From Sphagnum compactum (Eukaryota), in NCBI GenBank assembly GCA_965153455.1, contig OZ234493.1, forward strand, positions 28,386,213 through 28,450,212: 64,000 nucleotides of DNA, written 5' to 3'. The notes under the pieces are model-generated. The model saw nothing but the letters and a program-made list of their open reading frames with translations. It had not been told where the DNA came from and made no database searches. Made by a program: the position numbers and the translations under genes. Below are positions 1 through 64,000 of this stretch, piece after piece (position 1 is the first letter of the stretch; each line of letters starts with the position of its first letter).

Positions 1-3000
1 TTTATTTTTCAAAATTCATACCACCTTGGTATTGGTATTGGACCTTTTGTAGGTCCGGATATTAGGGTTCAAGGCTGATTGTTGGCTGGTATATGAGTCC
101 ACTACATACTTGATATTGAGATTGGTACAACCCTTGTATGAAGTTGGCATTACCTCTGGTCCCCCCCACCACGCAAGTACTGGTACGAGGCTGGTCTTAC
201 CTCACGTCCCTACAAGGTATTACACTGGTATTACCTTGTACTGACTAAGCAGGCGCCACTACAAGGTTGGTATTGCCTTAGGTCACACCAGTTTGTTTGC
301 TTCTTTGATACTAAGACCAGAGTCTATATACCGAGGTTCCAGCCCGATGATACCCACCCAAAACTGGTTTCAACTTTCAACTATACTAGCATGCGCTTAC
401 ACTGCTGACTTAGCATCATGCAATGAAATAGCCCCATAATTATCTTCCATCGAATTTAGCTTTATGAACTTCATTAATTTCAAATATTATATGAAATATG
501 ACACATCTCAATGTGTACATATCGATTGAGTTGCATTTATGTAAAGAGTTAAGTCATTAACATACATCAAATGTGGTTAGCCCAAGACTTAAAAGGCTGA
601 ATCCAATAGTATGCCAATGGCCGTGTTTTACTATACAACTCCAAAGGTAATAACTAAACCTAGACCCTAAAACCCTAAACCTAGAAAAAGGAAAAACCTA
701 CTAGAATTCCATGTTATACAAGTTTTGTACCACTTAAGACCCCTTGAATAATAATAGCTTTCAATATCCTATATAGAAAACATAAGGGTTTTTGGAAACA
801 TGATATCACTTCCAAATGGGATTGGCATCATAGATGGTTGAATAAATATTTACCCATGTTTTCCAACATTGCTGTTGACTTGTTTTTATGGAATTCAAAT
901 TTTCATTGGGACAAGTGCATTTCATACACATTTGGTTCAAATGTCAAATTTGGAATGTAAGGTATAATGACCTTAGCCATGTGTACAAGTCATGCAGCGA
1001 CAGCATAGCTATTCCAAAAGATAAACATGAATGTTTGTGTGGCCTCTTAGCCCTCCCTTTCATCAAACTTTTATTTACTAGCAAGATTTTGTCACAAAGA
1101 ATTTTTCAAAAAAAATTAAAAATGAAGTAATCTTGGAGAAAATAATAGTAAACATTGATAGATTTTTACATTTGGTTTTCAATGTGTAGCCATGAATATG
1201 TAAAGTTGATTAAATATTTAATATGTATTTAATTGATTTTGGATTAAACTATTAATTTTGGACTTTTCAAATTTGGTGATTAGGATCAAGTTTTCTGAAC
1301 AAAACATTAAAAATATTTTTTGTTGGAGGATCATTTAATGAGGCAAGAACATTATTAATATTTATTGTAGTATGGTATGGCAGTCCCCAAATTAAAGTTT
1401 ATTTTCAAATTTTCAATCTTCAAATGATCATTTATTAATTTTGAACTTTTCAAAAGTTTGAAATTAATTAAATACATGATAAATTTTATATTTCATATTT
1501 GGTTTGTAATTAGATTTAGCTAAATGTTTTTAAGGATGATCATCATTTTTCATACATCTTCTTAAAGATGATTGCCACTTACGCTGCATTTGTTTTTAAT
1601 TCCAAAAAAAAACACTACCCTTCATCGCTAAAGCCCATCATCTATCAAAAAGTCTATCAAAATATTGACATCACACATGCGAAACCAATCTTTGAATTAA
1701 TTTTTCATATTACATGCAATTATTGAACTAACAAAACCAATTAGACTTGGCACTTAAAGCCAAGTCAAAAAAATTTAAGTTGCATCAAAAAAGTTTTCAC
1801 ACCATCATTCTTTTATACTTTTAAAAAAAAACACTTTTTACTAGTCTTATTTCTCCATACACATGGGTATAAACAAAACGATTTTAACAATTCTAAATAT
1901 ATGGTGGTCTAAAGTATCATATTTTAAAATATTTGAGACCTATTTTATTCGTTCAAATTTATGAGAATAAAAATATAAAATACAATGAAAGATTTTGTTT
2001 ATAATTAGCTCTACTTCATCTTGGGTGATACACTTTACAAATTTTCACCTTAGTCTCACACCCATTTATATGTAATGGTTTTTAATATTCCAACATCTAA
2101 GGTCTATAATAAAATTATTTATAAAAAAATTGGTAACCCGATGCAAAATGGGCTAGTCAAGAAAAAACAAAACACAAGCACAACAAATGTACAATTGGGG
2201 TCTTACAAAGGAAAAAAAGAACAAAGTGAAACTCGATTTTTCACCCAAACCAAGGTTCAAATGAGTTTCACCTTGTGTTTCTTTACATTATTGGGAGTGT
2301 GTTGAATTGTGTGGAAGTCATTACTAAAGGTTTTCAAAGCAAGTGCAAACATATTTGTTAGTTTCTTCCACCAGGGTTAGAGGTTTTGTAATTCTTTGCA
2401 ATTTGCATTTTTTGAACAAGCAAGGTTGCATCTTTAGCAAGGTTCTTTTAGCACAATTTTGTATGTGGGTGCTTCATTGCTTTTTGTTTTTGTGTTTGTA
2501 GTGGAACCAATTAGGTTTTGTGGAGAGTGACATCTTTTGTTTTTTGTTTTTACTTCTCACATGTTTTGCAATTCTTTGCAAATTTTCCAACGAAAGTACA
2601 AGCCCAATTCAATACACAAATGATTAAAAAAAATTTAGGTTCAAATGACAAGTACCACAAAATGTATCAAAACATTGTGAAACATGTAATTTTATTGAAC
2701 TAAAAAATTGAAATTTATATGATTCTAATGAATGTAATGTAATAATCTATTTTTAAAACTATTTAATAAACAATTAAGTAGGTTTTCATGAAATGCAAGT
2801 AGGTTTAAATTCTCTTTTTACAATGTTATTTTTTATAAGAGCAACAGCAAGTAGATTAAAATAATTTCAATATATATATTTTTAAGGGTGAGAGGCATTA
2901 AGCATACCATAGACTTTGTGAAAACATATAATTGGTAAATTATTTATTGACTTTTGGAATGGAAGTAGTTTTTAATATGGATTTCGTAAATTTATTCAAA

Positions 3001-3968
3001 TGTATTTTTATGCAATTTTACATGGCAATTGTTCATCAAACTTTAGATCCACCTTTTTATGATGTAATAAATTGAGTTGGAATGTTTAGTATTGTAATAA
3101 AAAGATATTTTAAATTGTTTTCATGCTTACATGTGAATGCTAGATAATTGACTACACATTGATTATTTTTTTGGTCTAATCAAGATTTGGTAAACAAGGT
3201 TCAATTTCAGAGCAAGTTTTTTGCTTGTGTTTTTAATGGAAACAATTAGGTTTATGGAGAACAATGGTTTTTGTTTTTTTGTTTCTACTCCCCATGCAAG
3301 TTGTGATTCTTTGCAATTTCCAATAAGCGAAGTTGGATTTCAAAGCAAATGAAGTCACATTTCCAACAAGGTTATTCTAGCAAGATTTTGGAACAATAGA
3401 AGTCACATTTTTAGCCAAATTGGAGGACTTTAACCCAAGCAATAACCAAGTTAGTGCCATGGTTTTTTTTTTTGCGTGGGTTCATTCCTTGTTTGGGGTG
3501 TTCACTCCAACTTGGAGGAGTTTATGGATGACCACAAAATAGGCATGAGACCAAAATAAAAGAGGTATAAACACCCAACCAAACAAGGCTAAATCTTAAG
3601 GATAACATTAATATGTAAAGAAAATCATTAATTACCCAATCAAAATTGGTTCAAACATTCAAGCAAATAAATCGTTTAGTGTATGGAGAAAAACTCATAT
3701 TATGCATGGATATGTTACAGTGCCCAATAAATGTGGATTTCATGTTATCAAAAAATGAGACAAAAAGAACATATGTGTATGTTAATTTTACATCACATGA
3801 ATACACAACATATATGTGCATTTGACTATTTTGACTTTAACCCCTAAACACACCATAGAATGAAATGGTCCAATCCCCTTGTCCCAAAGACTCCTATGTG
3901 GAAGTCATAGCATAAAAAATTAACACACCACACAAGTAGGTGGTCCTCATTGAATCCATCCCACACTT

Positions 3969-4281
3969 TGTTAACAAATAGGAGATCTACTCAAGTGCAA
4001 ACATAAAATTTTATTGAAAAGAAACTATAACACGATGCTCACAACACAAAACACAACATCAAGAACTCCTCAAGGTTCTTGTCACAAGAAATACACAAAT
4101 TTGTGTAATGAAGAAAAGAGAGCCAAACCATCAACACCAAGGTATTTAACTACAAAACCACACCACAAATAACCAAACTAAAATAAGTAAAGAAAGTAGT
4201 TCAACCTTGTGAAAGTAACCTAGTTACTTTCTTACTCTAGTAACTAAAGAAACCTAACTAGTTGAGCTTGAATTCTCAACA
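3969..4281 (-). repeat. 3' LTR of copia element
   Basis: Reads TGTTAAC...CTCAACA on +. Matches 9794-10106 with no differences seen by eye. The pol stop codon (4254) lies inside it. Confidence 0.95.
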
Positions 4282-7200
4282 CTCCCCCTCAAGCTCAAAT
4301 CCACTTCTAGTACACCAAACATTTTTCGAAACTTCTTTAGCTTGTCTGTACCTAAAGCCTTTGTGAAAATGTCAACAACTTGATCTTCGGTACTGACATG
4401 AATAAGGTCAATTTCTTTTGCTAGAACTTTTTCTCTAATAAAGTGGTAGTGCACCTCAATGTGCTTTGTCCTAGCATGATAGACCGGGTTGTTAGCAAGT
4501 AGTATGCTACTAATGTTATCACAATAGATGACAACAGGAGCATCCACTGACGGTCCCAAATCTGAAAGTAGTTTTTGTAACCAAATTACTTCACACGCAG
4601 CAATTGCTGCACCTCTGTATTCTGCCTCCGTGCTTGATAATGCAACTGTTGGTTGTTTCTTACTGCTCCAACTAACAGCACCACTCCCAAAAGAAAACAT
4701 GAAACCACTAGTTGATCTTCTATCTGAAACATTGCCAGCCCAATCAGCACCCGTGTATCCATGTACTTGTAACTCGCTCTTGGCTTCATAGAAAATTCCA
4801 CAATGTAAAGTATGTTTTATGTACCTCAATATGCGCCTCACTGCATCCAAATGTGGCTTTCGTGGTGTTTGCATGAATTGACTCACCACTCCAACTGCAT
4901 AACTCAAATCTGGCCTTGTGATGGTCATGTAAATCAAACTCCCCACTATGCGTCTGTACATAGTGGTATCCTCCACGAGGTCTCCTTCATCTGCACTCAA
5001 CTTCACATTTTGCTCCAATGGAATTAAAATGGGTTTACAACCCGTCATCCCATATTCGGACAATTTGTTCAAGGCATATTGCCTTTGTAATAACCATATC
5101 CCTTTAGGGGATTGGATTACCTCAATGCCGAGGAAGTAACGCAACTCTCCCAAATCCTTCATTTCAAACTTTTGCTTCAAAAGCTTCTTCAAATCAGAGA
5201 TGTCTGCATCACTATCTCCTGTGATAATCAAGTCATCAACATAGATGACTATGACTACAATCCCATGATCTGTCTTTTTCACATATAGTGAAAAATCTGC
5301 ATTGGATGTTTGAAATCCACTTGTGACAAGATACTGACCTATCTTGTCTGACCAAGCTCTAGGTGCTTGCTTCAAGCCATACAAAGCTTTCTTCAACCTA
5401 CAAACCAAATTAGGATGTGTTTGGTCCACATAACCTAGTGGTTGTTCCATGTACACTTCTTCCTGTAAATCTCCATGAAGAAAAGCATTCTTTACATCCA
5501 TTTGATGTAAAGACCATCCTTTTGCTGCTGCCATAGCAATGATTGCTCTTACAGTTGTCATTTTGGCAACTAGACTATAGGTCTCCTCATAGTCTATGCC
5601 ATACGTTTGGGCATAACCTTTGGCAACCAATCTTGCTTTGTATCTGCTCATAGATCCATCTGCATTGTGTTTGACTTTGTACACCCATTTGCACCCAATT
5701 GCTTTCTTGTCTTTTGGTAAAGCTACCAATTCCCAAGTAGCATTCGCACCCAAAGCCGCCATCTCTTCATCCATGGCATTGTCCCACTTAGGATTTCCAA
5801 CCGCTTGTTCAAAACAAGTGGGTTCAACCTCTTGTATAACTCTCACCATGTATGCGTAATGATGAGCTACAAAGCCATCATATGTGAGTCTTTGTACAGG
5901 GTACTTGACTCGTGTGGATCTTCGTACTCCAATGTTGTTGTCAGGTGTTTTCAAAGCTTTCTTGATCATCCGAGCTCCAGGAGTAGTAATTGAGGTGATT
6001 CTTGATTCTTCACCCTCACTCTTCTCTGACTCACTTGATTCACCATCTACATGAAAATTTCTAGATGATGTTTGTGAACTACCATGTACCATGTTTGAAG
6101 ATCTCAATCTTCCTTTCCATGGAGTGCTATTAGACCCACTAATTGAAGACTCTTGTGGTCCACTAATTAATTGTGATTCTTGTTCCACATTTGATGAAAC
6201 ATCACCATTTCTAGCTTCTTCATCTTCTGCTACCTTCAATGGTGAGTACCAACTAGCCATCTCATCAAACACAACATCTCTACTCACTTGCAACTTCCGA
6301 GTGGAAGGGCTAAAACATCTATATCCCTTTTGTTCTGAGGAGTATCCAATGAAGATACATTTCTTAGCTTTTAGGTCTAGTTTTGATCTCTTCTCATCAG
6401 GAACATGCACGTATGCAATGCAACCAAACACTCTGAGGTGTGAAACATCGGGTTTCTTGCCTGTGAATTTTTCTTCAGGTGTCATGCCATGAACTGCCGC
6501 TGTGGGTGTTCGATTCATGATGTAGACTGCAGTTGCTACCGCTTCAGCCCAAAAGTAATTTGGCAAATTCTTCTCATTCAACATGGCACGTGCTATTTCT
6601 GCAATGTGCCTGTTTTTCCTTTCAGCAACTCCATTCTGCTGTGGGGAATAACTACATGAGTACTTCCTTTGAATTCCATGCTCCTTCAAGTACTCACTGA
6701 ATTCATTTGAAAAATACTTTCCCCCTCCATCGGACCTTAAGCACTTGATGCTCACACCTTTCTCCTTCTCCACCATTGCTTTGAAATTCAAAAAATGTTG
6801 AAACACTTCACCTTTGTGTTTCATGAAGTAGACCCACACCTTCCTTGTGTGGTCATCAATGAAACTCACATAGTACTTGCATCCTCCAATGGATTCTGTC
6901 TTCGTGGTCCACACATCTGAGTGGATCATTTCCAAAGGTTTGGAACTTACATGAGTTGTTTGAGCTGGGAAAGGATGCTTAGCTTGCTTCCCCAATTGGC
7001 ATGCTTCACAAACCTCTGACATCACCTCTTCTGCTCCAAATTTGGGAAGACCTCCAACAAGTTTTTGTTTCTCCATGAGCTTAAGACGTTGGAGATTAAC
7101 ATGGCCAACTCGCTTGTGCCAAATTCCAATGTCTCCAGCTCCTTTTCCATGTGTGAATAACATGGAATTCACCTCAGGCATGTTCACATCTAAGGTGAAC

Positions 7201-8557
7201 ATTCGTCCATTCCTTTCCCCTTTTGCAATCAATTTGCCTTGGTTCTTCATGTCTTCCACAAAACATCCATTTGGGTTGAATGTCACCTGTAAACCTTGTT
7301 CCACCATTTGGCCTACAGAGACCAAATTTTTTGTTATGGTTGGAACATGAAGTACATCTTTCAGGTACTTTGTTTGCCCATCTTCCATGAACAATGGCAC
7401 CTTGCCAATTTGTGTGATGGGATGTGTAGTGTCATCACCAGTTTCCACAAACCCTGGTGTCTTCAAATCTTTTGCGTCTCTAAACCATTCTCCATGGCTA
7501 GTCATGTGGTTTGAAGCTCCAGAGTCCACATACCAGACATTGTTGTCTGATACACCTCCTATCATTGAATTTGCCATGTGTTGCATCACAAACAGTTGCT
7601 CATCACCTTGATTGCTTGTTGATGCATAATTCCCTTGTTGCAGCTTTCCATTTCGTGCATCATGCTCCCTTTGATAACAGTTCTTTGCCATGTGCCTAGG
7701 TTTCCCACAGTAATAGCAATTTGAATCGCTATTTGGTTGTTGACCTCGATGACTTCCACCACGACCTCCACGACTTCCTCGACTTCCTTGACTTCCTCTT
7801 CCTCCAAAGTTTCCTCGTCCACCTCCATGAGCTTGACCTTCATGTTGATGATGTCCACCATGCGAGCTTCCGTGTCGACCTCGAAATGAGCTTTTACTAC
7901 CTCTACCTCTACCTCTATTGGTATTTGAGTAGAAATCACTTTCTTGTGATCCTCCATTGGAAGAAGTACCAACAATTCTCATATCTTCACTTATAAGTAG
8001 TGTTATTAAGTCTTGGAAGTTGGGAAATGTTTCCCGAACTGCAATTGAGGTACGGAACTGACTATAGTCTTTTCCAAGTCCATTTAAGGTCATGGCCACT
8101 AAATCTTCATCATCTACAGGGGCTCCTATAGATGCAAGAGCATCTGCAAGGTTTTTCACCTTAGTAGAATAGTCATTGATGTTCATCTTGTTTTTCTGTA
8201 GATATGCAACTCTTGCTTGAGCTGCATTTTTCGGGCTTGTGTATTGGTGCTGTACATCTTCACCAATGTATCCCAAGCTTGCTTAGGTGATTTTGCATCT
8301 TGAATATGCACAATCATGGAATCAAACACACTCACAGAAAGCCAATACAAGACTTTCCTTGCTTTTTCATGCCAAGTTTTATTGGCTTGAATTTGTTGTT
8401 GTGTGGGGTTTTCTAGGAGAGGAGGTTCTTTTTCATCACTAGTTATGAATTCCCAATAGCCTTTCCCCATCAAGAAATTCATAATCCTAAATTTCCACAC
8501 TTGGAAATTGTTCTTGTCTAGTTTCTCAATTGCAATTTGAGAAAGACCGTCCGCCAT
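4254..8557 (-). pseudogene. Copia gag-pol polyprotein with a frameshift near 8203 and an RNase H Asp-to-Gly change
   Basis: ORF 8183-8557 (KLDKNNFQVWKFRI...KQELH) continues in another frame into ORF 4254-8276 (LQKNKMNINDY...). Motifs: decayed CCHC knuckle, PR WYVDSGAS, GAG-pre-integrase WHKRVGH..CEAC, INT HSDVW/SDGG/NGVAER, RT YVDD, and RH GYTGADWAG (normally GYxDADWAG). Confidence 0.93.
4282..4290 (-). promoter_or_regulatory. Polypurine tract of copia element
   Basis: GAGGGGGAG on the minus strand directly abuts the 3' LTR. Confidence 0.85.
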
Positions 8558-8969
8558 CTCTCAAGGCACTACTCAATGTCTTCTTGGGGTTTCAAAATGA
8601 TTTTAATTCCTTCCTTGGATTTCTAGGGTTAGGGTTAGGGTTTTCCTTCCTTAGGTTTCTAGGATTAGGGTTAGGGTTAGGGCTGAACAAGATAGACCTT
8701 GCATATGTATGTATGTCTTGAGTATTATACGAAATTCTATACTATACATAGGCTTTACGTATAGGTACGTATCTCGTATAATATTTCGTATGGTATTAAG
8801 TACATGATTACATACCACACTTTTGTACGAAGGTCTTGATAATGTATTTGCGCTTCCCAATCTTCAAACTCCTTCCTTCAAGTTCTCCCAAGTTGTATTT
8901 GCTCCACTTCAACACTTTGCTTTGGTGTCTTCTCAAAACAAACTTTTGTCACAGCAACTTTGCAAAGCT

Positions 8970-9573
8970 CCTCCACTCACATATGACCTTGGATCGTTCT
9001 GAAATTTTGGTGAAACATAAAAAGCTATGTCTACTATCATCTCTCAAAATTTCAGCTCATTTAATCTCATAAAATGAGAGATCTTGCTACTTCCTTGAAG
9101 TCACCTCAAACTGGGACCTGAACACAAAATGACTTACAACTCACTTTCAGCAACTCCAAAATCCTTGAGATTTTGAGAGACACATAAGATATATGTCTTC
9201 TATATCTGGTCAAAATTTCAGCTCTATTGATGATGACTACAAAGAGATATCACTTTCAAAAGAAACTGACTTCAAAATTGAGACTGAAACTTTAGATGCT
9301 TAGATCTCTCTCAATACAAATTCAAATGAGATGAAATTTCTCTCACACATATATTCCTATATGATCTATAAGATCCCAAAGCTGCAGATCCAAAAGAACT
9401 CAAACAAAGGAGATATGACCAAAAAACCAGATCTGATATAGAATCTTCAAAAGCTCATAACTCTCACAAAACAAATCCTTTTCACTTGAAATTTTGAGAA
9501 TAGAAGCGTCTTATAGTCTTCTATAACCTCTCCAAGTTTCACTCCAAGATCTTTTCACAGTAGCTCTAGATCT
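8970..9573. repeat. Four-copy array of a ~115-bp spaced palindromic motif in the copia leader
   Basis: TGA(A/G)ATTT at 9000, 9166, 9332 and 9487 is each matched by an inverted (A/C)AATTTCA-like half-site ending 54 bp later (9054, 9220, 9386, 9541). CTAT sits at a constant offset. Confidence 0.75.
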
Positions 9574-9780
9574 AGCTTTAAAGATCTGATTTTCACAACT
9601 CTTGATATGTGGATCTCCTCTCACCTCTTTTCTTTTCTTTTCTTTCTCTTCACTTCTTTCCTTTCCCCATTTCTCTTTTGCACTTGACAAACTCCTATGA
9701 TATTACTAGAGACTCTCAAGCTCTAGTTCTAGAGACATTCTAGCTCTAGGTCTCTTTCAACCTTCTCACCAAACAACCTA

Positions 9781-9793
9781 AGCTCTGATACCA
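9781..9793 (-). promoter_or_regulatory. Primer-binding site (tRNA-iMet)
   Basis: TGGTATCAGAGCT on the minus strand immediately follows the 5' LTR. Confidence 0.92.
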
Positions 9794-10106
9794 TGTTAAC
9801 AAATAGGAGATCTACTCAAGTGCAAACATAAAATTTTATTGAAAAGAAACTATAACACGATGCTCACAACACAAAACACAACATCAAGAACTCCTCAAGG
9901 TTCTTGTCACAAGAAATACACAAATTTGTGTAATGAAGAAAAGAGAGCCAAACCATCAACACCAAGGTATTTAACTACAAAACCACACCACAAATAACCA
10001 AACTAAAATAAGTAAAGAAAGTAGTTCAACCTTGTGAAAGTAACCTAGTTACTTTCTTACTCTAGTAACTAAAGAAACCTAACTAGTTGAGCTTGAATTC
10101 TCAACA
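9794..10106 (-). repeat. 5' LTR of copia element
   Basis: 313-bp copy of 3969-4281, followed on the minus strand by the PBS. Confidence 0.95.
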
Positions 10107-13100
10107 ACTCTTGCACTATGAATCAACCTTAAATAGTCCCCTAAATAACCACTAAATACCCTTGAAACTAGCGAATCGTTAGCTAACCTTTTAAGCAGGC
10201 TTTGTTTAATCCTTTACCTAACCTTTAGGTATCCCATAACCTAAGGTAAGCCCACATGTAGCCATAAATAAAATACGAGAGATTTAAAAAAAACTCAAGT
10301 CATCTTTTTCATGTTATTTTCCTTTAATGTATTTCCATCTTGCATTTTGATTGTCATCCTTTAGTTCTAGTGAAACCCAAGGTTCTACTTCAAGGTTTTA
10401 CTAACTTTGCAAATAATTTTATTCTAATTGACATGCATAGAAATTTTGAAAAATTTTAATCAACACAAAGAAATAATTAACTCTAAGAATTACTCTGCTA
10501 ATTTTATAATTTGGACAAGATCTACTATATTAGAAAGATTGATTTGGGAAATATGAGATGTTGCCAATATACACATTTAAATATCTAACTTGCATAATTT
10601 AAACAAACCAAGGAAAAACAAGTAATGATTACTAATAACCATTTGATGATCCACCATTCAAATATTGCTGATTTTGAAAATTAGATATTATTTGATTTAT
10701 GTGATTTAAAACAAGGACCAATGATGTGCAACATTAGAAAATAAGTAAATCTGAATGTTATTAATAAATTATAATTATAGACAGTGAAACAAGTTTAGAA
10801 TTACAAATTTGTGTTGTGGATAAATTGACTTCATGATCAAGTGTGGATTATGTTTAAATAAAAATTATGCGCAATTTGAAAATTTGCAAAAGTTGGATTC
10901 AAAATTTGTTGATAATCAATTAGTGGATAAATCTACTAACAACCAGTTGTTAAGAATGTAATTAACGTTCTTAATAATTGTTCTATTAACAAGAGATGTC
11001 ATGTTCATTATAGTGACATTATGACAACATGTCCATTGTAATATCATTTGCTTGAATTTCCCCATTTGGCATTAGGTTACAACACTACAAGTTATGACTT
11101 TTTTATGGATAACTTTAACGTGTGGGCAAATAAAGACATATATATATATTTCTAGTTCATCCAAATCAATAAATCCTATTCATATTTTTAAAAAAAAGTA
11201 ATGTGAACATGGTTTTTTCTTTCAATTTTGTGGTGTTGACAAAAATTTCCCAAATTTTAACAAATTTTTGTCGAATTCACATTAAAAACTAAAGTTTTGA
11301 AAACAAATTTCCAATTTTTTTGTTGTCACAATGCAAAATTTTGCCAAAGGAAAAATGTTGGATGTGAATGAATGTTATCTATAGTGACAACGTCATCAAA
11401 TGGTATTGTGTAATGTAATGAAACATAATTACTGATAACAACATACCAAAAATTCTTACTATGCACATAAAACAAGTTCAAACTTCAAACCATGCTAAAC
11501 AAACTTTTGAAGAATACAAATCTGGTTTAGTAGCATTTTTAACCCAAACAAGGTTTCTACATACTCAACAAGATGGGGAATGTCATTTTAAACAACAAAT
11601 TGGGGGGTAGACAACGATACCCAATGTTATTGATAAAAATATTAACCATGAAAAACATAGAAGCTTACCTTATTCTGTACATTCAAAGATTCTTCACATT
11701 ATTTGATCAATCACAAAACCATTATAGTTTAAGGTTTGTTCATACTTTGATTTCCTCATTTAACTAATTTCTTTTCTTTTGAATGTATTCAACTCTTAGT
11801 ATAAAGTCGTTTCATCATGTACACACACAAGAGTTTTCAAATGAATCATCCAATCTAAGCCACCTTGTGCCCCTCCCACCCACCTTACAACTTGAAAGTT
11901 ACGATTGTTGCACAACAATTAACCAAATGAAAGGACTATACTTCATTGAAAGGGCAAACACTAACCAATAACAATGAGTTAAATATGGCATTGGGTTTGA
12001 CACAATTATCATACAATATAGTATAATGCCCAACGAAAAATCAAAAATTCATAAATTATACCTACACAATGATCAATGCTTGAAATATATATTTTTAATG
12101 TTATTTTCAAAGGAAAAAAACTAATGCAATGGTTGGAATCCCCCTTTACAACCCAAAGTCTCGAGTTTGAACATTTTTCCGAATTATCTTTTTCATCTAC
12201 AAACGAAATGGATGCAAATAAATTGCCCTTGTGTAAATTTTTGAAATTAGTTGCCCAAGAACAATTGTTTTGAAAAGAACCATGTTCCTCGTGGAGCAAG
12301 GGTTTAAGTTGCCTTAGGGAACAACCATGTTCTTGAAGGAACAAGGGCTTGAGTTGCCTTAGGGAACAACCGTATTCTTGAGGGAGAAAGGGGTTTAAGT
12401 TGCTCCCCAGGGCAACTTAAACTCCTTTTCCACAGGGGGACATGATTGTTTATTGAGGTGATTTAAACCCTTGATTCCCCAAAACAACATGGTTGTTCCC
12501 TAGGGGTCACCATGTGCCTAGGGGAACATGGGATTAACTTCCCCAAAGGACAAGAAAAGTTCCCCAAAAAGACAATTTTCATGAATAGGAAAAATTCCCT
12601 AGGAAAAGGGCAACTTCCTTAAGGAAAGGCCCAAGTTCCCTAGGGAAACATTTGTTCCAAATAATTTTGCAATTGTAATCATTTCATGTTCATTTTTATA
12701 TAAGCTTGCAACCTATCATTGGAAATATTTCAAAGAGAAATACAACTATGTGGTTGGAAACACTTCAATCAAAATTCATTCGAAAAAGTTATGATCACAC
12801 AAAGTTTCGAACACATTTGTTCTATGGGGAACATGTTTGTTTTCCCGAGCAATTTAAGCCCTTGTTCCCTAGGGAGAAAGTTGCCTAAATTGCCCTTGGG
12901 AGCAACCATGTTCCCCCGGGAGCAAATGTGTCCAACATTTTATGCGATTGTAACTTTTTCATATGAATTCCAATTGAAGTGTTTCCAAACTACAACATTG
13001 TAACTCTCCTTGAGGCCTTTCTAATTAGAGTTCACAAGCCTATACAAAAAAGAGCATGAGATGATTATGGTTGCAAAACAATTCGAAGCATATGTTTCTT

Positions 13101-13791
13101 CAAGGAGCTTGGGCCCTTCCTCAGGGAAAGTTCATTGTTCCTTGGGAAAGTTGCATTTTTCCTTGGGAATTTTTTCTTATTCATTCTGCTGAGAGTAGTA
13201 GTGTTCGCAATCGCTGAACAGCAGTAACAACAACCTTGTGCCAAGCATAAACGCCAGCAAGGATAGTTATAAGTTCTTGGTTTTGACTTCTGAGGCCTTT
13301 TTTTTTTTGGAAGGGAGGGATGTAAAAGTAGATGGTGAAAAAAGTAAATTCTCTCTTTCTGGTCTCTTTTTCTCTTCTCTTTTCTTCTGTACTTTAAACC
13401 CTAAACCTCTTTTCTCCTGTTCTCTTTTCTTTCTCTTCTCTTCCTTGAACCTTAAACCTCATCTCTTCTCTTCTCCAAAACTCTTATCTTATCTTCTTCT
13501 TCTCTTCTTTAAACCCTAAACCTGCTTTCATCTCTTCTCTTTCATTTCTTTAAACTGTAAAGCATTGCCTGGATTTTTCCCTTTGTATTTTCAGCTCACT
13601 TACCTGCCTGAAGAAACCTGTTTTCAACAATGCACCAGCGAGGCTGTATTGGGATCTTCTGACCACAGGCCTTTCTCCTATACCAAATTTCTAAATTTTT
13701 TAATGGTTGAAACCCATTTTTTTTTACTTCTCAAGTCCTTTTTAAAAAAGATAGACATTGGTTTAGGGTTTAAGATTTGAAGAACTCCGTG

Positions 13792-14600
13792 ATGGCACTT
13801 GATGCCGCACCGCTGCTGTGTCCTTTCACTGTAACGTCGGACATTTTCACGCTGAAGAAGGACACTGCCAAGACGCATTGCAACAACGCCGGGCTCAACA
13901 TTCCAGACAATGCACCCCTGGCGGTCTACCGGGCAACCCTGGCCGGGCACTAGCTAGTCATGGGCTTCAAGACCGACAACTCACCTATTGACGCGCTGCT
14001 GTCCAAGATGGAGGCGGCCATCGAGAACATTGCGTCTCTCACGACCGCTGGTAACCTTACGGTCAACCAGCTGATGGAGTGCGAGGCGGCTGCGGCTGTC
14101 CCAGCCAAGGCTGCTTTTGCGGAGGAGCCCAAGTGGACCACAGTGATGGCCAAGAACGTGCGCTAGGTGGTCAGCCAGGCTTTGGAGACCCTAGCCGACG
14201 CGCCCAAACAGGACGAGCGCAAGTTCAACCTGCGCTTCACAGGCTTCAAGGCCAAGGAAGGCGAGACCGAGAAGGAGCTGGTGTAAAGGTTCAACAGAGA
14301 GCTGTTGTAAGGGCAAATGAGGCTGTGCGCCAAGGTTGTCGCCGCCACACGGCAACGGCCTATGACCGTGCAAACCTCCACCTTGGTGGCGAGCGTGCGC
14401 CCTAGTGCAATGCTGCTCAAATTCGCAACGAATGAGGACCGTTAGGCCGCGTTGTGAGGGCGTAAAGGCCTGGCGAGGACCAAGCTAGGCCTAGACGAAG
14501 ACCTCACGCCCACGCAATAGGCGTTCAAGTTGGAGATGTGGTCGTTGTTCAAGGAGGCCAAGGCAACAACCAAACACGCCTTCTGACGCGCAATCGAGTT
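13792..14600 (+). pseudogene. LINE ORF1 remnant (RRM/CTD-type nucleic-acid-binding protein)
   Basis: One reading frame from ATG 13792 with several stops of the C>T/G>A type. Reads ERKFNLRFTGFKAKEGETEKEL...RPSAMLLKF...GLARTKLGLDEDLTP...KEAK, which fits the LINE ORF1 pattern NL.I.G..E...RP.LVKF...L....I.EDLT. Confidence 0.7.
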
Positions 14601-14629
14601 CCAAGTACTTTGGAAAGCCAAGTACTTTG

Positions 14630-15300
14630 GTGCAATGCGCACAACATACAAGTGGGAGTTCAGATGGCTAAACAAGTCGCGCTACAACTAGTGCAGCCGG
14701 TTGGTGCTAAATCTACGACAGGAGGCCTGATCAACCAGGAGGCTGGGGCCCCAGCCCCTCCAGGTTTCCCCCACACAATATTGAGTGTACAAAGGGTGAA
14801 GGATAATATGTGTCATTGAAAAGCTCTTTACCAACCGTGAGATTGGGACCAGCGTGCAGACAAGATACTTGCGCTTCAAGGGTATGTCGTACGAGAGCAA
14901 AAACTACTTGTGTGACATCAGCTATGTTCAGCTGTGGAAAGTTCTGGCCCGGTTTCGATGTGGCAACATGCAGCTTGAGGTAGTGTTAGATGCGTGGAAG
15001 GGCGTGCCATACGCCCTTCCACTTTATCGAGGTTGCGATTTCGGGAAGGTTGAGGATGAAGAACATTTGCTTCTTGTTTGTCCAAATACACAAAAAGTTA
15101 GGGAACGTTTTTGTTCGGCCCTGCCCCTCACCCACACTAGCACTCTTGCTGAGCTCATGCAGACTACGAACACGGTCGCCCTAGCCAAGTTTGTGGCATG
15201 TTGCCAATACCAGAGGACAATTTGTCCTCCACGATCTACCTTTCATCTAATGGACTCTTTGGTCCCAAACGGACGTAAAATTGTAAACAGTAAACAATAA
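14630..15300 (+). pseudogene. LINE ORF2 C-terminal remnant (post-RT Cys/His domain)
   Basis: LARFRCGNMQLEVV..W...P......C..GKVEDEEHLLLVCP....VR is the C-terminal motif of RTEX/L2-type ORF2. No endonuclease or RT core is seen. Confidence 0.75.
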
Positions 15301-15890
15301 ACATTCTAGAAGTTTTTTTTCAGGGTATTTCATTTGTTCCCTAGGGAACTTTTTTACTCCTTTGCAACTTCATTTTCCTCCATGGAAAACTTACATTGTT
15401 CCTTAAGGCAACTTGCTTGGGACTAACATTTTGTCTCTTTTTTTTCGAGGAAATTCTTTCCTAAAGGCAATTAACTTTTAAAAATTATTTAAATGTTTTA
15501 TATATTTTTTCATCCATTTCATTTGTTAACAAAAAAAATTGAAAAAAGGATTAAACTCTAGACATTTGGGTTGAAAGAACGATTCTAACTACTACATCAC
15601 ATGTTTTTTCTTCGAAATTATTGTGTAAGAAAAATATTTATAATATTAATCATTGTGTGGGTACAGTGAAAAAAAATCCAATTTGTTTTTTCATGTTGGG
15701 CATTGTACTACAAATGCGTCAAACATGGTGCCCCATTTAACTTGTTGCTACATTTAGTGTTTGCCCATTAGGAATGACTCTTTCATTTGTCCTATTTATG
15801 ACATATATATATATATAGCTCTCTCTATTCATGACCTTGTGTATACATGACAATAATCTCATTCACAATTCATGGTCTTTTTGGTTGTAG

Positions 15891-16641
15891 TGTGACCGGA
15901 AAGGGAGTGACTGAACAGTTGGTCTCTGATTATCTCTGTGGTGTGAATGCCGATTTCATTTTGAGGGTATAAGGGGTTAAGCCTGCCGTCAACTTTCTTA
16001 ATGAATGACGGCGGGGTTTATTAATTTTGGGACAGGAGGTTAGTGACGGTGTGCATGGAATGCATGGGGAGATCTCTCTTTGGGGGTGTGTGATATGAAT
16101 GCAGGAAGAAGGCGGCGCGAATGATGGTGAGGAGAGGAGCTGCATTAATGAGCGAAAGTGGAGGGACTGACGGTGGCTGATGATACTGTTGAAGGAGGAA
16201 GCGGGAAAGGAGGAAGGGGAAGAAAAGTAGAGCTCGTTTGATAGGAGGCAGATAGACAGAAAGCACTGGAGCTTGGGGGATAGCTAGTTGCTGATCTCTT
16301 CCGCTACGTTAGTAACTAGAGGATGGCCAGCTCCATGATCTAGTGGGTATAGGACTGATCAAGGATCGATGTTGTAAGAAGGAAAATTTGAGAAGGTGGT
16401 CTGAGTTGTAGAGATGCACGTAGAAGTTATGTCTGTAGGAGTACTGGGAGTGGGTGTGGGGAGCAGTTGATGTGTGCCCCTATTTGAGAAGTAGCAGAGC
16501 TGGAAGAAGAGGAGTTGTGGACTTCAATTAGGACTGTTGTAATCCTGTCCACTTAACAGGAGGATACTCATTCACATTCTGACATGAGTGAACTCTACAG
16601 AGGAGTCGAGTTGTTGTTTTGACCCTTCCTTTTTGGTATCA
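15891..16641 (+). repeat. 5' LTR of gypsy element
   Basis: Starts TGTGACC. About 21 differences from the 3' LTR were counted by eye, essentially all transitions. Its 3' end runs into the PBS. Confidence 0.9.
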
Positions 16642-16646
16642 GAGCT
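16634..16646 (+). promoter_or_regulatory. Primer-binding site (tRNA-iMet) of gypsy element
   Basis: TGGTATCAGAGCT. Confidence 0.88.
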
Positions 16647-16699
16647 AGTTGCTTCTGTAGGAATTGTGGATGTTTAGATATAATGATAATTGAAGTGTC

Positions 16700-17366
16700 A
16701 TGTCTTCGTCTAATGCAGATGAGGGTGGTGTAGAAGAGTTGACACAGGAGATTCGTGAACAACAGATCGTCAATAGGTTCGATTTTCTGACTGGGCAAAA
16801 TGGACCACAGAGAGGAGCTGTGATCCTGCGTTTTCTGGGTTTTGGAGTAGTAACTCTTGTAGGAATAGACCCAGATGAAGCCCAAGTTGGAGACATAGCA
16901 GTAGAAGTAGCTCATAGTGGTTTTTACATTCGCGCTCAAGTTTGGTTGAAGGTGAGAAATGGAGCAAGGGGGTGGGCGTCAACCTCAGTGTTATAGACAC
17001 CATACTACTTCACTTCCTACCTTGCGTAGGGTAACGCCTTTATTTGCTGAAAGGCAGCGTAGTGTACCTAGGATAGGAGACATTTGGATTCCCAAGATTG
17101 CTGCGTCTCCTAACCATTTTGTCAGATTATACATTCCTGGTGTGGAAGACTTGTTTCAGGTGGGAGATCGACTACTCAGAGTGGAACACAGTGGATCAAG
17201 ATCCCGCCTCATAAGCTGGAGGATATGGCGCAATCAAGAGGAAGGATGGCAGTTCCAACAAGAGTCCACAGATGAGCAAAGTTTCTCTACTCTTCCATCT
17301 AATTTCGTACCTTTGAGACCAGTAGCAGAAGGAGATCAGTCTGAATTCACAGATCGGATCGGATAA
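16700..17366 (+). pseudogene. Extra ORF of unknown function upstream of gag (about 220 aa, one frameshift)
   Basis: ORFs 16700-16996 and 16959-17366 overlap, are protein-like in composition and can be joined by a single frameshift between 16956 and 16993. Confidence 0.55.
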
Positions 17367-17479
17367 CATTTGTTCTTCGCAAAACTCAAATGCGAACAAA
17401 ATAGAATGCAAAACTGGACAGATCTGTGGTTACCTGATTGTGGTCTAACGAACCGTGTGTTGTAGGAAGTGTTGCAATT

Positions 17480-20400
17480 CTGGTTTGCAACTAGCACCAG
17501 CCGATTGGGCTGAGTTGAGAACTCTGATAGTACAGAAGTATGGAGATGTGGATGCTGATGACATCAGGATGAAGCTCGATGCCATCAAACAAGAACCCAA
17601 GGAGAGAGTTCAAAAATATTTTGAACGTCTCGACAAACTGTTTCAGAGGGGCCGGCTACAAGACGCCGAGTAGAAGAGAAGGTTCCTGGCCAAATTAAGG
17701 CCAGAAATTCGAAAATTGTGTGTGGTGAGAACGTTTGCAGACATTGAGGAGTTAGTTGGTGCTGCAACGGAAGTTGAGAGAGTGCTGGGCGAGCTTGGGG
17801 AGACTCCGTACGAACCTCTGAGAGAGGAACAAGAGGAGGAGTCCTCGAAAACCATGATGGAGAGACAGGTCACTGCACTAAACAACACCCTGATCAACTT
17901 CTTCAAGGGGACTGTGCATAATCCAGAGGCATCATCGTCTTCCACTGCGTTTGGAGGATGCCAAATCTGCAAAGGGGGGGACCATTTGGCCACCACCTGT
18001 CCAAGGTTAAATGAAGCACGGCCAAAATGTGCCAAGTGCAGTATGCCTCATAGGATAGAGAATTGTGGAATAAAATGTACCTTCTGCTGAGGACAGATGT
18101 TGGAAGAAGCCCAAAGATGGGAAATCACAAATTGGAGCAGCAAACTTCTTGGAGGTGTTGCTGGATGATGAAGCAGCGACCATGCAACAACTTGATAAGC
18201 TATGTGGGAATGAGAATCTTTTCTCTTACACCTGAGTGCCTAGGAGGAGGATGCCTGTTGAAGTGGCACCAGCTGGTACTATACCGGCACCTGAAGCTGA
18301 AGGGGAAGGCACATGAGTGAGTCGGGAGACCTCTGTTAGGTCGAAGATTCTCTCACACTTTATTAAGGGAAAGATTTCCCTTACACCCATGGAAACAGTA
18401 CTGATGATACCAGGAGAATTAGAACATCTTGAGAGTCTGGTGAAATTGGCTAGAAGGAAGAAGGATGCAGAAGCTGTAAATGATCAGGTGTCTAGGGATT
18501 CAACAGCTCCTGCAATTAGGCCAATTTGCATTAGCAAAACACATAGAAGCAAGACACTCCACTTGCCGGTGGAGATAAATAGCTATGTGGTGGAAGGGCT
18601 TGTGGACATTGGAGCGTCCATGTCTGTCATGGCTGCTGCAGTGGTTAGAGAGTTGGGAATGATGCATTTGGTTACTGGATCCGAGACCTATAAAACCGCA
18701 TCAAGAGTTGTGACTCAGGCTCTAGGTCGAATTGATGCGGTACCGGTCAAGATAGGAGGCATACGGTGTGCCATGACCTTCATGGTAGTGGACACAGACA
18801 GTTATGATGTGCTCCTTGGACTGGACTTTTTGATGAAAATTGGAGTAGTGGTGGATGTGGAACGGGGTTTGATATAAGTGAGACACGGCCCCGGAACCAA
18901 TGTGGAGGTGTTGCCATTAACGATGGTGAATTTGTTGCAGAGGATGAATTCAGAAGCTCTGATGCAAGAGTCTACAACCATCTGGAAAAACACATGCACC
19001 AATGATGATTCTGACTGGATACCAGATCAGGATCGCGCGATCATGACCAAGGAAGATGCTGCGTCTACCTCGGATTCAGACACTGGTACTGATGGTAGCG
19101 AGCATTGTGATTCATTGAAACAAATTGATTGTGAAGATGAGTTTAGAGATGCTGAATTGGAGGAGTTGGTGAGGTCAGAAGGGCCGCAAAAAATGTTGCA
19201 ACTGATATTACAGGAACAGGTTGATGGGTTCATGGATGAAGAAATCACAGATACGGATGATTACGCAGATTGGATCAGATGGGTGTCTGATGCAGAGCAA
19301 AGCAGACGAGCCATGCATGAATCCACACCTGATGCAGCTGTTCCACTTTTGTTGCAACAACCCAGCCGAAGAGATGCTTCCTCAATTCCGGCGTTGCTGC
19401 AGACTGTCCAGACGAAAGATGGCAACTCTGATCGCAACACCACTAAGCAGTTGGGATCATCCAGCCATGAGGAAAGGGACACTAGATGGAGTGAGATCTG
19501 TCAGCGAATCAGGATTGACAACAGCTTGAATGAGGGAGGACATCAACAACTCTGGAAAGTTCTGGAGCGGTATCAAGACGTTTTTGCTTGGAACGAGGGT
19601 GAATTAGGTTGCTGCACTATTGGTGAACATTTTGTGGATACGCAAGGATTCCCACCTTGCAAGACATCTCCTGGTCGATTATCCTACTGGGAAGAGGCAG
19701 AAGTGAAGAGGCAAATCGATGTCCTGGTAGATTTGGGCAAGATGAGGCCTAGTAGCTCTGAGTATGCATGTCGGGTAACTCTACCAGTGAAGAAGGATGG
19801 GAGCAGGCGTTTCTGTGGGGACTACCGACACTCAACGCACAAACACGTCGGGATTCATTTCCAATGCCACTCGTGGAGGATGTGATTAATCAGCTGGGGA
19901 GCTCGGCATGGTTCACTGCCTTAGACTTGCAGTCTGGCTTCTAGCAAATTCAAATGGCTCCAGAAGACATGAAGAAGACAGCTTTGATTACCAAGACCGG
20001 ATTGTATGACTGGACAGTCATGCCATTTGGCCTAAAGAATGCAACGAGTACGTTTACCAGAACTATGTCAGAGGTCTTTAAGGACTTGGGTAACAAATTC
20101 CTGAAGGTGTTCGTTGATGACCTCAATGTGCACAGCGTAAGTTGGGGGGAACATCTTCAACATCTGGATGCGGTTCTGTGCAAACTCAGGGAAGTAATCT
20201 CAAACTGAACCCAAACAAGTGTTGCTTTGCTACAAAAAGCATTACATTTCTGGGCCATGTCGTTAGTGAGAATGGCACCAGACCAGACCCTGGCAAGATT
20301 GAGGTAGTTCTGCATTTTCCACAACCAAAGACGGTCACAAACGTCAGGTCGTTCTTGGGTCTGACGGGGTATTACCGTAATTGTGTCCAAGGCTATGCGC

Positions 20401-22658
20401 GACTGGCAGCTCCACTATTTGAGTTGACAAAAAGGGATGTTAATTTTGTGTGGGATCTGGGCTGTCAGCAGGCATTCCAGGCGTTAAAGGCAACGCTGGT
20501 TGACGCACCTGTACTCACACGACCTGATTTCAGGAGAACATTTTGTCTGGACGTTGACTGGTCACCCAAGGGTGTTGGAGCCATACTGTCACAGAAGGAA
20601 GGAAAATTTGAGAAGGTGGTGGCGTATGCCAGTAAGAGCTTAACAGAAGCACAGAAGAAGTTCCACCCCATGGAAGGGGAATGCTACGCACTGATCTGGG
20701 GCATCATGCATTTCAGGTAATACTTGCACAGGACTCATTTCATTCTGCGCACAGATCACAAAACGCTGGAATGGTTAGCAACCGTGTCGGATGCGCATGG
20801 AAGGAGGGGCAGGTGGGTTGACATGTTGCAGGATTTCAGTTTCAAGATAATCCACCGACCAGGACTCAGACATACAAATGTCGATGCTTTGAGTAGGAAT
20901 CCAGTTGGACTAGCCACGGATGATGATGACTTTAGAGAAGAGATCCCAGACATTGGAAATACACAAACTAACGCACCTGAGGGAGAAGAGGAGATTCGCT
21001 TTGTTCAAATGGGCAAAGAGACGGAATGGCTTGGTGTTAGGAGAAAGGATAGGGAGTTTGTACAACACCATGCGTGTTGTTTTGGCATCAACCACTGGAC
21101 TTATGCCAGCAGCCAACAACTGTTTGTGGTTGACGTTGTATCAGAGGAGGACCAGCCCAAAGAGCTTGTCCCATGTGAGGTAAGAATTACAAGAGGGGGT
21201 GAGCCTATGCAGGACAATGATGTGAGAGTGGTGATGAAGAGGAGGGGACCCCAGTACTATAACAAGCAACAGCAATTGGAGCTAGTGTTGGCAGCTCAAC
21301 AGCTGTTCGAATCAGGAGAGCATGACTTAGTTTCTACAGGTTCTGATGAGGAGGATGAGTGTGGAGCGGGCACAAGACACCTAGACATATGGGAGGAGGT
21401 AACCTGCATGGATTTACTGCGAGGAGGCATGCTCCCAGACACTGTTGACCCAGTGGAATCTAAGAGAGCAAAGCAGAGAATATTGAACTACCACTAGCAG
21501 GACCAGTCACTTTATTTCAAGGGGTTACTAGTGCCAAGACCAGAAGACCGCATGGGATTGGTAGTCCGAATGCACAAGGACCTAGGGCATTTTGGGGAAG
21601 AAAGGACTCTGGCTGAGATATGTAGGAGGTACTTTTGGCATAATCGAATAGAGGATGTCAAGACTGTGGTGAAGGTATGCCAACAGTGTCAGATGGTGAA
21701 AAGGATGGGGAGTATACGCTCTGAAGATGAAGAGTTGAAGAGTATACCCATTTGTGATCTGTTTCACAGAGTGGCTATGGACACTACAAGACCATTGCCT
21801 GAAACTAAGTCATGAAACAAATACATTCTGGTGGCCATCGACCACTATTCTAAATGGTGCGAGGCAAAAGCAGTTGTTGATCATGGTGCTAAGACTGCGG
21901 CCAGGTTCCTAGAAGATGACATAATCTGCAGGTATGGAGTCCCCAAGTTTGTGCATACTGACAATGGTGGAGAATGGGCTGCAGAATTCAATGTGATGTG
22001 CAAGGACTACGAAATCCAACATCAGCACACTGAACCCCAGTGGCCTCAATGCAATGGGATGGCGGAGCACTTGATCAAGACTATCAAACACGACATCACC
22101 GTTCTTGCTGCAACACCAGAAAACGTGGAATGTTGGGACGAACATCTGGCCAAGATCTTGTTTGGGTATAGATGTGGGATACAGGCTACCACTAAGTTTT
22201 CACCCTTCATGATTTTAACTGGTCGCACACCTCATCTCAGGGCAGACAATTACCTGCACGCTCTGACTGCTGTGACTGATGATGGTGTTGATATTGAAGT
22301 TGCTGCAGCACAATTTCTACAGAAGGTGAAGCTGATAGCAAGCATCCACGAAAATGTCTTGCTCAATGTGGAACAAGCACAGAAGAAGCAAAGGAAGACC
22401 TATGAGGCCAGAAAAGGTAAGCAAACTTTTGAAGGACTGGTTGCAGGGGAGACTATGGTTAAGATGAAGAAACCAGGAAAGAAGAAAGCCTTGGCTGCAA
22501 ACTGGGAAGGTCCATACCAATTTGTTGGACATGTAGATGGGAAGGGGAACTTTGATTTTGAGGAAGGCAGCAGAATTTGCATCATCCAGGATGCTGATGG
22601 ACACCAGTGGGAAAGGTCTCGTAGGGATCTTCAGATCTATCACGTTCAACAAGATTGA
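17480..22658 (+). pseudogene. Gypsy gag-pol remnant
   Basis: Retrotrans_gag-like WAELRTLIVQKYG..IKQEPKERVQKY, CCHC knuckles (CQICKGGDHLATTC, CAKCSMPHRIENC), PR LVDIGAS, RT MPFGLKNA/FVDD, RH DWSPKGVGAIL/ECYA/TDHK, INT HHCC plus TDNG, and GPY/F WEGPY. Multiple stops and frameshifts; the gag N-terminus appears deleted. Confidence 0.92.
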
Positions 22659-22684
22659 ATGAAGCTGAGGGACTCAGCTTTTTT

Positions 22685-22697
22685 AGGAAGGGAGGGG
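22685..22697 (+). promoter_or_regulatory. Polypurine tract of gypsy element
   Basis: AGGAAGGGAGGGG lies 7 nt before the 3' LTR. Confidence 0.8.
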
Positions 22698-22704
22698 TGA
22701 CATA

Positions 22705-23455
22705 TGTGACCGGAAAGGGAGTGACCGAACAGTTGGTCTCTGACTATCTCTGTGGTGTGAATGCCGATTTCATTTTGAGGGTGTAAGGGGTTAAGCCTGC
22801 CGTCAACTTTCTTAACGAATGACGGCGGGGTTTATTAATTTTGGGACAGGAGGTTAGTGACGGTGTGCATGGAATGCATGGGGAGATCTCTCTTTGGGGG
22901 TGTGTGATATGAGTGCAGGAAGAAGGCGGCGCGAATGATGGTGAAGAGAGGAGTTGCATTAATGAGCAAAAGTGGAGGGACTGACGACGGCTGATGATAC
23001 TGTTGAAGGAGGAAGCGGGAAAGGAGGAAGGGGAAGAAAAGTAGAGCTCGTCTGATAGGAGGCAGATAGACAGAAAGCACTGGAGCTTGGGGGATAGCTA
23101 GTTGCTGATCTCTTCCGTTGCGTTAGTAACTAGAGGATGGCCAGCTCCATGATCTGGTGGGTATAAGACTGATCAAGGATCGATGCTGTAGGAAGGAAAA
23201 TTTGAGAAGGTGGTCTGAGTTGTAGAGATGCACGTAGAAGTTATGTCTGTAGGAGTACTGGGAGTGGGTGTGGGGAGCAGTTGATGTGTGCCCCTATTTG
23301 AGAAGTAGCAAAGCTGGAAGAAGAGGAGTTGTGGACTTCAATTAGGACTGCTGTAATCCTGTCCATTTAACAGGAGGATACTCATTCACATTCTAACATG
23401 AGTGAACTCTACAGAGGAGTCGAGTTGTTGTTTTGACCCTTCCTTTTTAGTGACA
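22705..23455 (+). repeat. 3' LTR of gypsy element
   Basis: TGTGAC...GTGACA, 751 bp, followed by the TSD GTAG. Confidence 0.92.
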
Positions 23456-23611
23456 GTAGGTTTAAGTTAGTGACATAAACAATATTAGGCATTTAACAAA
23501 GGTTGCCAAGTTTTTATAATATTATTATATGAGATCAAATGTGTTCAGTAGTACTCTTTCTATTGATTGTTGATTAGATTTTCTGGCAAAGTAGTAGTGC
23601 CCTGCAATTTT

Positions 23612-23959
23612 TGGCCTTGCCTACCAAGGCAAGAAGGATATTGTGTTTAGATTCATTATAGAGTATAGTAGCTTTAAGGGATTTTGGCCCCTAGGTAATA
23701 TAATAATAGGTCTATTTTTATATGAGGATGTTTGAAAGATGATATTTTGGCTTGTGTTGAAACTTGAGATTAGTTATTATAGAGTTATAATAATATCTTG
23801 AAGCAGTTTTGAATTCTTTTAGAGGATTTTTTTTTTAAAGATTATATTTTTGCATGGTGAAATATTTGAGTTTCCATAATTCTTTTTTTGCCTTTTAAGA
23901 TACATACCTTTTTAATGGTAAATATGGCAAGGCCACAATGTGACTGACACACACCCCCC
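23612..23959 (+). mobile_element. Non-autonomous Helentron/HINE-like element, copy 1
   Basis: 5' subTIR TGGCCTTGCC with an adjacent short inverted repeat (CTTGCC-TACCAA-GGCAAG). 3' subTIR GGCAAGGCCA, then a terminal hairpin (TGTG-ACTGA-CACA) and a C-run. T-rich flanks with no TSD. Second copy at 47986. Confidence 0.7.
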
Positions 23960-26003
23960 TTGTTTCTATACTAGTTTGAACCCCGTGCCTAATGCACAAG
24001 TGTGTTATTTCAACAATGTTTGGTTCATGTTTTAGTTTTTTTATAAAAACTTTTTATCTTTTTTATTTTTTATTTTTATGTGTTTTCTGTTATTATTATT
24101 AATTTGTATAATAAAAATAAAGTGTTTCTTTTTCACTTTTGTATATTTGTTTATTTGGATGCAAGTTTGAAGTTTGGAGAAAGAAGACACACCTCATTCT
24201 TTTTCAAGTAGGGTTTTTCTTCATCATCATAAGTTTTATTTTTTCTTATTTTCTACTCTTTATTTGGTTTCTTCTTTTTTGTAATTTTGTAATTTTAAAA
24301 TGATTTTACTGTATTTCCCTTTCCTTGTTTCATTTGTTTCCATTCCTTTTTTATAGTTTTTGTGTTTTTACTTTTTTTGTTTATGTTTGTTTCATGTTTT
24401 AATTTATTCTATTCTTATTTTGTCTATCTTCATTTTTTTTCTATTTTTATGCGTTTATTTATTTATTTATTTATTTATTTTCTTTTCCAAAAAGATTCTA
24501 GTTTTTCTAATATGTTTTATAATAAAAATAATTTAAAAAATCTTTTTTATTTTTGTTTGATTAGATGCAGGTTTGAAGTTTGGAAAAAGAAGACAAACCT
24601 CATTTTTTTTTCAAGTATGGTTTTTTTTCTCTTTCTTTTGCTATTTGTTTTGTATCTTATTTTTTGTCATCTATCTTTTAAGATTACTGTATTTCCCTTT
24701 TTTGTTTCATGTTTAAGTGTTTACAAAAAGTTTCTAATTGTTAAAGTGTTTTCCTGTTTTTATTTTTTAATTTTTTTTCTAGTTTTTTCCCTTTTAAAAA
24801 TATATATTTGTTCTGTTTGGATGGATGACGGGATGGATGACGGACGGATGGATGGAAAGCTTCATTTCATCCTGACGTCTGGATGGAAAACTTCATTTCA
24901 TCCCGAAGCTTCACGACCGCGACGTCGTCATATATATATATAAGATTATTTTTCATTTTTCTATTTTATTATTATTATAAACAAAAAGAAACACCGAAAA
25001 CAAAGAATGAAAAAGAAAATGAAAAGAAAAACACCCCGTCTTCTGTACAGTAAATCTTGGGGTGCCCCCCCTGGGGCCGGGCAAGTTTGTGCCCCGTGCC
25101 TAATGCACAGGTGTGTGTTTAAAATAAATCAAACATGCACCTAAAATTGCTCGGTCTTTGCCGGTCCTAACCCACCCCATTCGGCTTAAATAGACATCCA
25201 TCCCCGTCCGGCTTAAATAGACGGCTGATGGGATGGATGAATTAAAAAATTAAAACTTATATATAAGATTATTTTTCATTTTTCTATTTTATTATTATTA
25301 TTATAAACCAAAAAAAAAACACCGAAAACAGAGAACGAAAAAGAAAATGAAAAGAAAAAAACCACGTCCTCTGTACTATAAATCTTGGGGGTGCTCCCCC
25401 TGGGACCGGGCATGAGGGGGCGGGGGGGGGGGTTATTTATTTCTGCCAGGGTTTTCTTCCTTGTATGATGCCATCTTCCCTATATGACGGGACGGATGGA
25501 TGGACGGGTCGGACGGATGGAGGAAATGTCCGTCCGGCTTAAATAGACAGATGAAATAGCCTAAATTCAGCTCTTGAAAAAAAGTTCCACCACAGAGGTG
25601 GGCCCAACTCTCTTTCTCTCTCTCTCTCTCTCATCATCAACAGTGTGTGCATCCTTGCCCGCACGCACACACATATTCTTCGTTATATATACCTATTCAC
25701 TGTAGGCCCGACGAAAAACAAAGCAAGAGAGCCCTAAGAGTGGATGAAGATATGGATGAGTATATTGGATGTAGTGACGAAAGACAGAACGGATGGGATG
25801 GATGAAATGTTCGTCCGGGTGGATGACGGGACAAACGGATTATGGGGAAGCTTCATTCGTAATGCACAGGTGTGTGTGTATTTGACGGTAACGATTTTGC
25901 TGGTGTGAAGCTTCAACCCCCAGCTGGTTGCAATAGTTTTCCAGTTCTTTGCTAGTGAGGTCAAATCTGCTGAGATAATCATTGCATCTTCTCGTTGATG
26001 GCA

Positions 26004-27004
26004 GATAATTAAGAATGGTGATGGAAGAATGGAGATGTGTACTATGCTGTGGACAACTTTCCTGGATATGGTTTGACGCGCTCCTTGGTCCCGGGGTGAA
26101 CCCACTTGAAGATTCACCAATGTGAAGTTGCGGAAAGTTGGGACCGAAGGGCACGCTCCCGACTTCCAACTCTAGAAAGGGGTAGAGGGTCGAGTTGGAA
26201 GCCCCGGGATTAGACTAGGAAGATGGACTAGTAGATCAAGCACGAATCTGCATCCAAAACCAACCACAAATGGGTTAGTTCACATTCGGGAACACCTTTG
26301 GGTGTTGGGACAAGCCACGGGCACTTTGGACTATTTGACTCACCACGGCCCGGACTCGGGGGGGAAGCCACCACCTTCCCCCTTATAGTTATCTCTGCAG
26401 CTCGTCGTGGAGGCTACATCCAAATGGCACATTTTGTTGGGACTCCCGAAATGGAGTCCCGAAATTGTCCCGGCTGGACTCTCGGAACTTTGAACATCCA
26501 TAACTCCCGACTGCAGAGTCCGATCGCGACGAGGTCTGAACCAAAGTTGTAGCCCTTGTCGAGATCTTTCCAACGCCATGTCGCACTCTCAAATCGGATG
26601 TCAGGAAGAGGTCGATTCCTGACTTTTAGTGGTCGGGAGTCAAACTGCCAATTTGACTCCCGGCCCTTCTTTTGCCCATAACTTGGGCTGCAGAAGCCCA
26701 AATGACCAATGCGAGGCCATTTTCGATATTTACGTTTCAAGACCTTTCCAATGACACCAAGAACACCCCAATGCGAGGTGTTTTGGGCCTTGCTGTCGAG
26801 CTCCAAACATTCGGGAGTCCCCGAGGACTCCAAACCTCCAACTTTTCCAAGTGTTGGGCTTCACCCCCACACTTGGACAAAGTGGGGTTGCGACATGGTT
26901 GCCTCTCAGGCCAAAAGCTGGATGAAAATCAGGCAGGTGAACATGTGGATACCCAAGAGCTTTCTACAGACTTCACTCGTTGGAAGGTCCATGCTCTTGC
27001 ATGG
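26004..27004 (+). pseudogene. Putative captured exon of an unidentified gene, split by a solo LTR
   Basis: After removing the solo LTR and one TSD copy: CAG acceptor, then N*EW*WKNGDVYYAVDNFPGYGCLSGQKLDENQAGEHVDTQELSTDFTRWKVHALA, then a TG|GTGAG donor. Both stops could be C>T changes. Product not recognised. Confidence 0.4.
26074..26895 (-). mobile_element. Solo LTR (822 bp)
   Basis: TG...CA termini (TGTCGCAACCCC...GCGCGTCA on minus) with a perfect 5-bp TSD TGGTT (26069-26073 and 26896-26900). No internal domains. Strand assignment is tentative. Confidence 0.88.
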
Positions 27005-27322
27005 TGAGATTGTGTACCTTGCTGAGGGGACAACTTGTTGGCAGTCAGGGTGGAATGTTGAAGCTTATTGTTGATTTCCAGGATGTTTGTGTGAATTGCA
27101 AAGCTTAGATGTGATAGGTAGATGCCAATGTGGAAATCAAAATCAAATGAAAGTGCAAATGCAGTGAAACTCTCATTGAGAAAATTTGGTGGTGGATCAG
27201 AAAGTCATCAGAAAGCCCTGCCTGGGTGCATACACCACTGCATAACATCAAAGAGTAGAAGTCTTCCAAACCTAACCCTAAGAAGAAAAGCCTGATCACC
27301 GATCCAGGATGGTAGACGCTTC

Positions 27323-27412
27323 TGCACCTGCTACTAAAAGACAGCAAGTTGTTAAGGACAACACCTTCACCCGCCTCAACGTATCGGCCATGGCACCTTC
27401 ATACACCACATC
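27323..27412 (-). pseudogene. Captured fragment of a TMEM70-like mitochondrial membrane protein gene
   Basis: DVVYEGAMADTLRRVKVLSLTTCCLLVAGA resembles the conserved TMEM70-family segment Y.G.....I.KVK.LSLSTCCL. Recognised from memory, not searched. Confidence 0.6.
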
Positions 27413-27979
27413 CACACACCAAGAAATCGCAAACAAAAAAACCAAAAAAGAACCTGTCAACCCCAAAAGAAGAGTCCATGCAAAAACTTAGACAGGACAT
27501 GAGCACTGACTCTCTGACTCTCTCTCTCTCTTGCCAGTGACCATTTTAGTGGGGGATAAACTGGCTGTGGCGCAATGGCCCATGCATGCAGTCAGGAATG
27601 ATTGAGCAAGTTAAGCAAAGTCTAATCTGCGGGTAGCTGGGAGCTCCTTCAGCGCCAGTCAGCACCACGTCGTGAGAAGCTGGTGATGTGTTGCTCTTTG
27701 CGGCTAGCTAGCATGCAACTGCTGATCATATGCTGATTTTAATTTAGAAACATGGGTTGCAATGATTAAATCCATAAAGGGTTCCAAGCTACAGATGAAG
27801 AGCAGCTGAGCACAGAATTTCTATAATTTACCCATCATAATTGCGATCGGACAGATGGACAGACGGATTTTAAACTGATTTTGCTGTATTTTAAAGGTCG
27901 GTAGAGTAAGAAGGAAAACAATCTTCAAATAATCTGCTTCGATGATGCGGGTGTGAAATTTAAAATCATTTCTTCTTAC

Positions 27980-28102
27980 TCTGATCTTGAAGGACCCTTG
28001 TACACCCATCTTGACTCGATCGAAGTCTAAGTTCACTGCTCGAAGAAAATGGTCTGCAGGATTCTTGAGCTTTGGACATGGGAAGCCTGAAGCTGCAAAA
28101 TG
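27980..28102 (-). pseudogene. Captured exon of a half-size ABCG (ABCG11/12/15-like) transporter
   Basis: 123-nt phase-0 exon with TTGCAG acceptor and GTAAG donor, encoding HFAASGFPCPKLKNPADHFLRAVNLDFDRVKMGVQGSFKIR (ABCG GFPCP..NP.DHFL motif). No other ABCG exons seen in the window. Confidence 0.8.
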
Positions 28103-28204
28103 CTGCAACCAAAAGAAGAAGACACACAGATACATAGAAATCATAAAAAGAAAACCATAAGGAAGGAAAAAATCATCCTCTAACTACTGCGGAAAAAGAA
28201 AAAA

Positions 28205-28712
28205 AACAAATCCCAGAAATCTCAGAAAGTCTCTTGCTACTGCAAAGTGTTCTCTTGTTGCTGCAAAGAAGGTCTCTTGTTGTTGCAAAGAATTCTCTGG
28301 GTGCTGCAAAGAATTCTCTTGTTGCAGCAAAACAAGTCTCTTGCTGCTGCAAAGAAATCTTAGAAATCTCTTGTTGTTGCAAAGAAAGCTTCTTGTTGCT
28401 GCAAAGAATTCTCTTGTTACTGCAAACAAAATTTCTTGCTGCTGCAAACAAAGTCTCTTGCTGCTGCAAACAAAGCCTCTTGCTGTTGCAAAGAAATCTC
28501 AGAAATCTCTTGCTGCTGCAAAGGAAGTCTCTTGTTGCTACAAACAAAATTTCTTGCTGCTGTAAACAAAGTCTCTTGCTGTTGCAAACAAATTCTTTTG
28601 CAGCTGCAAAGAATGCATCTACCTGCTGCAAAGAATTATCTTGTTGCTGAAAAGAAATCTCGGAAACTTCTTGCCGAAGCAAAGACATCATCTCTTGTTG
28701 TTGCTGCAAAGA
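28205..28712. repeat. Minisatellite, ~20-22-bp unit (TCTCTTGTTGCTGCAAAGAA)
   Basis: About 20 or more degenerate tandem copies. These explain the repetitive spurious ORFs in several frames. Confidence 0.9.
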
Positions 28713-28877
28713 GATTATTATAAACAAAAAGAAACACCGAAAACAGAGAACGAAAAAGAAAATGAAAAGAAAAAGACCCCGTCCTCTGTATAGTAAATCT
28801 TGGGGCCGGACAAATTTAGGGGAAGCTTCATTCGCACGGCTTCAAGGGAAGCTTCATTGTTCCTTTACTATAGATAA

Positions 28878-30243
28878 CTAGTTTGAACCCGGTGCCTAAT
28901 GCACAGGTGTGTTATTTCAACAATGTTTGGTTCATGTTTTAGTTTTTTTTAAAAACTTTTATCTTTTATATTTTTTGTTTTTATGTGTTTTTTGTTTTTA
29001 TTATTATTTTGTATAATAAAAATAAAGTGTTTCTTTTTCACTTTTGTATTTTTGTTTATTTGGATGCAAGTTTGAAGTTTGGAGAAAGAAGACACACCTC
29101 ATTCTTTTTCAAGTAGGGTTATTCTTCATTATTATAAGTTTTATTTTTCTTATTTTCTACTCTTTATTTGGTTTCTTCTTTTTTGTAATTTTTTTCTTTT
29201 AAAATGATTTTACTGTATTTCCCTTTCCTTGTTTCATTTGTTTTCCATTCCTTTTTTATAGTTTTTGTGTTTTTACTTTTTAATGTTTATGTTTGTTTCA
29301 TGTTTTAATTTTTTCTATTCTTATTTTGTCTATCTTCATTTTTTTCCTTATTTTTATGCGTTTATTTCTTTATTTAGTTTCTATTTTTTTTTCCAAAATT
29401 TTTTTAGTTTTCTAATATGTATTATAATAAAAATAATTAAAAAGAACTTTTTTTTTTGTTTGATTAGATGCAGGTTTGAAGTTTGGAAAAAGAAGACAAA
29501 CCTCATTTTTTTTTCAAGTATGGTTTTTTTTCTCTTTATTTTGCTCTCTGTTTTGTTTCTTATTTTTTGTCATCTATTTTTAAATTTTCTTTTAAGATTA
29601 TTTTACTATATTTCCCTTTTTTGTTTCATGTTTAAGTTTTTACAAAAAGTTTCTAATTGTTAAAGTGTTTTTCTGTTTTTTTTTGGGCTAGTTTTTCCCC
29701 TTTTTAAAATATGTATTTGTTCTGTTTGGATGGATGACGGGACGAATGACGGGATGGATGACGGACGGATGGACGAATGGAAAGCTTCATTTCATCCCGA
29801 CGTCTGGATGGAAAGCTTCATTTCATCCTGAAGCTTCACGACCACGACGTCCTTTACTATATAAAACTAGTTTGAGCCCCGTGCATAATGCACAGGTGTG
29901 TGTATTTAATGGTACATATTTATATATAAGATAATTTTTCATTTTTCTATTTTATTATTATTATTATAAACAAAAAGAAACACTGAATACAGAGAACGAA
30001 AAAGAAAATGAAAAGAAAAACACCCCGTCCTCTGTACAGTAAATCTTGGGGGTGCCCCCCTAGGGCCGGGCAAGTTTGTGCCCTGTGCCTAATGCACAGG
30101 TGTGTGTTTAAAATAAATCAAACATGCACCTAAAACTGCTGGGTCTTTGCCGGTCCTAACCCACCCCATCCGGCTTAAATAGACATCCATCCCCGTCCGG
30201 CTTAAATAGACGGCTGATGGGATGGATGAATTAAAAAATTAAA

Positions 30244-30281
<38 letters not shown>

Positions 30282-31304
30282 ATTATTTTTCATTTTTTAT
30301 TTTTTATTTTTTATTATAAACAAAAAGAAACACCAAAAACAGAGAACGAAAAAAAAATGAAAAGAAAAACACCTCGTCCTCTATACAGTAAATCTTGGGG
30401 GTGCCCCCCCGGGGCCCCGTGCATAATGCACAGGTGTGTGTATTTGACGATACATATATATATATATATAAGATAATTTTTCATTTTTCTATTCTATTAT
30501 TATTATTATAAACAAAAAGAAACACCGAAAACAGAGAACGAAAAAAAAAATGAAAAGAAAAACACCCCGTCCTCTGTATAGTAAATCTTGGGGGTGCCCC
30601 CCCCCTGGGGCCGGGCAAGTTTGTGCCCCGTGCCTAATGCACAGGTGTGTGTTTAAAATAAATCAAACATGCACCTAAAACTGCTGGGTCTTTGCCGGTC
30701 CTAACCCACCCCATCCGGCTTAAATAGACATCCATCCCCGTCCGGCTTAAATCGACGACTGATGGGATGGATGAATTAAAAAATTAAAACTTTATATATA
30801 TATATATATATATATAAGATTATTTTTCATTTTTCTATTTTATTATTATTATTATAAACCAAAAAAAAAACACCGAAAACAGAGAAACGAAAAAGAAAAT
30901 GAAAAGAAAAAGACCACGTCCTCTGTACAGTAAATTTTGGGGGTGCCCCCCCCTGGGGCCGGGCATGAGGGGGCGGGGGAGGTTATTTATTTCTGCCAGG
31001 GTTTTTTTCCCTGTATGATGCCATCTTCCCTGTATGACAGGACGGATGGATGGACGGGTCGGACGGATGGAGGAAATGTCCGTCCGGTCCGTCAGGTGTG
31101 TAAATAAATCAACATTAAATAAAACTGATGTTTTCTTGGGGGTAGAACAGGCACAATTCCATGATGAAAATGCCCAGAGATCTATTTCCAAAATTATTTT
31201 GCAGATTTTACTGGAGTATAATGTCTCTGGGGGGCAGATTAAGAACAAACTGGAGTGGTCTGAATCCGGCTTCAGGGGAAGCTTCATTGTTCCTTTACTA
31301 TAGA
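28878..31304 (-). mobile_element. Composite non-autonomous Helitron 2
   Basis: 3' hairpin plus CTAG at 28878 and 5' TCTATAGTAAAGG at 31304. 28878-29850 is a diverged copy of 23971-24925. Internal 5' ends at 29931, 30282, 30473 and 30819, and internal hairpins. Confidence 0.8.
29867..29931 (-). mobile_element. 65-bp minimal Helitron module
   Basis: Minus strand reads A|TCTTATATA...CCTGTGCATTATGCACGGGGCTCAAACTAG|T. Confidence 0.6.
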
Positions 31305-34300
31305 TAATAATGCTCTCTAGACTCATGTGGTCTCCAGCCCTCTGAAAAAAAAAAACAATGAATTTATCTTCTGGATCCTCCTCCTCCTCCTGACTCCTCT
31401 CCTGACTTTCTTTCTCTGACATTTTAACTCATGACTTTGGTGCCTGGATTCCAACTAAAACACTCATCTTTCACTCTTCAGTCAGTCAAGTCAGTCAGGA
31501 GGAGGAACTCAGGGGTCATGATGTAGGAGTTTAAGTACCTTTCTCTTTGCCTTTTTTGCCTAGTATGTAGTGTGTGAACAAAGTACTTTCTGTTGGGTGT
31601 CAGCTTATTTAGGTCTTAGCCTGCTGCAGCATTTTGTTGTGGACTTGACTTGTTGTCTGTCACTCCTGGAATTCAGTTTTCCTTCTTCTTCTTCTTCTTA
31701 TAACATTTGTAACCCAAAAAACCTTATCACCATAATAGTTCAATAACAGATTCAACAAAATAATAATAATAATAATAATAATAAATTAAATTTTTTTATA
31801 AAAAAATTTTGTGAAGGAAAATGAAGCATCAGTTGGGGAATATTATGGGAATATATATTTTTCTCAAAAATGAAATCTTCAAAAATTAAATAATATCATT
31901 CGGCAGAGACCCTGGTGAGCTCTGGCTATTCAATTAAGGTAGGTATTATTACTATATTACTACCACAATGGGGTTTGGCATGTCGGATTTCTCGCTCGAG
32001 CTGAAAAAAATTTCAAGAATTTGAGAAAATAAATTAAAAAATTAGGCTGTCATTGCAAGTTTGATTGATCTCTTTGTTTTTTTGGTTGCTTTTTTTCTGG
32101 ACACGCATTTCTTTTAGTGATTATAAGAAAGCCAAATCACAGCTGACAGGTTATGGTAAGTTACTAGTTAGCAGAGATCATGTCAGACCGAGTGCTGCAA
32201 GGGTTTAGGGTTTTAGGGTTTACATACTTGCAAGGTGATAGATAATATGACCTCATTAGGAGTGTATGTATGCATAGTAGTAGTATACCATGATGCCCTC
32301 TCAAGTGTTATCTTCGTTTGGGGATCATAACCAGCCGTACGGAGATTCACTTCGGAAACTCTCGACTAAAGATCTAGAAAATAATGTTGAAAATTTCCCG
32401 ATTGAACAAAATGGGTTTTGAATCAGGCCCCTTGGCTTTTAGACGACTTTATATCAAGACCATACTTCGGAGCAGAAATAAAATGGCTTTTAATTCTTTC
32501 GGGTGGGTAGTAGGTATATAAATTTGGCTTCAACTTCACCCAAGGGTGAGCTCACCCTAGACCATTGAGACCATTTTGGATTGGATCGTGTTTTAGGAAA
32601 ATCAATCGGGTTTTGAACAATTTTTACACAACCGTTTGAAGCGTTATTCGAAGTATTCGTTGTTCCCCTCCTCCTTTTGATTTCAAACGTTTTCTTTCTC
32701 CCTTGCAAATTGGGCGCATGGGGGGTCTTTCTTTTGGGGGAGAACGACCCCATATTCGAAGTGCTTCCATCGTCGTCATCCGTAACCAGTATATTTTCAT
32801 GTGTGACTGACTAAGCTTACTGGCCGGCCAGCTTGAGTTATTACTATTTACTTACTTCGTGTGGATATTTTGGCAGAGTGTATATATATATACATACTTA
32901 TTTGTAGGTTCACATGCTAACCATCATGGCGTTTCAAACGTGCTTGAAATTCTGCTTTGTTACGCCTCTGGAGTTATGAAGGAGCTGTAAGCATGTGATG
33001 AGTTATGAGATGGGAAAATTTTGGGATTACACCCCTCTCCCCCATGAAGAAATGGATTTTGGAGAAAAATGTGGATTTTTTTTTTCAATGTAAAATGTTA
33101 AAGTTTTTTTTTTTGGGTCACTTTGGGAAAAAAAATTTTTGGAGAGAAAACACAATTTGTTTGGATTTTATTTAGCAAGGGATTAATTATCATCCCGGGA
33201 AGTCTAAAGGCATGGAAAGATGAACACAATGACCGCATCACTTGGGGCAGGGGTGGGGAATTTGGGCGTTGGTAACCTAACATCAATGTATATTTCATAT
33301 ATGCTGATTCAAAAGATGACTAAAAACAAACGGTTTAAAAAAAAATCAAGGAATGTGTTGTTGATATTGTGTATCGTGATCAGTACGAAGGCTCGTAGGT
33401 CATGAGCATTCCTAAATAAGGTGGCCTAAGTGGGTGGTGTACATCCCTGAAATAAGGCCTAAGTGGGTGGGGGGACATCCCTGAAATAAGGGGTCTAGGA
33501 CTATGCGTGGTTGGGGGTGCATTCCCCAAATGCAAGGCCAAACTCAGCTACAGCTACCATCTCCTCGTCCTAGGTCCATTCTTTTCAGCAATGTCCTTCC
33601 TTACTCTGCACTTTTTGGCCCCTAGTTTGACCCTCTGAATCCCCCTTTCATCCCAAGCTTGTGTAAATGTAACGTGAGGAGATAGATTTTGGTACCGTGT
33701 TACGAAACTGGGTATCAGTTCAGAAGATTTTGCCAGGATCTTGTTCTGACAAAGGCTCAATTTAATGAATATAATATGAGCCAGCAGTTCGAGGCACAGG
33801 TTAGGCCGCCTGTTCTCTTTCCTCTGCGCTGTTTTCATCCTGTCTTCTCATTTGGTCCCCTGATTCGTCCTCTATGCCTGGTTCCATCCTGACGTTTTCC
33901 GTTTCGCCCCCTATTCCGCGAAACAAGGGCCCAGTAGCCCCAGTTTTTGGGGTACTTTACGGATCACCCTAATATTTAAAACCACATACTTTTTAATAAA
34001 AAAAACCCGGGATTTTGCTAACTTATGAATTACAGACGTATTATTGAACTGGAATGTGTGTGGAATCACACATTTCAGTTCGGCCTCAGAATCTGTCAGA
34101 AATTGTCCGATTCCGAGCTGTAATCTGTCATCCTCTTCATTTGCTGTCGCTAGCAGTATGCGTTTTTAGAGCGTTGTGTTGGGAGCTGTGCAGTGCGCGG
34201 GGATTCCGGCTTGTCGCAGGCGCTGGAGTTCTCGTGCTTGCACTGGAATGGCCCAGGGCGACGGTGGCGGAGGTGGAGCTAGATTGCTGCCGCTGTTCGG

Positions 34301-34939
34301 AGAACAAGGCTACGAGAGGCGGAGGAGGAACCAGACCCTGTAGACCCTTTTGGTGTTGTTGCCTCCATTGTTCTGGAGTCCTTTGTTGGAGCGAAGTTGC
34401 GTTTTGCTTGGCGTCTTTGAGGCGCTGATCACACATGATACATACGCACGGTTTCTCATCCGATAATGTGGTACGAGAGAAACCTCACCTGCAAAGCCGA
34501 GGTGACACCACAAAGATGAAGGTAGTTTGCTCTGCCAATATGTTGCGATTCTTCTGGTCGCTGTGCTTTTCTCTTCTCTTCAGTAATATGATGCAGCTCA
34601 AATGCAAACCCGAGCTGGCCGGGTACTTCCTGTGTTTGTATGCTCTCAATGTTGCAGTGTCTGGAACGAAGAACAATGCTTTGGTTATGTAGTCGTGAAG
34701 GTTTTGAAAGTTTAAACTCTGTTTTCTACCCGTTTTCTCGTTTTTGCAACGCAGTTCACTCAGGGAGACTAAGAGTGTAACGAGGAAAAGAGCGGTGGGG
34801 GTGGGGGGGGGGGGGGGGGAACCTAGCTATTGCTTTTGCAGTTGAAGAGTCGGCCGCTGTTTGAGATATTGCTTAATCTTCTTTCTCTTGCTCCAACAAT
34901 CGCACATGTCTATTCGGTAGAGCACTAGAGTTGCGAAGC

Positions 34940-35170
34940 ATGGGGATCACGGGCGGTGATACTCGGTGCAGCAGTGGAAGAAGGTCATACATTGTTGCTT
35001 CGGAATGGACGAGGTTCTTATACGGATGTCGTCGACGCATTAGGAGGACGGGCCGTGGCTTAGCGGCAATGCAGGTGTTGTTGTCCTTGCAGCTACTTTT
35101 GGCAGTCACCAAAGCGCCGGCGATGGTGAAAGCTATAACGGATGCAGGTGACATTGCGGCACTTGTTCAG
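34940..35170 (+). CDS. Secreted leucine-rich repeat protein, exon 1 (alternative start ATG 35069)
   Basis: Signal-peptide-like MQVLLSLQLLLAVTKAPAMVKA followed by the LRRNT start ITDAGDIAALVQ. Phase-0 GTTAG donor at 35171. Confidence 0.75.
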
Positions 35171-35727
35171 GTTAGAGTCTTCAGTTCTTTTTCCGTGGCA
35201 ATAATTCCGATCTGTTATATTGTTTTGTCGATTGAGCAAAATTCTTGGGGAACTGTACTGCAGAAAGCTCTGTCTCTGGGAAGCTGCAGCATTGAGCCTT
35301 GTTGTAAGTAAAGCGTCGGAGTCCCACAGCGCTTTGAATTCAGAGATTGATGAGTCCCTCACATAAGAACTGGTGTTATGCTTTTGTTCCAACGCTGAGT
35401 TCCTGCAGCAAAATTGCCATATCTCATGCTGCTCTCTATCAGAAGCTGCAGAAAGATATATATGGTTTCCATGTCAGTAGTTGGTACTAAGAGCCTTATA
35501 CTATTCTCTCTCCCATCTCCATGCTTGAAGACATGTTTGCTGTACAGACTGGTAAGCTTTATTGAGAGATATGATTGATTGATGCTTCCAAAAAGATAAA
35601 ATTAGGTATACGATGATTTGTAGGTGGCTGTTTTTGGCACCCCAGCCAAGCTGCTCTTGGCTTTCTAGCCCAAGCAACCCAAACATGAAGCTCCTGACGA
35701 AAGAGGGTGGATGTTGTCAAAATGCAG

Positions 35728-36876
35728 GTGAAATTGGCCATTAACACAGCATCCGTTTTGCCTTCCTCATGTGTGGGCTCATGGAGCTTTTCTGTAGATC
35801 CATGTGATGCATTAGGATCCCCACAGTTTACTTGTGGTATTGAGTGTTCACCCGCAATTGGAGGAGTGTCACGGGTGATTGGTCTTAACCTAGAGCCTGT
35901 TGGTTACCATGGAACACTATCACCATATGTTGGCAACCTCTCCGCGCTGCAGACAATCATCATTTCAGGGAATAATTTTGAGGGCTCTATTCCAGCAACG
36001 CTTGGCCAGCTGACTGATCTTCTCCAGCTAGATTTGTCATCCAATTCCTTCACAGGATTTCTGCCTGAATCTTTGGGCCTTCTCTCAAACCTAGGATATC
36101 TCTCTGTTGCCAACAACCTCTTGGAAGGCAACATTCCATTATCCTTCAACAACCTAATTGAAGTGACACGAATGTCTCTGGACCGGAATCAACTCAGTGG
36201 CCCTATCCCTATTCTGAGTGGAATGAGGAGCTTAACCTACATTGATGCGAGCTACAATAATCTGACTGGACATTTGCCTTGGGGTTACCCTCCAAGGCTC
36301 AATTACCTTGCTTTAGGGCAGAACCAGCTTGCAGGACGTCTTCCCCAACTTCTTGGAGACCTGACTTCCCTGGCAGTTTTGGATCTGCGGAGCAATCAGT
36401 TGTGGGGCAGCATAGAGGACTTCATTTTTGACCTTCCTAGCCTTCAACAGCTCAATTTGTCACATAACAATTTCAGTCAACTCAGCGTCACAAACCGTAC
36501 AGGTGCTAACAGCCAGGTTGTGTCAATTGACTTGAGCTCCAATATGCTACAGGGTCCATTACCTGACTTTCTGGGGTTCATGAAGATGCTCAATGTTCTT
36601 TCACTACAGTCAAACATGTTCACGGGTCCAATTCCTTATAATTATGCACTGAAGGCAGCAAATGCACTTCCTGCATCCAATCAGCTCCGGCAGCTCTACC
36701 TTGACAGCAATTTTTTGACAGGAGAGGTTCCTTCTCCCTTTCTGAGCATCTCTAATAACATCACTGCAAGTTTTGTCAACAATTGTCTAGAGAACTGTCC
36801 ACCAGTACTCTCTTTCTGTCAAGGTGGTGGTCAACGATCACCAAATGAGTGTCAAGCAATCCACCAAACTCCATAG
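35728..36876 (+). CDS. Secreted leucine-rich repeat protein, exon 2 (plant extracellular LRRs, no TM or kinase domain)
   Basis: TGCAG acceptor in frame. LRRNT SWSFSVDPC..FTCGIEC, about 10 LxxLxLxxNxLxGxIP repeats, and a Cys-rich cap NNCL..CP....C..QRS..EC. Resembles the Arabidopsis At5g66330-type LRR family (from memory). Confidence 0.92.
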   Translation: MKLAINTASVLPSSCVGSWSFSVDPCDALGSPQFTCGIECSPAIGGVSRVIGLNLEPVGYHGTLSPYVGNLSALQTIIISGNNFEGSIPATLGQLTDLLQLDLSSNSFTGFLPESLGLLSNLGYLSVANNLLEGNIPLSFNNLIEVTRMSLDRNQLSGPIPILSGMRSLTYIDASYNNLTGHLPWGYPPRLNYLALGQNQLAGRLPQLLGDLTSLAVLDLRSNQLWGSIEDFIFDLPSLQQLNLSHNNFSQLSVTNRTGANSQVVSIDLSSNMLQGPLPDFLGFMKMLNVLSLQSNMFTGPIPYNYALKAANALPASNQLRQLYLDSNFLTGEVPSPFLSISNNITASFVNNCLENCPPVLSFCQGGGQRSPNECQAIHQTP

Positions 36877-38928
36877 TGTTGTCTTTATTTGGCAGTTTGC
36901 ATGTTCTAGGAAGGGCAGATCTGCAAGGTTGGTTAAAATTTACTAAGATTTCTTTGTAAGTAACAGTGGAGGGATTGGGGTTTATGGGGATTAGTATTAG
37001 AATTCTGGTTGAATAATTGGGCCTGCATGCAAAAGATCAGAAAGTCTGAGGTCCTAAGTTTTTGCCATGTCAGTCATGATTGTCTGCTAAAATCTGACCT
37101 TGATTGGGACTGTGAGTTTTAATCTGGATTAGGGATCATCCACTCCTTGTGATTTCCTTTGAACTCAGAGGCAGTTTAGATATATTTTGAATGATTGAGA
37201 GAAAAACCTTGTGAAGCAAGGACATACATTTTTACAGGTCCTGATCAAGTTTGAAGACTACGGTCTTCAAGCTTAATGTCAAGCATTAAAATGTCAAGTA
37301 GGTAGTGTTTTTCATGAACCCCATTTTAAGTATGTAGATGTTAAAATGGCTCTGCAACCTTATCCAAAATATTTTGAAGGAGATTATGATAATAAATTAC
37401 CACTTTCTATCAAAAGAAAACATGGGCTCAACTTTGTTTTTAGTGCTTGAAATCAAGGTCATTAAGTTTAAGAAAATTGAGATCTGAGAATGACAATGGA
37501 GGAAATGAAGGTTAACAAAGATCAGTTTCTAAAATCCATTTGTCTTGGCCAGAATAAAATCAGTGAGCGAGGAAAAAATGAAAGGTGGGATCTATGGAAT
37601 CTGAAAACAATGAAATGGAAGCAAGCAAAAAATAGTCTGAGAAAGCTAAAATTTAGTACACAGTCAATGACTTTGGAAGCTGGGAAGGACAATGGATGAA
37701 ATGAAGGCTAACAAAGATTGGTTCCAATAAACACAGATAGATTGAATGAGAATGCAAAATGTTACTGCAATTGTTTTGGGGAAGTGAGAAATTTGATTTA
37801 GTGTTCGAGTCTGTTCCAAGTACTTAACATGGCTGAAAGAAAGCACATAGTATGATTTAAACATCCAATGCATAATAACAATAAGCAAGTCTGCATGAAT
37901 CCCCAACAAAATTATTGTCAGTGAGATTTTTTGTGCCACACACCAGTTGCACAAGCCAGGAGACAGAACATATCAAGCTCCATTGCAAAACACTTTCATC
38001 AAGCAATACCATCACCACTTAAGGCCTTAAAAGGCCACATTTACTAGATGTCCTGATGCTAACACATTGGGATATATCTGCAGGTGCAGAATCAGCAGCT
38101 GTCCAAAGGTTCCTGATTAGCAATATGAGAAATCAATTGACTCATTTCCACCAACCCTACTTCATTCCAAGCAATCACCATTTCAGGGTGAGGAACTGGC
38201 ACATTGCATCCCAGATTTAACATTCAAATGCAACAGTCTCGGATTTTACTTTACACTGAACAAATGTCATGTGTATTACAACTTATCTGTAAATCGCTAA
38301 CAACATAGTTGAAGCAAAAAAGATGAAGCTCCCAAGGTGGTTGAAGAACACCAATGACCAGCACAACTACTAAGACGATTGGCTCAAAATCCTTACAAAC
38401 AACTCCCTTTCAGAAATCTGTTTCAAATCTACCTGACCTACGTTGCAGCAACCTGCAAAAATAAGGTGCAACCACAAAACAAAGCTACACAACCTCCTGA
38501 GAATACAGGAGATAAAAGGGGTATGTACTACTTGCCAAAATGCAATCCTATGAGTCATGAGCTCGTCCATCCCCTGAGTTCCATGATCTGAATCATACCA
38601 AACCATCTGATGAACAGCCAGAAGGCTCTCCAGTTCTCTGAAGTTCACTTTGCCCAACAAGAATTAGCCCCAGGCCCCCATGAACTCCAAACAAAGATAC
38701 AAGGTCTTTGAGCTGATGTGCTCAACATTGGTTAGGGTTCCTGTACATCATCAGGTATGAACCCCTGCACATCCAGTTGTGCTAAAGAGAGAGATAAAAA
38801 CCAGAGGCACCAGATAGCTGGCATATAAGGAACAGTCACAGCTCTGGTAGAAAAGAACTGATCGAATTGTTGGAAACCTCAGCCTTCACAAGTAGCCGGG
38901 CTAGTAATATACCTACCAATCTGCTGTC

Positions 38929-39204
38929 CTACATGTCATAGTAGCTTCTTCTGCGTTTCAGAAGAGGCGATGAAGGAGGAGATACATCAAGATGAAGATT
39001 AGGGACAGTAAATGCATCACCAAAATCTGGCACAAGAGCCACTTCTTGCTTCACGGTTTTGACAGTGCCTATCATCCTGGTGGACCGAGACAACCCAGAA
39101 GCAGTTGGAGGAGATGGTAACTGAGGAACCTCACAAAGGGTCTCTTCATCAAACAAGCTGAGATCAGCTGTCCAATCGAAGTCTCCAAAATTTGCTACAT
39201 CAGC
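38929..39204 (-). CDS. B-box zinc-finger protein (BBX21-25 group), exon 3
   Basis: TTGCAG acceptor. Contains EVPQL, the VP motif AFTVPNL and a basic NLS KRRR before the stop. Confidence 0.88.
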   Translation of the reverse strand, partial: ADVANFGDFDWTADLSLFDEETLCEVPQLPSPPTASGLSRSTRMIGTVKTVKQEVALVPDFGDAFTVPNLHLDVSPPSSPLLKRRRSYYDM

Positions 39205-39453
39205 CTGCAAAAAGTGAATAGGTGCATCTCTTAGAACATTCAGTGTTCTCTAGACAGCTGTGAGACACACCTCCCATAAATGGCCATTCACAAGTTACAT
39301 GGCATCTGTGTTCAGAAGTAACCCAGACAAAAAGCAAGATTGTGAATGAAGATTTCAAACTAAATGGGCAACATTCCTGGTTTAAAAGATACAGATCAAA
39401 CATGATCATGGCATGAGCAATCCTCAAGAGCACCACAAGTCAAAGAAACCTAC

Positions 39454-39969
39454 CTTGGACGATCCTACATTGGCTGCATTGTAGCCCTCTGCCAAGTCTG
39501 CCAAGTTCAGTAACTCATCCACTCTCCAGCCAGAAGTAGCCTCTGTCAGAAACTCTGTGATGCTGCTTTTTCTCAAGGTTCCTGAGCCACTCTGAAGTCC
39601 TGTACTTAAAGATGTTCCCATCACTTCTCCCACCTTTGGTACAAAGCCTCCTTGATTTTTTGACTGAGGCATTGGGTGGTTCACAGGTGAGGAGGAAAGA
39701 GGAGGTTGAGCAGTGCTAGACAACCTGCCACTCATGATTGGATTCATCATACGACTGGTTTTGGAGGTAGGCAGACTGAATTGAGGAGTCTCTTCAGAAG
39801 CTGCATCAGGCTCCTCCTGCACAGTTAGAGCCTTCCAAGCAACTCGTATTCCTGGAATCAAAAACCGCTTATGCCTGGTAGAGAGAGAATTGGCCGAGTG
39901 TATTGACAAATCACAGTCCCGGCATAGGAGTGCTCTATCCTCCACACAGAAAAAAAACCCTGACTTTTC
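39454..39969 (-). CDS. B-box zinc-finger protein, exon 2
   Basis: B-box2 EKSGFFFCVEDRALLCRDCD.SIH......HKRFL plus SSITEFL....GWRVDELL. AG/GT splice sites, 516 nt, phase 0. Confidence 0.92.
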
Positions 39970-40377
39970 CTGCATACCCACAAAAAAAAACATCCACTCA
40001 GTCACAGACCAACTTTCACACAGAAACAAGCTGTGTAGCAGTCCCATTATGAAAATCCAAAAGTCTGCTCATCCCAAAAAAGTCCCCTGCACTTCTTAGG
40101 CTGGATAAAGCAATTACAATGCGCTCCATGTCCCATTCTCTAACAGCATCTATTGTAGTCTGATTTCAGCCTCTAACCGACATCCAGTGAAGGCTGAATG
40201 TGTTGACAAGGTGTAACCCTCCCACCACATGATGCAAGACTGGCTTCAGTGTAAGAATGCAAAAGAAAAAGGTCTATGCATGTCTTGCCAAACAGGACTA
40301 ATTACAAGCACCATCTCATCCCAGCACCAAGCACATGAAAGCATACATGCACAGACTGAAGCACGTGAGAGGCAAAC

Positions 40378-40557
40378 CTGGCAGATGTCACAGCGAGGAG
40401 CATCGGTAGGAGCCATGAGTGGAACCCGCTGGTGCTTGTTAGCAAGCTTGTTGGCGGCATGCACTCTTGTGTCACAATCAGTGCATAACGCAGCTTCGTC
40501 CGCACAACAAATAACTGTCGCCTTACTGCTCTCGCACACATCGCATTGGATCTTCAT
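40378..40557 (-). CDS. B-box zinc-finger protein, exon 1 (BBX22/BBX24-like; total 323 aa)
   Basis: MKIQCDVCE...CCADEAALC..CD..VHAANKLANKHQRVPL...PRCDICQ, then a GT donor. Two B-boxes and no CCT domain. Confidence 0.93.
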
Positions 40558-41030
40558 CTCGGGCCACTCTTCTCACCTGTCGCCTCTAGCCTTCTCCTTA
40601 GGTGAAGCTCTTCCTTCTCCACTAGAGCTGCAACGATGTAAACTGCTCAAACACTTTTCTAATGTAATATTTCTCCCCTCTGCAATCGTGATCACCAATA
40701 CATTCAAGTTGCAAGAAAACCAGCGACTGTCCAAGCACAAGGAAATCAAGAGACGAAAATCAGATCCCTCACTCGCAAGAGTCGATGTCCAAACCGATTC
40801 GGGGAGCCGGCGGTGGGTATTTGCCTCCGCACCGCAGACAAAACGAAGCCAGACAGACAGACGGACACAAAAAAAAACTTGGAAAACCCTTGCCTAACGA
40901 AAGGACATAAAAAGAAGTCCCCAGCCAACAGACACAACAAAAAAAAGCCGAACAGAGCGATCGAAGCTTCACAAACCAGTCAGTCACCTTGACGACAGAA
41001 ACAGAAAATTCGAGAGAAGGTTTGGAATTC

Positions 41031-41043
<13 letters not shown>

Positions 41044-41071
<28 letters not shown>
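41044..41071. repeat. (GA)n microsatellite in the BBX upstream/5' UTR region
   Basis: About 14 GA units. An (AGGT)n run follows at about 41351-41386. Confidence 0.85.
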
Positions 41072-41075
<4 letters not shown>

Positions 41076-41640
41076 TACCAACCAGAAGTGCGTGAGGAGA
41101 ATCAAATCTGGAGAGATAAACAGCAACAACAAATTTGCTGGCCTTCTTCTACAGCAGCCACCGAGAGACTAGGGGTCGCGAAAGAAACTGCTATTTTCTT
41201 CTTCCCACCAAAGAGTGACGAGAGAATCAAATCCGCCGAGTAAGAGAGAGGAGATGAAGGCAACAAGAAAATCTTGCACCTCTTCCGCCACTCATATGAC
41301 CCCAGTCTCAACAAAGAAACAATGGGTAAGGGATCGTCGAGAGGAGTCGCAGGTAGGTAGGTAGGTAGGTAAGTAGGTAGGTAGGTATTACGTACCTTCC
41401 AGGAAGGAAGGTAGAAAATGGATAGTAGGTAGCTGGCGCGCGCTCGCCATGCCCTGCAGACAGATTTTAGGGTTTCATTGCCGGAAACTCATCATTACAC
41501 ACATATTACACAAACCAGAATTTGCATGTCGGTTTCAATCAGTGTGGGTTGGGCGGTTCTTGGCTTTTATGAAGACCCACTGGTGGTTTCAGTGTTTGGA
41601 AAAGCCCTAAAGGGTGGGGGGGGGGGGGGGGTATTCTATT

Positions 41641-42035
41641 CTCAGAATAATGGTGCATTCACACTTGATGTTAAGTCAGTGTTAAATGAAAATCTAGGTG
41701 GCACCCAATGTTAAATGGGCAATGGCTTAATGTTAAGTGAATATTAGTTTCATATAAAATTTTTATGATAAATAAGTTAAGGGACAATGTTGCAATGATA
41801 GGGATAGTGAGGAGAGACAAGTTGTTGGGAGGGGGGAGGGGGTATTCTCAGAATAATGGTGCATTCACACTTGATGTTAAGTCAGTGTTAAATGAAAATC
41901 TAGGTGGCACCCAATGTTAAATGGGCAATGGCTTAATGTTAAGTGAATGTTAATTTCATATAAAATTTTCATGATAAATAAGTTAAGGGACAATGTTGCA
42001 ATGATAGGGATAGTGAGGAGAGACAAGTTATTGGG
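41641..42035. repeat. 206-bp tandem duplication of a truncated MITE-like end
   Basis: CTCAGAATAATGGTGCATTCACACTTG at 41641 and 41847. The units are nearly identical and each is preceded by a G-run. Confidence 0.85.
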
Positions 42036-45000
42036 CAACTTTCACTCGATGGAAGTCGTTCTGATAAGTTGAAAAGTACTTTCTAAATTGTGTGAATTCT
42101 TGTTTTTACGATACCAACAAACATGATTTTTTCATCCCAATGAAAGATCAAAATATACCAAAAAATAAAATGCAACAATGTTTTATTGTTTCGAATTGGG
42201 TTCAATCCTTATAACTAGACACGGATGAAGACATGCCATATTAAACATGATGGATTAGGGTTCAATCTATTCCAAAGTAAATAAAACCTAGGAAAAATTT
42301 CATAGTGCATTTGGAGGGTTACCTTTATATCCATGAATATCCCTCCTTGTTTTTGTAAGAATGATTTTACACCTATTTAAAAAAAAATTCACTTGTAAAA
42401 AATGGGTGTAAGAACCTTCTCGCTCTTACACCTTGTAAATATGCATATGTTTTTAGTGTAAAGCACGGGTTGAGGAATAAACATTCTCAAAGTAAAAACC
42501 ACCCAAGGCAAATCTGAAGGATGCTTACTTCAAGAACACCCCGTTTTGAAGGTGTTGCCCTAGAAGGTGTTAACCAATGTAAAAAGTAAAAACCCATGAC
42601 AAAAATTTATTATTTATATTTTCCCATGATATCTAATGGATACTATGAAAATTTTTATAAAAAAAGGAAACAATGTTTTTGAAATATAAAGATGGAATAC
42701 ATCCATTTGTGAAAACCATAAGGTTCAGGCCTAATTTTTTTTATGCAAGCATATGCCTTTTGGGCATAGGCATAGGTTCATTTTATTTTTACACAAAAGC
42801 ATGAATAGTTGGTATGAAAAAAGGTGATGCCCATTATACATGAACCTAGGAATGTGCATAAAAGAGCACGGTCATAATTCATATCATTTTCAAACAAAAA
42901 GAAAAATGTTTGAGTCCAAGGCATGTGATTGTGAAAGTGTCATACACAAGTTGCAAAAAAATATTTAACTTTTAATAAAAAGTTTTGTACATATTGTAAT
43001 CCTATTGAACAATAAATAACTTCCAACTATCAAAGTTGTATGCTAGATAACTATAGAATTGTAGCTTCTAGGTGATGAAACAAATCCACCAATTTGGAGT
43101 CATCATACCATAAAAGATGTTGATGGCATAGTCTGCCAATTGCCTTGAATTGTGACCTTAACAAAGGGACACATGCAAATTGATGGCGGGTGCAAAATGC
43201 ACTTTCAAACTTTCCAAGCATACACACAAGAAAGAAAAAACACTCAAAACCATCACACATTCAAGATTTTTCAAATAGTTGATGTTGCATTGAATACAAT
43301 AAAATGCATCCTTGTTCACTATGTGATTTCATTGAATTTTGAATGAATCCATTGGTCCCCATTGAATGAGGACAATGGATTTGTTGGTCCATTGAATAGG
43401 GACTAAAGAACTACACCCACTTTTTGTAGTAGTGACTCAACACAATTGCATCAATTTTTTGAAATATTGTACAACCCAAACAACTTTTCATTACATCAAA
43501 TTCGCATAAACAAATTGACACATAAGCAAACTTTTATATTAGACTTTTAAACACATCAAACTTGCATTCAACTTCATCAAACATGAACCCACACTCAACA
43601 AAACTCAAGTAGTTACATTCAACTTTACACAATCCTACATTTAGTTTCACAGTTCACATAAACTTGCATTTAACCTCACACTTCACACAAACTAAACATT
43701 TCATGAAAAATTTGCATTAAGTTTCAAACAAACTCACATGTAGCTTTAGCCACATCCTTCATAAACCTCAAGTCCTTATTGTCTATAAAATGGAAAAGCC
43801 CCACAAAAACACCCACCTCAACATTGACCTCAAAAAGACAATGACACAAAAGACACATACACATAAATACACACTAACACTACCACATAGACATATTCTA
43901 AGACCTCGCATGCAACATTGACAACACATAGACTTCACAAAGAACACTAACAAGCAATGACATGGTCATAACAAATGGAAACATACAACAATTAAAATAA
44001 CATACATGAATGGAACACAAAATGGTAAATGCATGGGGATGGTGTAAACAATTTTAGGGAAAATTGGGATTAAATATAGTATAGAAAGTGATAACACATA
44101 AGATTTCATTCACTTTGAAATTTTTTAGAGATCACATGTACTTAATTTGATATTCAAATATAAAAATAAGTTATTAAACCCATCAATATGCAATTGATTG
44201 GTAGTTGTATCATTGTGTAAAAGTACATCAATAATTTTATAAACATGGATTTATAACCCTTATTTGATAGTAGATTACCATTTTTTTATTAATTTTGAAA
44301 ATCCATTATTTTTATGTAAAATGGTAAAAACAACATTTAACAACTACATCTTCAATGGAAGAACATTTTACAATTACAAAAGATTATAATCATCATCATA
44401 ATTATAACATAATGTATTAACAAATGTTTTTAAAACATTTGATATGAACTTCACAACTTGAAAAGAAATTGAAATTTTTGGTGAAAAGATTCTTTTTCAT
44501 AGTGTTTTTTTACATGTGCAATTTTTTTTGGATAAATTACCATTAAATCTAGTCCTTTGAGTAAAAACATAATAAAAATAACCATGACAACCAAGGTCAG
44601 AATTCTTACCAAGGATTGCATTTTACATGTGTCCTACATGTATTGGTCTATTAAATATCAAAACTATATTTTAAATGTAATTTTTGGGATTGGATATTAA
44701 TATTAAGACCAAACATGGTTCATATTATAATAAAAACTATATTTTTGCATGAAGACCTAGATGTATAATTTTGTTTTCAACCATGATGATAAATTTTGAA
44801 CTTTTTTGACCATTAAAGACATTTAAAATCAAAATCAACAACATTTGTTAAAAGGATTCAATACATGTGCATTTAAAAATATAAACACATGTGGCCTTTC
44901 TTATGAAATATATTAGAACCCATAATAATTTTGAGAACATTTGATGAAGGTTTGAGTAACAAAAAACACGTTCAAATTTTAGAGTCTTCGAAAGAACCTT

Positions 45001-47269
45001 GTCAATAAATGTTTTGTGTATGACAAAGGACTATAATAACATAATGAAATGATTCCAAATTCATAGGAGTCCAATTTCATGAGCACCAAAACACAATTAC
45101 AAATTATGGATAGATAATTCATTAAATACAATTAATGGTGATTTTTCAAAATAATGTAAGTGCAGTTTTAAGCATTGTCAACAACTTCCTTGGCTCCTTT
45201 TATTGTGAATGTACCCCTTTGTAGATTTTTTTATAATTGCAACATTGTAACAGGGCTATTGCAAAATGAAAATTGAGATGTAAACCACCATTAATTGAAA
45301 ATTTTAGCTACAAAATGTTTTCCAAACATCCACCATGATATATATTAAAATTCCGCAAATGTTGAAAAATGTAAAATTGTGACAATTTTTTCTTTACATT
45401 GTAAAATGCATTTGCTCAAAACATAATGTTTGTTAAAGCGATTGTGAAGGTGTTCACAATGGTACCTTCATCTTTCACATAGGCTATAACTTTGTCCAAT
45501 AAATTATATCAAACAAGCAAATTGTAAAGCCATTGTAGCCCATATTATTTCATGAACTTCAAAAATCCCCATAATGATATGACATGGTTTCCATTTTATT
45601 GTTAATGTAAGTCATATGTTGTAATAATTGTGTTAACTTTAGCAAAGGAAAGAAGGATATGGTGTTCCATGGTTTTATTGAATGTGTTAGGGAATACATC
45701 ATTGGTCAATTGTCATTTATTAAAAAAAACAATTCGATAGTAAAGCCCTCGGGTATTCCTAAAATGCCAGCCCAGACTCTGCCCGAGGCCCCTTATTTTG
45801 GGAACGCCCCCACCCTGGGTGGGTACCCTACACAAACCAACCTCCCCAATCCAGGTCCAGAATGGAAGTCACATAATTAGGGTTTAGGGTTTATTGGGAA
45901 AGAGTTTTAAAGGGCAAAAAAGTTCTTTGGTCGTTTATTTCCTGAATATTAGGGTCAAACCTTTATCCATCCAAGAAGGAAATGGAGTGAAGCTACCTCG
46001 AGGCGGTGAGGCTTTACATGAAGAAGCATTATTGAACTAGACTTTGAAATTGATTTCTAGGCATTTCTTGCAAGTTCGAAAAGTTGTTTGGTAGATTCTA
46101 CCAAAAGGTCAAGTTAGCATTTTGTGTATCCTTTGTTTTATTCTTGGGAATTCTTTGTGCTACCATGCTCCACACTAAGGGGTGCAACATAACTTTTTCT
46201 TGTGAGGCCAATGGGTACTTACTTACTTACTGTTCCTTTCATGACTTGTGCTTGCGACATAAAACACAATTCCTCATTTCTCGCACTTGTTTTTTTTCCA
46301 ATTTCATGCCAGAAGTACTTTCTAGGGTTTTGTGCAAAAGTGCAGAAAAGAGGGTGCCTATCAAGCCAATAACTTAGTCCTCAGGAGGAGGATTCACGAG
46401 GTTATTGAACTAAGGAGTGGTTAGTGAACAATTAGTGAACTAAGGAGTGGTTAGGTTCAAGTCACTCCTACAAAGTCGTGTTAATTGTTACACACACACA
46501 ATAATAGCAAACTGAATTATATTGGATGACCCACATAGTCATCACAACATCTCGAAAGTGGAATAATAAATTTATATGGAGTTGGTACAAAGATATCAAT
46601 TCTTTGCTAAAATTCAAATTTCTTTCTCCCATCCATAGTGGGTTAAATATATTTTTTGTAACGGACCAATGACAGCCTCAGCCTCACCCCACTTGCTGAC
46701 CTTATTGTGACAGAAAGTGTATAAAAAATAATAGCTATTCGATGAACTTATGTAGACCAATGTAATTTAATAAGCTCAAACCGAGCTGTAGATTTTATTA
46801 AATAACAAAGTTACTTAGCAGATATTTGATGCCTCAAACTTGGCAAACAACAAGCCAATCAAATTTGGGGGGACTTCTCCTCTGCACTAGCCATGACTTT
46901 GTGTGCCCAGCAAGAAGGGTGGGATAGCACGAAGCTACAAGTGAAGTTTCACAAGTTGGAAAGAATGAATCAAAGGAACAAAAGCTTTATATCATTTGTT
47001 TGCCCAGAATGCGGAACTTTACAACTTTGCCCCTGATTTCTGGGCAACTCACCAGTGATGTAGCGCGAATCTCAGATGTGGCAGAATTTGAGCATGCAAG
47101 TTGTTGGTTGTGGGGTTCACATCATCACAAACCGACTTATGACTAATTTCCATATCCTTAATGGACTGCTAACAATTACATTGCACTCAAACATTTGTAC
47201 CTTTTCTTAGAGTCATCTGTAAAGTCACCCTGTCTTTGGGCCTGGTTTCACTCGCCATCCCTTCGATGA

Positions 47270-47470
47270 AACCTTGCCAAACTTTTTTTTTTAAACACAC
47301 CCAAGAAAGAGAGAGAAAAGAAACAAAGAGGCAATGACCCAAATCCAGGCAAGCAAACAGCCCAAAACAGGCGCGCCACAAGGAAGGAAGGGAACCACTA
47401 AGAGCCGAACCTTTCACCAGTTGCATGAAGCATGTCCACTGAAGAGAAGAGAGGGAAGGCAAACCCCATA
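47270..47470. repeat. Dispersed repeat (empty-site paralog of 51335-51870)
   Basis: CACCCAAGAAAG...CAGGCAAGCAAACAGCCCAAAA...GGAACCACTAAG...CACCAGT..CATGAA.CAT is shared with the second copy. Confidence 0.75.
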
Positions 47471-47985
47471 AAACTTAGAGCCTAGAAGAACCCTCCTCTG
47501 TAGTAACATCCCTTCTCTCAGCTGTATTCGCAAAGTAAGGAAATTTTTAGTAAATCTCAGTGTGAAATGCTGAAACTCAGCAATTAATGCACATGGGTTC
47601 CAGAGTAAGTAACTCTGTTGTTAGAAGATCCCATCAAATCCCATCAAATGGAGGTAATTGTCATATATATCCAAACTGCACACTCATAAGTCATAACATA
47701 CTTATCCTACTTCATATAACCTTAAAATATGTGTATCAATTCTTTTTGTGACTATTGAGTTATAATGAGCATCATATGGAAATCTAGTTCTGTATCTGAG
47801 ATGTGATTTTGTGCGATATTTATAGCCATTCTGTTTGATAGCACATTCTGTTAGAGGCCTGAACTCTCGGTTAGAGGTTACATCAATTACACCCACTTCA
47901 GGAAGAACTCTTGTATCCTAGAATTGGGATGATGTGAAGGAGTCAAATGGTGTGAAAGTGGAAATTTTTGTTTTTTGTTTTTTGT

Positions 47986-48294
47986 TGGCCTTGCCTACCA
48001 AGGCAAGGATATTGTGTTTAGATTAACTATAGAGTATGGTGGCTTAAGGGATTTTAGCCCCTAGGTAGTAGGTCTATTTTTATATGAGGATTTTTGAAAG
48101 ATGATATTTTGGCTTTTGTTGAAACTTGAGATTAGTTATTATAGAGTTAGAATATCTTGAAGGATTTTTGGTTTCTTTTTAAAAGACTATATAATTTTGG
48201 CATGGTGAAATATTTGAGTTTCCATAATTCTTCTTTTGCCTTAAGACACTTTTTAATGTGATTGGCAAGGCCACAGTGTGACTGACACACCCCC
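47986..48294 (+). mobile_element. Non-autonomous Helentron/HINE-like element, copy 2
   Basis: Same subTIRs and internal sequence as 23612-23959. Perfect GTGTG-ACTGA-CACAC hairpin, then CCCC and a T-run. Confidence 0.7.
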
Positions 48295-48895
48295 TTTTTT
48301 TGGGGGGGGGCAGTAAGTATGCCCTGGGTAGTGACAGCTCCAAAATTGCACTAAATGGAAATAAGTATTTTCAATTGGTTGATCATAACGATTGGTTTAA
48401 GTGGTGAGACTTGAATAATCTCGCACTTTTATACATTGAGAAATTTCATTGGAATGGGTCAGGAGGGGAAATTTTATGATTGTATCGAATATTTATGCAA
48501 GCACAAATAATAGGGGAGCACCGATGGAGATACTCTTAGATCACAATGAAGCTAAGCCACTAAGGTTGATCTTTAAAAATATTCTCGGCGGAGTTTAAAA
48601 AATCCATCAATTTGGAACTATTTTTAAGAGCTGAAAGGTTAAAAAGGTGTAACCAGACATACTTTAGTATTGCTAATAGCTACCAAGGATTGCCGCCCTT
48701 GTCCAAAATGTGACTAGGACAGAACAACATGCATAAAGTATGAACATAAACCCTTTATGCTCTTCAAAACGACAAAGGGAAAAAAAAAGCCTTTGTCTTC
48801 CCTCCCATAACAAAAAGTGCAAATAGACATTACAAGAAAATCAAGAGGATTCTATTTAGCACTTGTGGATGACTCTTATTTCAATCTAGTTTCAC

Positions 48896-49215
48896 ATTCA
48901 TTTTAGATGAGGGTCGGTCCTATGGAAATAGAGCAATCCTATTGGTTAAGAGTCATAAATTGAACCCGTGAACTTTAGATAAGGGTTGAAGACCAAAAAG
49001 TGGCAAATCGAGGCTAAACTTACATGGCACCATTTTGGAAGGAAAATCAATTGGTTCAGACCAAAAAAAGTCTATAAAAAAGCTCAAAGGAAAAGCTCGT
49101 GATTTGGAGAACCAAGATGCAAGCAGGGTGGTCCAACTCAAGGATTGAATTTGCTTCAAATGAGCCCAAATTGGTTCCTAGGATTTTGGACCTTGGACCC
49201 CATGTAAAGTGGGCC
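48896..49215 (-). mobile_element. PIF/Harbinger-like MITE (family of 53144-53474), inverted copy
   Basis: The reverse complement aligns with 53144-53474. TIR ..TTTAGATGAGGGTC / GGACCCCATGTAAAGTGGGCC; the left end is decayed. Confidence 0.7.
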
Positions 49216-49799
49216 ATAGAATGGGTTATTTGTCCATGTGAACACACTCTGCAAGCCAGGAAAGCTCTAATCACTTATGCTCTGATGACTTTTATAGAGG
49301 GCAACAAGCTTTACAATTTTCACAAAAAAACCTCTTCTAAACATAGTACCTAGTGTAGTTTTTTGGGGGGGGGGAGGGGGAGGGGAAGGGGGACCACTCC
49401 AACTACAAATTTTTTCCTCTTGAATATTTCTCATAAGTTCCTTAAAAAGGAGAGATTACATGTTATTTCCTTGGAGCCAAGGGAGTTTTGTTCTAAGGTG
49501 ATTTGTAAACATTCATTTGAATACATATAGAGTGTCCTTATAATAATAATGCACCTTGGTAAAAAAATTTACGAAAGAGGAAACATTATTGTTAATGCCT
49601 TTGGCACTTGGTTCATAGGGTGGAAGGAAGGAAGGAAGGAAGGAAGGGGAACCGCTCTTTTGCCTTCCTCTATATGTAAATCCGGGGCATGATGATAAGT
49701 AATGTTTGTTGATTGAGGTTGCATGCAAAATATTACATGCAAACCCGTTATTAAAGTGACTTCACATTACACCAAAATCATAGACACGTTTTCACATCC

Positions 49800-50150
49800 T
49801 AGCAAATTCTGAAGGCCACATGTAAACATTGCCCATATTATTCTTGAGGTCTCCGGTTACCTCTTCGCACTTGACAAGTAGGACCTTGTGCACCGCATCA
49901 TGCTGGTTACCCATGTTCTGGAGGTCTTTCGGTTAATGCACCGGTAGCCTGTTCACAGTTGACAAGTATGAACTTTGTGTGCATGATGTGTCATGCAAGA
50001 TTGTCACCACACCGAGAAGATTGGCAAGCCCACATGGAGTCTGTGTTGTCAATCCCAGGAAGAGCATGGAGCGCAAACAATGTGCCCGTACTATACTATT
50101 CCGGGTGGTGGTTCAAAGAGAAAACAAGACTTGGCCCCTTCTAAAGCTGC
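49800..50150 (-). pseudogene. Possible highly degraded LRR-coding remnant
   Basis: Frameshifted repeats KFILVNCEQATG..DLQNMG and HKVLLVKCEEVTGDLKNNMG resemble the NLR-type LRR pattern LxxLxLxxCxxL. Weak. Confidence 0.25.
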
Positions 50151-50305
50151 CTGCGTTGCATATGCCAGGATGTGCAAAGTGGAAAAAATTTAGTACCCTT
50201 TCCCTAAGGTCAGTTTCGTCATGAAATAATTCCCAAAATAGTGAAATGAAAATTTGTGAAAATATGATGAAGTTGACATGTTTGAAAATCGTCATAATTA
50301 TCTTA

Positions 50306-50660
50306 GAGCATCCCCACTGGTTGGTGCTTGGTATGTGACTCCAGACAGTAAAATTTATTGTGAAAAAGTCAAATTGTGTCGTTTTAGCTCAGGAAATTGG
50401 TTTTTCTGCACCAAATTCGTGCAGCTTGCCGTGGCTGATAAAACGCGCAACACAGTCGTGCACCTCCAAAAAAGAGTGTAATAAATTGGACCTGACTGCG
50501 GCTCAGTATTTCTGATCCAGGTGGTTTGCTATTAGTAGTTTCCACGTATATGCAGTTCCAGTTAGAGTTTTATTGGTGAGGTTGCCGAAAAAAAACAGGT
50601 AAATATAGACATTTAATTTTATTATCCAGAGTGACATATTGAGCACCTGTGGAGATGCTC
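50306..50660. mobile_element. Tourist-like MITE
   Basis: TIR GAGCATC(C/T)CCA / TGGAGATGCTC with TTA TSD on both sides. Confidence 0.85.
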
Positions 50661-51479
50661 TTAGGCTACACTCTGAATAATTTCATTACTCATATCACAA
50701 TATTATAGTAGATGATGGAAAAATATATAATTTCAAATTTCAAAAACGAATTCATGTTTTGAAAAATATTAATTATTCGTTTTCTCAATGTGGAAACTGA
50801 CCCTAGGTTACAGTAATTTGCAGAGTTAGTAATTTCCTTCCAAAAAGACATAACTCTCCAACACGTACCAAAGTCCTCGCAACACATAATGCTTTCATTC
50901 GATTTTTTTTTAACATGACATTAGATTTTCTAAAAAAGAGTTTCCTGCGCAGAGGAGTTGAGGGATGTTGAAGTTTCATCAGAAAATTTCGAGTTTCATT
51001 AGGAATAATTGCACAATTTCATAAAAAATTCCACAATTTCATTTCATTGCAGTTGTGCCCACTAAGCCGGGCTCAAGTGACCAAGGGGCTGGTGTGTATG
51101 TAATGGGGGCAATTTCACCTTGCTTAGTACCTGAAGCAGCTCCCACCAACCCTTGAGGGCTATAATTTCAGGAATGTTTAGCAGCCCTTTTTTTCTATTT
51201 CTATTTTGCTATTTTGTCCTACATCTTCCTGTGGATGATCACCACTTAGTCTACATAAGAAAAATCCCTTTTAAAAGAGCAAGGTAGTTAGTAGTTACTT
51301 GTGCCTTCTTTTTTTTTCATTTGAATCTGAAAATGAAACCCTGCCAAACTTTAATGAGAAAGAAAGCACCCAAGAAAGGGCGAGAAAAAGAAACAAGGGG
51401 CAAAGACCAAAGTTCAGGCAAGCAAACAGCCCAAAAATTGACTTTTTGGTGGGCCACAAGGAGGTAATGGAACCACTAA

Positions 51480-51810
51480 GACCATCTCCAGCGGTGCTCA
51501 CTCAGTACGGTGATCCTGCAGCGTGAAATTGGATGAAGAAAATCGAAAGTATGTCGGTTTGGCTCAGGAAAATGGTTTTTGCTTCACATAATTGCACACT
51601 TTGCCGTGGCTGATAAAAAAACGTGTAATAAAATGATTTAACCGATTGGCCCATCATAATGATTCGTCCAGGTGGTTTGCTATCATTATTCACCCACCTA
51701 TTTGCTGTCCCAATTTAATGGGTGAGGTTGTAAAAGAGTACATGACTAAACTTGGATGTGAAAAATATTTTTTCAAGGTCACATACTAAGAAGCACTGCT
51801 GGAGGTGCTC
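51480..51810. mobile_element. Tourist-like MITE (same family as 50306-50660)
   Basis: TIR GACCATCTCCA / TGGAGGTGCTC, TAA TSD, and shared internal GCTCAGGAAA..TTGCCGTGGCTGATAAAA..TCCAGGTGGTTTGCTAT. Confidence 0.85.
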
Positions 51811-53143
51811 TAAGCACCGAAACCTCCACCAGTCTCATGAAACATATCAACTAAACAAAGGGGAGGTAAACCCAATAATTGATTTCTCTGGCTTTTAAGA
51901 TTCTTTGAAAATTGAATTCTTATTGTTTTGTCTCAACAATACATTCTGCAACAATGCACATGAGGAGGTTTCATGATTGTCATATAGGCCCTCCCTCTAC
52001 TATCACAGTACCTAGGCTCGTTAGGCATTGATTAATTATTTTTTAGAATGGCAAAATTTCTGAATATGTTCACCTCTATTACCTTAGTACCTATTGCCTT
52101 AGGCTGGTTAGGTATCAATTAATTATTTTCTGGAATTGTGAAAAATGTTTGCCTGCCATGCCAGAATCTGAATGAGAGCTGAAGCTCTAGAGCACAATTT
52201 GCTTCATTATTTTGTATAATATTGAATTTATAATGAACAATCAGTTTCAGAAGAACTGCTGATCATTTGAACCCTTTGAAGTAGTTTTTTTTATGAAACA
52301 TTCTTGTGGCAAGTTTTTGCCATTTTGCAATTTTTTGAAAGAAAGAGAATATTCTGTTACAAATTCCCTGTTTCTTGCAAAGAATCACAAAAAAAAGAAA
52401 AAAAAATCCAAAAAATTGTCGAATATTATCACAATTGCTTACAATATGAATTGGTGCACAAGATTTTTCTACTTTCATATTTTGAAATATCACCAAGGCT
52501 AAATATACTTATGGACAATTGCCACTTGAGCAACATCACAAAATTGAAAAGAAAAACATTTGCCTTAAAGAATTGACAGATTCGAGGAAGAATTGGTGGT
52601 TTTTGGGGCAATTTATCGATTTCACAACCAATCATCATTCATAGTAAAGTAAAATTTTGACCTATTTTTTTCTATTGCTATTTGAATTCTTGCCTGCTTG
52701 TTGGGGAAGTACTTTATATGCTCTATGAAAATCAAGATCATTGAGCAAGTTGTTTCCACTTATGCAACGGGAAAATTAGGTCAATATTTTCCATAATTCT
52801 TGTGCCACTGATTTTTCCTAATGTTTAGCTTTTGATGTTACAATTGATAAATCTATTTTCACATTTTGAATGGAGTTCACCTACAATTAGGAAGGTGAAG
52901 GTGTTCGAGTAAAACATTCCCATTCCCCATGTTTGTCACCATGTTCCCATGGAGGATTCCCCCAAGTACATGCCTCTCACTCCAAACCATGTTCCCGTTT
53001 TAATTCTCCAATTTGTTGATAGAGTTCCAAATGAGCGCCCCCTATATTCTGTTGTTATTATTGTGAAGAATAACAAGTATTTGAAGAGTGATAGTGGATA
53101 TCAACATTGATTTTTGGGGGTTTTGTTTTCCGCAGCCATCTAA

Positions 53144-53474
53144 GGCCCACTTTAGATGAGGGTCCACGGTCCAATTTCCTAGGAACCAATTTGGACTGAT
53201 TTTAAGCAAATTGAATCCTTGGGTTGGACTGCACCTTGGTCCCTAGCCTGATTCTTGGTTCTCCAAGTCAGGAGCTCTCCTTTTAGCACTGTTTTTTGGT
53301 CCGAACCAATTGATTTTCCCTCCAAAACAGGTGCCATGTAGGTTTAGCCTCAATTTGCCACTTTTGGTCTTGGACCCTTGTCTAAAGGCCTTGGGACCAA
53401 TTGAAAGCTTTTGACCAATACGATTGCTTGAATTCATTTGTCCCTGGACCTTGGACGCTCCTCTAAAGTCGCCC
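53144..53474 (+). mobile_element. PIF/Harbinger-like MITE
   Basis: Imperfect TIR GGCCCACTTTAGATGAGGGTCC / GGACGCTCCTCTAAAGTCGCCC with TAA TSD on both sides. Confidence 0.8.
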
Positions 53475-55229
53475 TAAATATACCTGCCAGTTTACTTACT
53501 GAACTTGGTACTTTAGAAGTTCACTGAGTTAGAACTGGAAAAGAGTTGCAGTTCTATTTTATTTTGGGACTAAACCAAATGGAAATGACACAACCTTATC
53601 AAACACTCCCAAAAAAATATCATTTCTGAGATAATTTACTTGTTCTGATTAGAGTGCCACAATTACCTTCATATTTAAGAACTTTCGAGGGATCTAATCC
53701 GGCCACCTTGAGAAAAATACAAGTAGACAATGTTTGTCAAGCATGTTAACTAACTACAGCGTACTTTTAACTTGCCCACTAGATGACAATTCACAACATA
53801 GCAAAGAGATGTTGCAGATGGGAGATGCACACATAATCCCATCCGAATACAAAAACGCCTCACAATCATAGTATGAGCTACAATCTACCAAAAGTATACA
53901 TGCACAATTGTTGCTCACTCACATGGGAAACTGAATTGAATGGAGATGCCCAACCCATGATACACAAGAATTGAGTTTAAAGTTTTCAACTTGCTGGCAC
54001 CATTGTAAAAATCTTTAAAAATTTGAGTTTAGATTTGATGAATTTGTTGGCACAAAATTTGCAAGAATCTTCAAAAACTTTGTGAACAACCTACTTAAAA
54101 CTTCAAATCCTCTTGGGCCTTAAAGAGAAGTCAGCAACAATATGTTTGCTGCAGCTTGCAAACAGTCCACTGTCATATTATTAGGATCAGAAGACTTGAA
54201 CACCAGAGCATGTGTTTAATACCACGGGCAATTAAACATTGCATTATTTGAACATTGAAAAAGCTGATCACAATTCATGTGGGTCGGTGGTCCTTTGTTA
54301 CGGGTCTCTTAAAAACTGAAAGTGGTATCTTGTCGTAATCTGTGATTTCAGCTGTGAAGAAGGGTGGATCGACAAACAACTGGGACTTTGATCTCTAGTT
54401 TGGCTTGAAATTTGGGAGCAATTGTCAAGCGTAGGCAGCTTGTTGTATGCTTGCTGGACAACTGGAGCAATTCCAACCAAAAAGGTTATTCAAACAATGC
54501 AATGTTGTCCACCCTTTTCTGAGCTATAGACACCATGGAGGGCATGGTGGGCCACAAGCCACAGGCCCACAGCTCATGCTGCTGCAAGCAATCCAGACTT
54601 TAGTATGCATCCCCTCCATTGTGCGCTCAACGAATATTATCTCAGCAAATCAAGATCAGATCAAATCAAATCAAGGGAGCGCCAGCAGCAAGTTTTGACT
54701 CTTTCCTCAGACATGAGATAATTGCAGCTTAAAACAAACCAACACTTTTCTATTTTCAAATCCCAAATTGTGTCTCACACACTAAAAGTAGCCTCGACCC
54801 ATTTCCTCATAAATTGTGCATTTGTAAACAGTGTGTGGTTGTTGCTGGTAAAGATATGTTATCTCCAAGATATTCAATGCTATTCATTTATATGTCTTCA
54901 ATTTTGCTTATGAAGACAACTCTAGATGTTGTATGGTTTTATGTATTGTATAGGGTGAGTGAGGCACAAGACTCAGTTGCCTTCTCTGTCCTATGAACCA
55001 AGGACTGCGCCCAAGGTCTAAGGCTAAAGGCACTCACTCTGGCCCTTCATAACAAACAAGGAGCCCAAACTGAAGGGCTCAAATGCATTACTAAATGAAG
55101 GCTGGAGAGGACAGGAGCTTATGCATAAGGTCCCTCGCTCCAAGGAGATTATGTGAGATCTCTTGCTCCAAGAAAGAAGCATGAATTTTCACGCGATAAA
55201 GGTGCCCTCCAAATACATTAGCGAATTTC

Positions 55230-55690
55230 TCCAAGGTTGTTATGTGTCAAAAGAGTCTTTAGTGATTGATGTTGTGCAAGGTTTTTGGAATTGGTTTTCG
55301 AGTTTTTAAACATTGTCATCATTTCATTCTTAACCGTGATTGCTAGACCATTGAAACAAATAACATTTGATGAAGCTACAATCCAACAAATGAAATGTTC
55401 ATTTTTTGCAATATTTGCAAAGGAGAATTGTTCATGTTTTGTTGGGATGGTGAAGCATGAATGTAAAAATGAATCCTTGTTTGAAGCATGGAACATTTTG
55501 GGACAATCACAAAGTGACAAGAGAATGATCCAACTTCGTCTAACTTTGGCAAAATCTTCTTTCTAATTTAAATACAACCAAGTTTGTGATATAGGCTTGT
55601 GGAAATGTGGATCATGGCATGGATTGGGCCTATCATTTTCAACATATGGAAAATATGGTGTGGTGAAAAATTTTCAACCTTCATGAATAA
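55230..55690 (+). pseudogene. Possible degraded hAT transposase C-terminal remnant
   Basis: Broken frames give ESLFEAWNIL..WQNLL..TT..CDIG..DWPIIFNIWKNM, reminiscent of the hAT dimerisation domain (W..L.IP.ST..CERGFS). Very decayed. Confidence 0.3.
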
Positions 55691-58600
55691 TTGAATGCAA
55701 AACAAGCATCCAATTTTTTGTTATTTTTTAATGTTTTAAAAATATATATTATTTCATTTTCAGTTCTATGATGTGACATGATTGTTCACATATATTGAAC
55801 TCATTGATGTCCCATAATACACTTCATAGGAAGTAAACACTCGTATTGAAAAAATGGTGATATTTTCAGTGACAATTTCAAAATAACTCGCACCTATGAT
55901 GTTCCATCATATATTTGAAGAAAGCAAAATTTAGTTCATATCATGTGACAAAAATGTATGACATCAATTGACATGTAATTTTTCTAAAAATTAAAAATAA
56001 CAAAATGCAACTTGAAAAGAAACAAGGTAATCATTACACGTCAAAATCAACTCTAAAATTGATCTTATAATTGGTGTTACTTGGTTTCTACACATGATTG
56101 CCTTCATTATCCTAAGCTTAAGTTCCAATATGTGTTATTTACCCATTAATGAGACATTACCAATCTCCATTATCAAGTTTCTCATCTATTTGCTTGCTTC
56201 CTCACCACAATATCACTACTATCATTACGTGCATGCATGTCCCCCTTCACATTTGACAAGTCGTATAGAACCAAAACCCATTTACATAGCCACAAGTTTT
56301 TATGCAAGAGAAAAATATGCAAAATAACATAAAATATTATTTCAAAAGAGTCACGAGCATAATAGATTTTTTAGTATTTTTTTGAATATGGTATGCATTT
56401 GAAACTTTTATTATGTACCAATCATTCCATATGGTTTATCATAAAATCACATTGGTTTTCAATATTCATCACAACACCTAGAAATTATTTTTTCAAAAAG
56501 GAAATCTTGCTTCATTACATTCGTGATTAGTAAAAAGCTCCAATTAAGTTCCAAACATAAGGATCCACTAAGATTTTTTAATGAATATCTTCATAGTGAA
56601 AGGCGAAATTCGTCTTCCTTACTAAATGAAAGTATTCATGAACCTTCATAATCATTGATTCACACATACATTTCACTATTAGTCATTTAGTCAATAAATG
56701 ATGTATGCATATGGCCCTTATTTTATTTAAGCTAGCAATCACTATAAGTGAAAGTGGCTTTTATCACACTAAAAGCCACAACTCACAAGTTGTAGCTTTA
56801 TGTGATAAAAACCATATTCTCTTGTTTTGAATATTCATTAAATCACACATTATCTTTTAATGTGTTTTAAATTAATGTGTCCCACTTCATCTCACTCACA
56901 CCTTCACCTTGAATATATTTTTAATATGTAATGTTGTTCCAATTCAAACTAAGAATGCCTTTCTTATGTTTTCCATGCACATTGTTCTTTTCATTGTCAA
57001 TTATTTATGCAAATAATCTCATCTTGTTAATAAATCAACTAATTTGAACGGCAAAAAAATGTGAAAAGACATAAATTATGGAACTAAATTACAATAAATA
57101 CCATTACTAAAGGTGAAAATTTAATCCAAATACATGAACTTGAAAAAAATGTTGTAAACATTAACAACATTCTTTGGTTTGACCTTTCTTGCCTTGTAAT
57201 TATATGAACAAATATACCTATTTAGGCATCTAGATGTTTTAAACTCTTAAACACATCCAAAAATACACTGAAAAATAAAAAACTTACCAAAATATTAAAA
57301 CATTATATCTGGTTAACATGGTCCTAAACCACAACTAAAATACATGCTCTATGTCTTTTAATCAATTATGTAATGCCAATTAGCAAATTGCATATGCATG
57401 CTATTTAAGAACATTGATTTTTTTCATTTAACTCTTGCACCTTGTGCACATGGGATCAATTATACCACACTATTCATTCCACATTCTTGAAAATTAGGTT
57501 TATAACTTTATGAAGCTTCAAATGACACTGGCAACTTCAAAATTGTGTATTAAAATTATTTGATTCATATTATTTACACGCTTGGTGGTTTAGATCATCT
57601 TGACTAATTAAATCCTAATGCACATGTGTCCACTTCCCACTTACAAAACTCTTCAAATTTTAAAGGTAAACTAAACATCCAAATGAATATCCACAACAAT
57701 AATACTTCTAATTCACATTCAAACCTTTAACTTCACATCACAATCTTAACCATGCTTCCAAGTGATCCCCCATTTTACGCAACAAGTGACAAGTTTTGAA
57801 CTTCTTCCACAAATGAAGATTATCAATTGGAACTAAGCAATTAATAAATTTATATACATTAAATTCATAACTATACTTCATCTCACATTGCAAAATAAAA
57901 TTAATAATATTAAACACACCACAAAATGCCTTGATTTAATTAAGATTTATGCCAATAAACATATGCATACCATGTTATTTTATCTGAACATGCCCACAAC
58001 TTCATTCCCAAGTTTCAAATCCCAAAACATTTTGATTTATTGTCACTAACCAAATTATAACACACGTTTGAACTTATACAACATTGCATTTGAAACTTCA
58101 CATTTGAGGTCCAATTGAACCCCTAAACCACAACCTAACACCTTTTTATTTGTATCCAAGACAATAACATTCTACCATTCTTATCAAAACCAATCAAGTA
58201 CCCAAAGCCTTGCCATAAAATACATTGGGACCATATTAAAGTGGAGGTGTGAGACTTTTGTTGTAGAGTCAATGAAATAACATAAACTCGCTTTCAAAGA
58301 TTAAACTCAAAACATGCATATGAATTAATCATTGAAATCCATCATTTCAAATATTGCACTAAATTAACACACATTTTAATCCAAAAGTAGTAAAATGCCT
58401 AGAATTCTCAACACATTCAAATTCACAATGGGATACAAAAATTGACCATCATACATCACACATTATCCTGACTTATAGTCCCAAGCATTTTGATTCAACC
58501 CAATATCTACACCATACAAGCCATAGTCTCCAAAAGTTACTTTAATATGATGTTTTCTTACACCTCACCTACACCTTACTAAATTTCAATTTCTCTTTTC

Positions 58601-61600
58601 TTTGTAGTCTCCTCTCATAAACTAAAATGACTTGTGCCCAAGATTTTAGCCAAGACTCATCATGTTTTTACTTCATCCTTATCTTCAACTCACTAATATT
58701 TATATCTCCTTCCTCCCATGGCCGTTTGAAATGCTCCCACGTCAAGATTCCTTAAAAGCTTGCATGTTAAAATAATTGCACATCACTAAACATATTTTCT
58801 AACAAAACACATCCACTAGGTCCTATATGGTTGCAACGTATATTGCACCATGTAGGGGGGGAAAAAAAGTTATATTATATGGTAAAAGCAGCAATCTTAA
58901 CCCTAGCTTAATAAAAATGCCAACATATTTTGGCATTAAAATATTATGACAATTGCCACATGACCACAATGGATGCATAATGAGGAAAATGGATTGAAAT
59001 CATATGCCACTATAAAAAGAAAAATAATACACTAAATCACAATGTCCAAAAACTATTTCAGATATTTAACTTATTTGATGACCACAAATGATTTATCCTA
59101 AATCATAACCTAAATTCTTTTATACACTACTTACAAAATGCAAATTTTTGACTATTTATCACAAATTAACACACCACATTGTTGGACATCATTAATTTGT
59201 TTTGTAATAAATTTTTGTTTATTTGTGAAAGCGATTTCGAAATAAACTTGAAAATTTTTGTTTTTCAATAAAATTTTACAACTATTGTAAAATCAAAATA
59301 AACTAAAAACTAAAAAATGCTCCAGATATGTCACACATATTTTTCAACACTTATTAGGTCATTGTATTAAACACAATCAAGGTGTATGGCATACATCTCC
59401 AAATTATCGACCATGGATGTAGGTACATTATTATAAAAATTTGTTTAAATGTTTGTGTTCAAGTATGAGTGGTTTAGGATAAAACCCCATCCCCAAATAC
59501 TTAGACTTTGGCCTTGTGGTGTAGGTAAAAGGTTTTTAATTTGACACAAACTTGGCATTGACAAGTTATTTAAGTTTTGTAATGATTGACATAAGACTTT
59601 TTGGATTTCATAAAATTGTAGAATATACATGATTCAGGACAAAACATCCACCAAAATTGGGGATTCATTTTGTTTATGTTTGTATAATATACATCTACTA
59701 CTAAGGATTATTGAGACTTTATTAAATTGACTTGATGTTGAACATGGTGAAGCTAAATAATGTTGTTGCATGTTATATGGCACATTACATTAATAATCAT
59801 ATGAACCATTGCCAAAGAAAATTTGAGGTTTGGAGTTTCAAAATTATTATTCTTTGTTTCCAATCATTTGCAATGCTAGGAACAAAACAGGTTAAAAGAT
59901 TAACTTGAAATAAATTAAAATTACTCAATACAATATGTTTTGGGAATGTTATTAATAACTTGGAAATATTTTTCATTATAATAAAAATATACGCAAAAGG
60001 AAAAGGACTTAAGTTGAAGAGCAACAATTTACCCATTAAGGGGATGAACTCAAGGTGAAACCAATACATGACAATAAAAAGAACATGGGTAATAAACAAG
60101 GCTTGAAACTCTTTTTTTCCCCTAGGTTGGTGGTAAAACAAAATTTAACCTAAGTTTTGATTTTTCTTTCATTTTTGTCATCATTATAATGAATGTCATG
60201 CAATAAATTCCCCTTCATGAAATATTTTGTTCTTCACCTTTGTTTATGCAAAAACGACACATCTTTGCCTTGAGTTCACTATCTTTTGCATGTAAACAAA
60301 ATTTAAGGGTGAAAAGGGACTTTAGAGTGAAAAAAGGCCCAAAGACATAGACTTTACTGTGCTCATTTATTTTTGAGTTGGAATCAGGTGTGTTAAACAT
60401 CAAGCCATGCATAGTGGAATTTGATTTCCTTTGGAAATAATTGTTTCTTTAAAAATATTAACCTTTAGTTTTTTGGAGAGCTTGAAATGTATTTGAATGA
60501 ATCCCATGATATAGTCAAATTCCTTCATACCCCAATGGTCCCCAAAAACAATTTGGCATTTTATAATGAATCTAGCTATGACATTGATAGTATATTTTCA
60601 ACTAACATTAGACCAAATGTAGTTTGTGCCTTTGTTGTGGAATTCATACTGTCATTTTATAATGGGAGCCCAAATGCATCCATAATATGAACATGTTTTA
60701 GTGGATTAGTCATTGTTATATGTGTTTGTCACACTTTTTAAATAGGATTTATGGAGGTCTTAGTGTTGACAATGAACCAATTGTATATATCCCCACCTAA
60801 AAGATATTTAATAGATTTGCCTAAGGGGGACATTAAGTTTTAAAATTATAAACTACTTACATCAAACAAGGATTTTGGGTGGTTATTAGATGAAGGAATT
60901 TTTTTTCCCCACCCTATTATTACTGAATTTTTAAATATTTAGTCACCTTATATTTATACAAAAAAATCATCCAATTTCAGTACTTTGTATTCATTTAAAA
61001 TTTAAAATTTAACAAGCTTGAAACTAAAAAAGAAATCAAGATTGATTTTTTAGAAGTGGAGATCACTTGCACAGTGAGAGATGGGACATGTAAGAGTAAT
61101 TACCTCAATGCCTTTTGACAATTTCCTTTGCTACATGCAAGGTTGGCAAATTTTATGACTAATGCAATTTCCATCATAGGTTAGACATATGAGATTTTGG
61201 GATTAAACAACAACAATTTCCAATACAGTTTGATATACTAATTTTTGCCAATGCAAATTTAAGTTTTAGTTCATTCTTAATACACAAGTTGATCAATAGA
61301 AATAGGAATAAAACAAGGAACCTAACCTAACAACATTTCCTATCATCTTCCAATATAACATGTTTAACACCTCACATGGTCATAGTAAAATATAAATTGA
61401 TTTCTCCTTACTCATTGTATATGATGGGGCCTAATATATTTATTATGATGTTCTTAACTTTGCACATCATGTTGATGTTGTTGATGATTCCTTATGACCC
61501 AATACCATTGTCTCATAAACCATGTGAAACAATCACGCAAAAAATATGAACTTCATAATTGATTGTTTAGTGAGTTAAACAATAAACCATATTTAAATTA

Positions 61601-61849
61601 TGAATGAGAGATGGAAATGAAACAAAGGCACATGAATCAAAGTATAGTTATCATTATAAGACAAAGTCGAACAAGCTTGTTTCCAAAGGAGTAATCGACA
61701 ATTAAATAAAAATTCCATTGATAATAGGCAAAGGATGTTGAATTTAATTAGACAAATGGAAAACAATACAAGAGCTTTCAAGTTAAAAGTTCCTAATCTA
61801 TTAATTAAACTTGTAACAATTAATGCCAAAAATGTTTAGTACATATGTC

Positions 61850-61880
<31 letters not shown>

Positions 61881-64000
61881 AGTATCCTCTATATTTACTT
61901 TATTTTATTTTTCAAATTGAACATAACCCTATTATATATTTAACTAAATTAAATTTTTACCCAACAACCAATATGTGAGATGCTATATTTTTACTCAAAT
62001 ATTTTGTAAATTAAAAAAGAATGTCCCCCCTTGGTAGATATGCTACCTTATCACTAATACATGAAGTCATTGGTAGATTTTTCAACCTTGAAAATTGCTA
62101 ACAAGTCAAACATTTCATTGTGTAAAATTTACCCAAATGATTGGAAAATCATGGCATTGCAAATTTGTGCATACATCTTGTAAAAATGTGGTCAATTTGT
62201 GACTAAATGAAGCACCTAATGTTTTGTTTATGCCATCATTTTCACCTTGATATCATAACAAAGTTGTTAGTGTTATATCTTTATCAATTGCTACCTTTGT
62301 CCTTTGTATCATTTTTAATAAAAAATCCACTAGTCATTCTTCCATTTTGACATTTGTGACACCAAATTAATTGCTATTTTTTTTAATTTTATGAACTTGG
62401 TTTTGTACATGTAAAGTCTAAGGAGTGATGCTACAACTACCAGGCTTGGTCCAACACCAATGGGTTTGCATATTCAATATAAATATAATCAATTAACTCT
62501 ATGGATCAACGCAACAATCTTTTGATATAAATTTGTGTTGGTTAAAGTCAAAACTAATTAACTTGTCATCTAAAAGAATTGGGTGTTCTTGTAGGTATAA
62601 TAAATTCATTTGTGTGAGATTTTCAATAAGCACTGTCCAAGTGGGTCCAACCATGTAGTATAATGAGCCACACCCACCCCTTAAGCAATTATTTAAGTTG
62701 TGCTTATTCTTGAAATATTTCAAATAAAATATTTAGAAAATATTTAATTAAAAATACTATTATATGTTAAGGTTTGTGTTAAAATTTTGTCATTTTCAAG
62801 TCTTTCAAAGTTGTAATTGTGTTTTTCTACTTTAAAATTACTTCAAAACATTGAAACTTCCACAACTTTCAAAGTGTTTTTGAACATTTCTTAGTGATTA
62901 GATTGATGTTAAACTTTTGGGATATGTGTATCAGTATATTAAAATTAAAATTGCTTACAAACAATTCCATTTGTAGGGCTCCTTTTTCCCCTAAAATGTT
63001 AGATATACAAAATTAAGGAGTGGTTACAATTGTTTTGATACTTGTTTACAAAATTGCACTCAAGTATGTATGACATTTATAAATTATGTACAATTCATGA
63101 AACATCATTAATCAATTAAATGAAGCTCTAAAAGATTTTTTTTTTGTTGAAAATAATTTTTTTTTCTTGACAAGATGAGAAGGAAGTGCACATGTCAATA
63201 TCGTGATGTGGTAGTCTAATTGTGTTAACATGTACCAAAACAATTGTAACCATTATTTAATATTTCACAATGTAAAATAATAATTTAATTTAATGTTAAA
63301 GTTTTTGGATATACTTATATCACAACATTCATAAGATATCATTAGAACATGTGAACAAATTTGAAACCAATTTAATTAATAAAAAAATACCCATAAAGTT
63401 TTTCAAGGCTTTGTAACTAGTGCTTTTAAATAGAAAACGACTTGTAAAATGACTTGTTCAAATATTCGAATGTGACATATTCTTGGAAATTTTAAAATAG
63501 AAACCATAGAATAATACTATATATATAATTTTTAAAAATTAAATATATATTTTAAGAATATTCCAAATTAAGTATTTGCTAAAGGGGCATGGTTGGATTT
63601 TATTAACATGGTTGGACCCATAGAAGTTCATGAACTTTCCACTCAAGAGCTAAATTGATAACTTAACAATGGAACTTTGCATGACATCCTTATGTACAAC
63701 ACCATCCCACATCTTGTCTTGTATACATGGCCATCAATTGTTTCAAATTTCAATCCACGTTTTTTAGACATATTGTTATATCTTGTCAAGATTTTTAGAC
63801 TAACATTATCATTTGCCATTGTGGGGATTGCCATTCCAAGATAAGCACAATTGGTTGACATTGTGAATAATCAAGAATATGTGTAATTTCTTGACCCACC
63901 ACTTATAAAGAAGAATAGAGGTGATGTGATTACTTTCCCTCTAATGTTTTCCTTCATTTTTGTTTTAATAGAGGTACCTATTAATTGTGAAATACACACA

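What the first reader, a model, noticed from the sequence alone, without database searches (positions are those of the whole stretch)
8970..9573. Nucleosome-scale array of a spaced 115-bp palindromic motif in the copia leader
Seen: four units start at about 8970, 9136, 9302 and 9457 (periods 166, 166, 155 bp). They share almost no continuous identity but keep fixed-position half-sites: A(T/G/C)A(A/T)CTC at 0 (weak in unit 1), TGA(A/G)ATTT at +30, CTAT at +64, AAATTTCA-like ending at +84, and GAGAT(A/C)T ending at +114 (about +116 in unit 4). Conserved spacing and dyad symmetry without conserved intervening sequence is not what ordinary tandem duplication or an RNA hairpin would give. Inference: this is a DNA-level structural code, such as a nucleosome-wrapping/positioning signal or a multimeric protein-binding array, in the unusually long (~1.2 kb) leader between PBS and gag. 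It may control transcription or silencing of the element.
Basis: partly seen in the sequence, partly recalled or inferred. Interest (0 to 1): 0.78.

Follow-up and report, generated by a model that had tools for sequence, protein, structure and literature searches.

The report
Fixed-geometry DNA motif of eukaryotic transposons
A moss jumping gene carries four copies of a symmetric 115-base DNA pattern whose exact spacing also turns up in unrelated repeats from other organisms and was copied into a second kind of jumping gene, so it may be an overlooked signal for how these elements are wrapped on histones.

Summary
The four units are real: starts 8970, 9136, 9302 and 9457, symmetry axis at +57, in the 1,226-bp leader of a young copia element, probably from a moss. 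They arose by old tandem duplication, but the geometry is not local. A pattern taken from them (TGAAATTT, 39 bases, AAATTTCA, 23 bases, RAGWTAT) put 51 of 102 dereplicated metagenome matches into that one spacing out of 81 allowed, with unrelated spacers. Prokaryote genomes were flat (3 of 84). Positions not in the pattern are also conserved and symmetric (A at -34, T at +34). Within the family, inherited changes spare the motif score, while private ones erode it. A Ty3/gypsy family captured the array once, re-amplified unit 3, and has at least 150 gag hits, of which only 5 were found with the old leader. Best reading: a host-read double-stranded DNA signal matching nucleosome anatomy (confidence 0.5). 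No chromatin data could be tested. Half-site bases are not better conserved than spacers within the family, and sister families replicate without the array. Ten literature searches found no description of the motif.

The parts
8970..9084 (.). Unit 1, dyad at 9027; left outer site weak
9136..9250 (.). Unit 2, dyad at 9193
9302..9416 (.). Unit 3, dyad at 9359; the unit amplified 1-11 times in the gypsy family
9457..9571 (.). Unit 4, dyad at 9514; right outer site weak, and cut off in the gypsy copies
8849..9550 (-). Span of the copia leader captured by a Ty3/gypsy family (42-bp distal piece plus the array)
9782..9793 (-). Primer-binding site, TGGTATCAGAGC (initiator tRNA-Met type; label recalled)
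9794..10106 (-). 5' LTR, 313 bp, identical to the 3' LTR
8204..8557 (-). gag N-terminal frame from the ATG at 8557; the frame is broken just downstream in this copy
4254..8282 (-). Rest of gag and pol in copia order (protease, integrase, reverse transcriptase)
4282..4290 (-). Polypurine tract
3969..4281 (-). 3' LTR

Best explanation
Each unit is a two-fold symmetric signal in double-stranded DNA, read by a conserved host particle, most likely the histone octamer. Inner sites lie 20-27 bp either side of the axis, a single A/T at 34 bp, and outer sites at 51-57 bp. SHOWN: the geometry, its spread across unrelated repeats, a flat spacing distribution in prokaryote genomes, a selection signal in replicating lineages, and one capture by a second retrotransposon superfamily. 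INFERRED: the axis is the nucleosome dyad, so each unit fixes one nucleosome and the 155-166-bp period lays a phased row just inside the promoter LTR. SPECULATIVE: the A/T block near superhelical location 2, where DDM1 and Snf2-type remodellers bind, changes remodelling and so silencing, which would give carriers a copy-number advantage. The array arose by old tandem duplication of a palindromic unit. It is an accessory, not a requirement for replication.
For: Metagenome scan: 51 of 102 dereplicated matches fall in the predicted (39,23) cell and 76 of 102 have arm gap 23; 26 of 55 BLAST-linked clusters include that cell. Prokaryote genomes give 3 of 84, and two of those are 781-bp and 289-bp contigs; viral contigs, with a similar pattern, show no peak there. 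In 28 unrelated sites (31% identity at free positions), A at -34 occurs in 25 and T at +34 in 22, and the unpatterned left arm sits at exactly -57 in 8, against 0-2 at 29 other offsets. A matrix from those 28 sites with pattern positions masked scores window units 1-3 in the top 0.01% and unit 4 in the top 0.5%. Private substitutions lower the matrix score by 1.04 on average (random expectation 1.19); lineage-shared ones lower it by 0.10 (218 against 69 changes, p=0.0006). A/T at free positions is highest at the histone-contact phosphate register listed for NCP147 (0.74 against 0.60, p=0.004, best of 11 shifts). Adjacent units in unrelated repeats are mostly 156-225 bp apart (9 of 13 intervals). 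Copia, gypsy and Helentron carriers share no DNA-binding protein that I know of (inference).
Against: No MNase, ChIP or reconstitution data were available. Free positions show no clear 10-bp A/T period (best 11.0 bp, p=0.09), and the A/T peaks are out of phase with the canonical WW rule if the axis is the dyad. The contact-register test was made after I saw the peaks, rests largely on -34, -12 and -3, and is not significant in the window units alone (p=0.14). Half-site and spacer positions take shared substitutions at the same rate (51:83 against 124:193, p=0.92). The 26 invariant columns match uniform decay (24.9 expected), and conservation is not mirror-correlated (p=0.23). Some families have a core gap of 42 or 35-37. 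A sister copia family and a few gypsy copies replicated without the array. The copy-number contrast is one event.
Confidence: 0.5

Rival explanations
1. The units dock another conserved, symmetric host complex on double-stranded DNA, such as an SMC or topoisomerase II complex, a remodeller dimer or an architectural protein, rather than positioning histones.
For: Discrete, base-specific sites with strict gaps look more like protein contacts than a diffuse bending code. There is no 10-bp period at free positions. The arm gap is stricter than the core gap.
Against: A 115-bp two-fold span, nucleosome-length periods and the contact register fit the octamer. I know no other pan-eukaryotic reader of this size.
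Confidence: 0.2
2. The motif has no reader. Imperfect palindromes promote their own copying through fold-back, cruciform or template-switch events, and hitch-hike in transposons.
For: Within-site mirror complementarity at free positions is 0.35 against 0.30 between sites in the 28 metagenome sites (p<0.0001). Unit number varies from 2 to 12 in gypsy copies. Array-less relatives are viable.
Against: Pairing would not fix base identity and exact gaps across unrelated families. The window units show no within-site excess (0.32 against 0.36). Inherited changes spare the score.
Confidence: 0.15
3. The array works in the RNA, as a packaging, dimerisation or translation signal in the leader.
For: It lies between the PBS and gag in both families. 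Unit 1 can fold as one long hairpin.
Against: Folding z-scores are -1.4, -0.3, +0.2 and -0.3. Rfam gave only one sub-threshold match, outside the array. The geometry also occurs in oyster satellite monomers, one of them the Helentron central repeat Cg170 (by eye).
Confidence: 0.08
4. It is a neutral relic of an ancient repeat that was captured and has since decayed; the cross-organism match reflects shared ancestry rather than function.
For: Spacer identity is above chance, and the number of invariant columns fits uniform decay.
Against: Free positions are at 31% identity among the 28 sites while the gaps stay exact. Private indels hit units freely but inherited ones rarely.
Confidence: 0.07

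Closest known systems
[quoted passage not shown]
   Same: The inner site TGAAATTT resembles the GRAAATTTYC decamer. The unit is two-fold symmetric and nucleosome-sized, and its A/T peaks match the listed contact phosphates.
   Different: Those are statistical 10-bp-periodic averages or selected artificial DNA. This is a discrete natural motif with few sites, exact gaps and no clear period at free positions.
Central tandem repeats of non-autonomous Helentrons and oyster satellites (Cg170, CgiSat; PMC7492417 passages and supplement rows, PMC8268682 supplement passages)
   Same: Short arrays of about 166-bp units inside mobile elements. By my count by eye, CgiSat01, 08, 09 and 48 carry the 23-bp arm gap, and CgiSat48 also the 39-bp core gap.
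   Different: They are in DNA transposons and animals. Cg170 has a shorter core (about 31-32, by eye). The passages I saw do not describe this motif.
Sirevirus LTR repeated motifs (PMC2829016, passages read)
   Same: Dyad-symmetric repeated boxes in the non-coding part of a copia lineage, proposed to be regulatory.
   Different: Those are short CGG-CCG boxes in CpG islands in the LTR. These are 115-bp, A/T-rich, CG-poor units (0.33 CG per 100 bp) in the leader.
Template-switch chimeras of LTR retrotransposons (PMC1950507, abstract read)
   Same: A plausible route for moving sequence between elements.
   Different: Here a non-coding cassette crossed from copia into gypsy, replaced most of the recipient's leader, and was then re-amplified.

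Membership tests
Ty1/copia LTR retrotransposon (host element) | Paired LTRs, PBS, PPT; integrase before reverse transcriptase | tested here: met
Ty1/copia LTR retrotransposon (host element) | Perfect 5-bp target-site duplication | tested here: not met
   Flanks differ; does not affect the classification
Nucleosome-positioning sequence | Positions a nucleosome in vitro or in vivo | not testable with these tools
   No chromatin runs among the 24 listed
Nucleosome-positioning sequence | About 10-bp periodic WW/SS signal | tested here: inconclusive
   Best period 11.0 bp, p=0.09; contact-register enrichment p=0.004, post hoc
Nucleosome-positioning sequence | Two-fold symmetry and nucleosome-length repeat | tested here: met
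Transposon-borne tandem repeat | Head-to-tail homologous units inside a mobile element, with variable copy number | tested here: met
Sirevirus repeated motif | CGG-CCG core, CpG island, located in the LTR | tested here: not met
Structured RNA element | Stable fold or Rfam match | tested here: not met
Structured RNA element | Covariation between mirrored positions | tested here: inconclusive
   Small excess in the 28 metagenome sites, none in the window units

The most novel reading that the evidence does not exclude
Unrelated transposons of plants and animals carry one base-precise nucleosome code (sites at 20-27, 34 and 51-57 bp from the dyad). It sets nucleosome register and hinders DDM1/LSH-type remodelling, it is traded between transposon superfamilies as an anti-silencing cassette, and it seeds nucleosome-length satellites.
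Probability: 0.25. Interest if true: 0.95.

Novelty: categorically new. Interest (0 to 1): 0.8.

Why it matters
Whether natural DNA carries a precise nucleosome-positioning code, and why many satellite monomers are nucleosome-length, are long-standing questions. This gives a concrete motif with exact coordinates, natural variants and array-less sister lineages as controls, so it can be tested at once by reconstitution, MNase mapping and repeat-library scans. It also records a non-coding cassette moving from a copia to a gypsy element.

Tried and rejected
Comparing the 30 closest copies (92-99% identical) was too shallow alone, so older copies and metagenome relatives were added. Half-site versus spacer substitution counts showed no difference (the CTAT/ATAG offsets there were off by one and were corrected, same result). 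Mirror correlation of conservation was not significant. Tandem Repeats Finder does not report the array. Two strict four-site patterns found nothing in viral contigs. The core-only pattern in the own genome gave 313 matches against 35 for the control, with mixed gaps and mostly low matrix scores. The AAGTTAT arm pattern gave 348 against 181 and was not tallied by gap. The covariance model R1 was not used. RNA reads were uninformative: 3 read pairs in one poly(A) run, apparently sense, and no joints; contigs from RNA libraries may be DNA. Small-share runs are labelled moss metagenome, and three were laid; the host is inferred, not identified. Earlier scan findings held nothing on this motif. 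A splice that removes the array was considered and has no support.

Full report
Observation. The region lies in a copia element on the minus strand: LTRs 3969-4281 and 9794-10106, 100% identical; copia domain order; PBS at 9782-9793; leader 1,226 bp. The genome is 382 Mb, and RNA runs that hold a small share of the stretch are labelled moss metagenome, so a moss host is likely but inferred. A symmetric matrix from any three ranks the fourth above all 63,858 other positions, and the best symmetry axis is +57. Units share 53-60 of 115 bases directly and 47-55 with each other's reverse complement. Half-sites are 72% identical and spacers 39%, against 28% by chance. Conservation comes in blocks (lag-1 autocorrelation 0.33, none of 5,000 simulations as high), but the 26 invariant columns equal what uniform decay gives, and conservation is not mirror-correlated. 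So the array is an old tandem duplication of a palindromic unit.

Family. At least 40 close copies exist. I fetched the leaders of 40 of 150 gag hits, chosen for lower identity. Fourteen had three or more units, mostly with the same periods. Fourteen were a sister family with a 272-287-bp leader and no units, one had a 411-bp leader, four had one unit, and seven had neither PBS nor unit. Two sister elements have long open frames and LTRs 96-98% identical, so the array is not needed for replication.

Constraint. In 51 aligned leaders (43 from this genome after dropping one near-duplicate, 8 from metagenome contigs), private indels fell 27 in units and 48 outside; shared indels fell 1 and 12 (p=0.054). 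The 44-copy set gave 19:36 and 0:9 (p=0.048). Counting substitutions in half-sites against spacers showed nothing (p=0.92, or 0.37 without C-to-T and G-to-A changes). Scoring them with a matrix from unrelated organisms did: private changes averaged -1.04 and shared ones -0.10 after polarising with old copies (p=0.0006); absolute effects of transversions gave p=0.036. Caveats: shared changes are not independent, and the matrix's strongest positions come from a pattern drawn from the window.

Capture by a gypsy element. A pattern search found the same units in the leader of an element with a Ty3-type gag, with at least 150 gag hits at 88-100% identity. Twenty copies picked by the array had 4-6 units. 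Of 20 picked from the gag list, 15 had 2-12 units, 4 had a different leader of about 1 kb without units, and 1 was deleted. L127 keeps units 1, 2, 3, 3 and 4 at 88-89% identity to the window; the others keep unit 4 and 1-11 copies of unit 3. The captured span is about 8849-9550. A search with the array-less leader found 5 copies among the 40 of 160 candidates scored. Gypsy cassettes form one branch (100/98) inside the copia diversity on a midpoint-rooted tree of 83 rows, and array-bearing gags form one branch against array-less ones. LTR identities overlap: 97.3 and 97.7% for two array-less copies (a third aligned only with gaps, a fourth not at all), and 95.1-99.3% for 13 of 16 array-bearing copies. 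Copia-to-gypsy transfer is the simplest reading. Template switching is a plausible route (PMC1950507, abstract only). The copy-number contrast is a single event and could be luck.

Spread of the geometry. I scanned for TGAAATTT, 35-43 bases, AAATTTCA, 19-27 bases, RAGWTAT; the window predicts (39,23). Metagenome contigs gave 130 matches, 102 after dereplication, with 51 at (39,23) and 76 at arm gap 23. Prokaryote genomes gave 120, 84 after dereplication, with 3 at (39,23). Two of those three are contigs of 781 and 289 bp; the third lies in a 2.6-Mb contig. Grouped by BLAST, 26 of 55 clusters include (39,23), one of them the moss family. Viral contigs showed no such peak with a similar pattern (58 loci). 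From 44 sites with enough flank I removed 3 family relatives and dereplicated to 28. These are 31% identical at free positions, yet show A at -34 in 25, T at +34 in 22, and the unpatterned left arm at exactly -57 in 8. With pattern positions masked, their matrix still picks out the window units. Other repeats in this genome carry the unit too: 13 of 65 listed non-family arm matches have gap 23 (p=0.001; tallied by hand from the first 100 of 130 rows), with periods of 173-189 bp in one family. Taxonomy of most metagenome hits is not established. Among 88 flanking ORFs and a tblastn check, LTR-retrotransposon domains lie beside five non-family loci and a rhodopsin-type receptor beside one; two loci with other protein families (one clearly bacterial) are off the cell. 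By eye, oyster satellites CgiSat01, 08, 09 and 48 have the 23-bp arm gap, and CgiSat48 also the 39-bp core gap (supplements of PMC8268682 and PMC7492417).

Mechanism. RNA structure is unlikely, though metagenome sites show a small excess of self-complementarity. A reader shared by copia, gypsy and Helentron-type repeats should be a host factor, symmetric and over 100 bp wide; the histone octamer fits best (inference). PMC3401446 section 5 lists histone-bound phosphates at -55/-54, -44/-43, -34/-33, -24/-23, -13/-12 and -3/-2. Free positions at that register are A/T-rich (0.74 against 0.60, p=0.004, best of 11 shifts), but I tested this after seeing the peaks, the other-strand contacts show nothing (p=0.25), and the window units alone are not significant. 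There is no clear 10-bp period, and the phase is that of an anti-pattern as described in PMC7004410. DDM1 binds at superhelical location -2 (PMC11239853, passages), where the AAATTT block would sit; any effect on silencing is speculation.

Comparison and novelty. Transposon-borne tandem arrays, palindromic boxes in copia LTRs and statistical nucleosome patterns are all known. I found no description of this fixed-gap motif, or of a copia-to-gypsy leader capture, in ten full-text searches. The library lacks most subscription journals and repeat databases, so prior art is possible; I recall similar half-units in repeat libraries, which is memory and not a test.

Verdict. The geometry and its spread are well supported, constraint is moderately supported, and the nucleosome mechanism is plausible but untested (0.5). 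Interest 0.8.

Noticed in passing
window 11969-15750: Nested long inverted repeats (arms near 12059-12118 and 15604-15663; internal palindrome 12584-13159; 45-bp and 21-bp sub-repeats), probably a fold-back or non-autonomous DNA transposon.
   Followed up: no
window 15891-23451: A gypsy element with 747-bp LTRs, 97% identical, and interrupted pol frames.
   Followed up: no
window 8704-8814: A/T-rich imperfect hairpin in the copia leader, downstream of the array in element sense; it gives the strongest local dyad score.
   Followed up: no
window 8607-8678: Two 36-bp copies rich in TAGGGT (telomere-like) just before the gag start.
   Followed up: no
window 3969-10106: LTRs are identical, yet there is no perfect 5-bp target-site duplication and the gag frame is broken.
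   Followed up: partly
window 28204-28715: Array of 21-22-bp units with higher-order periods, open in two frames.
   Followed up: no
window 35698-36876 and 39424-40068: A leucine-rich-repeat frame and a weak B-box match.
   Followed up: no
L114-L115 (G000:C14, about 6.865 Mb): An array-bearing gypsy copy and an old array-bearing copia copy sit head to head, with their 5' LTRs about 275 bp apart.
   Followed up: partly
L121:1000 region and other gypsy copies: The Ty3-type family shows no obvious tRNA primer site next to its 5' LTR; priming mode not examined.
   Followed up: no
L498, L502, L506, L458: Another repeat family in this genome carries two motif units 173-189 bp apart, with no coding context found.
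   Followed up: partly
L432: A motif-like (39,23) site near the end of a 2.6-Mb bacterial MAG contig; chance, contamination or a real bacterial case.
   Followed up: no
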